Source: an uncultured Acidobacteriota bacterium
GTDB lineage: Bacteria > Acidobacteriota > UBA6911
Assembly (NCBI GenBank): GCA_963827655.1
Contig: CAWHCF010000052.1
Location: 119,979-183,978, forward strand
Direction of reading: 5' to 3'
Length of the DNA: 64,000 bases
Position numbers and translations under genes: made by a program. Below the pieces are notes generated by a model that saw only the letters and a list, made by a program, of their open reading frames with translations, did not search any database and was not told the DNA's origin. Below, piece by piece: positions 1-64,000 of the stretch. The stretch's first letter is position 1. Each line of letters starts with the position of its first letter.

Positions 1-924
1 AATCTCGAAGAAGCTCAGCAGGCGCTCCACGTCGTCCAGGAGATGGACCCGGTGGGAGTGGGCGCGCGAGACTTGCGTGAATGCTTGTCCCTGCAGCTCG
101 AGTCGTTGAATCTGCGGGACACCCTGGCCTGGCGCGTGGTTCAAGAGCATCTACCTCTCCTGGAAACTCACAAGTTCAAAGAGGTGGCGAGCCGCACCGG
201 TTCGACCTTCGAGGAGGTGCTGCGTGCGGTCGATACCATCAAACACCTCATTCCAAAGCCTGGTCAAAAACACAACTCTCAAAAAGCCGCCTATGTTCAG
301 CCTGAGGTGACGATCGCAAAAGTGAACGACGAATTCGTCATTATCCAGAATGACGAGGGTATGCCGCATCTCAGACTCAATGCGCGCTATCGTGACCTTT
401 TGAAGAATAACGGCGTGACCGGCGAGGCCAAGACCTTCTTAAGAGAGAAATTTCGTTCCGCGGTGGATCTTTTGCGAAGTGTCAGCCAGCGCAAGCAGAC
501 AATCTACAAGGTGTGCGCTTGTATTTTGAACCGGCAGCGGGAATTCCTCGAGCAGGGACCTTCGGCTTTGCGTCCTATGTTGATCAAGGACGTAGCCAGC
601 GAGCTGGGAGTTCACAGCTCGACGATCAGCAGAGTTGTCACCAACAAATATGTGGATACGCCCCAGGGAGTCATCGAGCTGCGAAAGTTCTTCACAATGG
701 GAGTAGAGAATCCTGATGGCCAGGAAGTATCGATAGTTCAGGTCAAACTCAAGCTAAGGAAGATGATCGAGAACGAGAGTAAATCAAAACCGTATTCAGA
801 CAACCAACTGGGGCAGCTGCTGCGCCGCGATAATATCTTCATTACCCGTCGCACCGTAGCGAAATACCGGGAACAGATGCAGATTCCAGGTTCCCGCGAA
901 CGAAAGATCGGGTATCTCTTCTGA
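1..924 (+). CDS. rpoN: RNA polymerase sigma-54 factor (5' end outside window)
   Basis: DPVGVGARDLRECL core-binding region, HTH 'HSSTISR', RpoN box 'RRTVAKYRE'; frame open from base 1. Confidence 0.97.
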   Translation, partial: NLEEAQQALHVVQEMDPVGVGARDLRECLSLQLESLNLRDTLAWRVVQEHLPLLETHKFKEVASRTGSTFEEVLRAVDTIKHLIPKPGQKHNSQKAAYVQPEVTIAKVNDEFVIIQNDEGMPHLRLNARYRDLLKNNGVTGEAKTFLREKFRSAVDLLRSVSQRKQTIYKVCACILNRQREFLEQGPSALRPMLIKDVASELGVHSSTISRVVTNKYVDTPQGVIELRKFFTMGVENPDGQEVSIVQVKLKLRKMIENESKSKPYSDNQLGQLLRRDNIFITRRTVAKYREQMQIPGSRERKIGYLF

Positions 925-1024
925 GATCGCCGGTCTTCTTTACTCATTCCGCACTACTGGTATTCTGGATGTCCACCAGGCCCGCGAAATGATGTTTGGT
1001 CCGAGATCTCGAGGGGTAATACCG

Positions 1025-1555
1025 ATGAACGTCGAAATAACGGGCCGGCACATTCTCATCACGCCGGCCATTCGATCTTACGTGCTGAAGAGGCTTCGTA
1101 AATTCACAAAGATTCTCGGGAGTGATCTCAGTTTTCACGTTATCATCGCGGTCGAAAAAGACCGGCACAGTGCCGAGATTCTTTTGAAATCGAAGCTGCT
1201 TGACCTTACCGGAACGAGCGAAACCAAGGACATGTATTCTTCAATCGTCCTGGCGCTCGAAAAACTCGAGCGCCAGGCGCTTAAGCACAAGACCAAGATC
1301 ATCGAAAAGAAGCGTCATCTGGCAAAAGTGAAATCGGTCGCGGAGAAAAGCGGAGTTGGGGTGGTCCCCGTCGGATTAGGCCGAAACGGCATTCTGGAAG
1401 AAGAGGCCCACAAGAAGCCGATGGGACTCGAAGAAGCGGTGCTCGAATTGGGACAGTCAGACTACCCCTTTGTCGTTTTTCGCAGTTCCGAATCAGGCGC
1501 CGTAAACGTTCTGTACCGCCGGAAGGACGGCTCATTGGGTCTGATCCACGCTTGA
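1025..1555 (+). CDS. hpf: Ribosome hibernation promoting factor, long form (RaiA/HPF)
   Basis: MNVEITGRH N-terminus, C-terminal 'KPMGLEEAVLEL...VLYRRKDGSLGLI'; follows rpoN; ATG 1025 preferred over 989. Confidence 0.93.
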   Translation: MNVEITGRHILITPAIRSYVLKRLRKFTKILGSDLSFHVIIAVEKDRHSAEILLKSKLLDLTGTSETKDMYSSIVLALEKLERQALKHKTKIIEKKRHLAKVKSVAEKSGVGVVPVGLGRNGILEEEAHKKPMGLEEAVLELGQSDYPFVVFRSSESGAVNVLYRRKDGSLGLIHA

Positions 1556-1677
1556 GAGCTGCATCACCTCTTGAGTCTTCGTGGCTGGTTTTTTCCTCTG
1601 CGCTTTGCCACGCGGGCGAAAGTTAGAAGGCTCTTCCCGTTACGAAGCAGGCCGCTTACGACCGTCACCTGAATGCC

Positions 1678-2538
1678 ATGAGTCTGCAGGATCTTGTCGT
1701 CGTCACCGGCATGAGCGGGTCCGGAAAAGGGACTGTGCTCAAAGCCTTCGAGGATCTCGGTTTCTTTTGCATCGATAACCTCCCCGTTCCACTGATACCC
1801 AAGTTCATCGAAGGAATCCACGTTAGTGGAGGCGAGGTCGAAAGGGCGGCGCTAGTGATAGACGTTCGCGCAGGCGAAAAGCTGCGCGATCTCGAGAAGA
1901 TGATCACCGAGATCAGAAAATTCGAGTTCCGGTTGTTCGTCCTTTACCTCGAGGCGCGCAACGAGATTCTCGTCCGAAGGTTCAGTGAAACCAGGCGACC
2001 GCACCCTCTGGTCGGTGAAAAATCGCTGCCCGACGCCATCCGTCTCGAGAGGAAACAGTTGCGCCCGATCCGGGAGCTTGCCGACGTGATCATCGACACA
2101 TCGGAATACTCCATCCACCAGGTAAAGGCTCTGGTCATGGATCGCTTCCGGTCGCATCCGCGGGGGGCGTTGAACGTGAACCTCGTAAGTTTCGGCTACA
2201 AGCATGGGGTGCCGCTGGAAGCGGATCTCGTCTTTGATGTCCGCTTTCTCCCTAATCCGTACTTCGTTTCAGGTTTGAGATCTCTGACCGGGCAGGACCG
2301 CAGGGTGATAAAGTATCTTCGCTCGGTACCAGAGACACTGGAGTTCGTCCAGCGAGTCAAGGACTTCCTCCAATATCTCATCCCATTTTACGTCCGGGAG
2401 GGGAAAAGCTATCTGACCATTGCGATTGGGTGCACGGGAGGACGTCACCGCTCCGTCTTCGTGGTTGAAGAGTTGGCTCGGCTTCTCAAACTGCGAACAG
2501 CGTCCATTCGAATTCGACATCGCGATCCGTATCGCTGA
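1678..2538 (+). CDS. rapZ: RNase adapter RapZ (YhbJ) P-loop protein
   Basis: TGMSGSGK Walker A, IDNLP, FDVRFLPNP, GCTGGRHRSV motifs. Confidence 0.96.
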   Translation: MSLQDLVVVTGMSGSGKGTVLKAFEDLGFFCIDNLPVPLIPKFIEGIHVSGGEVERAALVIDVRAGEKLRDLEKMITEIRKFEFRLFVLYLEARNEILVRRFSETRRPHPLVGEKSLPDAIRLERKQLRPIRELADVIIDTSEYSIHQVKALVMDRFRSHPRGALNVNLVSFGYKHGVPLEADLVFDVRFLPNPYFVSGLRSLTGQDRRVIKYLRSVPETLEFVQRVKDFLQYLIPFYVREGKSYLTIAIGCTGGRHRSVFVVEELARLLKLRTASIRIRHRDPYR

Positions 2539-2652
2539 GGACGGCGGGTTTGGAGTGCCCCTTTCTTCAGTCCGGCCATTTTCGCGAGGCTCGGCGGCAA
2601 GCTCAGCAAGATTGCGCACTATGGACAGAATGCCTGGTTGCCAGGAGGTAGC

Positions 2653-3051
2653 ATGATCGGCGCTCTAGCGGTGACCCATGGTCAACTCGCTCACGAACTC
2701 GTGGCTGCGGCAGAAATGATCGTGGGCGAAATCTCTCATATCCAGGCCGTGTCCATTGGATGGCACGATGACGTCAACGACGCGCGCAGGGAGATCGAGA
2801 GGCGTATCGCCGAGGTCGAGCATGGCGCCGGAGTACTCATCCTCACCGACATGTTCGGAGGGACTCCCTCGAACATCGCGTTTTCCTTTCATGAGCCGGG
2901 CAAAGTCGATGTGGTCACCGGGGTCAATCTTCCCATGATCATCAGGATTGCCACGCAGAAAGAGGGAGAAACGCTCGATTCGATGGCGCGCGGTGTGCGA
3001 GATCAGGGCCGGTCCAGCATCTCAATGGCGAGCGACTTTCTCGGCGCATGA
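2653..3051 (+). CDS. PTS mannose/fructose-type IIA component
   Basis: VTHGQLA phospho-His motif, TDMFGGTPSN, GVNLPM; AGGAGG RBS upstream. Confidence 0.93.
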   Translation: MIGALAVTHGQLAHELVAAAEMIVGEISHIQAVSIGWHDDVNDARREIERRIAEVEHGAGVLILTDMFGGTPSNIAFSFHEPGKVDVVTGVNLPMIIRIATQKEGETLDSMARGVRDQGRSSISMASDFLGA

Positions 3052-3323
3052 TCCGACATCTCATCCAGGTGCAAAATCGGCTGGGGTTGCATGCCCGCGC
3101 GGCGGCCAAGCTGGTCCGGTTGACCTCGCGCTTCAGGAGCGAGATCCTGCTCTCACGCAACGGAACCAACCAGCAGGCCGACGCCAGGAGTATTCTGGGG
3201 GTCCTTATGCTGGCCGCGTCTCAAGGGACGTCACTGGTTGTCTCGATCGATGGAGAAGACGAGGCCGAGGCTGGTGCCGCCATTCTGCGCCTGTTCGAAG
3301 AGAAGTTTGGAGAAGAGAATTGA
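3048..3323 (+). CDS. ptsH: Phosphocarrier protein HPr
   Basis: NRLGLHARAAA (His15 motif), DARSILGVLML (Ser46 region). Confidence 0.96.
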   Translation: MIRHLIQVQNRLGLHARAAAKLVRLTSRFRSEILLSRNGTNQQADARSILGVLMLAASQGTSLVVSIDGEDEAEAGAAILRLFEEKFGEEN

Positions 3324-5140
3324 TCACCTCGAAACCCGAACACATCTTTCATGGAAATGGTGTTTCGCCCGGCCTGGCGATAGGTAACGCGCTGAAACTG
3401 GACACGCGCAACCATGTGGTCTTCAAAATCCATGTTGATCCATCTTTAGTGGAAAGAGAGGTAGGACGTTTCCGCCGCGCCGTGCAAGCGTCGAAAGAAC
3501 AGTTGGAAGCCCGGAAATCCCGGCTGGAAGAAAAGGTGGGACATGAGCATAGCTACATTCTTGATGCCCACATCCTCATGCTGGAAGACCCGAGCCTGCT
3601 CGTGGAGATCGAATCGAACATACAGGCCGACAAGGTGAATGCCGAATGGGCCGTTCGTCGAGCGACCGATCGCATGCGCCGCGCCTATGAGTCTTTGGAA
3701 GACGAGTATTTCCGCGACCGGGTCAGCGACATCGAAAACGTAATGGGTCGCATCCTTGTCAATCTATCCGGTGATAACCAGGTGGGGTGGGATGCGTTGC
3801 CCGATGATCTCATCCTCGTGTCGAATGACTTCGATCCGACGACCTTCGCCACACTGGATCTTCAGAAGATCAGGGGATTGGCTCTGGAGTCTGGAGGACG
3901 AACTTCACACACCGCTATCATTGCCAGGAGCCTTCGACTTCCGGCGGTCATGGAAGTACGCGAGTTTCTCAACTCCGTTACCACTGGAGATACCGTGCTG
4001 CTCGACGGAGATGAAGGCCTGGTCGTGATAAATCCTTCTCAGAGTCGAGTCCATAGCATTCATACGCGCCTGGAAGAATTCAGGTCGATGGCCGACATCC
4101 CGTCCATTCCATTAGAATCGCCCAATCTAAGCCGGGAAGGGTTGGCCATCTCGCTGCGCGCCAACCTCGAGGTACCTCACGAAGTCGAAGCCGCCAGGAA
4201 ATGCGGAGCCGAAGGCATAGGGCTCTTCCGTTCAGAATTCCTCTTCTTCGCTCATCCCACCGGCTTTCCACAATTGCACGAACAAATCGCAACCTACCGG
4301 ATGCTGGCCGAAGCCGTCCACCCCTTTCCCGTAACCATTCGCACCCTGGATGCGGGTCCAGACAAAGTCGCGCCGGGCACGGAGTTCGAAACCCAGCGCA
4401 ATCCGAGCATGGGAATCCGCGGCATACGCATGAGCCTTCAGTCGCCGGCACTCTTTGAGATCCAGGTTGAGGCGATCTTGCGCTCTAGTTCCTCGGGCAA
4501 AATGCAGATCGTACTTCCGATGGTATCGACCCTGGAAGAAATCTGGGAAGCCAGGGCGTTGATCGATGGTGTGCGCTCTCGCCTCGACCGTTTACACCAG
4601 GGGCCAGGCCCGGTTCCGCTCGGCATCATGGTTGAGGTGCCCGCAGCGGTTCTGGCGCTGGAAGGGCTGGCCCGTGAGGTAGACTTCGTATGCGTCGGAA
4701 CCAATGATCTGGTTCAGTACACGCTCGCGGTCGATCGCAGCAATCCGCAAGTGTCCTATCTGTTTCAGCCGTTGCATCCTTCAATCCTCCAGTGTCTGAG
4801 CCGCGTAGCGGAAGTAACGCGAAATCAGAACAAGCCAGTCAGGATTTGTGGCGAGATCTCGGCCAATCCGTTCGTTGCCGTGTTGCTGCTTGGGTTGGGT
4901 TTCGGCGACTTGAGCATGAACGCCTACTCGATTCCGGTAATTCGCAGCGTGCTTAACTCGGTAAGGCTTGATTCTGCCTCCAGGCTGGCCGAGAGGGCGC
5001 TGAGTTTCGCAACCGCCAGAGAGGTTGCAGACTACCTGATCGAGACCGTGTCGGAATTGGTTCGGATCGATCTGGCGCCGTACATCAGAGAGATCAGGAA
5101 TCAGAGCGAAAGCACGGGCGTAAGCACCGTACGCCCCTGA
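3320..5140 (+). CDS. ptsI: PEP-protein phosphotransferase, enzyme I
   Basis: GGRTSHTAIIARS, GIGLFRSEF, VGTNDLVQY, ICGE motifs; TTG start at 3320 overlapping the HPr stop (ORF-track start 2948 too long). Confidence 0.95.
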   Translation: MITSKPEHIFHGNGVSPGLAIGNALKLDTRNHVVFKIHVDPSLVEREVGRFRRAVQASKEQLEARKSRLEEKVGHEHSYILDAHILMLEDPSLLVEIESNIQADKVNAEWAVRRATDRMRRAYESLEDEYFRDRVSDIENVMGRILVNLSGDNQVGWDALPDDLILVSNDFDPTTFATLDLQKIRGLALESGGRTSHTAIIARSLRLPAVMEVREFLNSVTTGDTVLLDGDEGLVVINPSQSRVHSIHTRLEEFRSMADIPSIPLESPNLSREGLAISLRANLEVPHEVEAARKCGAEGIGLFRSEFLFFAHPTGFPQLHEQIATYRMLAEAVHPFPVTIRTLDAGPDKVAPGTEFETQRNPSMGIRGIRMSLQSPALFEIQVEAILRSSSSGKMQIVLPMVSTLEEIWEARALIDGVRSRLDRLHQGPGPVPLGIMVEVPAAVLALEGLAREVDFVCVGTNDLVQYTLAVDRSNPQVSYLFQPLHPSILQCLSRVAEVTRNQNKPVRICGEISANPFVAVLLLGLGFGDLSMNAYSIPVIRSVLNSVRLDSASRLAERALSFATAREVADYLIETVSELVRIDLAPYIREIRNQSESTGVSTVRP

Positions 5141-5180
5141 CCCCTTGGACGGCAGGAGTCACGTTCCCGCGCTTCTCTCA

Positions 5181-5421
5181 GGGTTCGCGCAGAAATAAGT
5201 TCACATTCTGCTGCAGGCCCCCAGGCCCGCTGCCGAGGCGCGAGCGACGATGCGTACCCGGCGCGGTACGTGAGGAGCGAGCGACAATGCCAGCGGGCCT
5301 GGGGGCGGCAGCCCGATGGCGCGTCCTGAAGGTGCCAGTCTAGGCAGCCGAGAGAAACCACGGTTCAATAATGGATCACCGACTCTGGCGCCAGAATGCG
5401 AAGTTATTTCTGCGCGAACCC
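5181..5421 (+). mobile_element. MITE copy 1 (~30 bp terminal inverted repeats, internal hairpin)
   Basis: Ends GGGTTCGCGCAGAAATAAGTTCACATTCTG / CAGAATGCGAAGTTATTTCTGCGCGAACCC; homologous to 16891, 24404 and 30146. Confidence 0.9.
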
Positions 5422-5521
5422 TTTATGTGACATAATTTTGTCGACCGGTCAGGCGGATTTGGATGAGAAATTACCAGGGATCTTACATCCAATTGAGTAG
5501 TCGCTCCGGGCGGAGAGTTAT

Positions 5522-7613
5522 ATGTCCCGCGCAGAAGAACCTTTGATGACGCTTGCCACCTTCCTAGTCCTGACTCTGTCCCTGGTCCTGGCTGCACCTT
5601 CGGCTGAAGCCCAGGACATGAAAAATTTTAGCCGGATCGTCCGGCTCTCGTACGTCGAGGGGCACGTCAGTTTCCAGCATTCGAGCGACGTCGACTGGAC
5701 CGCAGCCAGCGTTAATCTGGCCCTCCAGGCGGGGGATCGAATCTACACGGGAGAAGATGGCAGGGCAGAGATTGAGTTCGACGATGGGTCGGTCTTGAGG
5801 TTGGCTGAAAAAAGCGACGTCGAAATCCTCGCCCTGAAAGATGACTTCATCCAGTTCAGGATCTTGCTCGGACTATCTACTTTGACGGTCGGGAGCAGCC
5901 TAGGTTTTGAGATTAACACGCCCGCGGCTGCTTTCAACACCCTCCGAAAAGGCGTCTACCGGTTTGACGTCCACGAAAATGGGGATAGCGACGGGATCGT
6001 TCGCAAGGGTCTCATGGAAGCGGCAAACAACAGCTTCACTGAGCGCCTGGATTCGGGTGAACTGGTCCACGTGAGCCCCGGCGATCAGGACACGCACGTC
6101 CTGTCGCGCTACACCGATAGGGATGCCTGGGATGAATGGACCGACCGCCGAATTGCCGACGCGGTGGCCTATGACAGCAGAAAGTACGTTCCAGATTATG
6201 TTCATCCAGGCGTTCGCGAGCTCGACCGACATGGGCGCTGGACTGTGATTGACGAGTATGGTCCGGCATGGGTTCCGCAATCTGTGACCCCGGGATGGGC
6301 TCCCTACGTGGATGGGCGCTGGTGCTTTCGTCCGAATTGGGGATGGACCTGGGTATCATACGAACCCTGGGGTTGGCTCCCCTATCACTATGGCCGCTGG
6401 TTCCACAGTGTCAGCTCGGGTTGGTGCTGGATCCCCGGCCCTTCTTTCGGGTTCCACTTCTGGTCTCCAGGCCTGGTGCGTTTTTATCAGGGACCGACAT
6501 CGGTCTCGTGGTGTCCGCTCGGACCTGGCGACTACTATAACGTCAATAACTTTTACTACAATCCGGCGTACCGCTATCGTCTCAACCACCTGAGGCTGGT
6601 TCAGCGGCGCGGGCCCGACGATTTGATCAACCGCAATGTACCCGGTGCGTTCCAGACCCTCAGAACCGAACAGTTCACGAATGGAGAGCGCGGCCTCAGA
6701 ACCCGAACTCTTCCGCCCGAGGGTTTCGAACGTCCCTGGCAGCAGGGCCGATTGATCGCAGGTCAACCGGAAGTGAGGCCGACCGCGCACAGTTACGCTC
6801 CAGTTCCTGAGCGCGCAGCATTTCGCCCGCCGGCAGGTGGTAGCCGGCCGGTCGTCGTGCGCACAGAGCCCCCGGCTGTAACTGGAGGGTCGAATCGGTA
6901 TGTGCGCATAGTAACCGCGGCGCCGATGCCGTTCATCCGGGGTGTGGAGCGGAATGACGCAACCCAAACCGCTGGAAGCCGCCGCACGCCTTCCAGCGGT
7001 GCGCACGGACCCGAAGCTTCTGCTTCGCCGCGCACGGGCGCCGAATCTGGAAATCGGTGGCGGCGGGAGGTCCAGTATCTGGAACCGGCGCGCTCCGAAT
7101 AGTCCCGACCAGAGTGAGCGAAGCGGGGGGCGCATCTACCCGGCTCAACCGGGATTTGACGGACAAGACGGGCGCAAGGGAAGAGAAATGCCCGGAACGC
7201 CCGACGTCTCCCCCCAGTTGACGCAGCCAGGAAGACCCTCCGAATCGCGGCGGTTTCAGAGCCGCGCAAGGGAACTGCCGGGATCCCGTCCGGATTACGG
7301 CTCGGCGCAACCATCGGAAATCCCGATTCCGCAGGCTCCTCGATACGAAAGGTCCGCACCGGAGATCACGCCTCGAGATACGAATCGCGCCCGTCCCGAA
7401 TCGAGGGCGCGGCAGCCCGAGCCGGGAACGCCGCGTGATTTCGGGCATTCGCGCCCGCGGGGTGGCGACGGCGGACCTTCCAGCAGGGCGGGGTCCGCCC
7501 CCGCACACATACCGCGAGGTTCCATGGGCACCATGCGTCAGAGCGCTCCTCCTCCGGCAGCGCGGGGTGAACCTCGAGGTGGCGGCGGCACTCCACGCCG
7601 CCGTGACCAGTAA
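5522..7613 (+). CDS. Secreted FecR-domain / DUF6600 protein with Pro/Arg-rich tail, frameshifted near 6950-7100
   Basis: Signal peptide, 'VRLSYVEGHVS' FecR-like region, 'WAPYVDGRW...WTWVSYEPWGWLPYHYGRW' DUF6600-type motif; tail continues in ORF 6942..7613. Confidence 0.8.
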
Positions 7614-7690
7614 GGACATCGAGTCTCTTGACGCCCTGGTTGTCGGCGCGGATTGACTCGCCCGCAGTGAAGACCTAGAATCCCCAAGCC

Positions 7691-9514
7691 ATGAATGAAC
7701 TGCGCAGGCTCTTACCCTACGTCCAGCCCTACCTCGGATTGTTGAGCCTCTCACTTCTACTCCTGGTGTTCGCCGGCACTTTCGAGGTTCTGGTCACGGC
7801 TCTCGCCATTCCCCTGTTTGATGACGTACTGGGGATGGGAACAGGGAATCCGCTTCACGGCAAGTTCGCATTCGTCCACCGTTACTTGTCCCTTCTGCCG
7901 GGAGACTCCATCACTCGCTTGGCGCTCGCGCTGCTGACCCTTACTCTGCTCAAGGGAGTCTGCGTCTACTTCTCCAATTCGTCGATGAACTATGTCGGAC
8001 AAAGCGTGGTGATGGAACTGCGCAACAGACTCTACGGGCATGTTTTGGGACAGTCCGTAAGCTTTTTCTCTCTGAATTCGACAGGCCGCTTGATGTCGCG
8101 CATGAGCAGCGACGTCGAGCAGGTCCAGGAAGCGGTGTCTACCACGCTCGCCGAGCTCTTTCGCGAAGTGGTGCTTCTGGTTTTTTTGATCGCCTGGGTG
8201 TTCTACATCGACTGGAAGCTGGCCGCTATTGCGCTCACCATCGCGCCCGTCGCGCTGCTCGTGACCCTGACGATGGGAAGAAAGATCCGCCGCGCGAGCT
8301 GGAAGAGCCGCGAACGCATCGCCACGCTGAGCGATCTATTGCAGCAGACACTGACCGGAGTCCGGATAGTAAAGGCCTTTGGCATGGAAGCGCAGGAAGA
8401 GAACCGTTTTCGACAAGCCGCCGCCCGCCTGTTTCGCATTAACTTGAAGGCCGCGCGGATCATGTTCTTGAATTCGCCCGCGATGGAATTCCTGGGCGTC
8501 GCCTGTTTTATTCCCCTGCTTTACTACGCCCATCACCGGATTGCAGAAGGCACGCTGACCCTCGGGGTTTTTAGCGGCTCTCTCTTCTCACTCTTTCGCA
8601 TGTACGATCCAATCCGGAAACTGAGCCGGATTCACGTGCAATTCCAGCGCGTATTTGCCTCCACTTCGCGCATCTTCGAGTTGCTCGATACCCATCTCGA
8701 GATCCAGGACCGCCCGTCGGCGCGCACCCTCGAAGGCGTTCAAGGACGAATTGAATTTCGGGATGTTTGTTTCAATTACAACGATGCCAGCGGTCACGCC
8801 CGCATATTGAAGAATATCAACCTCGAGGTCGAGCGCGGGCAGGTGGTGGCGCTGGTAGGCAGCAGCGGGGCAGGCAAATCCACCCTCGTCAGCCTGATCC
8901 CGCGTTTTTATGAGATCTCGGCGGGATCGATTTGCATCGACGGCACCGACATTCGCGACTTCTCGCAGCATTCGCTGCGGAAAAACATAGCCATCGTCAC
9001 GCAGGAGACTTTCCTCTTCAACGATACGATCCGGAACAACATTACCTATGGCAGCGCGAACTCCACTGACGAACTTATTGAACAGGCGGCCCGCGCCGCT
9101 CTGGCTCACGAGTTCATCCTGCAGTTTCCTCTGAAATACGACACCCTGGTTGGAGAGCGGGGCCAGCGCCTTTCGGGGGGGGAACGTCAACGCATTGCCA
9201 TAGCCCGTGCCATCCTGAAGAACGCGCCCGTACTGGTTCTCGACGAAGCCACGTCTGCGCTCGACTCCGAATCAGAGAAACTGGTTCAGCAGGCGCTGGC
9301 GAATCTGATGCAGGATCGCACGACCTTCATCATCGCGCACCGTTTTTCTACCATCCGGCGCGCAGACATCATCGTTGTACTCGAGGACGGGCGGATCCAC
9401 GAAACGGGAACCCACGAGGAGCTCATGGCGCAGGACGGACTCTACCGGCGACTCTTCAAGTTGCAGAGCGACGAGAGCTTCGTCCCTCGCCGCCAGCTTA
9501 CCCGCACTTCGTAA
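7691..9514 (+). CDS. ABC transporter permease/ATPase, MsbA-like (possible lipid A flippase)
   Basis: TM domain plus GSSGAGKST, LSGGERQR, LDEATSALD. Confidence 0.9.
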   Translation: MNELRRLLPYVQPYLGLLSLSLLLLVFAGTFEVLVTALAIPLFDDVLGMGTGNPLHGKFAFVHRYLSLLPGDSITRLALALLTLTLLKGVCVYFSNSSMNYVGQSVVMELRNRLYGHVLGQSVSFFSLNSTGRLMSRMSSDVEQVQEAVSTTLAELFREVVLLVFLIAWVFYIDWKLAAIALTIAPVALLVTLTMGRKIRRASWKSRERIATLSDLLQQTLTGVRIVKAFGMEAQEENRFRQAAARLFRINLKAARIMFLNSPAMEFLGVACFIPLLYYAHHRIAEGTLTLGVFSGSLFSLFRMYDPIRKLSRIHVQFQRVFASTSRIFELLDTHLEIQDRPSARTLEGVQGRIEFRDVCFNYNDASGHARILKNINLEVERGQVVALVGSSGAGKSTLVSLIPRFYEISAGSICIDGTDIRDFSQHSLRKNIAIVTQETFLFNDTIRNNITYGSANSTDELIEQAARAALAHEFILQFPLKYDTLVGERGQRLSGGERQRIAIARAILKNAPVLVLDEATSALDSESEKLVQQALANLMQDRTTFIIAHRFSTIRRADIIVVLEDGRIHETGTHEELMAQDGLYRRLFKLQSDESFVPRRQLTRTS

Positions 9515-9600
9515 CTCCATTCTGATCGCGTCTCCGGGGTGGGCGGGCAAAGACAATCAACCGTCTGGACACGAAGACGCACCCGACGCAGTGGTTGTCC

Positions 9601-9629
9601 TTGACGCGGCTTCAGGCCACGGGTAAGAT
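9601..9629 (+). promoter_or_regulatory. Sigma70-type promoter of the yicC-gmk-rpoZ-coaBC operon
   Basis: TTGACG-N17-TAAGAT. Confidence 0.6.
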
Positions 9630-9664
9630 TATTGGATTTCGGTATTGTGAGGCTTCGGCGATAG

Positions 9665-10552
9665 ATGGTTCGAAGCATGACCGGTTACGGCACCGGGTCT
9701 TGCCAGACGGACAACTTATCGGTGGTAGTGGAGGCTCGGGCCGTCAATCACCGATTCTTCGATCTCCACTTACGAATACCCAGAGAGTATCTCTTCCTTG
9801 AACCCGAGGTTCAACAACTCGTGCGCGGTTTGGTGCGGCGCGGACGCGTTGAGCTTAACGTCGGAATCCAGGCATCCCGCCGCGGGGATTCGCCGGTAGA
9901 TCTGGACGCGGCCCGCACGTACATGGAAGCAGCCGCGAGACTGCGTGAGGAATTGCACGTCGACGATTCACTTGATCTAAAAACCCTTCTCGGCTTGCCC
10001 GGAGTGGTTTCCAACCGGGACCTCCGATCGCTTCCCGCCGTGGAGGCAACCGCAGCCGCCGCCGAACTCGTCGTGCAAAGCGTGCGCCAGGCTCTTGAGG
10101 GAGTGATCAGAATGCGCGAACTGGAAGGGGAAGCTCTCCGGAAAGATCTCGGGCAGCGACTGGAAGACATAGCTCAAAATGCGAAACAGATTCGCGCCCT
10201 GGCCCCTCAGGTCGCCATCGACTACCGGCAAAGACTCACCGCACGGCTGGCGCAAATCGTTCCGCAGGACGGCGTCGATGCCCAACGACTGGCGCAGGAA
10301 GTCGCGCTCGTCGCAGAACGCTGCGACGTCTCAGAGGAGCTTACCAGGCTGGAGAGCCACCTGGACCAGTTTTCAGACTGGATGACATCTCCGAACGAGG
10401 TTGGGAAAAGAATGGATTTCTTGCTGCAAGAGATGCAGCGGGAGGCAAACACCATACTCTCCAAGACAGCGCATCTTGAGATTACGCGGGCGGGCGTCGC
10501 CATCAAGGTGGAAATCGAAAAACTACGGGAACAGGTCCAAAACGTCGAGTGA
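9665..10552 (+). CDS. yicC: YicC/YloC family endoribonuclease
   Basis: SMTGYG start, VNHRFFDL, C-terminal DFLLQEMQREANT...REQVQNVE. Confidence 0.95.
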   Translation: MVRSMTGYGTGSCQTDNLSVVVEARAVNHRFFDLHLRIPREYLFLEPEVQQLVRGLVRRGRVELNVGIQASRRGDSPVDLDAARTYMEAAARLREELHVDDSLDLKTLLGLPGVVSNRDLRSLPAVEATAAAAELVVQSVRQALEGVIRMRELEGEALRKDLGQRLEDIAQNAKQIRALAPQVAIDYRQRLTARLAQIVPQDGVDAQRLAQEVALVAERCDVSEELTRLESHLDQFSDWMTSPNEVGKRMDFLLQEMQREANTILSKTAHLEITRAGVAIKVEIEKLREQVQNVE

Positions 10553-10553
10553 T

Positions 10554-11189
10554 ATGGCCCACCATGGGAATCTGTTCATAGTCTCAGGGCCATCGGGAGC
10601 CGGCAAGTCAGTTCTTGCCGCATGCCTGCTCAAACAGGTTCCCGGACTTCGGTTTTCGATTTCGTACACCACGCGGCCCCCTCGGGGTAGTGAGAAAAAT
10701 GGCGTTGAATATTATTTCGTCGACCGGGCGCAGTTTGAGGCTCTAAGGCGCAGTGGCGAGCTTCTCGAGTGGGCCGAAGTCTATGGCAACTACTACGGTA
10801 CGTCGAGAAGATTGGTTGACGAGATTCTGTCTGAGGGAGACGACCTCTTGCTGGACGTTGATGTACAAGGCGCTCAAACCATCCGCCAGGGGCGCTCGGA
10901 GGCCATAGGCATTTTCATCATGCCTCCCTCGTTTCAGGTCCTCCGCCAGCGCCTCGAAAGCCGCCGGCTCGATAAGGACTACGTCATCGAGCAGCGCCTG
11001 CAAATCGCATTTAATGAAATCAAGCAGTACAAGAATTACGATTTCTTGATCATCAACGAAGAACTAGGTAAATCCATCGAGGAATTGAGGTCCATTGTTG
11101 TCAGCTCCCGATGTCGCATGAGCCGGCGAGCAGAACCGGCAAGGTCGATTGTAGCCACTTTTGGAGGATTGGATGCAGAAGATCCCTGA
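10554..11189 (+). CDS. gmk: Guanylate kinase
   Basis: SGPSGAGKS, TTRPPR, YGNYYGT, DVDVQGA. Confidence 0.96.
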   Translation: MAHHGNLFIVSGPSGAGKSVLAACLLKQVPGLRFSISYTTRPPRGSEKNGVEYYFVDRAQFEALRRSGELLEWAEVYGNYYGTSRRLVDEILSEGDDLLLDVDVQGAQTIRQGRSEAIGIFIMPPSFQVLRQRLESRRLDKDYVIEQRLQIAFNEIKQYKNYDFLIINEELGKSIEELRSIVVSSRCRMSRRAEPARSIVATFGGLDAEDP

Positions 11190-11376
11190 GACTGTAGGAT
11201 CAAAATACCGCTTCATCATAATTGCCGCAGAGAGGGCCAAGCAGCTACAGAATAACGCGAAGCCGAAGATCAAAACCAGGTCAACCAAACCGGCGCACGT
11301 TGCGATGCAGGAAGTGGAGCAGGGACTCATCGGTTTCGAAATTTCACATCCGGAGCAGCCTAAAGGGGAATCGTGA
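11173..11376 (+). CDS. rpoZ: RNA polymerase omega subunit
   Basis: SKYRFIIIAAERAKQL; position between gmk and coaBC. Confidence 0.93.
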   Translation: MQKIPETVGSKYRFIIIAAERAKQLQNNAKPKIKTRSTKPAHVAMQEVEQGLIGFEISHPEQPKGES

Positions 11377-12575
11377 AGGTAGCCCTGGGAATCACCGGGT
11401 GCATCGCCGCCTACAAGGCGATCGAAGTCATGCGCGGGCTGCAAAAGGCCGGCCTGTCCGTCCAGGTGGTGCTCACGCGGTCGGCGCTGAAGTTTGTTGC
11501 GCCTCTAACCTTCGAGTCGCTCTCCGGTCGACGAGTCATTACCGGCATGTTCCGGCCCGGAGACAACTCCCGGATCGAGCACATCCGAGTGGCTCAGGAA
11601 ATCCAGCTGCTCGCGGTGGTGCCGGCTACAGCGAACGTTCTCGCCAAGTTTGCGTCCGGGATTGCCGACGATTTTCTCACGACACTCTACCTCTCCACGC
11701 CGGCCCCGGTGTTGCTGGCGCCGGCCATGAACGTGGAGATGTGGAATCACCCCGCCGTCCGGGCCAGCGTCGATACGCTGAACTCGCGCGGTCACACCTT
11801 CGTCAACCCCGAACCCGGGATGCTGGCCTGCGGTATGGAGGGGGAAGGCCGTCTGGCAGAGACTGACACGATTGTGTCGGAAATATTGGCTCTGGTTCGC
11901 CGCGGAGATTCACTCGCGGGTTTGAAGGTCCTGGTTACCGCCGGCCCCACCGTGGAAGACATCGATCCGGTCCGGTTTATTTCCAATCGAAGTTCCGGAA
12001 AAACGGGGTATGCCCTGGCTCAGGCCGCCCGCCTTAGGGGAGCCCAGGTCTTTTTGATATCCGGCCCCACCCATTTGACTTGTCCCTCAGGCGTGCAGTC
12101 GATCCGCGTCCGTGGCGCGGCGGAAATGAAGGACGCCGTGCTTCGTCTTTATCCCGAGATGGATATCGTAGTAAAGGCAGCGGCAGTCACTGATTACCGT
12201 CCGGCACAGTTCCACACAAACAAGGTAAAGAAGAGCGCGACTCCAACCTCTCTTCCGCTCGCTCCAACCGAGGACATACTGGCAGCGCTCGGCAAGGCGA
12301 AAGACCATCAAATATTGATCGGATTTGCGGCCGAAACCCAGGATCTCATGGCCAATGCGCGCGACAAAATGCTTCGCAAGAACCTGGACTTGATTGTGGC
12401 CAATGATGTCTCCCGCGGAGTTTTCGGCGAAGATACCGCGACCGTTCATATCCTGACCGGCACGGGCGATGTGGTGACCCTGAATCAAGAGTCCAAGCTC
12501 TCCATCGCTCATCGACTCCTCGATATGGCCCTGACCGCATTGGAGAATCGAAAGAGCCAGCAGGTGCCCGGCTAA
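11373..12575 (+). CDS. coaBC: Bifunctional phosphopantothenoylcysteine decarboxylase/synthase
   Basis: GCIAAYK, PAMNVEM, DPVRFISNRSSGK, GFAAET. Confidence 0.96.
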   Translation: MKVALGITGCIAAYKAIEVMRGLQKAGLSVQVVLTRSALKFVAPLTFESLSGRRVITGMFRPGDNSRIEHIRVAQEIQLLAVVPATANVLAKFASGIADDFLTTLYLSTPAPVLLAPAMNVEMWNHPAVRASVDTLNSRGHTFVNPEPGMLACGMEGEGRLAETDTIVSEILALVRRGDSLAGLKVLVTAGPTVEDIDPVRFISNRSSGKTGYALAQAARLRGAQVFLISGPTHLTCPSGVQSIRVRGAAEMKDAVLRLYPEMDIVVKAAAVTDYRPAQFHTNKVKKSATPTSLPLAPTEDILAALGKAKDHQILIGFAAETQDLMANARDKMLRKNLDLIVANDVSRGVFGEDTATVHILTGTGDVVTLNQESKLSIAHRLLDMALTALENRKSQQVPG

Positions 12576-12589
12576 GGCGTCGGTCGATT

Positions 12590-12624
12590 CTTGGTGTTTC
12601 TTCGTGTCTTTGTGTCCTAGTGGT
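12590..12624. repeat. Short intergenic tandem array of ~8-bp CTTCGTGT-like units
   Basis: CTTGGTGTTT CTTCGTGT CTTTGTGT CCTAGTGGT; relatives at 1570, 16829, 17123, 18109 and 18144. Confidence 0.75.
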
Positions 12625-12670
12625 ATTGTTTGGCGGCTGCCACAAAGAGCCCGAATCTCTTCTGCAGGAC

Positions 12671-13561
12671 ATGAAAAGCGGCACTGTTGTAATCATCGGA
12701 CGTCCGAACTCAGGTAAATCCACACTTCTTAACAGCCTCATCGGTCAAAAAGTCTCAATTGTGTCCGATAAGCCCCAGACCACCCGGCATCGTATCCTGG
12801 GCATCCTCACCGAGCCTCGCGGCCAGAGCGTATTCCTCGATACCCCTGGTATACATAAACCGGGTTATCGTATGAACCAGCGGATGATGAGATCGGTGGT
12901 GGACTCGCTGAAAAACGTCGACCTGGTCCTTCTGGTCGTGGATGCCTCCATCTCCTTTGGCGCCGGCGAGCGCTTTGTTCTGGACCTGGTGAAAAATGCC
13001 GGCCACAAGACTCTTCTGCTGCTGAACAAGATCGATCGAATCTCCAAGCCCCGCCTTCTCCCCATCATGCAGCGGTACAGCAATGAATTTGGCTTTCTCG
13101 AACTGATACCGCTGTCGGCTCTGACCCACGAGAATCTAGACCTGCTCATCGATAATATTTTCAAGTACCTTCCGGAGGGGCCGCCGCTGTTCGAGTCCGA
13201 CCAATTCACGGATCGCACGGAAAGATTTCTCACGTCCGAGCTCATACGGGAGAAGATCCTGGCACGCACACGTGAGGAATTGCCCTACAGCACCGGAGTT
13301 GTGGTGCGAACCTTCGATGAAAGCAAGAGGGCGGGAAACGATCTCGTGCTCATCGGCGCGGACATTCTCGTTGAAAAAAAGTCGCAGCAGGGTATTATCG
13401 TCGGCAAGGGCGGGACTCTCCTGCGCGACATCGGAACCCTGGCCCGAAGAGACATCGAGCTGCTTCTCGGCTGCAGGGTGCACCTGGACCTGAGGGTCCG
13501 GACGATGAGCAAGTGGCGCAACAACGATGTGGTCCTGGATGAGATGGAACTAGGAGGATGA
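12671..13561 (+). CDS. era: GTPase Era
   Basis: GRPNSGKST, PQTTR, DTPG, NKID, KH domain GKGG. Confidence 0.96.
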   Translation: MKSGTVVIIGRPNSGKSTLLNSLIGQKVSIVSDKPQTTRHRILGILTEPRGQSVFLDTPGIHKPGYRMNQRMMRSVVDSLKNVDLVLLVVDASISFGAGERFVLDLVKNAGHKTLLLLNKIDRISKPRLLPIMQRYSNEFGFLELIPLSALTHENLDLLIDNIFKYLPEGPPLFESDQFTDRTERFLTSELIREKILARTREELPYSTGVVVRTFDESKRAGNDLVLIGADILVEKKSQQGIIVGKGGTLLRDIGTLARRDIELLLGCRVHLDLRVRTMSKWRNNDVVLDEMELGG

Positions 13562-14349
13562 CGGACGCAAGACGGCTCGCACAAGAGATACTGACCTACT
13601 TGCGCTTCTACCGAGACATCGGGATAGACTGGCTCCGGCCCGTCGCCTCGCCGGCCACGTCTCGCCCTGGCACGAGCATGAAAGTCGAGCCCGGAGTCCC
13701 TTCTTCCCCGCAGCCCGATCCGGTGAAATCTTCGAGCAGAATATTTTCACAACCGCGATCTATGTTCGAGACTATTGCCATGCCTGCCGAAAGCCTGGCG
13801 GCAATCCGTGACGATCTGGGCGAATGCCAGCGCTGCAAGCTGGCTCCGACGCGAAAAAACATTGTCTTTGGATCGGGGAATCCTCACGCCGACTTGATGT
13901 TCGTAGGCGAGGCCCCGGGGGCTGATGAAGATGAACAGGGATTGCCGTTCGTGGGTCGAGCGGGCCAGTTGCTGACCAAGATCATTGAAGCCATCGACCT
14001 GAAGAGGGACGACGTATACATCTGCAACATCCTGAAGTGCCGTCCTCCGGGTAATCGCAATCCCGAGGGCGACGAAGTAGCCTCATGCGAGCCTTTTCTC
14101 TTGCGACAAGTCGCTTCCGTGAAGCCCAAAGTAATTTGTGCGCTCGGCACCTTCGGCGCTCAAACGCTGCTGCGCACCAAAGAGCCAATCTCAAAGCTTC
14201 GCGGGCACTTGATCGATTTCCGCGGTGCCAAACTCATGGCTACCTTTCATCCCGCCTATCTCTTGAGGAATCCCAACGAGAAGCGTAAGGTCTGGGAAGA
14301 CATCCAGAAAATCAGGGATTACCTCAGGTCCTTACCTTCCGGCAAATGA
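13558..14349 (+). CDS. Uracil-DNA glycosylase, family 4 (Fe-S)
   Basis: [30 protein letters not shown]. Confidence 0.95.
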
Positions 14350-16805
14350 AATATGTGGACGTCGCGGTTCCCCTAGGAGTGCGGAAGACCTTCGCCTATT
14401 CCGTTCCGGCTCAGCTCCGCGATCAAGCCGTGCGCGGCGTGCGCGTTCTCGTTCCCTTCGGACGCAAGATAATCACGGGCTTCGTCGTCGGCGCGTCGCC
14501 CCACCCTCCGGACGGAAACTTCAAAGTGCGGTCCATTCGCGACGTTTTGGATCCTGCGCCGATGATTCCGGCAGTCTTGGTGGAGACGGCGCTTTGGGTG
14601 GCTGAGCGCTATTTCACATCTCCCGGAGAAATACTGAAGGCCGCTCTTCCGGCAGGAAGCCAGATTACAGGCTCTCAGCAGATCCGCCTCACGCCTCGCG
14701 CCGAGAGATTGCTCGCCGGCGGACTACGCCCCACTAGCCTGAGCTCCCAGGCCAACTCCATCCTGAATACTCTTTCGCATGAAGGACCCTTGACGCTGCC
14801 ACAGCTTTCCCGACACGGCGGAGTGCGGGATGCGTCCCGCTGGTTGGGTTCTCTGGCGCAAGAGGGGTGGATCACAATCGAGGAGAAATTGCAGCGGCCG
14901 CGCGTGAGCGAGAAGGAACGGCTCGGAATCCGCGCGCTTGCGCCGGCAGGACAGAATCTCGAAAGCCTGACGCCCCTTCAGCGCGCGCTTTACTCGTTGC
15001 TGGAACCCGGAGGGAAGCCGGTTCCCTTGAAAGAAACGCTGCGCGCGACGCGGGCCTCGGGTTCGGTGGCTCAAGCTCTGGAGCGCAAAGGCCTGGCGGA
15101 GATCGCGCCGCTCAAGCTTCTCCGGATTCCTGTGGACATAGCGGAGGCGCCGGCGCCGGCCACCCATGATCTCACTGCAGTCCAGCAACAGATCTTCCAC
15201 GAGCTGCGCGCGGGGCTGTCACAAGGCGTGGCCACGCGATACTTGATTCATGGCGTGACCGGAAGCGGGAAGACGGAGATCTATCTGAAGCTGATCGCGG
15301 AAGTGCTCCGGCAGGGTCACGCATCTATCCTCATGGTGCCTGAGATCGGGCTTACCCCGCTGCTCGCGCGCATTGCCACGTCTCATTTTCCGGATCAGGT
15401 AGCCCTCATGCACAGCGCGATGTCGCCCGGCGAGAGATTCGATCAATGGCATCGCATTCGATCCGGAGAAGCGCGAGTTGTGGTCGGAACTCGCTCCGCC
15501 GTATTCGCGCCGCTGCAAGACCTCCGCCTGATCATTGTCGACGAAGAGCAAGACGCTTCCTACAAGCAGGACGAGACTCCCGTCTATCACGCCCGTGAGG
15601 TTGCCTGGCACCGAATACAGCAGTCCTCGGGAGTGCTCCTCATGGGATCCGCCACTCCTTCGATCGAGACTTTTCATAGCGCTCGGAACACAAAGGAGAT
15701 CCGATACCTGGCCCTCCCTGAGCGATTCCAGGCTCGGCCTCTCCCTCAGGTTACCCTGGTCGATATGGCGCTCGAATTCCAGCGCTATGGCAAGAACAGC
15801 GTGGTTTCCAAGACGCTGCAGCAAGAGTTGAAAGAGCGACTCCGGCTGGGTGAACAGTCCATTATCATGCTCAACCGGCGTGGGTACTCCACCATGTTGC
15901 TATGCCGCAGTTGTGGCCATACTACTTCCTGCCCGGACTGCAGTATCTCGCTGACCTACCATCAGGAACAGAGGCGTCTCATCTGTCACTACTGCGGCAT
16001 CGAACAGCGACCTCCGTCGGCCTGCACCAGTTGCGGAGGCGAATACATCTACTATGTCGGAGTGGGGAGCGAGCAGCTCGAAGAGGTGCTTCGATCCTTG
16101 TTCCCCGCGGCCCGTATCGCCCGCTTCGACCGGGATTCAACCCGGCGGCGCGGTGCCTTGCGCAAGATCCTGCTCGAGTTTGCCGATGGAAATTTAGACA
16201 TCCTGGTCGGCACCCAGATGCTGGCGAAGGGGCATGACTTTCCCAACGTCACCCTGGTTGGGGTGATCGGATCCGATGCCGGGCTCGCCTTTCCGGACTT
16301 TCGCTCGGCCGAACGGACGTTTCAGCTCTTGACGCAGGTTGCCGGTCGATCCGGCCGTGGAGAGACACCCGGCCAGGTTGTAATCCAATCGTTCTATCCG
16401 AATCATTACGTTCTGAGATTCGCCCGGAACCAGGACTACACGGGCTTCTTCGAGCGCGAGATCGAATACCGCAAGCTTTTGGGCTATCCCCCGTTTGCTC
16501 GTCTCGCTCAGATTGTGGTCAGCAATGCCAGCCAGGTCGAAGCCTCGAAGGTGGGCCGAAAGATTGCGGCGGCCATCAAATCCCAGAGCCAGCGTCATGA
16601 ACTCAACAGCCAGCTTCGCATCCTCGGGCCCGCCGTGGCTCCACTCGAGAAGCTACGCGGAAAATACCGCTACCAGGTGCTGCTCAAGAGTCCCCCGGGA
16701 ACCGACCTGACGCCGGTTTTGCGCGACGCCTTCGCTGAGTTGGGAACTCACCGCGTTCCTCTAAAGGATGTCCGGGTGGACATCGATCCGCTCTCTCTTT
16801 TATGA
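14346..16805 (+). CDS. priA: Primosomal protein N' helicase
   Basis: GVTGSGKTE, DEEQD, NRRGY, CxxC zinc cluster, QVAGRSGR. Confidence 0.97.
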   Translation: MKYVDVAVPLGVRKTFAYSVPAQLRDQAVRGVRVLVPFGRKIITGFVVGASPHPPDGNFKVRSIRDVLDPAPMIPAVLVETALWVAERYFTSPGEILKAALPAGSQITGSQQIRLTPRAERLLAGGLRPTSLSSQANSILNTLSHEGPLTLPQLSRHGGVRDASRWLGSLAQEGWITIEEKLQRPRVSEKERLGIRALAPAGQNLESLTPLQRALYSLLEPGGKPVPLKETLRATRASGSVAQALERKGLAEIAPLKLLRIPVDIAEAPAPATHDLTAVQQQIFHELRAGLSQGVATRYLIHGVTGSGKTEIYLKLIAEVLRQGHASILMVPEIGLTPLLARIATSHFPDQVALMHSAMSPGERFDQWHRIRSGEARVVVGTRSAVFAPLQDLRLIIVDEEQDASYKQDETPVYHAREVAWHRIQQSSGVLLMGSATPSIETFHSARNTKEIRYLALPERFQARPLPQVTLVDMALEFQRYGKNSVVSKTLQQELKERLRLGEQSIIMLNRRGYSTMLLCRSCGHTTSCPDCSISLTYHQEQRRLICHYCGIEQRPPSACTSCGGEYIYYVGVGSEQLEEVLRSLFPAARIARFDRDSTRRRGALRKILLEFADGNLDILVGTQMLAKGHDFPNVTLVGVIGSDAGLAFPDFRSAERTFQLLTQVAGRSGRGETPGQVVIQSFYPNHYVLRFARNQDYTGFFEREIEYRKLLGYPPFARLAQIVVSNASQVEASKVGRKIAAAIKSQSQRHELNSQLRILGPAVAPLEKLRGKYRYQVLLKSPPGTDLTPVLRDAFAELGTHRVPLKDVRVDIDPLSLL

Positions 16806-16828
16806 AGAGTCTATTTTCGTCCAGTTCT

Positions 16829-16864
16829 CTTGGTGTTCCTTCGTGTCTTCGTGGCTTTGTGGTT
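16829..16864. repeat. CTTCGTGT-type short tandem array
   Basis: CTTGGTGTTC CTTCGTGT CTTCGTGG CTTTGTGGT. Confidence 0.75.
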
Positions 16865-16890
16865 AGAAATTTTCTAACAAGTCCCACTAA

Positions 16891-17120
16891 GGGTTCGCGC
16901 AAAAATAACTTCGCATTCTGGCTGCGAGGTCAATCATGAACCGGTTTCTGTTAGCCAACCACGCTGAGGATCGCGCCCCGTTCGGGCGTGCGGCCCGACA
17001 GGCCCGCTGGCTTTGTTGCTCGCTCCTCACGTACCGCCCCGGGTACGCATCGTCGCTCGCGCCTCGCCAGCGGGCCTGGGGGCCTGCAGCCAGAATGCGA
17101 ACTTATTTCTGCGCGAACCC
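16891..17120 (-). mobile_element. MITE copy 2 (inverted orientation), TAA target-site duplication
   Basis: TAA|GGGTTCGCGC...GCGCGAACCC|TAA; interior is the reverse complement of copy 3. Confidence 0.92.
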
Positions 17121-17181
17121 TAAGACTCAAAGACGCGAAGGGCATTGTCTTGATACCTGAGGCTGTGTTATTGGGTTTCTT

Positions 17182-18099
17182 ATGAAGGCTCACCGCGAGC
17201 GGAGCGAATCTCATGCCCCGCACCGGCATACCAGCAACCGGGAACTTTTTCTGGCTCTCTGCATCACGGGTAGCTGGTTCGTTGTGGAGCTCCTGGCCGG
17301 GTTTCTCACCAATAGCCTGGCGCTTCTGGCCGATGCGGGTCACATGCTGACCGACCTTGCCGCGCTCTCATTGAGCCTGGTGGCAGTGAAGATCTCGGCC
17401 CGCCCCGCGACGCATGAAAAAACATACGGCTATCTTCGAGCGGAGATCCTGGCCGCGCTCGCCAATGGAATTTTTCTGGTTCTGGTTGCCGTCTACATCT
17501 TCTATGAAGCGTACCGGCGGTTGATGGCTCCCCCCATCGTCAAGAGCGGAGCAATGCTGGCGGTAGCATCGGTCGGCCTCGTGGCCAATCTGGTTACCGC
17601 GGGCCTTCTTTACCGCAACCAGCACAAGAACTTGAATATTCGCGGCGCGTTTCTCCACGTAGTTGGCGACACGCTCGGCTCCGTCGGGGCGATCGCCGCC
17701 GGCATAGCCATGGTCGTGTGGCAGTGGTATCTGGCGGATCCGCTGGTGTCGGTTGTGGTCGCGGTTCTGGTGCTCTACAGTTCTTGGCAGCTGGTACGAG
17801 AGAGCGTGGATGTTCTGCTGGAAGGGACGCCGCGTCACCTGAATATTTCCAGCATTCTTGCCGATCTCGGCACTGTGCGGGGCGTGCTGTCGGTTCACGA
17901 CCTGCACGTCTGGTCCATCACATCGGGGATGCCGGCTATGAGCTGCCATATCATCATTCGAAGCGATGAAGATTCGTCGACCATTCTGGCGGCCCTGAGC
18001 CGGCTCATGAGAGAGAAACACCAGATTGAACACACCACGATCCAGATCGAGAGAGAAAACTGGGTTGTCCCCATGGTCGGATCAAAACCGCTCTTTTGA
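17182..18099 (+). CDS. Cation diffusion facilitator (CzcD/ZitB-like)
   Basis: SLALLADAGHMLTD, GAFLHVVGD, HDLHVW, HTTIQIE. Confidence 0.95.
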   Translation: MKAHRERSESHAPHRHTSNRELFLALCITGSWFVVELLAGFLTNSLALLADAGHMLTDLAALSLSLVAVKISARPATHEKTYGYLRAEILAALANGIFLVLVAVYIFYEAYRRLMAPPIVKSGAMLAVASVGLVANLVTAGLLYRNQHKNLNIRGAFLHVVGDTLGSVGAIAAGIAMVVWQWYLADPLVSVVVAVLVLYSSWQLVRESVDVLLEGTPRHLNISSILADLGTVRGVLSVHDLHVWSITSGMPAMSCHIIIRSDEDSSTILAALSRLMREKHQIEHTTIQIERENWVVPMVGSKPLF

Positions 18100-18108
18100 T
18101 TAGTTGGG

Positions 18109-18178
18109 CTGCGTGTCTTCGTGGTCAGGGCGGCGAAACAAATACCACTTGGGCACAAAGACACGAAGAAACACAAGA
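18109..18178. repeat. Inverted pair of CTTCGTGT-type arrays after the CDF gene (possible terminator/hairpin)
   Basis: CTGCGTGTCTTCGTGGT ... ACCACTTGGGCACAAAGACACGAAGAAACACAAG. Confidence 0.65.
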
Positions 18179-18443
18179 GGCATTTCATTTTTTGATTGCA
18201 ATTTCGCGGGCCGTGACTGAAAATTCCCCTTTGTCCAATGACTACTCTCGCCATTTACTCGCTTGATTTCCCGCAAGCATTGCTCGCAACCGCTCGGCAA
18301 GTTTCGTGAGATCCATGTCTGCGTCTACACTCTCTACAAGCCGATGACGAGTCGACAGGATCATAGTTATTCCCGATGAACCGGCGAGCCCTCGGATTTC
18401 AACCGATAGAAAACTGTCCGTGCCCTATTCGAAGGAGAGCCTC

Positions 18444-19340
18444 ATGAAGGAGAAAGACGAAGGCCGGCCTTCCGGTCTGCGGCGAGTACTGGAAGACGAG
18501 CATCTGAGAGGTGATGATGATCCTCCGGCCTCTGCGACTCAATCGTTAGACACGCTCAAAGAGGGATACTCATGGGTGCGCTCGCTGGCGGCACGCTATC
18601 CTGGGTGGCACCTGGCCTCGGTCGACGGATTTCCGTTCACATTGCCCGTCAAGGGACTTTCCGAGTCACGAGTCTGCCTGATCAGTCTCGGAGGTGTCTA
18701 TCGCAAGGGGCAAAAACCGTTTAACACCTCACCCGGCGTAGTTCCACCTCAGCTTCGCAACATGCGGTTTCGCGATCGAGGAGATTGGTCTGTTCGCGAG
18801 ATTCCCGTCGACACCGACCCGACGGAGCTCGAGATCGCCCATGCGCACTACGATCACAGCGACGCCGATGAAGACATCAACTGCGTGTTTCCGCTGGCTC
18901 GCCTGCGCGAATTGGAAGTGGAAGGTTTCATCGGTGAATGCGCCGACGTTCATTACGGCATGATGGGCTATATTCCCGAGGTGAAGCTCGTGCTTCAGAC
19001 CGCCAGCGACGACATCATCCCGCGCTTGCAGCATCACAAGGTCGACGCGGTGGTAATAAGCGGAGGCTGCGAGCTAAGCCACCAGACCGCAGGCCTGATC
19101 CAAAGGGAGATCGAATCCGCCGGAATCCCCACGGTCGGAATCTCCGTATGCCAGGACATCACCTACCAGCTTCAAGTGCCGCGCGCAGCGGTCCTGGGAT
19201 TTCCCCTGGGCAATCCCTTCGGCGCCGCGATGGATGCCACGATGCAATCTCGAGTTCTAAGAGACGGGCTCTCCCTCTTGCCGGGCGTTCAAACCCCCGG
19301 GGAAATCGTGAGGCTCCCCTACGATTGGGTCAAAATGTGA
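18444..19340 (+). CDS. GrdB/PrdB-family (glycine/betaine/proline reductase selenoprotein B-like) protein, Cys variant
   Basis: HYDHSDADEDINCVFPL, 'GGCELSHQTAGLIQREIESAGIPTV', VPRA...FPLGNPFG. Confidence 0.8.
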   Translation: MKEKDEGRPSGLRRVLEDEHLRGDDDPPASATQSLDTLKEGYSWVRSLAARYPGWHLASVDGFPFTLPVKGLSESRVCLISLGGVYRKGQKPFNTSPGVVPPQLRNMRFRDRGDWSVREIPVDTDPTELEIAHAHYDHSDADEDINCVFPLARLRELEVEGFIGECADVHYGMMGYIPEVKLVLQTASDDIIPRLQHHKVDAVVISGGCELSHQTAGLIQREIESAGIPTVGISVCQDITYQLQVPRAAVLGFPLGNPFGAAMDATMQSRVLRDGLSLLPGVQTPGEIVRLPYDWVKM

Positions 19341-19349
19341 GACGACCAA

Positions 19350-19926
19350 TCACGGTGCCGGCGGGCTTGGCGGCGGCGGCGGAAAATCCGTTGGCGGCGC
19401 GGGCGGATACGGTAGCGGCGGAGGTCCGCCGATGGCTCCGGGCTTGCGCTTTTCAAAGATCGCTACCCCGAGCGCGCCGCCCAGCATGCCTACGATGCTG
19501 TAGACGATCAGCGTAAAGAAACCGCCCACAATGATGAAGAAAATTCCCGGCCCGCCCCCGTCGGCAAAAATCGAACCCAGGGCATCCTTCGTCTCCGGCG
19601 GAAGATTCGGTACTTGTTCGAGAGCTTCGCGCAAAGGCTCCATGAAATTCACGCCCATCCCTCTCATCATCAAATGCATCGGTATGGCAAAGAGGACATC
19701 GACGATGGCTCCGATAGCCCCGGTCAGCAGTCCCGAGGCCGACACCGCGACCGAGCGTGACCGCAACGGGAGAACTCTTCACATACAGGTTGGCAGCCAG
19801 CATGGTTCCACCAATCACCCATGCGCAGCAAAGACAATTGAGCGCGCTCACGATCGGTATCGCCGACAGGATTCCTAATGTGACCCCTCCGATCAACGCC
19901 GGCTTGAGCATTCCTTCCTGGTTCAT
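19350..19926 (-). CDS. Membrane protein with Pro-rich tail (DUF5518-like), split by a frameshift near 19740
   Basis: ORF 19453..19926 N-terminus (LSAIPIVSALNCLCCAW) continues in ORF 19350..19766. Confidence 0.65.
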
Positions 19927-20456
19927 GAGGCACCTCCTTGAGTGTGGGGAGCATTGACATGCGCCTGCTTCCAGGGAGCTTCACGCAGAAATTCCGAAAC
20001 GCCCGGCACCAGCAGGAGCGAGAGCATGGCGCCGAAGAGGAAGCCCGTCGCGAAACGGCTTGGAGGTCCATTGGTCCAGACCCCGGTGAATGGAAGCATT
20101 ACATCCAGCATGAGTGGAAGCGTCATCCCGACGACAACGGATCTGCGGGTCGAAGGGCGTACGAGTTTCTCAAAGGCCCTCCGATGAAACAGCGCGCCAG
20201 CAAAGAGTCCGAGATAAATTCCCGAACACCTCTGGCAGACCGCCCAGGGATACTCCCACAGAGTGAACGATCTTTCAGGAAGCTGATGGCAAACGGGAGC
20301 GAACACCAGATAGACGAACCCGGCCGCGGTCGAGCGACCTTGGGCCCTGCCGATCGGGGCCGCCAGGATCAATCCACAGACCAGCCCCCACAGCGCGATG
20401 AGAAAAAGCCGCGGCAGGTTGGCGCTCACCAAACGCATGAAAGATATCAGAGTCAT
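19923..20456 (-). CDS. DUF2085-family membrane protein
   Basis: CHQLPERS and VCQRCSGIYLG motifs. Confidence 0.85.
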   Translation of the reverse strand: MTLISFMRLVSANLPRLFLIALWGLVCGLILAAPIGRAQGRSTAAGFVYLVFAPVCHQLPERSFTLWEYPWAVCQRCSGIYLGLFAGALFHRRAFEKLVRPSTRRSVVVGMTLPLMLDVMLPFTGVWTNGPPSRFATGFLFGAMLSLLLVPGVSEFLREAPWKQAHVNAPHTQGGAS

Positions 20457-20595
20457 GTCACCTGGTTTTGTGTGTCGGCGCGATCAGGCTGCGCCATTAT
20501 AACCAAACGGCTCGACAATGCCAGCGTCGCGTTGCTTCGTTTGGCAGGCATTGCACGAGGGACCCCAACAAAACCGCGAAACTTTTTCTGCCGGC

Positions 20596-20611
20596 TGGCA
20601 TCTCTCTTGCA
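20596..20611 (+). promoter_or_regulatory. Sigma54 (-24/-12) promoter upstream of the ATP-grasp/GNAT/KamA operon
   Basis: TGGCAT-CTCTC-TTGCA with GG-N10-GC spacing; a TTGACA-N17-TATACA element also lies at 20700-20728. Confidence 0.65.
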
Positions 20612-20747
20612 TCGGCAAAGTTCCATGGTTAGGACCGCAAGATTTGGTGTTAACAGCGAGTGCTTATCCACTATCTTGTGTTAATCATCGAAATAAACCT
20701 TGACAACTTTTTGTGATTCACTTATACACAAGCAAATGCGAGGGCGG

Positions 20748-21770
20748 ATGCAAATTGGATTGACGTACAACATGAAACGCGGAGCATCCGATGAAGCTCA
20801 GGACCCTCCAAGTAGTCGCGTTGAGGTTCAAGCCGAGTGGGATGATGCGGAAACCATCGAAGCAGTTCAACGCGCCCTCGCCCAACGCCACGACGTAGTT
20901 CTCATTCACGCAACTGAAAACCTCTACGACATTCTTCGCGACCGCCGTCCGGACATTGTCTTCAACATAGCTGAAGGCGAGTTCGGTCCTTGTCGCGAAG
21001 GACACGTTCCGTCGATTCTCGAGTATCTGAATATTCCTTACACGGCGAGCGACCCGCTTGCGCTCAATACGTGCCTGGACAAGGCTCGCACCAAAGAGAT
21101 CCTCGCGTTTCACGGGTTACCCACCGCGCGCTTCCGAGTCGTTTCGGAGAAGAGCTTCTCCTTCAACAGTCTTCACTATCCCTTGGTGGTGAAGCCGCTG
21201 TATGAGGGATCGAGCATCGGCATCCGAAACGATTCTCTGGTGCGAACCCGGCAGGACATGCGTGAACGGGTTTCGTGGCTGCTGGATCGGTACAACGAAC
21301 CGGCCCTGGTCGAGGAGTACCTTGGCGGCAGGGAATTCACCGTGGCGATTCTCGGCAATGGCGAGAGCGCGCGGGTCCTACCCATCATAGAAATCAAACT
21401 TGATTCTCTGCCCAGGGGTGTCAATCCAATCTACTCCTTCGAAGCCAAGTGGATTTGGGACAACAGCAGCAAACCGCTGGACATTTTTGAATGCCCGGCG
21501 CGATTGGATGCTGACCTGCAAGCCGAGATCGAGCGTATCTGCCTGAAAGCCTATCGCCTGCTTCGATGCCGCGATTGGTGCCGGGTCGATGTGCGCCTGG
21601 ATTCCGAAAACCGTCCTCATATCCTGGAACTCAATCCGCTTCCGGGCATTCTTCCTCGCCCCGAAAGCAATTCCTGTTTCCCGAAAGCGGCCCGGGCAGC
21701 GGGGTTGACGTTCGATCAGCTTATCAATACGGTTCTCGATCTGGCTTGCCAGCGTTACGGATTAGGGTGA
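20748..21770 (+). CDS. D-Ala-D-Ala ligase-like ATP-grasp enzyme 1
   Basis: VFNIAEG, VKPLYEGSSIGI, EEYLGGREFTV, RVDVR, LELNPLPG. Confidence 0.9.
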   Translation: MQIGLTYNMKRGASDEAQDPPSSRVEVQAEWDDAETIEAVQRALAQRHDVVLIHATENLYDILRDRRPDIVFNIAEGEFGPCREGHVPSILEYLNIPYTASDPLALNTCLDKARTKEILAFHGLPTARFRVVSEKSFSFNSLHYPLVVKPLYEGSSIGIRNDSLVRTRQDMRERVSWLLDRYNEPALVEEYLGGREFTVAILGNGESARVLPIIEIKLDSLPRGVNPIYSFEAKWIWDNSSKPLDIFECPARLDADLQAEIERICLKAYRLLRCRDWCRVDVRLDSENRPHILELNPLPGILPRPESNSCFPKAARAAGLTFDQLINTVLDLACQRYGLG

Positions 21771-22810
21771 TGGGCCGATACGACTGCGTTGTACTGTTCA
21801 ACGAAGCTACGATTGAAGAAATCGAGGGCTCGCAGGAAAAGACGTACCCCTCGACGGTTCTGCGCGAAGAAGTAACCGCGATCGAGGAAGTCCTCCGCGA
21901 AGGGGGATTTAATCCTTACGTTTTCGCGGTCGAGAGTTTTTCCAAAGAATTCGTTCAGACCCTCTCGAAGCTCTCTCCCAAGTTTGTCTTCAACCTCTGT
22001 GAGCAGCTCAACGGAAAACCTGAGCTCGAGATGTGCGTGGCCGGGCTTCTGGACCTCATGGCAATACCGTACACGGGATCCGGGCCGCTCACGCTGGGAT
22101 TGGCTCTGAGCAAACATCAGGTCAAACCGATGCTGCGCGCCGCCGGCATCGCCAGCGCAAGAGGCTATGTGCTTGCCCGCGGCCAGAAACCTGATCGTCG
22201 TTGGGCGCGCTTCCCGGTCATCGTCAAGCCGGCGCACGAGGACGGCAGCCTCGGAATCAACTCCAGTTCGGTTTGTTACGATTTTGCGCAACTCGAAAAA
22301 CAAGCCGCGTACATCCATGAGATTTACGTCCAGGAGGCCCTGATAGAAGAGTATCTGGACGGTAGAGAGTTTAATGTCTCTGTCCTGGGGGATCGCGCGC
22401 CTGAGGTTCTTGCCATTTCGGAAATCGATTTCAGCGGCATGCCGGAGGATGAACCCAAGATTGTCAGCTATCGGGGCAAGTGGGACGAGGAAAGCCCGAT
22501 GTATCGAGGCACGGTGCCAATCTGCCCCGCCATCCTTTCCAAGCGCTTCGAGAATCGCATCAAGGACATCGCGCTGCGCAGTTACAAGTGTGTGGGCTGC
22601 CGCGACTACGCGCGTATTGATATGCGCACGGATGCGGAGGGGCGGCTCCACGTCTTAGAGGTAAATCCCAATCCGGACATTTCACCCGTGGCAGGTTTCG
22701 CGCGCGCAGCCAAGGTGGCGGGTTACTCCTACTCGGACATCATACTGCGGATCAGTCAATTTGCCATCGAGCGAGGTGCAACCATCGCATCAACCGTGTA
22801 TGCGTTCTAG
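21770..22810 (+). CDS. D-Ala-D-Ala ligase-like ATP-grasp enzyme 2
   Basis: VFNLCE, KPAHEDGSLGI, GREFNV, YARIDMR, EVNPNPD; TGATG coupling to the upstream gene. Confidence 0.9.
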   Translation: MGRYDCVVLFNEATIEEIEGSQEKTYPSTVLREEVTAIEEVLREGGFNPYVFAVESFSKEFVQTLSKLSPKFVFNLCEQLNGKPELEMCVAGLLDLMAIPYTGSGPLTLGLALSKHQVKPMLRAAGIASARGYVLARGQKPDRRWARFPVIVKPAHEDGSLGINSSSVCYDFAQLEKQAAYIHEIYVQEALIEEYLDGREFNVSVLGDRAPEVLAISEIDFSGMPEDEPKIVSYRGKWDEESPMYRGTVPICPAILSKRFENRIKDIALRSYKCVGCRDYARIDMRTDAEGRLHVLEVNPNPDISPVAGFARAAKVAGYSYSDIILRISQFAIERGATIASTVYAF

Positions 22811-23303
22811 TCGCCAGCGGCCAATCGCGATCAGGCCGCTGACCTCCCTGGATCGACCTGCTGTTTCGGAGATCGTCACGCTGGTCGGAAACTTCAATCA
22901 GGCCGAAATCGACTGTGCGCTGGAATTGATCGACATCTATCTCCGGGATGTCGGCCAGCGCGACTACAGAGTGGTGGTGGCCGAAGATTCCGGACCTCTC
23001 GTACAGTCTTATGCCTGCTGGGGTCCCACTCCGCTCACTCGCGGCACCTATGACCTCTACTGGATTGCAACACACCCGAATGCTCAGGGAAAAGGGTTTG
23101 GCCGCGCGCTGATGTCTTTCGTGGAGGTCAGCGTGGAACACGAAGGCGGCCGGCTCCTGGTCGTAGAAACATCCTCCAAGGAATCATATGGAAGTACTGC
23201 CGCGTTTTATCGAAGCCTCGGGTATGAACAGGCGTCGCGCATCCGAGACTTCTATGACATGGGCGACGACAAGTTGACTTTTGTGAAGCGATTTCCCCGG
23301 TAA
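22800..23303 (+). CDS. GNAT N-acetyltransferase
   Basis: YDLYWIATHPNAQGKGFGRAL acetyl-CoA motif, FYRSLGY. Confidence 0.9.
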   Translation: MRSSRQRPIAIRPLTSLDRPAVSEIVTLVGNFNQAEIDCALELIDIYLRDVGQRDYRVVVAEDSGPLVQSYACWGPTPLTRGTYDLYWIATHPNAQGKGFGRALMSFVEVSVEHEGGRLLVVETSSKESYGSTAAFYRSLGYEQASRIRDFYDMGDDKLTFVKRFPR

Positions 23304-23318
23304 GGAGACCGTACGACA

Positions 23319-24404
23319 ATGGAACAATGGATGCTTGATCTCAGGAACAGCGTCACCAAGGGAGAGACTGTCAGCGAAGACTATGACGCCGACATAGGAA
23401 GCATCAACGAGGTGCGGAAGGTCTATCCCATGCGGATCCCACGTTACTACTACAACCTGATCCAGGAAAAGGGCGATCCTATCTGGCTGCAGTCGGTGCC
23501 TGCCGCCCAGGAATCGCAAGACGAACAAGCGCCGGAAGACCCTCTCCACGAGGACGCAGACAGTCCGGTTCCGCGTCTCACCCATCGCTATCCCGATCGC
23601 GTTCTCTTTCTAATCACCGATCGCTGTCCCATGTACTGCCGGTTCTGCACACGCAAGCGCATGGTCGGTCGCGCCAGTGACATTACGGAAAAGACGATCG
23701 AAATGGGAATCGAGTATATTCGCCGACATCCGGAAATTCGGGACGTCCTGCTCTCGGGAGGCGATCCGTTGATGGTCAGCGACGCCAAGCTCGAGCATAT
23801 CGTCTCCAGCCTGCGCGCGATTCCGCACCTTCAAGTCATTCGTATCGGTACGAAATTTCCCTGCGTTCTACCCAGCCGGATCACGGATAACCTTTGCAAC
23901 ATGCTGAAGAAGTATCATCCGATCTATGTGAATACCCACTTCAATCATCCGCGAGAAATCACGCCGGAAGCAAAGGAGGCCTGCGAGCGGCTGGTCAACG
24001 CCGGCATTCCTGTGGGTTGTCAAACCGTGCTCATGAAGGGAGTCAACGATGATCCGGCGGTCATGAAGGATTTGATGCACAAGCTGCTCATGATGCGCGT
24101 GCGCCCCTATTATCTTTACCAGGCCGACCTGACGCGCGGAACCAATCACTTCAGAACCCGCGTCGAAGTGGGATTGCAGATCATTCAAGCCTTGCGCGGC
24201 CACACTACCGGTTTTGCCGTTCCTCAGTTCGTCATCGACGCTCCCGGCGGCGGGGGAAAGATACCGCTGATGCCGGAGTATGTTCAGAAGTTCGACGAGA
24301 AGGAAATCGTCCTGAAGAACTTCGAGGGTAAAGAGTACCGCTACCCCCAGGTCAGTGACGAGTACGTCAGGGACGCGCGCGAAATGGAATTGATCAACTT
24401 CTAG
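23319..24404 (+). CDS. KamA-family radical SAM aminomutase (lysine 2,3-aminomutase-like)
   Basis: THRYPDR, CPMYCRFCTRKR, SGGDPL, HFNHPRE, DAPGGGGK. Confidence 0.93.
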   Translation: MEQWMLDLRNSVTKGETVSEDYDADIGSINEVRKVYPMRIPRYYYNLIQEKGDPIWLQSVPAAQESQDEQAPEDPLHEDADSPVPRLTHRYPDRVLFLITDRCPMYCRFCTRKRMVGRASDITEKTIEMGIEYIRRHPEIRDVLLSGGDPLMVSDAKLEHIVSSLRAIPHLQVIRIGTKFPCVLPSRITDNLCNMLKKYHPIYVNTHFNHPREITPEAKEACERLVNAGIPVGCQTVLMKGVNDDPAVMKDLMHKLLMMRVRPYYLYQADLTRGTNHFRTRVEVGLQIIQALRGHTTGFAVPQFVIDAPGGGGKIPLMPEYVQKFDEKEIVLKNFEGKEYRYPQVSDEYVRDAREMELINF

Positions 24405-24636
24405 GGTTCGCGCAGAAATAAGTTCGCATTCTGCTGCAGGCCCCCAGGCCCGCTGGCGAGGCGCGAGCGACGATGCGTACCCGGCGCGGTACGTGAGGAG
24501 CGAGCAACAAAGCCAGCGGGCCTGCGGGCCGCAGCCCGAAGGGGCGCGATCCTAGCGTAATTGGCTGACAGAAAACCGGTTCATGATTGACCGCCGACTC
24601 TCGCGCCAGAATGTGAAGTTATTTGTGCGCGAGCCC
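24404..24636 (+). mobile_element. MITE copy 3
   Basis: CTA|GGGTTCGCGCAGAAATAAG...TGTGCGCGAGCCC|TAG; left end overlaps the kamA stop codon. Confidence 0.92.
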
Positions 24637-24649
24637 TAGGGGGGGTCGG

Positions 24650-25429
24650 ATGAAAGTTGCGGCCGTCATCCCGGCCCGGATGCAATCGGCCAGGTTGCCT
24701 GGGAAGCCGCTTCAACTGATCTCGGGCGTTCCCATGATTCTTCGAGTCCTTGACCGGGCCCGGGCCTGCCCGGAGTTGCATCGGATCATAGTGGCGACGG
24801 ACAGCGAAGAAATTCTTCGCGTGGTCGAGGAGAATGGGGGCGAAGCATGGATGACTTCTCCTGAGCACCGGACGGGGTCCGATCGCGTCGCTGAAGTTGC
24901 CGAAAGGCTCGACGAGGACCTGATCCTGAATCTGCAAGGGGATGAGCCGCTCCTTCCCATCTCTACCGTTCGCGCTCTGGTAAACCATGGGCTCGCGCGC
25001 GAAGGATTGACCATGGCTACCGCGGTAATTCCACTTCGCTGGGAGCGCGATGTGGTCAATCCCAACATTGTGAAAGCGGTGGGCACGCAAGAGGGAAGGG
25101 CTCTCTATTTTTCCCGGTACCCGATTCCTTATTGCAAGTCGAAGCCGCTGGATCTGACCGCAGGTCCGCATTCGCAGCGCGCCTGCGCGGGTTACTTCAA
25201 GCATATCGGAATCTATCTGTATCGCCGGGACTTCCTGCTGAAGTATATAAGGCTGGCTCCCACTCCTCTCGAGATCGCGGAATCACTCGAACAGCTTCGC
25301 ATCCTGGAAAACGGATATCCGATCGATCTGGTCACGGTCGCCGAGGATTCGGTGAGCGTGGACACGGCGGAAGATCTCGCGATTGTTGAGGCTCTGATCA
25401 AGAGCTGCGAGAAAAACTCGACCGCCTAA
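24650..25429 (+). CDS. kdsB: 3-deoxy-manno-octulosonate cytidylyltransferase
   Basis: IPARMQSARLPGKPL, NLQGDEP, ALYFSR, ESLEQLR. Confidence 0.96.
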   Translation: MKVAAVIPARMQSARLPGKPLQLISGVPMILRVLDRARACPELHRIIVATDSEEILRVVEENGGEAWMTSPEHRTGSDRVAEVAERLDEDLILNLQGDEPLLPISTVRALVNHGLAREGLTMATAVIPLRWERDVVNPNIVKAVGTQEGRALYFSRYPIPYCKSKPLDLTAGPHSQRACAGYFKHIGIYLYRRDFLLKYIRLAPTPLEIAESLEQLRILENGYPIDLVTVAEDSVSVDTAEDLAIVEALIKSCEKNSTA

Positions 25430-25458
25430 GCGTTTCGGTCAACCTGTCGCGGTTGACC

Positions 25459-25487
25459 TTGCACTCAAGCGGTTCGGTCTGTAATCT
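25459..25487 (+). promoter_or_regulatory. Sigma70-type promoter of pyrG
   Basis: TTGCAC-N17-TAATCT. Confidence 0.5.
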
Positions 25488-25521
25488 GTTCAGTTCGGCT
25501 TGAGTGAAGTCAGGAGGCACG

Positions 25522-27171
25522 ATGAAATACATCTTTGTAACCGGGGGCGTCCTCTCATCGCTGGGAAAAGGGCTGGCCAGCGCGTCTATCGGCAGCCTGC
25601 TTGAAGCCCGGGGGATCAAGATCAACTTTTTGAAGCTCGATCCTTACATCAACGTGGATCCCGGGACCATGAGCCCGTTCCAGCACGGCGAGGTGTTCGT
25701 CACCGATGACGGAGCCGAAACCGACCTCGATCTCGGCCACTACGAACGCTTCACCAACGTTCGCCTTACCCGAGACAACAACTCAACCACCGGCAAGATC
25801 TACCAGACGGTCATCGAAAAAGAGCGCAAGGGAGAGTACCTGGGCAAGACAGTTCAGGTGATTCCTCATATTACTAATGAGATCAAGAGCACAATTCGCA
25901 AGGTGGCGTCGGATGTCGACGTGGCGATCGTAGAAATCGGCGGGACGGTAGGCGATATCGAGAGTCTCCCTTTTCTCGAATCTATCCGCCAGATGCGCAA
26001 TGAAGTTGGACGAGAGAGTTCCATCTTCGTTCATTTGACCCTGGTGCCGTTCATCCCCACTTCACGCGAGCTGAAGACAAAACCTACTCAGCACAGCGTT
26101 AAAGAGCTTCGAGAGATCGGTATTCAGCCCGACATCATTCTTTGCCGGACCGACCGGCTTCTCCCGCGTGACATCAAGGCCAAGATAGCACTCTTCTGCA
26201 ACGTCTCTGAAAAAGAGGTCATAACGGCCCTGGATGTCCAGAACATCTATCAAGTCCCTCTGGTGCTTCACAGCGAAGGTCTGGACAATGCCATCGTCCA
26301 ACGTTTAGGCCTTCAGGTTTCTGAACCCGACCTGAGCCGCTGGGAGAATCTGCTGCATCTGGATCGAAATCCGAAGGACACGGTGCGGATCGGGATCGTG
26401 GGTAAATATGTCGAGTACGAGGACTCGTATAAGAGTCTCAACGAGGCCCTCGATCACGGAGGGTTGGCCAATCAGGTCCGGGTCCAGATCAAGTGGATTG
26501 AATCTGAGAGCCTGATGGATGAAACGCTCGATGAGCAGCTGGCGGGCTACCACGCGATTCTGGTTCCTGGAGGATTCGGCAAGCGGGGAATCGACGGCAT
26601 GCTGCGCGCCATCCGGTACGTTCGCACCCGTAAGATCCCATATTTCGGCATTTGCCTGGGGATGGAATGCGCCGTGATCGAGTTCGCGCGCAGCGTCTGC
26701 GGTCTGCAGGCGGACAGCTCGGAGTTTGATCCTTCGGCGCCTCATCGAGTTTTCTACATGTTGCGCGAACTCCTCGGTTCGGACATCATGGGCGGCAATA
26801 TGCGGCTGGGTGCGTTCCCCTGCGTGCTGGAAGAGGGATCCCTGGCGCGCGAAATCTACCAGAAAAGAGAGATCTCGGAGCGCCATCGCCATCGCTACGA
26901 ATTCAATCGGGAGTACGAAAAGATTCTAGCCAGTTATGGAATGCGGTTCAGCGGAAATTCTCCCGACCGCAACTTCGTCGAGATGATCGAACTTCCGGAA
27001 CACCCGTGGTTCCTGGGATGCCAGTTTCACCCGGAGTTCAAGTCCAAGCCCTTTCAACCTCATCCTTTGTTTGCCGGTTTCGTGAAGGCCGCCTACCAGC
27101 GAAAACTTCAGGTCGACCAGGTGGTGCGCCGTGAGTTTGACGTTCAGACGCGGACGTCGGTTCGCGCCTGA
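25522..27171 (+). CDS. pyrG: CTP synthase
   Basis: [27 protein letters not shown]. Confidence 0.98.
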
Positions 27172-27485
27172 CCTTCTCCCATGGCTTCGCCGCGGCAGGA
27201 GCCGGCGCCCCAGGCTCTCAAGTCTGGGTTTTCGGTTCACCCTCTCCAATCGTATTCCTGCTCCGACACTGGCTCTTCCGGATGGTTTCGGGCGACGCGC
27301 TGGATACCACTGCATAGTAGGCGGTTCGAAAAGCTCCGGGGGGCTACCGGCTCCTGATGGCGTTGAGACTTGATCGTCACGAGATACATCGCCCGAGAAG
27401 GAAGGGTAATGAGAGTTCAGCTGGATTCGATGATGCCCATGATGCTCGCAACCTTATCAACTCGATTCCACCGACGGAGGAATGC

Positions 27486-28202
27486 ATGGTCGACGATGCG
27501 GTCCTTGCGATGAAGAAGGCGGCGGGCGAGGCCGCCGCGCGGCGCGTCCAGTCCGGAATGCTGGTGGGGCTGGGCACCGGGTCCACCGCGATCCACGCGA
27601 TCCACTGTCTCGGCCAGCGGCTGCGCGATCGTGAGCTGCGCGAGATCCGCGGCATTCCGACGTCGTTTCAGTCGAGCGTGCTCGCGCGCGAGCTTCGTAT
27701 CCCGCTCGCGTCGCTCGACGAGGTCGACAGGATCGACGTCGCTATTGACGGCGCCGACGAGGTCGCTCCCGACCTCACCCTGATCAAGGGCGGCGGCGCC
27801 GCTCACACGCGCGAGAAGATCGTCGACTCCCTCGCTGACGAGTTCATCGTCGTGGTCGACGAGACCAAGCTCGTCGACAAGCTCGGCTCCAAGTCCCCGG
27901 TCCCGGTCGAGGTCGTGCCGTTTGGGCTCGTGCCGGTCCTGCATGCGCTCGAGCGCCTCGGCGGCGTGCCAGAGCTGCGCATGGGGGTGCGCAAGGCCGG
28001 TCCGGTCGTGACCGATCAGGGCAACTTCGTCGTCGATGTGAAGTTCGACTCGATTCCCGATCCGGCGGGGCTCGAGCGCACAATCAACAACATCCCGGGG
28101 GTGCTGGAGAACGGACTGTTCGTGGGCGTCGCGCACCGCGTGCTGTTCGGCGCGCTGGAAAACGGCAAGCCGGTCGTGCGCGAACGCGTCCGCAGCCAAT
28201 AG
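27486..28202 (+). CDS. rpiA: Ribose-5-phosphate isomerase A
   Basis: [30 protein letters not shown]. Confidence 0.95.
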
Positions 28203-28214
28203 GCAGCTCGCGCT

Positions 28215-29642
28215 CTATCGTTTGCTCGCACCCTGCGCAGGTTGTACGCTGGTTTTTCCTCCGCGAAGGGCAATCTGCCCCTGGCGCGTGAAATTGATCG
28301 ATTCGCCCAGTATGCGCACCGCTTCCTGCGGCGCATGGAATCCGTTGGAATTCTCTGCCTCGACGAAATCGAGATAGAACTGCGCCTTGCGCTGAAACTG
28401 CTGGGCCTCCGCAAGCTCCGTATCCGACTTGGCCGCAGCTTTCGCGGCTTTTAGGTCGCTGATCAAATCCATCAATGCGTCCATCGCCAGGTTGCGCAAT
28501 TTGAAAGTCCGCTCCTGAATCGCCTCGACTCGCGCCTTCAACTCTTCTTCGGGCCATCTGTGGCAGGTCTGGCACGAACGATTGATATTCAAAAGAGGCG
28601 AGCGGACATGATGGTCGCTGATTTTGAGGCCGCCTTCCCGCTTGTAAGGCATGTGACAGTCGGCGCAGGCCACGCCCGAACGCGAGTGAATGCCCTGATT
28701 CCAGAGCTCGAACTCGGGGTGTTGAGCCTTGAGCACGGGAGCTCCTGTGTCGGCATGAACCCAGTCGCGGAATTTCTCCTCCTCGTAGTAGGCCAGGATG
28801 TCATCTATCTTGAGACCCTTGGACCAGGGATAGACCAGCCGTTTTTCAGGACCCCTGAAATAATATTCGACGTGGCATTGACCGCATACGAAGGTGCGCA
28901 TCTCCTGGCGGGTGGCCTGCTGGTTGACGTCGTAGTTCTGAACGCCCTGGGAACCCCTCAAGGCGCGAATCCCTTCGATGAATCCCGGACGAGTGACGCG
29001 AAGCTGCATGGTCGAGGGGTCGTGACAGTCGATGCAGGCGATGGGGTGCGAAACCAGCTTGCGCGCTTCGAAATAGGGCATTTGATTCATCCGCTCGAAG
29101 CCTTTGATAAGGTCGCCGCCTCCAAGAGTCTTGTAAGGCACGTAGACCGAAGCGTGGCACTGCACGCAGGCGCCGGGTTGTTTGGCGGCTTGCTGACGCT
29201 CGGTGAATGTCTGGTCGTCGAGCATGTAAGCATGGCCTCGCTCTTCGCGAAAATCTTTGGAGAATGCGTATCCCGCCCACATGATTTTCAGTCGCGGGTC
29301 TTCTTCGATCCTTGATTGCGCGACCACCGAGCGTGGATCTGCCTTGGTAGGAGTAAGCGGCAGCGCTTCGCTGCCGCCGAATCGCGTTCGCACCTGATCC
29401 ACGGTACGCCGGTAGTCGTCGTACTGGAGTGGAAAATTCTTGCCCCACACCTCCGGATCCTGAGTTTCGTCGGTAAGTTCGACGACGCGATAGAATGGAT
29501 TTCGGCTCTCCTGTTTTCGCTCGAATATATTCACGAGCATGGCCGCGCCCCCCAGGGCGGCGACCGCGGCTATGATGGTGGCGGCGAGAACGAAGCGGCG
29601 ATTTCGTTTTCCTGGGTTCGTCTCCTGATTCGGTTCAGTCAT
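28215..29642 (-). CDS. nrfA: Ammonia-forming cytochrome c552 nitrite reductase (CxxCH-type first heme)
   Basis: Five CxxCH motifs (CVQCH, CIDCH, CGQCH, CADCH, CQTCH), RGHAY, CHVEYYF, KAQHPEFE, NSNGFHAP. Confidence 0.94.
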   Translation of the reverse strand: MTEPNQETNPGKRNRRFVLAATIIAAVAALGGAAMLVNIFERKQESRNPFYRVVELTDETQDPEVWGKNFPLQYDDYRRTVDQVRTRFGGSEALPLTPTKADPRSVVAQSRIEEDPRLKIMWAGYAFSKDFREERGHAYMLDDQTFTERQQAAKQPGACVQCHASVYVPYKTLGGGDLIKGFERMNQMPYFEARKLVSHPIACIDCHDPSTMQLRVTRPGFIEGIRALRGSQGVQNYDVNQQATRQEMRTFVCGQCHVEYYFRGPEKRLVYPWSKGLKIDDILAYYEEEKFRDWVHADTGAPVLKAQHPEFELWNQGIHSRSGVACADCHMPYKREGGLKISDHHVRSPLLNINRSCQTCHRWPEEELKARVEAIQERTFKLRNLAMDALMDLISDLKAAKAAAKSDTELAEAQQFQRKAQFYLDFVEAENSNGFHAPQEAVRILGESINFTRQGQIALRGGKTSVQPAQGASKR

Positions 29643-29673
29643 TGTTTCCTCCCCTGGAGCCTGGCGGTTTGCG

Positions 29674-30132
29674 CTAGTGCAAATGACCGACGGAAAGGTG
29701 GCAGCTCACGCACGAAGGCTTTTCTTCTTCACGGTCTGCGTGCAGGCCTTCAAGCGCGACGACAACCTCCTGGTGGCATTTGCGGCAAGCCTGCTCAGTG
29801 ATTTCGCGGCTGTGCGGCTTGATCTGGATATTGTCTTCGTAGCGGCCCGTCGTGAAATAAAATGAATGCCCGAGTCCGTTGCGGGCCTTCGTCGCGTACT
29901 TCCCGAGAAATCCTGCCGGCGTGTGGCAGTCATTACACACCGCGGCCGCGCGGTGCGACGACTTGAGCCAGCCGTCGTACTGCTCGCGCATCACGTGACA
30001 GTTGGCGCAGGCGGCAGCGTTATCCGTGAGGTAAGACCAGCCCTGCGCATAGGCGAACGTGTAAGCGCAGATTCCAACCGCAAAGCCGATTGCGGCGCCC
30101 AGAACTATGCCTTGAACAGCGCGCAGCCTCAT
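29674..30132 (-). CDS. nrfH: Tetraheme cytochrome c nitrite reductase small subunit
   Basis: N-terminal TM helix, CANCH, CNDCH, CRKCH, CVSCH; ATG 30132 with GGAGGG RBS. Confidence 0.92.
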   Translation of the reverse strand: MRLRAVQGIVLGAAIGFAVGICAYTFAYAQGWSYLTDNAAACANCHVMREQYDGWLKSSHRAAAVCNDCHTPAGFLGKYATKARNGLGHSFYFTTGRYEDNIQIKPHSREITEQACRKCHQEVVVALEGLHADREEEKPSCVSCHLSVGHLH

Positions 30133-30145
30133 CCGCCCTCCCTTA

Positions 30146-30205
30146 GGGTTCGCGCAGAAATAAGTTTCGCATTCTTCTGCAGGCCCCCAGACTCGCTGGC
30201 GGCGC
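30146..30205 (+). mobile_element. MITE copy 4, truncated (one TIR plus start of hairpin)
   Basis: TTA|GGGTTCGCGCAGAAATAAGTTTCGCATTC...GGCCCCCAG. Confidence 0.85.
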
Positions 30206-30370
30206 ACATCGGCGCGGAGCGAGACCCGCGCGTGCGGGCGGATGCGAAATTGCGCGAACAGGTCTTCATTGTTCATCAGGTTGTAGAACGGCGTTCTCGC
30301 GTAGATGCGCGGCGTGGGAAGAACTTGAAAGAAAGTTGTGTGATCGTTGTCGGCAGGGTTGCCGGTGTCC
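30206..30370 (-). pseudogene. Fragment of an outer-membrane beta-barrel (alginate-export-like) gene
   Basis: 'DHTTFFQVLPTPRIYARTPFYNLMNNEDLFAQF' resembles such proteins; no own start or stop. Confidence 0.45.
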
Positions 30371-30490
30371 AATTGCACTGCCGCTTCGCATCCCGTAACA
30401 GGATCAGTTCCACCGGGACACCTGGAGACCGTTTCGGCATTGAGAGAGACTTAAGCCCAACCCAAGCGTCCAAGCCGCCCAGGTGCGTCT

Positions 30491-32200
30491 TCACGTCGTC
30501 CCCCCCGGGCCGGTGCGCGCATTTTTCGCCTGGTATGCCGCTGCAGCCTGTTCCACGTTGAAGAAGAGGCGCTCGCGACCCAGGGTCTTCCCCAGAGACG
30601 ACCGCTGGAGGATTCGCAGCGCTTCTGGGTTGAGCGCGGCCAACCACAATGCAATTCCAGCCTGCCGCAGCTTGGCCTCGGCATCGGTCAGCATCTTGAG
30701 CGCAGTGTACTCGATATCCGGAATCGCGCTGCAATCCAGCAATACCACGCGCGCCTTTGCCTCGTGAATCAGCGGCCAGAACTTGTCGCCGACCCGCTGC
30801 GCGTTGGCGAAATGGATCCGCCCCTCCGTTCGCACTATCAGCAGTCCGTCGAAAGTCTCATCCTCAGGGTGTTCCACCGACCGCGGGCGGAAGACATTTG
30901 TTCCAGGCTTGCGTCCCAGCGTGTAAACCGGCGGGTGATTGGCCTGGTAAATGACTTGCAGCAGCGACACGATGACAGCCACAACGATGCCTTGCAGCGA
31001 ACCCAACACTACCACCCCCGCCAATGCGACCAGTGCCCACCGGAACTCGCCATGTCGAATGGCTCGAATGGCGCGGAACTCCGCCGGACTGATCAATCCG
31101 ACAGTGGTCGCCACAACCACCGCGGCCAGCGTTGCCTGCGGCATCAAGCGGATGACCGGCGCGAGGAACAGCATGCCTGCCGCGACCACTGCGACGGTCA
31201 CCAGTTCTGACATCTGGCTGCGTGCGCCCGCCCTGCGGTTCACAGCGGTCTGAGACGTTCCACCTCCTGCCGGCATGGCGCGAAAGAATCCTCCCCCGGT
31301 ATTGGCCAGACCCAGGGCCAGCAGTTCCCGGTTTGTCTCCGGACGCGGCTCGCCGTGCCGCACAAAAGCGCGCCCCGCGGCCACCGTCTCAGTGAAACTC
31401 ATCAAGGCGAGGCCAGCCGCGCCGGGCCACAGCTGTCGCGCCAGCGAGAAGTCAGGCGGAGTGAAAGCTGGAAACCCTGACGGAATCGCACCCACGGTTT
31501 CCACTCCGAGTCGCTCCAGTCCCAGGAGACCTGAAGCCACGATGCCTGCCACTACGGCCAGCAATGGCGCAGGCATTCGGTGAAAGAATTTCTCTATCAG
31601 GATCACAATTGCGATCGTGGCGAAGGCGACTATCAGGGTCGGAATGGATGATGCAGGCAAGTGTTGACCTATGGATAGAAGGTTGGTGAAAAAACCCCCT
31701 TTGACGAAATGCACGCCCATCATCTTGGGCAGTTGATCGACCACTATGACAAGCCCGATGCCCGCCTTGAAGCCGGTCAGAACCGGCTCGGAAATGAAAT
31801 TGGCGAGGAAGCCCAGTCTCAAGATCGAGGCCAGCACCAGGAAGCCGCCGGTGAGCAGCGCCAGGGTGGCTGCCGCAGACATAAGCTGTGGCGCGCTGCC
31901 GTCGGGAGCGAGGGTGGCCAGTTCGGCCCCGGTAAGTAGAGCGAGGGTGGAGGTAGTGCTGACGCTGAGCGGGCGCGACGTGCCCAGCAGGGCGTAGATT
32001 GCCATCGGCACGAAGGCGGTGTAAAGACCCACCTCCACCGGCAACCTGGAGATGGTCGCATAGGCCATCGCTTTCGGAATGACCACCGCCGCAGTCGTCA
32101 GACCGGCCACAACATCAAAGCGAAACGATTCCTTTGGATATTGGAAGAGCGAGCCGCGAATGGCGGAAGAAACGAGACCCCGTATTCTGTTTTGGACCCA
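30491..32200 (-). CDS. SulP/SLC26 anion transporter with STAS domain (start region uncertain, probable indel)
   Basis: DVVAGLTTAAVVIPKAMAY, GLYTAF, ELLALGLAN, STAS 'IHFANA...LLDCSAIPDIEYTA'. Confidence 0.92.
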   Translation of the reverse strand, partial: WVQNRIRGLVSSAIRGSLFQYPKESFRFDVVAGLTTAAVVIPKAMAYATISRLPVEVGLYTAFVPMAIYALLGTSRPLSVSTTSTLALLTGAELATLAPDGSAPQLMSAAATLALLTGGFLVLASILRLGFLANFISEPVLTGFKAGIGLVIVVDQLPKMMGVHFVKGGFFTNLLSIGQHLPASSIPTLIVAFATIAIVILIEKFFHRMPAPLLAVVAGIVASGLLGLERLGVETVGAIPSGFPAFTPPDFSLARQLWPGAAGLALMSFTETVAAGRAFVRHGEPRPETNRELLALGLANTGGGFFRAMPAGGGTSQTAVNRRAGARSQMSELVTVAVVAAGMLFLAPVIRLMPQATLAAVVVATTVGLISPAEFRAIRAIRHGEFRWALVALAGVVVLGSLQGIVVAVIVSLLQVIYQANHPPVYTLGRKPGTNVFRPRSVEHPEDETFDGLLIVRTEGRIHFANAQRVGDKFWPLIHEAKARVVLLDCSAIPDIEYTALKMLTDAEAKLRQAGIALWLAALNPEALRILQRSSLGKTLGRERLFFNVEQAAAAYQAKNARTGPGGTT

Positions 32201-32748
32201 TAAGGTTTTGCAGGCATCACGTGATGCTGTCCCGCGTGAGACTCACCGCCGCGTCTTCAGCATGCGCCGATCGGCTCCCTCATCCTTGATCAACCTGCCG
32301 GAAATATCCAGCGTTACTTTGCTGATCGTCCTCGTGAAGCGGAGCGGCGCGTGGCAATCTTGGATTTTGGCTTCTCCAAGGTTGTAACCGCAGCTCGATC
32401 CTTCGGCGCCGAAGGTCAGCGGCACAGCCATCTTGAATTCAGGGCGTGGTCAGGTTGGGTGTCGTCCGGCATCGCCGACTGCGTCACGGTGATCAGAGCG
32501 GTCGAAGTCACCCTGTAACAAGTTACAGTTAACAGGAGTGCATTTTCGCAGTCTAATGCGCACAGGCCGTCGGAACTCCAACACAGGCTGAGAGCGGTCT
32601 TGCGGCTGACAAATCGATCGCTTGATGATATTTGCGGCCAAAGAATGTGTATCTAGACTGTGTCGATGTCGACATTTCCCCCTGCGATTGTCGCGAGACT
32701 TCTCGTTCTTGACACGAAGAGAATCAAGAAAAGTTTCAAGGGGACCCT

Positions 32749-33144
32749 ATGGGCCTGCTCCGGGTGTTGCTGGCTGATGACAATGAGACTGTCCTTCAGT
32801 CAGTCCAGCGGCTTTTGGAGGCTGAATTCGAGATCGTCGGAGTCGTCAAAGATGGGCAGTCTCTGGTGGCAGCGGCTCGCAAGCTCAAGCCGGACGTCAT
32901 GATTGTCGATGTATTCATGCCGGGGATGAACGGCATCGAAGCGGCCAGGCAGCTCAAGAAGCGTCATGTGAAAGGTAGCATCATCTTCCTGACGGTCCAC
33001 CGGGACTTGGCCCTTGCGGACGAGGCGCGCGCCATAGGTGCGATGGGTTACGTTCTGAAAACGTCGGCAGATCGCGACTTGGTCCCTGCTATTCAAGAGG
33101 CACGGGCGGGACGCTTCTTCCTCTCTTCGGCTTTGAACCTTTGA
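32749..33144 (+). CDS. Stand-alone response regulator receiver protein
   Basis: LLADDN, VDVFMPGMNG, GYVLK; no output domain. Confidence 0.88.
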   Translation: MGLLRVLLADDNETVLQSVQRLLEAEFEIVGVVKDGQSLVAAARKLKPDVMIVDVFMPGMNGIEAARQLKKRHVKGSIIFLTVHRDLALADEARAIGAMGYVLKTSADRDLVPAIQEARAGRFFLSSALNL

Positions 33145-33627
33145 GAGGTATCGTGTGTCTCAGGATGCTGCCCGTGATGACCGGAGCTTCTCCGTCGGGT
33201 CCGTGCATCTGGTGGCGGAGTTGGCCGAAGCCCTGCAGGTTTTGTTCTCCAAACTCAGTCCGATCGAGCCCTATCCAAAGAATCAGACGCGATGAAGCCC
33301 AATAACGGTTCTCTAATCAGCCGGGTCAGGCAACATCGTTTTGGTTTGAAATCCAGGTTGTGATCTGTCCGGGGCTTGCGGGCCCAGCGGCGGCCGACTG
33401 GGTCGAGTTGCATTAACACCCTCCTCAGAACCTGAGTTACCCCGGAATTGAGCCGAAAATGACTTTGTTTCTCTGCTATCCTCGTCCTTATTCTTGATCT
33501 CCCGGTTGTTCGTCCGTCTTCCGCCGCTTACCATAAAACACTAATGTCTCTACCAGAAAGATGCAGTTGTCTCCCAGACTTTTTTTAGGTTTTACCGGAT
33601 CAACGCGATTTACACACCGGGGGTTAC

Positions 33628-33710
33628 CACTCTATCTTGACGGCATCAAGCGAAGAACGTTGAACTCATCGTGATGGGCGTTCATGGAAGAAGAGAATAC
33701 CTATCAGAGC
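33628..33710 (+). pseudogene. Universal stress protein remnant
   Basis: Translates to 'AKNVELIVMGVHGRRE', the USP signature; no intact ORF. Confidence 0.5.
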
Positions 33711-33936
33711 AAGTTTCCCGTGAAAGACACAGACCTGACGGGTTTTCAGGAGTCCCAGTCGTCTCATTCGCTCCCAACGGTTATGGCCCGTACGACTTTT
33801 CGGTCAACCCTGGGAGTGAATAAGGGATTGGTACGCCTGGATTATTACGCGTAGCTCGCAAGAACCATTCCGGCGGACCCGATTCGTCGAGTCGGATTCC
33901 GTTCAATAACTCAGATAGCTTGGTGGGGAGCATGTC

Positions 33937-34815
33937 ATGCAAGTTTTGCAGGATGCATTTCGGCCGAGAAAGAGGAGCAAACCTACCCCGAGGCCCCGCT
34001 CCGAAGACCAGGCTCTTTCTAACAATGGATTCAGAGCTTTGGAGTCTATTGGGAGAGACTTGGAAGGTGTTATCTGCAAGGTGGCTGCGGAGGGCAACCG
34101 TTCCGGAGTGGCCCTTAGACAACTGACAGGAAGGCTGCTCCAGGCGCAAGAAGAGGAACGGCGGCGGCTGGCCAGAGAACTCCATGATGGACTGAATCAA
34201 CAGTTGGCGATGCTGACGGTCGAGCTGGGAGTTTTGGCTCGCCAGGTTCCCGATAATCAAGCTCGGCTGCGCGACGAGATCCTGAATCTCCGGAGGCGTA
34301 CGGAAGAACTCTCAAATGACGTGCGCAGCATGACGCATCATCTTCACCCCGCAACCCTTGAGCATTTGGGACTGGTGTCTGCCCTACGCAGTCACTGCGT
34401 TGATTTTAGCCGGCACCAGCACGTTCATGTTCGCTTTACCGCACCGGGTGAAGTGGGTCACATGCCCCGTGAGGTGGCGCTCTCGCTTTACCGCGTCGCT
34501 CAGGAAGCTCTTCGGAATGTCGCCAAGCACTCCGGCGCCCGTGAAGCCTGGGTGGAAATAGCAAGGAGGGGTCATAACCTTCGTCTTCTCGTTGTGGACG
34601 AGGGATGCGGGTTCGCACCATCGAAAACCGAGGGAAACGTAGGCTTGGGTTTGATCAGCATAAAGGAACGTGTTCAGTTCGTGCATGGGTCCCTGAGCGT
34701 GAAATCGGCACCTGAGCAGGGCACGAGAATCGAGGTTCATGTCCCCATTTCATGGAAGGAGTCAGGTAACCAATATGATCGGAAATACCAAGAGACCACG
34801 CGTATTGCTGGCTGA
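33937..34815 (+). CDS. HisKA_3 (NarX/UhpB-type) histidine kinase lacking a sensor domain
   Basis: EEERRRLARELHD, QEALRNVAKHS, DEGCGF, GLGLISIKER. Confidence 0.9.
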   Translation: MQVLQDAFRPRKRSKPTPRPRSEDQALSNNGFRALESIGRDLEGVICKVAAEGNRSGVALRQLTGRLLQAQEEERRRLARELHDGLNQQLAMLTVELGVLARQVPDNQARLRDEILNLRRRTEELSNDVRSMTHHLHPATLEHLGLVSALRSHCVDFSRHQHVHVRFTAPGEVGHMPREVALSLYRVAQEALRNVAKHSGAREAWVEIARRGHNLRLLVVDEGCGFAPSKTEGNVGLGLISIKERVQFVHGSLSVKSAPEQGTRIEVHVPISWKESGNQYDRKYQETTRIAG

Positions 34816-35500
34816 TGACCACGCCCTCGTCATCGACGGCCTGCGTCGTTTGCTGGAGCCCGAGTTTGAAGTCGTGGGTACGGCTGCGGATGGACGGGAA
34901 TTGCTTACGGCTGCGGAACGGCTTACGCCCGATCTGATCGTGGCGGACATCTCGATGCCATTGCTGAACGGCATCGAGGCTCTCCGCCGCCTCAAGAAGG
35001 CGTGCCTGCGAACCAAAGTGATTATTCTTTCCATGCATGCTGATGTCGAGTTCGGAGTGGAAGCGCTTCGCAGTGGCGCATCCGGCTACGTGGTGAAGCA
35101 CTCGGCCTCGGAAGCGCTCAGCCTGGCAATTCGAGAGGCGCTGGAGGGTCGGATCTATGTCAGTCCTCGCATCTCGGTGGAGGTGCTCTCCAGGTTCACC
35201 GGTAACTCTCAGCAGCCCCGCAAGGCGCCGTTTGCACTCACCCAAAGAGAGCGGGAAGTGCTCCAGTTAGTGGCTGAGGGTCGTACCATCAGCGGCATCA
35301 GCAATATTCTCAAAATCGCTTCCCGAACCGTGGTTTTTCACAAGTCGAATATCATGGATAAACTGGGAGTTCGCACGACAGCCGAGTTGACCCGATCCGC
35401 CATCCGCCACGGACTGGTGCCTGCCCCCAACGATGACGGCACTGCCTGGGTTGGCCCGGTCCACACAGTAAACCCGAACGGCCTAAGCCAGACAGCGTAA
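34775..35500 (+). CDS. NarL/LuxR-family response regulator
   Basis: LADDH, DISMPLLNG, LTQREREVLQLVAEG HTH. Confidence 0.93.
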   Translation: MIGNTKRPRVLLADDHALVIDGLRRLLEPEFEVVGTAADGRELLTAAERLTPDLIVADISMPLLNGIEALRRLKKACLRTKVIILSMHADVEFGVEALRSGASGYVVKHSASEALSLAIREALEGRIYVSPRISVEVLSRFTGNSQQPRKAPFALTQREREVLQLVAEGRTISGISNILKIASRTVVFHKSNIMDKLGVRTTAELTRSAIRHGLVPAPNDDGTAWVGPVHTVNPNGLSQTA

Positions 35501-36156
35501 GGATAGGGGCAGCTGTTCCAACTCAAACTCGGGAGCCCGGTAACGGCCGATTATATTTGAGGGTGAGATTTCCAGTGGGCTGGAAGCCAGTGCCAATATC
35601 GCGGACAACTGGGCATCGGGCTATCGCCATCCAGGGGCTGTGCACGCACGAGACAAATCAGAAGCTGCACGAAAACCAGGCCGCCGGACCGTTGGACTTG
35701 AACCCGGTCAAATGCGCGTCTAACCAGCGGGCTGACGTAGAGTCGGATCTTCAATGACGCCCCGCGGACCAAGCTGAAAAAACCAGTCGTCGCCGTTTGT
35801 GACTGTGATACATTGGTTTTGTCACGAGGGAAGTGAAGTCTCCCGTTCTCCTCGTAGATCGAATACCAACGCCTTGAGTGGGTAACGGATTGGCGTCTGT
35901 TTTCGAATCTGTAAGAGGGGGATCAAGTGGACAGGAAGGATTGTCCATCGATCCGAATAAAGTCTGAGTTTTTCGTCTAACTGCTTGAGAAGCGTGAAAG
36001 CGGGAGTAATTCAGCGGTAGGATTTTGCACCATTTTTCGACCCACAAACAAGCGCAAGCCTCAACAAGCAACCCCAATACAATCAACATAATCCGAGCGC
36101 TTCATAGTTTTCACACTTTTCCTCGTCTGCGTATTTTTGCTGTTTCCCGCCATTTT

Positions 36157-36258
36157 TTTGTTACCCTATTGTTACTTTGGTTGTAATTCTGTATTTTGAA
36201 TTACTATCCGCCCATTTTCGGGTGTAATTCAAAACCCGGGTAACAATAGGGTAACAAA
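36157..36258. repeat. Nested inverted repeats upstream of the integrase (candidate att/arm sites)
   Basis: Perfect 19-bp IR TTTGTTACCCTATTGTTAC (36157-75) / GTAACAATAGGGTAACAAA (36240-58); inner IR TTTTGAATTAC / GTAATTCAAAA. Confidence 0.85.
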
Positions 36259-36268
36259 TCGGGAGACA

Positions 36269-37384
36269 GTGGTGAAAATATTCTTGAGGCAGAAGAAGCT
36301 TCTGGACGGAAGGAAGTCGATCTACCTGGATATGTACCGCCAGGGGCATCGCCGGTATGAATTCCTGAACCTGTACCTTACGGGCAATCGTGACGCCGAC
36401 AAGGAAACCATGCGGCTGGCCGAAGCCATTGTGGCCAAGCGAAAGCTCGCTTCCGTGAGCGCCGACCATGACCTGCCAGCGCCATCACGACTTCAGGAAG
36501 ATTTCGTGGCCTACTGCCGGCGGCTGGCAGAGGATCAGCAAGCCTACAATACACGGCTCGTCTGGAACAACGCCATTGCCCGACTCGTTTCCTATGCCGG
36601 CCCGGTGATAAGCTTTGGCCAATTGAGCGAAGATTTCATCAAGGGATTCCGAGAAAATCTGCTCAAAGATCTGAAGCGGAATTCGGCCGCCGTCTACTTC
36701 GCAAAAATCAAAACTGCGATCCTGCGCGCTACCCGCAAGCACATCCTGCCAAGAAACCCGGCGGATGGAATCACGATCCGCACCGAAGAAACCAGCCGAG
36801 TGTATCTCACGCTGGCCGACCTGCGATGCCTTCAAAAAACCGATTGCGAAAACCAGGCCGTCAAAGACGCCTTCCTGTTTTCGGCATTTTCGGGGATGCG
36901 GTATTCGGATGTAAAGCGTCTCACCTGGGGAAAAATAGAATCCGAAGACAATCGCTGGCGGATCGGATTCGTTCAACAGAAAACGGGGAGTCTGGAATGG
37001 CTTCCGCTGTCGGCGGAAGCAGTTTCCATCCTTCGGCATCAGAAGGATGCCCGGCCTTCCGGCCGGACCGAGAATCCTATCCCGGCCGACGCCGTCTTCA
37101 AGCTCCCGGCGCAACAGACCATTGACAAGGCGATCAAGCGGTGGGCCGTGAGGGCCGGTCTCGAAAGGCGAATTTCCTTTCATACCGCCCGGCACACATT
37201 CGGCACACTCGGCCTGAAGCACGGAATTGACATTTACACCATGTCCAAGCTTTTGGGGCACCGCAGCCTGGAAACAACCCAGATCTACGCAAAGGTGGTA
37301 GACGAGTCGAAGAGGAAGGCAGTTGCCCTGTTCCCGACGCTCCATCCGTCGGATTCGAAGCGGAAAAGCAGGAAGGGGAAATAA
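36269..37384 (+). CDS. Tyrosine integrase (Bacteroidota mobilizable-element type)
   Basis: 'SIYLDMY..G.RRYEFLNLYL' arm domain; catalytic R (SGMRYSD), K (QQKT), HTARH, LGH, Y (QIYAK). Confidence 0.93.
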   Translation: MVKIFLRQKKLLDGRKSIYLDMYRQGHRRYEFLNLYLTGNRDADKETMRLAEAIVAKRKLASVSADHDLPAPSRLQEDFVAYCRRLAEDQQAYNTRLVWNNAIARLVSYAGPVISFGQLSEDFIKGFRENLLKDLKRNSAAVYFAKIKTAILRATRKHILPRNPADGITIRTEETSRVYLTLADLRCLQKTDCENQAVKDAFLFSAFSGMRYSDVKRLTWGKIESEDNRWRIGFVQQKTGSLEWLPLSAEAVSILRHQKDARPSGRTENPIPADAVFKLPAQQTIDKAIKRWAVRAGLERRISFHTARHTFGTLGLKHGIDIYTMSKLLGHRSLETTQIYAKVVDESKRKAVALFPTLHPSDSKRKSRKGK

Positions 37385-38262
37385 TGAGTCCTAGAGAGAA
37401 TAGGGATTTTTACCGGGAGAACGTCGAGACCCTCAGAAGCGCTTTTCAAGAAATCCTGCACCATCATTTTCTCCTGTTGTCGGCCTTTATTCCGAAAATC
37501 GTCGAAACCATCAAGGCAGCGTTATCCGAATCTCTTTCCGAGGCGTCGGAAGAACGGGGAAAGACAACGCCTGCAATCAACGCCCTTTTGATTCCGGACG
37601 CCGAGAATGCGATTTTTTACGAGACGCCCCGGGCGACGGTAATTTCCTCGATTGACGTGGCCAAGGCCATTGAATTCGATTTCCGATACCTGGAGCAGGG
37701 CGATGTTGCCGCGCTCAAAGACGTCCTGGACCATCAACAGGAAGCACTTGAGCACCTTATGGTGATGATTCCGCCGCAACTCGGCATTGGCAGGGAAATT
37801 CTTGATCCATTTCAGATACGAATGAATGCCCTGGTGCAAAATAGCAGGGGGGAGAAGCGCTTCCAGGTTGAATATCTGAAAGCCAAGGAAGATCTCATGC
37901 CCACGAATTTGCGTTTGTGGGTTCATAAGGCGAATGTTGCGCTAGATTATTTGCAGGACAACCCGGCGCCCGTAGCCGTGGTTGATTTGCCGGTTCCAGT
38001 ATCCCGACCGGAAACAAGACGGCCGGTTTGGAGCTCGACCGATAATAGTTTTGCAGAATTGATCGTGGAACTTCATAAAAAGGGCTATATCGACGGACAA
38101 AGCCCGATGGATGTCCTGGCAGCGGTCGCCCCGCTGTTTGAAAACGTCAATCCTGACGGACGTACCTTGTGGCAGGGAATTGCCAATCGCGCTCATAAGG
38201 GGAATCGATTTGCCTCTATTCCAGCGGCTCCAAAGCCGAGAAAAAAGGCAAGGTCACGGTAG
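37384..38262 (+). CDS. Hypothetical protein with an RteC-like C-terminal domain
   Basis: 'VWSSTDNSFAELIVELHKKGYI' resembles the RteC W..s...l.ELi..L...G.I pattern; sits between int and xis. Confidence 0.5.
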   Translation: MSPRENRDFYRENVETLRSAFQEILHHHFLLLSAFIPKIVETIKAALSESLSEASEERGKTTPAINALLIPDAENAIFYETPRATVISSIDVAKAIEFDFRYLEQGDVAALKDVLDHQQEALEHLMVMIPPQLGIGREILDPFQIRMNALVQNSRGEKRFQVEYLKAKEDLMPTNLRLWVHKANVALDYLQDNPAPVAVVDLPVPVSRPETRRPVWSSTDNSFAELIVELHKKGYIDGQSPMDVLAAVAPLFENVNPDGRTLWQGIANRAHKGNRFASIPAAPKPRKKARSR

Positions 38263-38268
38263 AATCAG

Positions 38269-38286
38269 TGACTCAACGTTGAGTCA
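38269..38286. promoter_or_regulatory. Perfect 18-bp palindrome upstream of xis (candidate operator)
   Basis: TGACTCAACGTTGAGTCA. Confidence 0.6.
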
Positions 38287-38351
38287 ATTTTGATGGCTAC
38301 GGTTCTTTGAAATAATTGCGCTCGGTTAGTTGTTGTTAAGGGGAGCGCAAA

Positions 38352-38639
38352 ATGACAAAGAGCGATTTGGTTGATCTGGACGGCAGGCTCGACAGAATCG
38401 AACGGCTCGTCCTGCGCATGGGCACCCAGGAGTCTGGACCGCTCGACCTGGATGCAGCCGCGAAATATCTCGGCATCTCCAAATCTCACCTTTATCACCT
38501 AACAAGCAAAGGCCTGATCGGTCATTTCAAGCCCGCCGGGAAGAAAATTTACTTCGACAAGGCGGACCTGGATTCGTATCTCAAGCGCAAGCGAGTGATG
38601 CCGCCCTGGGAAATCGACCGTGCTGCGGCAATGAAATAG
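38352..38639 (+). CDS. Excisionase-like HTH_17 protein
   Basis: LDAAAKYLGISKSHLYHLTS...HFKPAGKKIYFDKADL. Confidence 0.9.
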   Translation: MTKSDLVDLDGRLDRIERLVLRMGTQESGPLDLDAAAKYLGISKSHLYHLTSKGLIGHFKPAGKKIYFDKADLDSYLKRKRVMPPWEIDRAAAMK

Positions 38640-38912
38640 GAGCCGCTTGCCGGCGGAAAGAGCCCGTTCGGGCGAACCCAGGCAGGCTTCGATATAGCAC
38701 GCGGTGCGATTCCGACAGATACCGGAAGAATTCGTAATCACCGCCATCGCGGCTATCGCAACGGTCGGCAACCACTCCGGTTAATTGCAGCCTGCCCGAC
38801 GGCCGATGCCTCCACAAGGGGGGGCATGACTCAGGTTTCAATCCACTCCCGTCCATTTGGAGCGGTAGGGAATGCACGGATCATCCGTCCTATTTTTAGA
38901 GGAGTCCGGAAT

Positions 38913-39680
38913 ATGAACAGATTGCACACGTCTGACACCCAATCTCCAAATCACGCTTCTTCGACCCGCAAGAGAACCATTTTCTCCATGGGCGGTAAGG
39001 GCGGTGTCGGCAAGACCTCCGTCATGACCGGTCTGGCCGAATGGCTCCACATGAACCAGATCCCCGTCACTCTCCTGGATCTCGACACCGAGAACAAGGC
39101 GCGCGGATCGCTGACCCACTTCTTCGGGGGCCAGGTACCCAAGGTAAACATCCACACCCCGGCAGGCTTGGATGCGTTTATCGATCATCTCGCCGACGGC
39201 GCTCCCGTGGTCCTTGCCGACATGGGAGCGGGCTCCGGCCAGGTCACCTACGACTGGTTCGATACCATGTACACCGATCTTGCAGACGCGGGAATCGCCT
39301 TCACTACGGTCGGAATCGTGACCGCCGATCCCGCCAGCGTCGAAAGTGTCCTCTCCTGGGCCGGGCATCTGCAAAGCCGGGTTGCTTACCTTATCGTCGA
39401 AAACAGCATCACCGCCTATTGCGATTTCACTTACTGGCGGGCCACCGCCCAGGCACAGCAGTTCCGCGAGGCCTTTGCGCCCGCCGTCATTCATATCGAT
39501 TACCGTCTCGCCGAGCTGGAAAACGCCGCGCGCAATCACGGCGTTACCCTGGGCAGCGTCGCGGCAAGACGAGCCGACGTGGAGGAACTGCGTAAGGCCT
39601 CCATTGTCATGCGGGCCCAAAGCTACCGGCGACGGATGTTTGCCGAGTTCGACAGGGTGAAGGAGTTGCTGCTGCCATGA
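38913..39680 (+). CDS. ParA/MinD-type ATPase, TraL-like mobilization accessory
   Basis: GKGGVGKT deviant Walker A, LDLDTEN, ADMGAG; upstream of the relaxase. Confidence 0.75.
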   Translation: MNRLHTSDTQSPNHASSTRKRTIFSMGGKGGVGKTSVMTGLAEWLHMNQIPVTLLDLDTENKARGSLTHFFGGQVPKVNIHTPAGLDAFIDHLADGAPVVLADMGAGSGQVTYDWFDTMYTDLADAGIAFTTVGIVTADPASVESVLSWAGHLQSRVAYLIVENSITAYCDFTYWRATAQAQQFREAFAPAVIHIDYRLAELENAARNHGVTLGSVAARRADVEELRKASIVMRAQSYRRRMFAEFDRVKELLLP

Positions 39681-40387
39681 CTTCAAAACCGAAAGAGACC
39701 GAAATCCCTGCGCAAAAGATGATTGACTTTCTCGCCGAGGGACAGTCCGCTGAAGTTAAAGCTGCCTTGTATCGCGAGATGACATACTGCCACTCACTTC
39801 CCCAAAATGACGAAATGCTGCGCATCATCAGCATCCTGGGGATCCTGACGGCTCTGATAAAGCAGATCCCCACCAACATTGCCGTCGAGCGCGAAGGATT
39901 CAAACGGCTTTTCGCGGAAGCCACCTGCCTATTGAATGAGACCCTTTCGGCCAGCACAAGATATCTGAAAGATCTCAATGCCCGATTAACCAAACTCCCT
40001 GAGGAAATCGGCAGCGGAATCAATGCCCGGACAATCGCCGATTCCATCAACGAGAATCTGCGGCAGCAGTTTGCCCTGTCAACCATTCCTCAGACCGCCC
40101 AGGCTCTTGCCTCGGCCGCCGAAGAAATGAAAGGCACGGCCAAGGAATTCTCGACCACGGCAGAAAACCTTGGAGACTCCTATCGTGGCTGTGTGGCTAA
40201 AGCCCAGCAAGCCATCGGCGATATCAACAAGAGCGTATCTCATGCAGCCGACACGGCAAATCGCGCTATCGATGAATTCACCAGTCATTTTCACAATGCC
40301 TATTGGCGCTCGCTGTACGGCCTGACGGGCCTCGCCTTCCTGCTTGGCTTTTCGTTGGCCTTGATTGTCGTTCACTGGTTCTCTTGA
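39677..40387 (+). CDS. Helical protein with C-terminal TM helix (possible TraM/MobB-like)
   Basis: Ala-rich helical body plus hydrophobic C-terminus; coupled to the TraL-like gene. Confidence 0.6.
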   Translation: MTSKPKETEIPAQKMIDFLAEGQSAEVKAALYREMTYCHSLPQNDEMLRIISILGILTALIKQIPTNIAVEREGFKRLFAEATCLLNETLSASTRYLKDLNARLTKLPEEIGSGINARTIADSINENLRQQFALSTIPQTAQALASAAEEMKGTAKEFSTTAENLGDSYRGCVAKAQQAIGDINKSVSHAADTANRAIDEFTSHFHNAYWRSLYGLTGLAFLLGFSLALIVVHWFS

Positions 40388-40440
40388 CTCCCGTACTTGA
40401 ACCAGTGTCCGAAGATCTAACGCCTTGAGGTAACTATCTG

Positions 40441-43254
40441 ATGCTGACCATCCGCGCTATGTCCGACGGAAAGGGATATTCCTGCAGGCATCTCGAGCAT
40501 AGCGACTATTATGCCGAAGGCGAGCGGGTGCGGGGTTTCTGGCACGGACGTGGAGCGAAGCTCCTCGGTCTAGATGGCGAAACGAGATCCGACGACTTCG
40601 AATCTCTGCGCCAGGGGCTCGAGCCCGGCACGGGAAAGTTCCTGCGCCAGAGAAAGAGCGCCGATCGGATTGCCTCCGACGGAACGACTCTGTCGCAAGG
40701 AAGGAATCTCTACGACTTTACCATCTCCGCACCCAAATCGGTTTCGGTCATGGCCATTCTCGGCGGCGATGCGCGCCTCCTCGAGGCTCATGAAAGAGCG
40801 GTACATGCAGCACTCGAGGAACTCGAGTCGCATGCTGCCGCCCGAGTGCGCCGGTCGGGCGCAAACACGAACCGGACGACCGGCAATCTAGTCCTTGCCG
40901 TCTATCACCACGACACCAGCCGTGAGCTCGATCCTCAGCTCCACACCCATGCCGTGGCCGCCAACCTCACCTACGACGGCACGGAAGGCCGCTGGAAGGC
41001 TCTCCAGGCCTCCGAAATCTACGAGCGCAGGTCCTACCTCACCGAAGTCTACCGCAACGCCCTGGCGCGCGAGGTGCGTTCGCTCGGATACGATATCGAG
41101 AATCGACTCGACCGCAGGGGGCGAGATTGCGGTTTCGAGATTCGTGGCATCTCCGAGGACGTCCTAACCAAATTCAGCCGCCGGAGCCGGCAACGGGACG
41201 AAGCGATTCGCCGCTTCACGGCAAGAAACGGGCGGCCGCCGACCGACAACGAAGTAGCCGTTCTCGTCCGGGAGTCCCGCGCCGACAAGCTGATTGAAAT
41301 CTCGACAGCCGATTTGCGCGTGCGCCAGCGCGAGCGGCTGGATCCTAACGAAGCTCGCCTGCTCGCCGACTTGAAGCCTGAAACACCCTGCAACACAATC
41401 AACCGTGCGCCCGCCGAAGTTTCGCTCGAGTATGCGAAAGATCATGTCTTCGAACGGGTCTCGGTCGCGCGCGGTCACGAGATTCTCGCTGAGGCCCTCC
41501 GCCACGGCAGAGGACAGATCAGCCACGAGGAACTGACAGGCGCACTCTCCCTCCAGAAACTCTCGGGCAAGATCCTGCACCACGGCGAGGATCTTGCGAC
41601 CATCGAAAGCCTCGCGCGCGAGCGGGAAATGATCCGCGCCATCAATCGAGGTATTGGCGGATGCGAACCGTTGGGGAAATCCGCCCGATTCGTGCCTTCC
41701 GATCGTCTGAACCCGGAACAGAAGCAGACGGTGGACTTCGTGCTCAGCTCGCGCGATAGAGCCGTGAACATCAGCGGAGCGGCCGGTACCGGTAAAACCG
41801 CCACCCTTCAGGGACTTCGGCAGGGATTGATCTCAGCCGGCCGGGGAATCGTAGCCGTTGCGCCGACCATGAGCGCCGTCGAAGAACTGCAGAGAGTCGG
41901 CATGAAAGATTCCATGACGATCGAGAGATTGCTGCAGGATCCACAATCCCAGGCCGACCTGGCCGGCAAGGTCCTGATTGTCGACGAGGCAGGAATGGTC
42001 TCAGGAAGACAGATGTCGCAACTCCTTCAGCTTGCCGCACGGGATTCGATCCGTCTTATATTCAGCGGGGATACGAAACAGATCCAAAGCGTCGAATCCT
42101 GCGACGCACTGAGGATCCTCGAGAAGGAATCCCGACTGAAGACAGTATCCCTGACTCATGTGCAAAGACAAATGGCGCCGGATTATCGCAAGGCGATTCA
42201 GGAACTGCGTCGGGATCCCGCAGCCGGGATTGAAAAGCTCGATGCCATGGGAGCAGTGCGGGAGGTTCCCTGGCTGGACCGCCCTCAGGCGGTGGCTCGA
42301 GCCTTTGCCGAACTCCAATCCCGGGGACGAAAACCGCTCGTCGTATGCGCCACCCATGAGGAGATCGATCGCGTCACGGAGGCAATCCGCCTGGAGAGAA
42401 AGACTGCGGGCCGGCTTCGTAAAGGCCGTGAGCTCTTACGCGATGTTTCGCTGAACTGGACCGCCGCCCAGAAGAGCGATATCCGCAACCTCCGCCCGGG
42501 ACAGTTCCTGGGATTTCACCGCGCTGTCAAAGGCATCGCAAAGTACGAAACCCTCGAGGTTCTCCGGGTCGAAGGAACGAATGTGATAGTTCGGAATGAC
42601 CACGGAGCGCAGCGGCAAGTCACCGGTAAGCAGTGCAAGTCTTTTGACGTGTTTGAAAGGCGGTCGATCGAAGTCGCCCCCGGCGACAGGCTCCAGATTA
42701 CCGCCAATCGCCGGCGTCCTGGCTTTCGTGTCACAAACGGCGAAATCGTCACCGTCAAAACGGTCGATCGTAACGGGCGAATTCATTTTCAGGACGGCCG
42801 TAGCACTCCGGGCAATTTCCGACAGTTCTCGTATGGTTACGCCGTAACCGCCCATCGCAGCCAGGGCAAGTCCGTCGACTCGGTCATCATCTCGGCCGAC
42901 GGCATGAAGAGGGAGCTGTTTTATGTCGCCGCATCCCGCGGCAAGAAGAGCGCGGTCATTATCACGAGCGACAAGCAGCTGCTCCGTGACGCGGTCGGCC
43001 GTTCAACCGCGAGACAATCCGCAACGGAGCTTGCACAGAAGTTAAGGCCGGAATTGCATCAGGAAATCCTCCGGGGCCTGGATGCCGCCCGAAGACTCGC
43101 AACCTGGGCCGCCCGGCACCTGTCTCCTGTTTTCCGGATCTCAAAACCGGCGCCCCATCTGGACCTGGGACAAAAGCCCCATGCGGCGCCATCCCATGAG
43201 ACGAAACGCCAAATCATTAGGGAGCAAAGCCATGACCACGACCTCAGCCTATGA
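40441..43254 (+). CDS. MOBF relaxase-helicase (TrwC/TraI family)
   Basis: DYY, YDFTISAPKSVS, HDTSRELDPQLHTH, GAAGTGKT, DEAG, TAHRSQG. Confidence 0.95.
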   Translation: MLTIRAMSDGKGYSCRHLEHSDYYAEGERVRGFWHGRGAKLLGLDGETRSDDFESLRQGLEPGTGKFLRQRKSADRIASDGTTLSQGRNLYDFTISAPKSVSVMAILGGDARLLEAHERAVHAALEELESHAAARVRRSGANTNRTTGNLVLAVYHHDTSRELDPQLHTHAVAANLTYDGTEGRWKALQASEIYERRSYLTEVYRNALAREVRSLGYDIENRLDRRGRDCGFEIRGISEDVLTKFSRRSRQRDEAIRRFTARNGRPPTDNEVAVLVRESRADKLIEISTADLRVRQRERLDPNEARLLADLKPETPCNTINRAPAEVSLEYAKDHVFERVSVARGHEILAEALRHGRGQISHEELTGALSLQKLSGKILHHGEDLATIESLAREREMIRAINRGIGGCEPLGKSARFVPSDRLNPEQKQTVDFVLSSRDRAVNISGAAGTGKTATLQGLRQGLISAGRGIVAVAPTMSAVEELQRVGMKDSMTIERLLQDPQSQADLAGKVLIVDEAGMVSGRQMSQLLQLAARDSIRLIFSGDTKQIQSVESCDALRILEKESRLKTVSLTHVQRQMAPDYRKAIQELRRDPAAGIEKLDAMGAVREVPWLDRPQAVARAFAELQSRGRKPLVVCATHEEIDRVTEAIRLERKTAGRLRKGRELLRDVSLNWTAAQKSDIRNLRPGQFLGFHRAVKGIAKYETLEVLRVEGTNVIVRNDHGAQRQVTGKQCKSFDVFERRSIEVAPGDRLQITANRRRPGFRVTNGEIVTVKTVDRNGRIHFQDGRSTPGNFRQFSYGYAVTAHRSQGKSVDSVIISADGMKRELFYVAASRGKKSAVIITSDKQLLRDAVGRSTARQSATELAQKLRPELHQEILRGLDAARRLATWAARHLSPVFRISKPAPHLDLGQKPHAAPSHETKRQIIREQSHDHDLSL

Positions 43255-43552
43255 CTCTCAACCCTGGACCGTCGAAGCTCACGACCACCCCCTGGGTCTC
43301 GAAATCCAGCTCTTGAGACGCACCTTCGTGCTCCCATGGACCCAGTTTCTGTACGCCGAAGGTGGCAACGAGGAAATCCGCCTCGCCTTCAGTACCCATG
43401 ATGTGGTGGTGAAGGGCTCTCATCTCGAGTCACTACTCGCAGGCCTGTCAGCCCAACGCGTGAGCCGCTTGCGGGAGTCCGTAAGGGCCGACCGATTCTC
43501 ATCCGGCGCCACGCTGCAGATCAGCGCGATTTCGGTCCAAAAGGTGACGTAG
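43232..43552 (+). CDS. Small hypothetical protein overlapping the relaxase 3' end
   Basis: ATG 43232 with GGAG RBS; globular composition (LPWTQFLYAEG). Confidence 0.65.
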   Translation: MTTTSAYDSQPWTVEAHDHPLGLEIQLLRRTFVLPWTQFLYAEGGNEEIRLAFSTHDVVVKGSHLESLLAGLSAQRVSRLRESVRADRFSSGATLQISAISVQKVT

Positions 43553-43649
43553 CGAACGCATGTTTTTCCGATGCCCGTCCGCATGCATTAGAAAGACACC
43601 ATCCCTTAGCCTCCGGCTAAGGATTTCGCGACCAGCAGCGCAAACCGTT

Positions 43650-43715
43650 TTGTTCGACACTTGTTCGATGTCTGTTCGAAGATTGTTCGATATTTGTTCG
43701 ACGTTCGTTCGATGC
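43650..43715 (+). repeat. Six tandem 11-bp direct repeats (iteron-like; candidate oriT-accessory sites)
   Basis: tTGTTCGAcac tTGTTCGAtgt cTGTTCGAaga tTGTTCGAtat tTGTTCGAcgt tcGTTCGAtgc. Confidence 0.9.
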
Positions 43716-43753
43716 CCATTATGCCTTCCTTTGCGCTTTTGCTAGAGATTTGA

Positions 43754-44203
43754 ATGGATGATTTTGAGGAAATCCTGAACGGCCTGTCGGCAAAGCCGGG
43801 CCGTTCGCGACTTGAACCGTACGGCAGCTTGATCGACAAGCTGCTCAGAAGCGGGCGGACCTACAGGGAAATCGCCGGGATCCTGGCAGAGAAATGCCAT
43901 GTCCACATTGCATTCAGTACTATCCATCATTTCGTTCGAAAGCGGTCGAGAGCCAAGCGGAAGGCGTCCCAACGCGTACGCCCAAATATCCGCTCGCGTT
44001 CGAAATCGCGCGCTGAAGTCCGAAATGAAGAGAAGGAGGGACCGGCAGCCGAAATGATCCCTTCGGACGACGTATATCAGCGAATAGCCGCACTCAAAAA
44101 GCAGCCGGCATCACCACCGGAAACCGCCAAGGTATTTCACTATGATCCTGACGAACCCCTTCACCTGCATGAAAAGATCAAACCGATGAAATCTGGAAAG
44201 TGA
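43754..44203 (+). CDS. HTH DNA-binding protein, TraK/StbA-like
   Basis: SRLEPYGSLIDKLLRSGRTYREIAGIL...STIHHFV, basic disordered tail, C-terminal FHYDP. Confidence 0.65.
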   Translation: MDDFEEILNGLSAKPGRSRLEPYGSLIDKLLRSGRTYREIAGILAEKCHVHIAFSTIHHFVRKRSRAKRKASQRVRPNIRSRSKSRAEVRNEEKEGPAAEMIPSDDVYQRIAALKKQPASPPETAKVFHYDPDEPLHLHEKIKPMKSGK

Positions 44204-44435
44204 TTAAAGATTCGTACTCAACCGCTCTTGTTCTCCAAGGATTTGACTGACACGTCCATTTGGACAAAAGTAGCCGAAGCGCTTGTCGGGTCCGCTGAAT
44301 GATCATGCATCCACGCTGACATGATCCTGCATTCCGATCAAAGGAGGATGGCCGTGACTGCGTGACCATTCGGTCCTTTCATTCTTTGAGACAAGATCAC
44401 TCGATCCTTTGGTGCAGGAAGATATTCGACAACAC

Positions 44436-44465
44436 TTGAACCATGTGTACCTTTTAAGGTACAGT
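44436..44465 (+). promoter_or_regulatory. TA promoter overlapped by a palindromic operator
   Basis: TTGAAC-N18-TACAGT overlapping TGTACCTTTTAAGGTACA. Confidence 0.6.
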
Positions 44466-44485
44466 AATATCGTTGATCGGTTCAA

Positions 44486-44839
44486 ATGAAAAAGCCATCG
44501 CAGAAGATCATTCCAGCGGCATTCTACTGCACAGAAACGGGAACCGAGCCTGTACGCGAGTGGCTCAAAGGACTGAGTGTCGAAGACCGCCGCATCATCG
44601 GCACTGATATCAGAACGGTAGAATTCGGCTGGCCCGTAGGCATGCCGGTCTGCCGGCCCATGGGCCATGGTCTATTCGAAGTCCGCGTCACGCTCACCGG
44701 GAAAAGAATTGCCCGGATACTGTTCTGCATTCACGAAGGGACCATGGTGCTTCTTCACGGATTTGTGAAGAAGACCAGTAAAACGCCGGACGGCGATTTG
44801 GCTCTCGCCCTGAAACGCAAAGCGGAGGTTGAGAGATGA
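44486..44839 (+). CDS. RelE/ParE (Gp49-like) type II toxin
   Basis: GTEPVREWL, GWPVGMP, LFEVR, LLHGFVKKT. Confidence 0.9.
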   Translation: MKKPSQKIIPAAFYCTETGTEPVREWLKGLSVEDRRIIGTDIRTVEFGWPVGMPVCRPMGHGLFEVRVTLTGKRIARILFCIHEGTMVLLHGFVKKTSKTPDGDLALALKRKAEVER

Positions 44840-45138
44840 AGCGAAAGCATGTTGGATCCTTCTTTGACGACTACCTCAAGGAAGAAGGGATTTACGAGGA
44901 GGCGACCAGCCATGCCATGAAACGTCTCATCGCGTGGCAGCTTGCCGAGGCGATGAAGGCGAGGAAGATTTCCAAAGCGGAAATGGCCCGCCGCCTTAGA
45001 ACCAGCCGGACTCAAGTTGCACGCTGTCTCGATCCCGAAAACAGCAGGGTCCAGCTCGACACCATTCAGAAAGCTGCTGCCATCCTCGGCAAGCGCCTGG
45101 TCCTCAGACTTGAAGATCTCCCCCGTTCAGTAGCCTGA
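44836..45138 (+). CDS. XRE HTH antitoxin (HigA-like)
   Basis: HVGSFFDDYL, SKAEMARRLRTSRTQV; overlaps the toxin stop. Confidence 0.88.
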   Translation: MKRKHVGSFFDDYLKEEGIYEEATSHAMKRLIAWQLAEAMKARKISKAEMARRLRTSRTQVARCLDPENSRVQLDTIQKAAAILGKRLVLRLEDLPRSVA

Positions 45139-45229
45139 ACAGCTTATAAGCATTTCTATTCGGGAAGGCAGAGGGGAATCGACAGAACGAGGGGCAAGGG
45201 GGGCGCGTTTGCGCTTCCACAGCGGGGGG

Positions 45230-46192
45230 TTATGAATAACCCTTCGCGACCAGCACGAAGGCGTCGAGCAAGAGACCGGAGGGCGAGTACTTGACCACGG
45301 AAGTGTTGAACCCCGCCTCGGGACCGCTCCAGCCCCACGCGAGCATCAAGAGATCGCCGTTGGCGTCGAAGCGCAGCGCGTCGCCTTCGTCATGTCCGTA
45401 GTAGTAGGTCTCCTCGTCGTAGCGCTGGGCCCAGAGGAAGTTGCCCTGCAGGTCGTAGAGCACGGTAGCAGCCGACGTTTCGATGATCTCACCGCCCGCG
45501 TCGTACTTGGCGACGAAAAGGTCGCGCGAGACGCCGGTGATGTCGCCGCCGGCGTAGATGTCGCCCGCTGCATCCACGGCGATTCCCCAGCAGGCATCGG
45601 TGGAATTGCCCGAGCCGTTGATGCGATCCAGCCAGACGAGCGCGCCGCTCGGCGAGTACTTGATAACGACCCAGTCGTACCCCGTGCCGGCACCCGTCGA
45701 GTACCCGCCGCCGACGACGTTGCCGGCGGGATCGACGCCGAGCGAGCGGCCCCCGAACACGCCGTCCTCGTCGTTCCCCGGGCCGTTGTGGCGCCGCACC
45801 CATTGCAGGGTCCCGGCCGGATCGTATTTCAGCGTGACGAGGTCATTGCCGGTGCCGATGCCGACCGAATCGCCCGCGACGATGGCGTTGCCCGCTGCGT
45901 CGACCTCGACGACCCAGCCGTAGTCAGGACCGCCGCCGCCGCCGGAGTAGGTGCGCGTCCAGAGCTTGGTGCCGTTCGGGTTGAACTTCGTGAGGAAGAT
46001 GACACCCACGCCCGCGGCATTCGTCGAGGATCCCGTCATGTAGACGTTCCCGGCGCCGTCGATCGCCGAGGCGATGCCGTAGTCATCGAGGTTGAGGACG
46101 TTGTGGTACTTGATCCAGATCGGATTGAGCTGGGCTTCCGCCAGGCCCGCGACAGCGAGCGAAGCGGCGCAGAGGGAAAAAAAGCGCTTCAT
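45230..46192 (-). pseudogene. Secreted beta-propeller (SBBP-like repeat) protein, C-terminally truncated
   Basis: Signal peptide MKRFFSLCAASLAVAGLAEA; repeats 'AVDAAGN.Y..G.S...D...KYD..G...W'; ends abruptly at the GC shift near 45240. Confidence 0.75.
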
Positions 46193-46389
46193 GGTTTGGG
46201 CTCCTGGTCCCGAGGGGTGCAGTCCGTGGGGCGCGGACAGTGCCCTAGCGGCCTGCCGTCGCGAGCAAGGAGATCCGGGAGGCTCGTCGCGCGTCTCACG
46301 GCAAATCGGTTCGCCGGACAAAAAGCCAAGGCATGCCCGCTGCCTGGCCGATGGTGAACCCCGCGGCCGGCGCCGTGGTCGTGACCCCC

Positions 46390-47574
46390 TCAGAGGGTGA
46401 TCCGGAACAGCGGCTGGATGTTCGCTTCCGGCGCGAGGTCCTGGTAGGCGAGCACGGGCACGCCGGGAAGCACATCGCGCACGAGCTGCCAGAGCGCGTA
46501 GCGGCTCGCGGCACCGACGAGCAGCGGGACCTCGCGCCTCGGACTCGCAAGGGGAGGGGAGGGAAGCTCCGCTTCGATCTCTACCAGCAAGCGGTCGATC
46601 TCGCCCTCGCTGAGCGTGCGGTCCCTGACTCCCCGCTCGAGCGAAGGCTCGATGAGCCCCACGGCGATGGTCCATTCGGGCGCATAGAGCCGCAAGCCCC
46701 ACGACTCGCGGAAGCGGAAGTCGAGCTTTTGAGAGCTGTAGCGGTTGGCATGGAACGATTTGAAGCCCTCGCGGACGCACTGGGCCAGGGCGTGCGCCGG
46801 CAGGTCTTCCAGGCTCTCGGTCGACCACGCGACGCCGAGCGCGGGCGGTGCGAACACAATGAAGGCATCGAGCTCCGGAGGGCACACGCAGTTCGTCGCG
46901 AGCAGCGACTCGCAGATCACGCGCGGGTGCGTGAGCGGCACACCCTCGTCCACAAGGCAGCGGACGACCGCGGTCAACCGCGAGAGGTCGAACCGGTCGC
47001 GCACCGCTGCGGCGACGCGCGGTCGATGACGTTCCACGCGAGCGAGGAGCGCAAGCACCTCGGCCTCGCCGACGAGCCGTGCCGCGGCGCGACGCAGCAC
47101 GCCATGAGCCGAATGGCTCCCGCGACGGTCTTCCTGCGGCTCGTCCAGCACCGGGCTCAGGAGCCCGGAGATCTGGAGCCGCGGGCCGGGCTCGAGCCCC
47201 TCCGGCACGGGCCTCGCAGCGGCCGGCCGCACGGCGATCCCGAGCGACCGTTCCAGCTCGGCGAGCTGCGCTGGATCGAGGCCGCCGAGGCACGCGACCG
47301 ATGCGCCCACGGCCGAGGCCGGCTGACGCTCCAAGAGGGACCAGAACATCGTCCAGGCGATCGCGCGCGCGAGGTCCGCGCCGCCGGCGGGCCATGGGGC
47401 GCTCGGGAGCCGCACCCGCAGGCCGTCGATTTCGACCCGACGGTCGCCGCCGGCGACGAGCAGCTGTGCCTTCGGTTCCAGGGACGCCAGAACCGCGTCC
47501 GCCTCTCGGCGCACAAGGTCGAGGACCTCCGGCGTGGCCGCCGGCACGAGCACGCGAACCTCGGCGGGCGTCAC
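46390..47574 (-). CDS. Soluble FHIPEP (FlhA/SctV cytoplasmic domain-like) protein
   Basis: 'LVGEAEVLALLARVERHRPRV...VVRCLVDEGVPL...ICESLL' and C-terminal 'SRYALWQLV...PVLAYQDLAPEANIQPLFRI'; no TM segments. Confidence 0.8.
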   Translation of the reverse strand: MTPAEVRVLVPAATPEVLDLVRREADAVLASLEPKAQLLVAGGDRRVEIDGLRVRLPSAPWPAGGADLARAIAWTMFWSLLERQPASAVGASVACLGGLDPAQLAELERSLGIAVRPAAARPVPEGLEPGPRLQISGLLSPVLDEPQEDRRGSHSAHGVLRRAAARLVGEAEVLALLARVERHRPRVAAAVRDRFDLSRLTAVVRCLVDEGVPLTHPRVICESLLATNCVCPPELDAFIVFAPPALGVAWSTESLEDLPAHALAQCVREGFKSFHANRYSSQKLDFRFRESWGLRLYAPEWTIAVGLIEPSLERGVRDRTLSEGEIDRLLVEIEAELPSPPLASPRREVPLLVGAASRYALWQLVRDVLPGVPVLAYQDLAPEANIQPLFRITL

Positions 47575-50500
47575 GCGTCTCCTCCGTCGACTTCGTCGAG
47601 AGTGACGATCACGCGCTCTCGCATCCAGTCGTCGAGCTCGCGCCAGGCGACCACCGGCAAGTGCGGAAACTCGAGCTCGACCAGGGCCCGCATGTGGGGG
47701 CGAATGTCCGGGTTCTCAACGAGCACCGCGACCCACCCCGAGTCCTCGAGGCTCTGCACCGCGGTGCGTACGGCGGCGAGGAACTCCTGAGTGACTTCCG
47801 GCTCGATCGCCAGCACCGCTTGACCGTTCAGCGTGCGCAGCCGCTTGGCAAGCATCGCCTCGGTGACCGGCGTGAGGCGTAGGTACCGCGTTCTCCAGGA
47901 CAATCCGGGGAGCCCATACCGCACTGCATCATGGCAGCGGACGCGTTCGGCGATGGCGGCGACGGACTCGCTGCGGCTCATGCCGTCGCGCAGACCCTCC
48001 ACGATGGCCGGCATCGAGCGCACCGGCACTCGTTCCTGGAGCAGCGCCCGTACCACCGAGGTGAGCGGCGTCAGCCACTGCGACGCGACCGTGGCGGCCT
48101 CTTCCTCCGGCAGGTGGATTCCGAGGAGGTCCGCGACGTCCTGGTGCGACAGGAAGCCGCCGAGGCGTGCCTCGAGGATGGCCTGGACGTGCAACCTGAG
48201 CGCGAAGGGCGCCTCGCTCGCGAAGATATGGGCTGCCCTGAGCGCGTCCGCGTGCTCCTTCTGGATCCAGGCGGCCGGGCGCCCGTTCAGCGGGTTGTTC
48301 GTCGCTTCGAACGGGATGCCGGCCTGGGCGAGCTGCTCGCGCTGCCCGTGCACGAACAGCGCGTCGAGCGGCAGCTGCATCCCCGCGATCGCGACCTGAT
48401 CCACGCGGACGAGGTAGGTGCGTTCGGGCAAGGGAGAGGGGCGCAGCGCGATCGGCGGCAGCGCGACGCCGTAGGTCTCCCAGAGGTGCCAGCGCAGCCG
48501 CCGCAGCTCCTGCGCGAGCGCGCCGCCGTCCGGCGACGCGAGCCCCTGGTCCAACTCGGGTGCAAGCTCCACCGTGAGCTCGGCGACGTCCGCGATCGTC
48601 CGGCTGCGGAGCTCGTTCTCCACCCAGCGCCGGTTGGCGAGGCTCCGCGCGCGCTGGGCGAAAGCGAATGCGTGCGGCAGCGCGGCTTGCTCGAACGGGC
48701 GCGGGGTACCGGCGCGAAGTGCTCGCGGCTCGCCTCGAACTCGCCGTCCTCGCACAGGAGCTCGGCGAGCTCGAGGTGGACGACGGCTGCCTCGTCCGCG
48801 CCCACCGTGCCGTTCGCCGCGAGCAGCGCGAGCGCATCGCCGAGGGCCGTGCGAGCGAGGCTGTTCTGCTCGCGCGAGCGCTGCTGCCGCGCAAGCCGGA
48901 CCAAGAGCCCGGCGGCGAGCACCGGCTCCGCGGCGGCTCCGGGCGCGCCGTCCACGGCCGGCCGCACGTGCGAGTACAGCTCGTCGCGCTCTGCGGCCTC
49001 GAGCCCCGACTCGTAGGGGAAGCCGGCCTCGAGCAAGCGCAGAGCGGCGATCGACCAGCTCCGCTGCGCGGCGCCGTCCATCCTGGCCCGCGTGACCGCC
49101 TGCACCAGCCGGTGCAGCGAGAGAGCCTCGCTCTCGACGCGCACCAGCGAGTAGCGGCGCAGCTCGGCGAGGGCATCATCGAAGGCGAGCTCGTCCTCGA
49201 TCGCTGCGCGCAGCGTGGCGGGCAAGGCGGCGGCCAGCTTTCCGAACAGCGCACGCGAGATCCGGTCGGGAGCGAGCCAGGCGAGGAGGCTCAGGAGCTC
49301 GGCGGCGACGACGTGACTTGCCTCGAGCGCTTGGAAGGAGAGCTCCCAGGTGCTCGCGACGGTGGCCGGGTAGTCGAGCACCTCGCCGCGGCTCAGTACC
49401 TCCACGCGCTTGCGCGCGAGTAGAGCGAGGTACTGGGCCAAGGACTTGCCCCCGCGCTCGGCATAGGCGCAGGCCTGCTCGAGCGCGAGCGGCAGCCTGT
49501 CGAGCAGGCGTGCGATCTCGCGCGCGCTGCCCGCATCGTCGCCGCCGTGGCGGGCGAGCAAGAAGGCAGTTGCGTCCTTGAGGGAGAGCGGCGAGAGCTC
49601 GCTCGCGACGGCGACGCCGGCCCAGCTCGGGTCGCGCGAGGTGACGATCACGTGCCCGCTCGCCAAGCGCGGCCGGTACTCCGTGAGCGCCGCGGCGCTT
49701 TGGGCGTTGTCGAAGATGAGCAGCCAGCGCCCGTTGCGGTCGAGCCAGTCGCGCACGGCGCGCACGCGGTCGCCTCGCTCGGGAGCCCGGGCCGCATCGA
49801 GGCCGAGGGCCGCTGCGAGGCCGGCGTAGTCGGCGGCGAGCGTCTCCGAATCCTCCGCGCGCAACCAGCAGACGACGTCATAGTCCGCTCTGTGCCGGTA
49901 GGCGAACTCGAGGGCGGTCTGCGTCTTGCCGATACCCCCAAGACCCGTGAGAGCCGCCGTGCGCGTCGTGGCGGCGGGATGGTTGAGGCGCGCATGCATC
50001 TCTGCTAGCAGGTCGTCGCGTCCCGTGAAGTGCGGGTTCTGCGCATAGGGCAGGCTGAAGATGCGCCGCGGCTCTTCCGGGCTGACGCCGGAGAACGAGA
50101 GCTTGTACTCGACCAAGGCGCTCTTGAGCTGCGCCCGGAACGTCGCAAGGTCCGCCTGTTCGTGTTCGAAGAATCCTGCTGGCTGACCGAGGGCCGCCCG
50201 GAAGGTGTCGATCCACTCCCGGCCTTTCTCGGTGGTCTCCCAGAGCTTGCCCGGCCAGGTGTCACGCGCCAGGAAGGCGAGCACGGGAATGCTCTTCTCG
50301 CGGGCATGGGCGAGCTCCAAGGCGGTGATCGACTGCTGGCCGTCGCCGCCTTCGTCCGCTCGCGGCACCCAGCCGCGGCGGAAGGCGACAAGCAGCACGA
50401 CGAGGTCGCACTCGGCCAGGCTCTCGCGACACATGGTCACGGTTGGGCGCGTGTCGGCGCCGCCGTGCTCGTTCAAGAGCTCCGGATGCCAGTGCAGATC

Positions 50501-50590
50501 GAGCACCACGTCGCGCGCCGCCTGGCGCCAGGCCTTCAGGTCTTCAGCCGTGGAGGAGATGAAGACGCGGAGCATCTGCGGCGAAGGCAT
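47571..50590 (-). CDS. DUF4062 + NB-ARC (STAND) + short TPR + FHIPEP fusion protein, frameshift at ~48700
   Basis: RVFISST.EDL...SITALE (DUF4062); FTGR, GLGGIGKT, LLIFDNA, IVTSR, LPLAL, LHRLVQ (NB-ARC); FlhA-like 'YGVALPPI', 'PLNGRPAAWI', 'LLQERVPVR', 'IRPHMRALV...LPVVAWREL'. Confidence 0.82.
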
Positions 50591-50651
50591 CGGGAACCGC
50601 GGTGTTCTAATGCGCCGCCGCGCCATCTCGCAAGTTGAGTCGCCGGGCAGC

Positions 50652-51496
50652 GGATAGTGGAACAAAGGCCCGATTTCGAGAATGGGTGCCCCACCCAACG
50701 GTTCTCCACTGTTTCTGATAACGGGTTTTACGTCATCTTCGCGTGTTCGGGCCGGCAATTTTCCGCAACGCCGGGTATTGTATCACCGTTTTTTCCGGAC
50801 TCGTTTCCGAGGGATCCTCTGTGCAGGCACACCGGGATCGTGCGGCTCAATCCGGCGTTGTCGTCCTCAATTCAGGAGATCACGGCCTCAGGGGAAATAG
50901 GCGGGGCACGGGTAGGAAAACCGAGGCACTCCAGGATTCCGCGAATGGCCTCGGGCGAATGGATGGCGGCCATGATCCTCATGCGCCCACGACAGCGATG
51001 GCACTCGAGAACGTCCACTTCCCACACGCGTTTCATGAGCTCAGCCCACGTATAGTTGCGTGGATGGCAACGACCGGGCAGGGACTTCTCGTCATGAGAG
51101 GATTGTTTGCCGGCGCTGCATCCGTCATGAGCAACGGGATCCACGGCGTCAAGTGCTGCTGCTGCCAGCGGAACGATCGACGACCGCCAACCGGCTGCCG
51201 GGGCCAGGATTCCGTGGTATCTGACCTGGTTGAACCTGGGCGGAGGAACCAAAGCAGCGAGCTTGGCAACGAACTCCAGCCGTTCGAAGACGACATGCGT
51301 GGTGCCGTCGCGCCAACGATGCTTGAGATGATACAGCGGCCGGCCATCCGGTAAAGCGGACAGACGCTCGGTGGCTACCGCCGGCCGGGCCACATAACGG
51401 CAGAGTTTTCCCAACTGGCGCCGGGCCCTGGCGGGGATGCAGACGTTTGCGTGCAGGCTGAAACCCGAAAAGGATGCGCACCTTGGAGCTGACCGC
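50652..51496 (-). mobile_element. Partial IS91-family element (oriIS end plus 3' part of the transposase)
   Basis: Near-identical to 55038..55883; minus-strand end TTTGTTCCA-CTATCC. Confidence 0.92.
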
Positions 51497-51775
51497 GGCG
51501 AATGCCGAACGCGCGGCGAAGGCGATTCAAGACAAGTTGGACCGTCTGGACGAACCGTTCCTCTTCGAGCGCTCGATCGACATTCATAACTCTTCTTCCC
51601 GAAGGAATCGCGTTCGACGGAAATCGCTTTGTTCGAACGCGCGTAACTGCTCCCTTTCAGCTACTTGCGGAGAATCGAAACCAGGATTGAAGGTTTGGTG
51701 GACCAGATTTGTGCGAGTTCGAACCCATTGATCAGCTGGCTTCAGCGAGTGGACGCGCTGAGGCAGGCGGCATAG
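51497..51775 (+). pseudogene. C-terminal remnant of a probable large serine recombinase
   Basis: 'AERAAKAIQDKLDRLDE.FLFERSID' and 'FPEGIAFDGNRFVRT...LVDQ..ASSNPLISWLQRVDALRQAA*'; contains TGGTGGACC, the reverse complement of a tRNA-type 3' end. Confidence 0.55.
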
Positions 51776-51831
51776 AACGCCCGCAACCCGCTTGGTCGAA
51801 GCAGAACATCCGATCGCGAGCGGCCCTGCCG

Positions 51832-54699
51832 TCAACGCGAGCTTTCGTCCGGGCGTTCGAACAAGACGAGGTCGCTGAGGGCCTCCTGTCTGCCGAAGAT
51901 GAGCGATGAGCCATCGCTCGTCCAGGTGATGCCTCGTGGACGCACCTCGCCGGGGAACTCGATCAGCTTCCGGAACGGTTGTGAACTGTCGGGTTCAACG
52001 ATCCAGATCGAAGCGTTAGCACTGCCCGGGACTCCGACCGCTGCCAGTCGCTTGCCGTCTTGCGCCCAGGCCAGGAACCCGTTCGTCAGAGCAGGGCCGT
52101 CCGGCAGCGTTGAGTACAGCGCCTCGCCACGGCTGTTCACAAACTTCAAGAATGTGCGACCAGGCCCGCGTGGCTCCAGATACGCGATCACGTCGCCGTG
52201 AGGTGACCACGCAGGTGAGTGAGCTCCGCTTGGCGTCGGCAGTCTGCGCGCGGCTCCATCGTTCACCGCAACAATGGAGAGCTCTGGTACGGTTCCAGCG
52301 GGCACAGCATGAGCGATGTGTTGGCCATCTGGCGACCACGTCAGGGTGTCAAGGACCGGCGTGGTCGCGAGGCGTCGGAGCGTCCCGCCTTCGCTGTTCA
52401 CGATCCAGATACTGCGCTGCCCACCGCGATCCGAGACGAAGGCGACCTGCCGTCCGTCGGGTGAAAACGACGGTTGCTCCTCAAAAGCCGCGTCCGAGGT
52501 GAGAGGGCGAATGTCCGATCCGTCCGCGCCGGCCGTCCAGAGATTTCGGTTCCCAGAGCGCGACGAGCTGAAGACCATCCGGCCGGTCTGCGTCGACACG
52601 CAAGGGTCCAGATCGCCGCTGAAGCCGTCGGTAAGCTGGTGCAACTGGATCTTTTCCGCCACGGCCACCGGGACCGATACCAGCGCCTGTCGGTGCTCGA
52701 CGAGCGTGCTCACGAGTGTCCGACCATGCGCAGACATGCGCGGCTCGGCATACTCGCCGATTCCTCTCGTGAGCCGCTGCGGCTCGTTCACGTTCAGCCG
52801 GCGCCACCAGAGATCAAGATCGACACCGTTCGGATTCGCCGCGTAGAGCAGACCTCCGTCGGCGGTCGGAAGTGGAAAGAGCGCCCGGCGCGTCGTGCGC
52901 ACGACGGTCTGCGGCTCTCCACCGCTCGCGGACACGCGAACGATCTCCGATGGCTCGCCATTCCACGTCGCGATGGTCTGAACGAAGTACACAAACTGGC
53001 CGTCGGCCGACCACGCTGGCCAGTGCGTATGCACACCACCTCGCGCGGGCACGATGTCTCGGGGATTCGCACCGTTGGCGTCGGCAACAACGATCGTGTC
53101 GCCGCGGGTTTCACCGGGACGGACGTAGACGATCCGGCTCCCATCTGGTGACCATCGGAGTGCGCCGGCGGTTTCGACAAATCTTCTCGGCGTTCCGCCA
53201 AGTGGGGCAGGGATGAGCCAGGTGTCAAATGTCGGCGCCGTACTGCCACTCGGCCTTGCCTGCACGGCAATGCTGCTCCCGTCTGGGGAAATATCGAGGC
53301 CTCCGATGGCCGAGCGAACCTGAATGTCGAGCGACGCCGACGCCGTCAGGTTGGCTGGCTCCCCTCCTGCCGTAAATTTGACCCAAACGTCGGTGGGGCC
53401 GCGTGCATCCGATAGGTACGCCACCCATTTGCCGTCGGGCGAGAGAGCCGCGCCGAACTCCTGGGCTGGCGTCGCTGTGAGGCGAAGCACGCGTGAGAAG
53501 AAAGGGCGCTCCTCAACTGGCGCGGGTCGAATGAGCCAGACAGCCAAGCCACCGCCGATCGCCGCGGCGAGCACCAGGCTCCATCGCAGCGCGCGGCGCC
53601 ACACCATGGCGTGTCGGGTCGCGGCGGACGTTGGGGCAATTGGAAGAGGCTCGTCCAGGTCCGCGTGCGTGTCGCCGATATCACGCAGCCGTCGTTTGGC
53701 ATCCTTGGCGAGGCATCGTTCCAGAAGTCGACGGACGCCTGGCGGCGTCGCGGCCGGCAGTCGTGAGAGGTCCGGTTCCCGTTCGAGAATCGCCGCGATC
53801 GTATCGGAGATGGTTGCACCCGAGAACGCCGTCCGGCCGGTCAGCACCTCGTACAGCACGCAGCCGAACGCCCAGATATCGGTTCGCTTGTCGACCGCCA
53901 GACCGCGCGCCTGTTCCGGGCTCATGTAACTGGCGGTCCCTAGAACGATCCCTTCACGGGTTTCACCCGTGGTCGGCGTTCCCTGGCCCGGGGCGTCGGA
54001 CGCCGCGGCTTTCGCCAGTCCGAAGTCGAGCACCTTGACCGTGCCGTCGGGCCTAACCTTGATGTTGGCTGGCTTGAGATCTCGATGGACGATTCCCCGC
54101 TCGTGCGCGGACTCAAGGGCATCGGCAATCTGATGAGCAATGGTCAATGCCTCGACAACGGGCACAGGCCCGCGCTGCAACCGGTCCGCGAGCGTGGAAC
54201 CATCCACAAGTTCGAGGACGAGGGCGTTCAGGCCGTCTCCCTCTTCGACACCGTAAATCGCCGCAATATGCGGGTGATTCAACGCGGCGAGCAACCGCGC
54301 TTCCCGTTGGAAGCGGGCCAGGCGTTCCGGGTCGGCGGAAAAGGCGCGCGGCAGTACTTTGACGGCGACTTCGCGTCCGAGCCTCTCGTCTCGCGCGCGG
54401 TACACTTCGCCCATGCCGCCGACGCCAAGAAGATCCAGGAGTTGATACGGTCCAATGCGACGTCCCGTCAGCAATGACGTGGCAGGATCAGGGTCTATGA
54501 GTCGTGCAGCCATCGCCATAGCTGGGTGTCCGAGAAAATTCTCGGCCGACGCCGGTTGGGCGAGCAGCGACTCCACCTCCTGCCGCAGCGTCTCGTCGTC
54601 GCCGCACGCTTGGTGGACAAACGTGTCCCGCGCGTGCGGATCGCGCGCCAGCGCCTCATGGTAGATTCGCGAAACCTGCCGCAGTCGTTCAGGCGTCAT
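51832..54699 (-). CDS. Ser/Thr protein kinase with TM helix and TolB-like (PD40) beta-propeller
   Basis: [33 protein letters not shown]; repeated SPDG. Confidence 0.95.
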
Positions 54700-55037
54700 C
54701 GGCCTGTGCGCCCCCGAGCTCCCGACGCAGCCAGGCTCGCGCCAGTTTCCAATCGCGCATGACGGTTTGAGCCGAGACGTCGAGCACAGCCGCGGTTTCC
54801 TCCACGCTCAGCCCGCCGAAAAACCTGAGCTCAAACGACCCGGCTCTTGCGCTCATGAAGCTTCGCGAGCGCTTCGAGCGCCTCATCGAGCGCGACGAGA
54901 TCCTGGCTCTTTTCGGACGTGACGAAGCGCTCGCCGAGTGAAACCCGGAGTGGATTGCCCCCTCGTTTCTGATAACGCCGCGCCCGCGCGACATCCACCA
55001 GGATCCGGCGCATCAGTCGAGCGGCCATCGCGAGAGC
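54689..55037 (-). pseudogene. ECF sigma factor (kinase-associated type), 5'-truncated by IS91, with a frameshift
   Basis: [13 protein letters not shown]...KRGG; [30 protein letters not shown]; N-terminus replaced by oriIS. Confidence 0.88.
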
Positions 55038-56870
55038 GGATAGGTGGAACAAAGGCCCGTTTTCGAGAATGGGTGCCCCACCCAACGGTTCTCCACTGTT
55101 TCTGATAACGGGTTTTACGTCATCTTCGCGTGTTCGGGCCGGCAATTTCCCGCAACGCCGGGTATTGTATCACCGTTTTTTCCGGACTCGTTTCCGAGGG
55201 ATCCTCTGTGCAGGCACACCGGGATCGTGCGGCTCAATCCGGCGTTGTCGTCCTCAATTCAGGAGATCACGGCCTCAGGGGAAATAGGCGGGGCACGGGT
55301 AGGAAAACCGAGGCACTCCAGGATTCCGCGAATGGCCTCGGGCGAATGGATGGCGGCCATGATCCTCATGCGCCCACGACAGCGATGGCACTCGAGAACG
55401 TCCACTTCCCACACGCGTTTCATGAGCTCAGCCCACGTATAGTTGCGTGGATGGCAACGACCGGGCAGGGACTTCTCGTCATGAGAGGATTGTTTGCCGG
55501 CGCTGCATCCGTCATGAGCAACGGGATCCACGGCGTCAAGTGCTGCTGCTGCCAGCGGAACGATCGACGACCGCCAACCGGCTGCCGGGGCCAGGATTCC
55601 GTGGTATCTGACCTGGTTGAACCTGGGCGGAGGAACCAAAGCAGCGAGCTTGGCAACGAACTCCAGCCGTTCGAAGACGACATGCGTGGTGCCGTCGCGC
55701 CAACGATGCTTGAGATGATACAGCGGCCGGCCATCCGGTAAAGCGGACAGACGCTCGGTGGCTACCGCCGGCCGGGCCACATAACGGCAGAGTTTTTCCA
55801 ACTGGCGCCGGGCCCTGGCGGGGATGCAGACGTTTGCGTGCAGGCTGAAACCCGAAAAGGATGCGCACCTTGGAGCTGACCGCAGGGCTGCATTTTCCTC
55901 TTCAGTCTGATCTCCAAACCCTGTCAGAAGACTTCCCGCACGCGGGCCAAGGGCAACACGCCCCTGCGCGGAGGCGGCATAGAGTTCGGCGAGCAGCGGC
56001 TGATCGCGCCGCAGCGGGTCCGCTTCGTCCGGATCCGCCTCTCGCCCCAGTCCCCGCCGTTCGAGCAGCCGCGCGATGCGGCGGGCGATGCGAGCCGTGA
56101 CCCGGGCCACCTCGGCATCGCCGGGAGGAGGCAATCTCCTGAATCGAAGCCGTTGCCGATCGTCCAGATAGTAGACTCCGTCGAGCACCAAGCTGTGAAA
56201 GTGGACGTTGAGGTTAACCGCGCCCCCGAAGCGTTGCACGAAGGTCACGACGCCGCATTGAGCCTTTCGGATGCCGGCATAAGCGCGGGCCTGGCGGCGG
56301 AGCGAGGCAAATACAGCCCGGATGAAGATACCAAGGACATCGCTCACCAGACGAGAATCATAAGCCAGGCGGTAACGCAGGGCGACGGGGAAAGAAAGCA
56401 CCCACTGCCGGATCGGAACTTCCGGCAGAACCCGATCCACGAGGTGAGCGGCGGTCTCGGCCATCCTCCTCCCGCCGCAAGAGGAGCAGATCCCGCGCCC
56501 CTTGCATGAGAAGGCTACGACGCGATCCTGTCCGCAGGCATCGCAGTGAACTCTCAGAAACCCATTCGCCAAAACGCCGCACTCGAGAAACTTCCGCAGC
56601 TCGCGCTCGACGAACCGCGGAACCACGCGATCGCGCCGGCGTTGCCCCGCCAGGAAGTTCTCGAGGTCTCCAGCGACCACATTATAGAGAACGCTTTCGG
56701 CCGGGTTGCGCGGTGCGTAACCTGCGCTGGATTCGCATACGGCCAGAGCATCATCCAGCGGCCCGCAGCCGCCAATCTGGGAAACGCGTGCAACATATCG
56801 GCACAACATGGAAGCCGCGGATCCCCCCTGTGTTTGGGAGCCTCAATGGATCTAACCGCCCGAGTCGAAA
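55038..56870 (-). mobile_element. IS91-family rolling-circle element (terIS boundary approximate)
   Basis: oriIS-like end TTTGTTCCACCTATCC on the minus strand; encodes a HUH transposase. Confidence 0.85.
55259..56809 (-). CDS. IS91-family transposase (Zn-binding plus Y2/HUH domain)
   Basis: CDAC...SCKGRGICSSC, RQWVLS, NVHFHSLVLDG (HUH), LCRYVARP, VRYHGILAP, C-terminal CHRC. Confidence 0.94.
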   Translation of the reverse strand: MLCRYVARVSQIGGCGPLDDALAVCESSAGYAPRNPAESVLYNVVAGDLENFLAGQRRRDRVVPRFVERELRKFLECGVLANGFLRVHCDACGQDRVVAFSCKGRGICSSCGGRRMAETAAHLVDRVLPEVPIRQWVLSFPVALRYRLAYDSRLVSDVLGIFIRAVFASLRRQARAYAGIRKAQCGVVTFVQRFGGAVNLNVHFHSLVLDGVYYLDDRQRLRFRRLPPPGDAEVARVTARIARRIARLLERRGLGREADPDEADPLRRDQPLLAELYAASAQGRVALGPRAGSLLTGFGDQTEEENAALRSAPRCASFSGFSLHANVCIPARARRQLEKLCRYVARPAVATERLSALPDGRPLYHLKHRWRDGTTHVVFERLEFVAKLAALVPPPRFNQVRYHGILAPAAGWRSSIVPLAAAALDAVDPVAHDGCSAGKQSSHDEKSLPGRCHPRNYTWAELMKRVWEVDVLECHRCRGRMRIMAAIHSPEAIRGILECLGFPTRAPPISPEAVIS

Positions 56871-58001
56871 TCGAGCTAACTTTTCTTGGGTGGCTCAGAA
56901 ATGTCTCAAAAAAATGCTTGACAAGTTCTCTTGCGAGGCCGAATGCGGCCGTTGCCACGGTTCTTACCAAGGGTCAGTAATTTCCTCAGGGCCTGGGCCG
57001 AGGGGGCGGTCAGGTGGGAGCGGAAAGGAGAAACAAGCGGAAAAAGAATCGAATCGCGGCGGCAGACCCATTCACGGCTGGCGCCGGGCCAGGCCCATCA
57101 TGGCCGACCCTCCAATCATGGCCAGGAATCGCTTCAGTGCCGGTGGTACGACCTGATGTTCGCGGTCGTGGTGAACGCGGCCTCTCGGAGTGGGTTGGGG
57201 GCGACAGCCGGGTGTGGATCCCGTCATGACGATCGCGTTTCCTCGGGCGCCGCGGTGTGCCGGTGGTCCCCTGATGACGGACTGAGGACCGTGGGCCATG
57301 GACGATGTGGTGGGGGGCGAGGGGATGGTGGGCCGTCCCCTCGCGTGAGGCAGTCGGGGCCTACTCGTCCAGCGCCGCCGCCGTGGATCTCACTCGGCGC
57401 GCGGAAGCTCTTGCCGGTGAAGCGGAGGATGGTGGAAATTGAGGGGGGAAGGCCGAAAATCGGAGGGGCCGCGGCGCAGCCCCCGATACAGAGCGCAGTG
57501 CTTAGCGGCGCCTAGCGAGATCGTAGACGAGACCCGCTAGGCCGCCCGAGAGGGCGCCGATCGCGGCTCCCTTCTTGCCGCCGGCGGCGGAGAGAGCGGT
57601 GCCGATCTACTTCGTCAAGCTGGCAGAGTTGACAGCGGTTATGGGTGATGGTGTCCTGAAAGCGAGCTGGAGGCATTGCCCTCGTTACTGATCGGCCACA
57701 CGAGCAAATACGAGATGATCCAGCACAACTCGAACCAGGCAAACAGCCCCGGCCATTCGACCACCGTGGCCCATGGTACGCTGCAGGACGGGCGCTCGTT
57801 CCAGTACCACAAGTTCGACCGGAACAACGAGACGATCAGCATCAACATCAGTTTCAAGTGAATCGGGCATTGCGAGGCCGGGCGATAGATTCACCCGGCT
57901 CCCGCTCGTGCGTAGCCAAAGAGAGACGTGGGGGAAAATACTGGTGCTTCCGCTACCTACTGTTGGTAATCAGCCTTCATCTACTTCTGGTAAAAGGAAC
58001 T

Positions 58002-58582
58002 TGTGCGTGGGGAATTGATAATTGCGGCCACAATCCGCTTCTTTACTCTTTCATGGTATCATTCGGAATGCGCGATCTAATCCTCCTATTCGTCCATGTC
58101 CTCGCCACTTCTAGTCGTCTCGTGCGACCCGGAGGCGTGCGGTCCGTTCTCGCAGAGTCCGTTCTGCTTAAACACCAATTGCTGATTTTGAATCGTTCCC
58201 ACCGCCGGGCACCAATCTTCGGGGATCGGACCGGCTGATCGCTGGATTGTGCGCTCTACTTGTTCTGCCAAGACGGCTGGTTCGGTCGGCAGTCGTGGTG
58301 AAACCGTCAACCCTGTTGAATTTCCATCGCGCGCTGGTTCATCGAAAATACCGGCTGCTGTTTTCCCCTTTTGGACACCTGTCGACCTGGGAATCGAAGC
58401 TAGCGGAGTTCAAAGGACTATTACAATCGCCATCGCACTCACTCCAGTCTCACCGGCAAAACACCGGAAGAAGCTCCTGGCGTCAAGGTGTCCGCGACGT
58501 TGAAGTCATATCGATGGAAAGAACATTGTCACGGATTATTTCAGACGCCAACGGCGGCATAATTACGAACTCGCCATGCACA
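58002..58582 (+). mobile_element. Internally deleted IS481-like (integrase-core) element
   Basis: TIRs TGTGCGTGGGGAATT / AACTCGCCATGCACA; N-terminal 'VLAESVLLKHQLLILNR...KPSTLLNFHR' joined to C-terminal 'YYNRHRTHSSL'; DDE core missing. Confidence 0.75.
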
Positions 58583-58699
58583 GGCTCATGATCGATAGGA
58601 CCAGAAATCCTCAGTTCGAACCACTGCCTATCTGTTACCCAGGCGTTACCCGTGAGCGATCTTCAATTTTGTCTTTTTGGATAAACTATTGATTTTAAA

Positions 58700-58746
<47 letters not shown>

Positions 58747-58847
58747 TTCGACGGCGGAACTCAGAGGATCTCAGAGTATCTGTAATTCCAATAAAACCAG
58801 TAGACTAAGGAGATTCGTGCTTCTGAGTATTCCCGGGTTCTACTGAA

Positions 58848-58891
58848 TTCTGACTCCAAAATCGTCGATTCTGACTCCATTTCTGCCTCCA
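58848..58891. repeat. Three TTCTG(A/C)CTCCA direct repeats (arm-type sites)
   Basis: Copies at 58848, 58869 and 58881, beside the tRNA fragment. Confidence 0.7.
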
Positions 58892-59063
58892 ACTTACGTC
58901 GAACGGAGTGCCTCCAAAACTCACACGTTCTGCCTGATTCAACGCGGCGCGGTGCGCTCACATTAAGGATCTTGTTCGAGGCGATCCGCATCTCGCCCTC
59001 GTGGTCCACGACGTACTCGCCGCTCAGCCCATCACCGCGCCCTATCATACTTTTAAGACAACG

Positions 59064-59094
59064 TTGACGATCGGGATGTAAGACGCTATCTTAC
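59064..59094 (+). promoter_or_regulatory. vapBC promoter with operator; probably a leaderless transcript
   Basis: TTGACG-N17-TATCTT, IR GTAAGA-N5-TCTTAC, ATG 7 nt after the -10 box, no RBS. Confidence 0.7.
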
Positions 59095-59099
59095 TCGCT

Positions 59100-59351
59100 A
59101 TGAAGACGACGGTTTCCACGAAAGGCCAAATCATTCTCCCCGCGGAAATCCGGCAGCAGGATGGCATCGAGCCGGGTCAAGAGTTCGAGGTCGAGCGCAT
59201 CGACCGCGGTGAATATCGGCTGAAACGAAGAGAGCGACGGCGTAATGAAGGCCTGGTCAAACTACTACTCGCCTGTCCGGTAAAGGGTTGGTTCAGCCCG
59301 ATAGATCGCAGGGAAACCACTGACCACATAAAAGTACCTAAGCTCTCATGA
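59100..59351 (+). CDS. vapB: AbrB/MazE-type antitoxin (VapB)
   Basis: TTVSTKGQIILPAEIR...GIEPG. Confidence 0.9.
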   Translation: MKTTVSTKGQIILPAEIRQQDGIEPGQEFEVERIDRGEYRLKRRERRRNEGLVKLLLACPVKGWFSPIDRRETTDHIKVPKLS

Positions 59352-59755
59352 CGTACCTGGTCGATGCAAACGTGCTCAGCGAACCGACGAAGCCAGTGCC
59401 GAGCAGCAAGGTCATCGACTGGTTGACGGCTAACGAGCGGAATCTTGCCGTGGACTCCATTATTGTGGGTGAACTGTGCGTCGGGATTCTCTCACTTCCG
59501 CACGGACGTAAGCGGAGACAGCTCGAACAGTGGTTTGAGGACGTGCTCCAGACGGTAGATTGCCTTCCCTGGGACGTTACGATCAGCCGACGTTGGGCCA
59601 AACTCGTGGTGGATGTGAAGCGGAAGGGAGACACGTTGCCGCTGCTGGATAGCATGATCGCTGCCACGGCGCTTCAACACGAACTCACTGTTGCCACGCG
59701 CAACACACGTGATTTCGAGCGGGCTGGCGTAAAAGTGTTGGACCCTTTTCTGTGA
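59348..59755 (+). CDS. vapC: PIN-domain toxin VapC
   Basis: YLVDANVLSE, GEL, DSMIAATA, ATRNTRDF. Confidence 0.93.
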   Translation: MTYLVDANVLSEPTKPVPSSKVIDWLTANERNLAVDSIIVGELCVGILSLPHGRKRRQLEQWFEDVLQTVDCLPWDVTISRRWAKLVVDVKRKGDTLPLLDSMIAATALQHELTVATRNTRDFERAGVKVLDPFL

Positions 59756-60442
59756 TCTGCTCATAGCTCTTCCGTTCCTCGACCTCCGTCACTTGTTTCT
59801 CCCATCAACGATCGGGGGCGTGCATGATCCTCCTCCTGTTCAGACTACACAATTGGGTAAGGATCAGAATCAACCACCTCGGGGCGTGTGCTTCGTTTTA
59901 CATGGAGGAACGGCTGTCCGTCATCGTAGGCCCTGGCATGGACGATGTTGGACATTAGGGACGCTGTCTTGCAGGCATCTTCTATCAAGACCGGTCGTTA
60001 CGCACGCAAATCTCCGATTGTCACCATTTCTGGAAAAAGGCGACAATATGACGCCCTTTCTAATATGCTCGATGCGTATGTACAACAGCTCATCACGCGA
60101 AGAGGAACCGCACCGGCAATGATCCGAACTGGAATCGGATGCCGCCCCGGTGGTGGATCGCCGGAAAGCTCCATGGCGCATTCTGGGGTAAGAAGACGAC
60201 AACTATGAGTCACATGCTGTAGCGCCTGTGGCAGCTAGCATGGCGTAGTTTAGTCAGCTGCTCGAATGTTTTCCTGACGACGGGCCCGGCTTTCCAGCAT
60301 TTCGATAAAACTAACTCGTGCTCGCCATGCTGGGTCGTCGCGTACCTGCTCATCGTTACGGATACACGTCCTCGCCTTCTGGTGCTTCCGCCATCGACTG
60401 TTGGTAACTCGGTCGTAACACCCGTCCATAGTAAGAACTCTT

Positions 60443-61568
60443 ATGACAATCGGTACTACTCGTAAATCAAACTGCCGGGAAGAAAATGGTAGAGCACGGA
60501 TCAAAGGTGTGTGGCTGTCTTGCTTGATTGCGAGCGTGACCGTCCTGGGCCTGGCAGCCAACGGGACGGTTGCCCCGGCGCGCGACCGACTTTCCGACCA
60601 TGAATCCCTTGCAGCCGGCTCTCAGAGGCTCTACCGACGTCTTCGTCGCAACGGTGACGCCTGACGGCCCTCAGCTCCTCTACTCCACCTACCTCGGTGG
60701 CAATGGCAATGAATTCGGCAGCAGCATCGCCGTTGATACCCGCGGCAACGCCTTCGTAACGGGTGAGACCGATTCGACCGACTTTCCAACCGCGAATCCC
60801 TTGCAGCCGGTGATCAAGGGACCCAGCGACGCGTTCGTGGCAAAGGTGAAGTCTGACGGATCTGAGCTCCTGTACGCCACCTACCTCGGCGGTACTGGCT
60901 TTGAAGCGGGCGCCGGCAACGCTTACGTGACGGGTGATACTAATTCGACCGACTTCTCGACCGTGAATTCTCTGCAGCCGGCTCTCAGAGGTTCCTTCGC
61001 AGGCTTTGTGGCTAAGATTGGGAAGGCGCGGTATGACAAGGTCCTGGCTGCCAACACCCTTGGTACTTGTTCATCTCTCGTGTCTCCTGGGGCCATCTGG
61101 AAATATCTGGACAACGGCTCGAACCAGGGAACAGCGTGGCGTGAACCGAATTTTATTGCTGATTGGTCGCAAGGTCCTGCGGAATTGGGCTACGGCGATG
61201 GGGATGAAGCGACCGTGGTGAGCTACGGACCGAACCCGAATAACAAATACATTACAATCTACTTCCGGCACTCCTTTAACGTTACCAACCCCGCCTTTGC
61301 GGATTTAACCCTTCGGGTTCTCCGGGACGACGGCGCTGTGGTTTATCTAAATGGCAACGAGGTCTTCAGATCAAACCTGCCCGCTGGGACAATTTCATAT
61401 ACCACCCCGGCCTCCGCGGCGGTGGAGGATCCGCCATCGACCTACCATGAGGCCCATGTCAATCCCAGTCTTTTAGTGAACGGCACCAATGTCATCGCCG
61501 TCGAGATTCATCAGGTCGATGGTCTAACCTTGAGCTCATCGAATGCGATACCGTTCGATTCGCCGTGA
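60443..61568 (+). pseudogene. Mosaic secreted-protein remnant: signal peptide, SBBP repeats and a beta-sandwich module
   Basis: 'LLYSTYLGG...IAVDTRGNAFVTG.T.STDFPT' repeats joined to 'WKYLDNGSNQGTAWR...GPAELGYGDGDE'; signal peptide in a different frame. Confidence 0.7.
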
Positions 61569-61801
61569 TGACCCGTCGCCACATAAGGCTTCGGAAGGGT
61601 CTGAGCCACATTCCAGGGTAGAGCTCGCTCTTGCGACGATCTCATGATGATCCGCGCCGCAGACCAAATTTTTTCACACGTTCTCACGGCCGGGCCTACG
61701 CTCTGTCGGCCTTTCAGGCCTCAACTGCTCCAATACGTTACTATCATTGCAAACAGCAAGGCGGTAGAAAGCTTAGAAAACTAACGCACTCCAAAGCACG
61801 C

Positions 61802-62210
61802 CTATTCCTTCTCTGCCAGCTTCTCGTTTGCTTCCCGCAAGCGGCCTGTCAGAAGGCGGATGATGGCGTTCATGATCTGCGGGTGGCCGCTCATCACCTC
61901 GAAAAAGTCTTCCTGAGTGACTTTGAGCAGAGTGGTATCTTCCAGCACCGCTGCATCGGCCGAGCGCGGCGCCTGATCGAGGACAGCCATCTCTCCCAGA
62001 CACTGCCCCTTGCGCAGCACTGCCAGTTCCTTGCCCCCCTTCTGGATGCGGACAGCACCGGCGGCCACGATGTACAGACAATCGCCGTAGTCTCCATCGG
62101 AAAAAATGGTGGCATGCGCAGGGAAAGACACTTCCTCGGTTATTTGCGCGACACGGGACAGGGTCTCCGCTGGAATCTCGGCAAATAGACTGCTCTTCAA
62201 GACCGAGATA
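61802..62210 (-). pseudogene. cNMP-binding domain fragment
   Basis: LFAEIP, IFSDGDYGDCLYIV, GEMAVL, PRSADA; no convincing start. Confidence 0.75.
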
Positions 62211-62647
62211 GTTTAGATAAACTGTGCCGGTCGAGTGCGGCGCGAGGCGGTTCCACGCCTCCCGCACGCACGCGACATGCCGGGGCGTAACCCAAAGCCT
62301 TCTCTGTGATCAGCAGGCACTACGACTCGGCCGAAGTCCTGCGTCAATCCAGGCGGGAATGTGCGAGCCGATCCCTGGGTCTCGCAACAACATCACTCGC
62401 CGCGGTGAGGTTCGCGATGATTTCCTTTTGCCTTCGTTTATACCAGCGGATTTGGGGCGAGAAACCGGTCTCATTCGCGACACGTTGGTCGCGTTCCGGT
62501 CAAGTGGTCTTGACCACCGCCTGCGCTTGAATCCGAATCGAGCCAACCATCGGCCCAGTGACTGTTGAGCCTTTTCTCCCCGTTATCAGGGTTGAAGAAC
62601 CTTGCTCAAATTGAGAATCCAACATTCGGGGGGAACAGCTTCTCATC

Positions 62648-63700
62648 CTAATTGGCGGCCGTGTAGATATAGTCATTCCATTGCCATACGCCGCTGATCT
62701 GCGACCAGAGCCTCACATACAGCGTGCTTCCATTGGTCGGCAGGCCGGAAACTGTTACCGCCAGGCTTGCTCCTTGGGATTGAGTGTAGAACTCGTAACC
62801 TCCAGGGCTCGTCCCTATGTACACCCAGTATTCGGATACTCCACTGCCGACACTCCACGTGAAGGTGACTACGGAGGAGGTCAGAGTCGATCCGGGCGTC
62901 GGGCTCGTCATCTGCGCCTTAGTCGCGCTACCTCTCCGCCGTGTAGATATAGTCATTCGATTGCCATACGCCGCTGATCTTCGACCAGAGTCTCACATAG
63001 AGCGTGCTCCCATTGGTCGGCAGGCCGGAAACTGTTACCGACAGGCTTGCTCCTTGGGATTGAGTGTAGACCTCGTAACCTCCAGGGCTCGTCCCTATGT
63101 ACACCCAGTATTCGGATACTCCACTGCCGACACTCCACGTGAAGGTGACTACGGAGGAGGTCAGAGTTGATCCGGGCGTCGGGCTGGTCATCTGCGCCTT
63201 AGTCGCGTTATCTCCGGAAGCCGCCGTGTAGGTATAGTCATTCGATTGCCATACGCCGCTGATCTGCGACCAGAGTCTCACATAGAACGTGCTCCCATTG
63301 GTCGGCAGGCCGGAAATTGTTACCGACAGGCTTGCTCCTTGGGATTGAGTGTAGACCTCGTAACCTCCAGGGCTCGTCCCTATGTACACCCAGTATTCGG
63401 ATACTCCACTACCGACACTCCACGTGAAGGTGACTACGGAGGAGGTCAGAGTCGATCCGGGCGCCGGGCTCGTCATCTGCGCCTTAGTCGGGTTACCTCC
63501 GGAAGCCGCCGTGTAGGTATAGTCATTCGATTGCCATACGCCGCTGATCTGCGACCAGAGTCTCACATACAGCGTGCTCCCATTGCTCGACAGGCCGGAA
63601 ACTGTTACCGACAGGCTTGCTCCTTGGGATTGAGTGTAGACCTCGTAACCTCCAGGGCTCGTCCCTATCTCCAGCCAGTATTCGGATGCTCCACTACCGA
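62648..63700 (-). repeat. About 3.7 tandem ~285-bp repeats encoding Ig/Fn3-like modules (3' remnant of a surface protein)
   Basis: Unit AQMTSPTPGSTLTSSVVTFTW...YVRLWSQISGVWQSNDYTYTA; spacings 280, 285 and 285 bp. Confidence 0.9.
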
Positions 63701-63750
63701 CACAAATCGATGATCACCGTGTCCTCCTACCCAGGTACGGTCGTATTCTC

Positions 63751-63808
63751 GTCCTTGGTCCTTGGTTCTTGGTCCTTCGTCCGTCCCTTGGTCCTAGGTC
63801 CTCAGTCC
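63751..63808. repeat. Heptamer tandem repeat (GTCCTTG)n, followed by hairpin CCTCAG-TCCG-CTGAGG
   Basis: gtccttg gtccttg gttcttg gtccttc ... gtcctag gtcctca. Confidence 0.8.
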
Positions 63809-63820
63809 GCTGAGGCCACA

Positions 63821-64000
63821 CTAGTTCACTTTCAGCAACGCCGCGGCGTTCTTCCAGAAATCCGCTCGGCGATCCTCGTTCGACACGGGAAGTCTGTCGA
63901 CGATGGCGATGGTTTGCGGATTACATCGGGCCCTTCTCCGGATCGAACGGGGCATCAGACGCGAACAGCACGTTCGGGGCGCCGTAGAAGTTGAGCCCGC
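63821..64000 (-). CDS. Amidohydrolase-2 family protein, C-terminus (partial, with indels)
   Basis: GLNFYGAPNVLFASDAPFDPE...KNAAALLKVN*. Confidence 0.7.
   Translation of the reverse strand, partial: AGSTSTAPRTCCSRLMPRSIRRRARCNPQTIAIVDRLPVSNEDRRADFWKNAAALLKVN

What the first reader, a model, noticed from the sequence alone, without database searches (positions are those of the whole stretch)
46390..50590. NLR-like STAND NTPase fused to a soluble FlhA/SctV ring domain, with a second FHIPEP partner: candidate undescribed immunity/conflict system
Seen: two translationally coupled minus-strand genes (ATGA overlap at 47571-47574). Gene 1 is DUF4062, then NB-ARC with intact Walker A/B, LPLAL and LHRLVQ motifs, then only about two TPR-like helices, then (across one frameshift) a full-length FlhA/SctV cytoplasmic domain. 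Gene 2 is a divergent stand-alone FlhA/SctV cytoplasmic domain. Neither has the TM export-gate domain, and no flagellar or T3SS genes are in the window. The cassette is visibly more GC-rich than the host core and sits among mobile elements and TA pairs. Known: FlhA/SctV cytoplasmic domains form nonameric rings that dock chaperone-substrate complexes, bacterial STAND NTPases with N-terminal effectors act as phage sensors, and DUF4062 is regarded as TIR/nucleoside-deoxyribosyltransferase-like. Inference: the ring domain has been co-opted as the sensor/integrated decoy, or as a hetero-oligomeric scaffold that clusters the DUF4062 effector (inflammasome-like). I do not know of a characterised system with this architecture.
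Basis: partly seen in the sequence, partly recalled or inferred. Interest (0 to 1): 0.92.

Follow-up and report, generated by a model that had tools for sequence, protein, structure and literature searches.

The report
NADase NLR with secretion-gate sensor pair
A horizontally acquired two-gene cassette encodes an NLR-like cell-suicide enzyme whose usual sensor is replaced by a pair of soluble copies of the type III secretion gate's ring domain, a pairing that recurs widely in bacteria and appears undescribed.

Summary
On the minus strand, gene 1 (50575-47571) reads DUF4062/NIR, then a P-loop NB-ARC-type NTPase, DUF7779, a short helical arm and a full FlhA/SctV cytoplasmic domain (FHIPEP E 6.5e-43). 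A 1-nt deletion at 48712/48713 breaks it. Gene 2 (47574-46390) overlaps it by GTGA, not ATGA, and is a TM-less SctV-C fold. Intact fused orthologues of 911-1013 aa exist, each with the partner gene, and a 99%-identical soil contig carries the missing base. The assembly has no other FHIPEP, FliP or flagellin. The cassette (GC 0.71 against 0.58) lies in an integrase/relaxase island.

The new result is that the two domains belong to two old lineages, here called A and B. Of 148 database relatives, 35 carry A then B in one polypeptide, and 108 of the other 113 end in A. Only 3 are real export gates. A second Acidobacteriota genome couples CHAT protease, TPR-A and B. The A-B complex model scores 0.85 against 0.00 for controls.

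Best reading: an Avs-like abortive-infection NADase with a two-part SctV-derived sensor. DUF4062 NADase effectors were described in 2026; I found no paper describing the A/B module. Function is untested, and this copy may be a pseudogene.

The parts
48713..50575 (-). Gene 1, first reading frame: NIR(DUF4062)-NTPase-DUF7779-helical arm, 621 codons from the ATG at 50575 to the frame break
   Evidence: ORF and translation. It is 69% identical over 655 aa to the intact gene in L003.
50303..50569 (-). DUF4062 / NIR NADase-like effector domain. The putative catalytic Glu is E87 in SITALELAHA.
   Evidence: Pfam PF13271 E 1.5e-14, full profile 1-82. E87 aligns with an invariant Glu in 8 of 8 NIR-STAND-FHIPEP proteins. 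Its catalytic role is inferred from the preprints.
49562..49960 (-). P-loop STAND NTPase core (NB-ARC type): Walker A GLGGIGKTQ, Walker B-like LLIFDNA
   Evidence: AAA_22 at 26.7 bits and NB-ARC at 19.8 bits, both just under their cut-offs. PF00931 is precomputed on homologues P0001, P0003 and P0004. The motifs are read.
49073..49324 (-). DUF7779 (winged-helix/arm region after the NOD), followed at 48713-49072 by about 120 aa of helical hairpins
   Evidence: Pfam PF25000 E 4.6e-14. Helices 505-626 in the low-confidence P0001 model.
48712..48713 (-). Frame break: one base is missing relative to intact homologues (frame changes by -1)
   Evidence: Three-frame reading against P0001. A 186-nt soil-metagenome contig with 2 mismatches has one extra base exactly here, which keeps the frame.
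47571..48712 (-). Gene 1, second reading frame: A-type soluble FlhA/SctV cytoplasmic domain, ending at the TGA at 47571-47573
   Evidence: Pfam FHIPEP E 6.5e-43, profile 322-654 of 657. Best PDB sequence match is YscV 7qij at E 9.8e-22. It falls in the A-type clade.
47571..47574 (-). GTGA stop/start overlap of gene 1 and gene 2, with GGAGG at 47585-47581
   Evidence: Sequence read. The equivalent overlap is present in L003.
46390..47574 (-). Gene 2: stand-alone B-type SctV-C-like protein, 394 aa, ending VLAYQDLAPEANIQPLFRITL
   Evidence: FHIPEP at 36.6 bits. AF2 model has pLDDT 76.7. Foldseek's top hits are YscV, CdsV, FlhA, EscV, SsaV and MxiA at probability 1.00. It falls in the B-type clade with 99 SH-like support.
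46822..46893 (-). B-type hallmark insertion (residues about 228-251, ...CPPELDAFIVFAPPALGVAW...)
   Evidence: It holds 8 invariant columns of alignment A1. It is disordered in the monomer model and forms the core of the predicted interface with the A domain. It is present in 35 of 35 tandem B domains and absent from 3 of 3 canonical gates, judged by eye.
36269..43254 (+). Context: tyrosine integrase (36269-37384), ParA-like gene (38826-39680), TrwC relaxase/helicase (40441-43254). This is the backbone of an integrative mobilisable or conjugative element.
   Evidence: Pfam.
44486..45138 (+). Context: Gp49/HigB-like toxin plus HTH antitoxin pair
   Evidence: Pfam.
50872..51414 (-). Context: IS91-family (Y2_Tnp) transposase fragment next to the cassette. 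A full copy lies at 55259-56809.
   Evidence: Pfam.

Best explanation
This is a two-gene NLR-like (Avs-like) abortive-infection system that arrived by horizontal transfer.

Gene 1 has the usual STAND order of effector, switch and sensor. The effector is a NIR/DUF4062 NADase and the switch is an NB-ARC-type NTPase with DUF7779. In the sensor position sits a soluble SctV/FlhA cytoplasmic domain (A-type), in place of a long TPR or WD40 array.

Gene 2 is translationally coupled to gene 1 and encodes a second, anciently diverged copy of the same fold (B-type). It binds the A domain through a B-specific inserted strand, which gives an A-B pseudo-dimer.

Proposed mechanism (inferred): the A-B platform keeps the NTPase closed. 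It descends from a domain that docks chaperone-substrate complexes. Binding of an invader protein to the platform, or disturbance of it, opens the NOD. The NOD then oligomerises, the NIR domains cluster, and NAD+ is hydrolysed, so the infected cell stops growing.

Shown here: the domains, the conserved fusion, the conserved partner, A/B fusions elsewhere, the foreign origin, and the absence of a T3SS.
Modelled only: the A-B contact.
Inferred: the trigger, oligomerisation, NADase activity and any phenotype.

This genome's copy has a 1-nt frame break in gene 1, so here it is either a recent pseudogene or an assembly error.
For: - Domain order.
- Intact fused homologues: P0001, P0002 and P0004 carry PF13271, PF25000 and PF00771, and PF00931 is recorded on P0001 and P0004 but not on P0002. 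P0003 has a different N-terminus.
- The partner is encoded next to the fusion in the window and in L003.
- Rosetta-stone evidence: 35 of 148 relatives have A then B in one chain, in the same order as the two genes.
- The G002 locus couples CHAT protease, TPR-A and B with overlapping stops and starts, which is an effector swap around the same pair.
- Complex model: ipSAE 0.85 in 3 of 3 runs, best of 3 controls 0.00, runs agree in at least 80% of contacts, partner pLDDT 86. The tool's calibration was 58 of 80 solved complexes and 2 of 110 mismatched pairs reaching the mark. The interface uses the invariant B insertion.
- DUF4062 is an NADase effector of Avs2, Vulcan, Vesta and Swarozyc, with a catalytic Glu (passages of two 2026 preprints). 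E87 is conserved in 8 of 8.
- Patchy distribution: full-length gene 2 relatives were found in 2 of 401 sampled genomes of the phylum.
- GC is foreign in the window but native in L003.
- The cassette is cargo of an integrase/relaxase island with a toxin-antitoxin pair.
Against: - There is no functional data of any kind.
- PADLOC gave 0 hits for all three window ORFs and for P0001.
- The L003 neighbours (TonB-type receptor, two-component pair, PGA_cap, SGL) are not defence genes. Only the window copy sits in a mobile island.
- Solved SctV-C rings exist, so the complex score may reflect remembered ring contacts rather than this pair (the tool's own caveat).
- Most A/B relatives carry only TPR repeats and no recognised effector (13 of 15 scanned have TPR, 3 of 15 have NIR plus NB-ARC). 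The module as such need not be immune.
- The Walker B second acidic residue is Asn (DN) throughout the family, so hydrolysis may be weak.
- NB-ARC is under the Pfam cut-off in this copy.
- Gene 1 is frame-broken here, and 8 other ORFs in the window showed no sign of indel errors. That favours a real mutation.
- No RNA data were available.
Confidence: 0.5

Rival explanations
1. Guard or antitoxin-like logic. B does not help to sense a ligand. It caps the A domain and blocks its self-association into an SctV-like ring. When B is lost or titrated, by host shut-off, degradation or a phage protein that binds it, the A domains ring up. That clusters the NIR domains and fires the NADase.
For: - Tight 1:1 translational coupling (GTGA overlap).
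- The predicted large SD3-centred interface lies in the region that mediates subunit contacts in solved SctV-C nonamers (the location of ring contacts is recalled, not tested).
- The cassette is carried next to a toxin-antitoxin pair on a mobile island.
Against: - In 35 of 148 relatives A and B are covalently fused. B cannot simply leave there, so release cannot be the general mechanism.
- Nothing shows that B is unstable.
Confidence: 0.17
2. In this genome the cassette is a dead remnant. The 1-nt deletion is real, gene 1 ends out of frame, and nothing functional is made. Only the orthologues elsewhere are of interest.
For: - The break is in the assembly.
- The site has no slippery heptamer (read).
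- Eight other ORFs checked in the window have full-length domain matches, so indel errors are not frequent.
- NADase systems are costly and are often lost after transfer (general knowledge).
Against: - There is only one lesion in 4.2 kb. All three pieces align to L003 without further stops.
- GC3 is still 0.86-0.90.
- A 99%-identical environmental contig has the base (one contig at depth 3.1).
- The run with 100%-identical pieces does not cover the site, so the source reads were not seen.
Confidence: 0.45
3. The A/B module is a general cytoplasmic scaffold or signalling device of TPR proteins. It could, for example, be a docking platform for chaperone-bound clients, as in FlhA, with no role in immunity. 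The NIR-STAND fusions would then be regulated-dormancy or kin-conflict switches, not phage sensors.
For: - Most relatives are TPR-A or TPR-A-B proteins with no recognised toxic domain.
- The L003 context is ordinary.
- The G343 genome also has a normal flagellar FlhA.
Against: - The pair is found with two different death-type effectors, NIR NADase and CHAT protease.
- One preprint reports that NIR proteins are strongly enriched near defence genes (passage read).
- The distribution is very patchy and the cassette is mobile.
Confidence: 0.15
4. Integrated decoy. The A/B domains mimic the T3SS or flagellar export gate to catch molecules that normally target the gate, such as invader-encoded gate binders or flagellar and T3SS chaperone-substrate complexes.
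For: - Full four-subdomain SctV-C fold.
- B keeps the canonical C-terminal YQ(D/E)L...NIQP motif and is nearer to canonical gates in the tree.
Against: - The host assembly has no FHIPEP gate, FliP or flagellin to be mimicked (90% complete).
- The A/B split is old and widespread. That fits an independent module better than a recently captured decoy.
Confidence: 0.08

Closest known systems
Avs2 with a NIR (DUF4062) effector (PsAvs2), and other NIR-bearing NLR-like proteins (bioRxiv 10.64898/2026.09.04.749371; passages read)
   Same: N-terminal DUF4062/NIR domain with a conserved Glu, a central STAND NTPase, a C-terminal recognition region, and carriage on mobile DNA.
   Different: - The sensor is not a TPR-like repeat array. 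It is an SctV/FlhA cytoplasmic domain plus a separately encoded paralogue.
- The NOD is NB-ARC/DUF7779 type.
- No PADLOC Avs model matches.
- Neither preprint mentions FlhA or FHIPEP in its main text. Their supplements could not be read.
SctV/FlhA export-gate cytoplasmic ring (YscV 7qij and 7alw, CdsV 6wa6, FlhA 3a5i and 6ch1)
   Same: Homologous four-subdomain fold over the whole domain. B keeps the C-terminal YQEL...NIQP motif.
   Different: - There is no transmembrane gate domain and no T3SS or flagellar gene context.
- There are two diverged lineages, A and B, that pair with each other.
- B has an extra inserted strand of about 25 aa.
- Ring formation was not tested.
Prokaryotic defence STANDs surveyed in Nature 2026 (PMC13581612: 589 clades, 684 sensor clusters; abstract and section 5 read)
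   Same: Tripartite effector-NTPase-sensor plan. Sensors are swapped among clades, and sensors recognise protein folds.
   Different: The sensor types named in the text are TPR-like, WD40 and FGE-sulfatase. FlhA, FHIPEP, SctV and DUF4062 have 0 occurrences in the main text.
TPR-CHAT and other CHAT-protease conflict systems
   Same: The G002 locus puts a CHAT protease directly upstream of TPR-A and B, which is a caspase-like effector with a TPR partner.
   Different: The A/B pair is not part of any described CHAT system I could find. This concerns the sister locus, not the window.
NAIP/NLRC4 (animal NLRs that sense flagellin and T3SS parts; mentioned in PMC13581612)
   Same: An NLR-type switch connected with type III secretion proteins.
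   Different: The logic is reversed. In the animal case the T3SS protein is the ligand. Here a T3SS-derived domain is part of the receptor. There is no homology of the sensors.

Membership tests
STAND NTPase, NB-ARC/AP-ATPase type (NLR-like) | P-loop with Walker A and Walker B | tested here: met
   GLGGIGKTQ and LLIFDNA are read and are invariant in alignment A2. The second Walker B acidic residue is Asn.
STAND NTPase, NB-ARC/AP-ATPase type (NLR-like) | Pfam NB-ARC match above the gathering score | tested here: inconclusive
   The window copy scores 19.8 bits against a cut-off of 23.5, and AAA_22 scores 26.7 against 27. PF00931 is recorded on homologues P0001, P0003 and P0004.
STAND NTPase, NB-ARC/AP-ATPase type (NLR-like) | Effector - NOD - winged helix/arm - C-terminal sensor order | tested here: met
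   DUF4062, then P-loop, then DUF7779, then helices, then FHIPEP-C.
Avs (antiviral STAND) defence proteins | Match to a curated defence model | tested here: not met
   PADLOC-DB v2 gave 0 families for the three window ORFs and for P0001. The library dates from 2023.
Avs (antiviral STAND) defence proteins | Protection against phage; activation by a phage protein | not testable with these tools
   This needs expression of an intact pair and a phage challenge.
NIR / DUF4062 NADase | Pfam PF13271 above its cut-off | tested here: met
   54.4 bits against 24.7, covering the full profile.
NIR / DUF4062 NADase | Catalytic glutamate | tested here: inconclusive
   E87 is invariant in 8 of 8 aligned NIR-STAND-FHIPEP proteins. 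Its equivalence to E97-E108 of the studied enzymes is inferred from position and was not aligned to them.
NIR / DUF4062 NADase | NAD+ hydrolysis | not testable with these tools
   This needs a biochemical assay.
FHIPEP export-gate proteins (FlhA/SctV) | N-terminal polytopic membrane domain | tested here: not met
   The Pfam match starts at profile position 322. The hydropathy scan found 0 TM segments in the middle ORF, against 7 in each of the 3 canonical relatives.
FHIPEP export-gate proteins (FlhA/SctV) | Cytoplasmic four-subdomain C-terminal fold | tested here: met
   Sequence matches to YscV, CdsV, InvA, MxiA and FlhA. Foldseek probability 1.00 for the gene 2 model.
FHIPEP export-gate proteins (FlhA/SctV) | Encoded with other T3SS or flagellar export genes | tested here: not met
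   There are none in the window or in L003. No FliP or flagellin was found in the 90%-complete assembly.
FHIPEP export-gate proteins (FlhA/SctV) | Homo-nonameric ring | not tested
   Nine copies exceed the size limit of the complex tool. Only the A-B pair was modelled.
Soluble A/B SctV-C-like pair (class defined in this report) | A-type domain at the C-terminus, directly followed by a B-type domain (fused or next gene) that carries the inserted strand | tested here: met
   Window and L003; G002; 35 of 148 fused; the insertion; clade placement.

The most novel reading that the evidence does not exclude
The soluble A/B pair of SctV/FlhA-like cytoplasmic domains is a widespread and so far unrecognised recognition-and-assembly module of prokaryotic conflict systems. 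It is plugged into NIR-NADase STAND switches, CHAT proteases and long TPR proteins. Its B lineage is the closest relative of the cytoplasmic ring of the type III secretion and flagellar export gate. On this reading, the substrate-docking ring of T3SS and an immune sensor share a common origin, and the docking principle (binding chaperone-bound or partly unfolded clients) is reused to detect invaders.
Probability: 0.3. Interest if true: 0.9.

Novelty: new variant of a known kind. Interest (0 to 1): 0.78.

Why it matters
STAND/NLR-like defence proteins are known to swap sensors, but the sensors described so far are repeat arrays or propellers. Here the sensor position is held by a hetero-pair derived from the type III secretion gate's docking ring.

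Three things follow.
- It adds a structurally distinct, two-component sensor type to bacterial NLR-like immunity. The effector (NIR NADase) was shown in 2026 to be a real effector, so the system can be tested directly.
- It exposes a large family that automatic annotation mislabels as "FHIPEP family type III secretion protein" or "EscV". Genome surveys may therefore overcount T3SS or flagellar gates.
- It bears on the origin of the FlhA/SctV cytoplasmic domain, because soluble B-type domains group with the canonical gates (quick tree, unrooted).

Tried and rejected
- Metagenome scan with alignment A2: the patterns came from the NB-ARC part. All 80 loci kept are NB-ARC relatives, and 0 of 80 contain an FHIPEP match to either window protein. 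No new fused loci came from it.
- Viral contig scan: 1 NB-ARC relative (L084) with no FHIPEP match to either window protein.
- Full-length AF2 model of P0001: pLDDT 61 and pTM 0.35. It is too poor to read domain packing.
- Protein atlas: it returned only FHIPEP clusters, which adds nothing.
- Sequencing runs: no listed holder is on record as RNA. All holders have small shares (at most 0.12). The run with 100%-identical pieces does not cover 48565-48715.
- Programmed frameshift: rejected, because there is no slippery heptamer at the site.
- Rampant assembly indels as the cause of the break: not supported. The four ORF pairs suspected of being split genes are separate, full-length genes.
- Last homology search with the G002 partner: 8 hits, 5 of them TM-less (including the query itself) and 3 canonical. 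The word pre-filter limits its reach.
- First tree run with the mixture model did not finish. The FastTree run on a subsample was used instead. Row L092 there is an artefact of how I cut the ORF.
- Literature: 7 searches and term searches inside 5 papers found no description of FHIPEP/FlhA-C domains in STAND, TPR or CHAT proteins. Supplementary tables are closed and may hold one.

Full report
**What is in the sequence**

Three minus-strand ORFs cover 46390-50758. Pfam finds the following on the first ORF:
- DUF4062: 54.4 bits, cut-off 24.7
- a P-loop region: AAA_22 at 26.7 bits and NB-ARC at 19.8 bits, both just under their cut-offs
- DUF7779: 52.9 bits

On the second ORF, FHIPEP scores E 6.5e-43 over profile positions 322-654 of 657. 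That is only the cytoplasmic half of FlhA/SctV. On the third ORF the FHIPEP match is weaker: 36.6 bits, cut-off 29.1.

The motifs GLGGIGKTQ, LLIFDNA, LPLAL and LHRLVQ are readable.

Gene 1 starts at the ATG at 50575. Gene 2 starts with a GTG that overlaps the gene 1 stop as GTGA (47574-47571), and a GGAGG lies 8 nt upstream.

**The frameshift**

The first frame stays open to 48287 only because the DNA is 72% G+C. Comparison with intact homologue P0001 (...HFAAGT...) places a single missing base between 48713 and 48712. There is no slippery heptamer at the site.

I laid public contigs on the region. One soil-metagenome contig of 186 nt, with 2 mismatches and depth 3.1, carries one extra base exactly there, which keeps the frame. 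The run that holds 100%-identical pieces does not cover the site.

The four ORF pairs in the window that I suspected of being split genes turned out to be separate, complete genes, so indel errors are not common in this assembly. I cannot decide between a recent inactivating mutation and a local consensus error, and I put the odds near even. No other lesion is present. The three pieces align to the orthologous locus L003 at 69%, 62% and 52% protein identity without stops.

**The fusion and the partner are conserved**

A search for longer relatives of the FHIPEP ORF returned four intact fused clusters:
- P0001 (1006 aa), P0002 (998 aa) and P0004 (1013 aa), which carry PF13271, PF25000 and PF00771. 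PF00931 is recorded on P0001 and P0004.
- P0003 (911 aa), which has PF00931, PF25000 and PF00771 behind a coiled-coil N-terminus in place of DUF4062.

In a Vicinamibacterales MAG contig (L003) the intact gene runs 8001-11021 and is followed by a gene 2 orthologue at 11021-12199, with overlapping stop and start.

The gene 2 family is small: 7 clusters including the window's own. NCBI labels one fused orthologue "FHIPEP family type III secretion protein".

**Not a secretion gate**

- The middle ORF shows no TM segment in my hydropathy scan, and Pfam matches neither FHIPEP ORF to the membrane half of the profile.
- The 8.18 Mb assembly (90% complete) has FHIPEP only at these two places, and has no FliP and no flagellin.
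- The neighbours in L003 are a TonB-type receptor, a two-component pair, PGA_cap and SGL.
- By sequence, both proteins are closest to injectisome SctV structures (YscV 7qij, CdsV 6wa6), ahead of FlhA.
- The AF2 model of gene 2 (pLDDT 76.7, pTM 0.78) matches YscV, CdsV, FlhA, EscV, SsaV and MxiA over about 375 columns at probability 1.00.

**Foreign origin**

Cassette GC is 0.713 against 0.578 for the rest of the window. In L003 the cassette (0.733) matches its flanks (0.70-0.72).

The window carries a tyrosine integrase, a ParA-like gene, a TrwC relaxase, a Gp49/HigB-HTH pair and IS91 copies around the cassette.

In a sample of 401 genomes of the phylum, full-length gene 2 relatives occur only in the window's genome and in G343, which is the L003 MAG. 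None of the six same-family genomes has one. L003 is titled Vicinamibacterales, and the tool lists G343 as the same phylum but a different class.

**A much larger family with two lineages**

An exhaustive HMMER search with the A-domain ORF found 1862 representatives at E<=1e-3, and 33 at E<=1e-30. Among the 148 best non-self hits, only 3 have the seven or more TM segments of true gates.

Pfam on 15 of them gave TPR repeats in 13, and DUF4062 plus NB-ARC in 3 (P0076, P0125 and P0132, which have a different NB-ARC lineage and long TPR arrays).

I built one HMM from the fused C-terminal domain (A) and one from the gene 2 family (B) and scanned the 148:
- 35 carry A directly followed by B in one polypeptide (median 1401 aa).
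- 108 of the remaining 113 end within 40 residues of the A domain.

All 35 tandem B domains, the gene 2 family and the G002 partner share an insertion of about 25 residues after the last SD3 helix (…[FY]IVF…). The 3 canonical gates lack it (judged by eye).

A quick FastTree was run on a subsample: 73 rows, 14 of 31 tandem pairs, SH-like supports, midpoint root used only for drawing. It splits all A-type domains from a group that holds all B-type domains (99) and the canonical FlhA/SctV domains (96). The A and B subtrees look congruent. One row (L092) is a long-branch artefact of my own cutting.

**A second system built on the same pair**

A PF00771 scan of the same 401 genomes found 118 with FHIPEP. 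Nearly all are full-length flagellar FlhA. TM-less matches that are not gate fragments (pieces at contig ends, or a gate split by a frame break) were seen in three genomes only: G000, G343 and G002. In all three they form a tandem pair.

In G002 the order is CHAT protease, then a TPR-A protein of 927 aa that overlaps it by 8 nt, then a B protein of 542 aa joined by an ATGA overlap. The CHAT part matches PADLOC's SAVED_CHAT model at the domain level. Stand-alone TM-less B-type proteins also occur outside the phylum; P0187, for example, is labelled Povalibacter.

**Do A and B touch?**

The complex tool gave ipSAE 0.85 in three of three runs, with 0.00 for the best of three controls. The runs agree in at least 80% of contacts and the partner's pLDDT is 86. 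In the tool's calibration, 58 of 80 solved complexes and 2 of 110 mismatched pairs reached the mark. My own alignments were used, so those counts hold only roughly.

The interface centres on B residues 183-248. That stretch includes the insertion, which is disordered in the monomer model and holds eight invariant columns. On the A side it involves the SD3 helices and the conserved VLAIEPE strand.

Nonameric SctV-C rings have been solved, so the pass may partly reflect remembered ring contacts. The independent support is the 35 natural A-B fusions.

**What is known**

Two 2026 preprints show that DUF4062 (renamed NIR) is a TIR-like NADase with a catalytic Glu. [quoted passage not shown] Neither mentions FlhA or FHIPEP.

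The Nature 2026 survey of defence STANDs (abstract and section 5 read) names TPR-like, WD40 and FGE-sulfatase sensors. FlhA, FHIPEP, SctV and DUF4062 have no occurrence in its main text. Two eLife surveys of conflict systems have none either.

Seven literature searches found no description. Supplementary tables were closed and might list such a sensor cluster.

**Reading**

The effector and the switch are of a known kind. The C-terminal A domain with its obligate B partner is the new element.

I favour a sensor platform that releases the NOD on ligand binding, with confidence 0.5. The reasons are that it sits in the sensor position, that it descends from a client-docking domain, and that it is combined with two different death-type effectors.

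The rivals are:
- a guard-type role for B
- a non-immune scaffold role for the wider family
- a decoy for gate-binding molecules
- separately from the above, the possibility that this particular copy is dead

E87 is the likely catalytic Glu of the NIR domain and is conserved in 8 of 8 related proteins. The Walker B motif reads DN throughout the family.

Noticed in passing
L102 (G002:C1:2508000-2524000) 5045-10996: CHAT protease, TPR plus A-type FHIPEP-C, and a B-type partner are encoded as three overlapping or coupled genes in another genome of the phylum. The same A/B pair is joined to a caspase-like effector.
   Followed up: partly
proteins P0021, P0022, P0025, P0028, P0034 and others: A family of about 1400 aa with an unknown N-terminus, a TPR array, and A and B domains fused in tandem. 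It accounts for most of the 35 tandem proteins. No enzymatic domain was recognised.
   Followed up: partly
proteins P0024, P0031, P0046, P0060 and others (22 representatives): Proteins of 1441-2097 aa, most with one or two predicted N-terminal TM segments, then TPRs and an A or A-B module at the C-terminus. JGI names one of them "EscV/predicted Zn-dependent protease".
   Followed up: no
P0003: This fused orthologue has a short coiled-coil N-terminus in place of DUF4062 and still has the B partner. It may recruit a separate effector.
   Followed up: no
window 36269-43254: Tyrosine integrase, ParA-like gene and TrwC relaxase/helicase: the backbone of an integrative mobilisable or conjugative element upstream of the cassette. 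Its ends and att sites were not sought.
   Followed up: partly
window 50872-51414 and 55259-56809: An IS91-family transposase fragment and a full copy bracket a Ser/Thr kinase-PD40 gene (51832-54699). GC is raised (0.61-0.66) across 51-57 kb.
   Followed up: no
window 45230-46120 and 60570-61568: Two beta-propeller proteins (DUF5122 and SBBP repeats). The first has a hydrophobic N-terminus that looks like a signal peptide, lies directly downstream of gene 2, and shares the raised GC.
   Followed up: no
G000 whole assembly against the same-family genomes: Four of six genomes of the same family have a canonical full-length FlhA. The window's genome (90% complete) shows no FlhA, FliP or flagellin, so the flagellum may have been lost in this lineage.
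   Followed up: partly
L004-L083: The NB-ARC/DUF7779 module of gene 1 has at least 550 relatives in metagenome contigs. None of the 80 loci kept has an FHIPEP match, so the NOD lineage usually carries other C-terminal regions.
   Followed up: partly
L084 8001-9059 (IMG/VR contig): A 32%-identical NB-ARC relative lies on a contig classed as viral.
   Followed up: no
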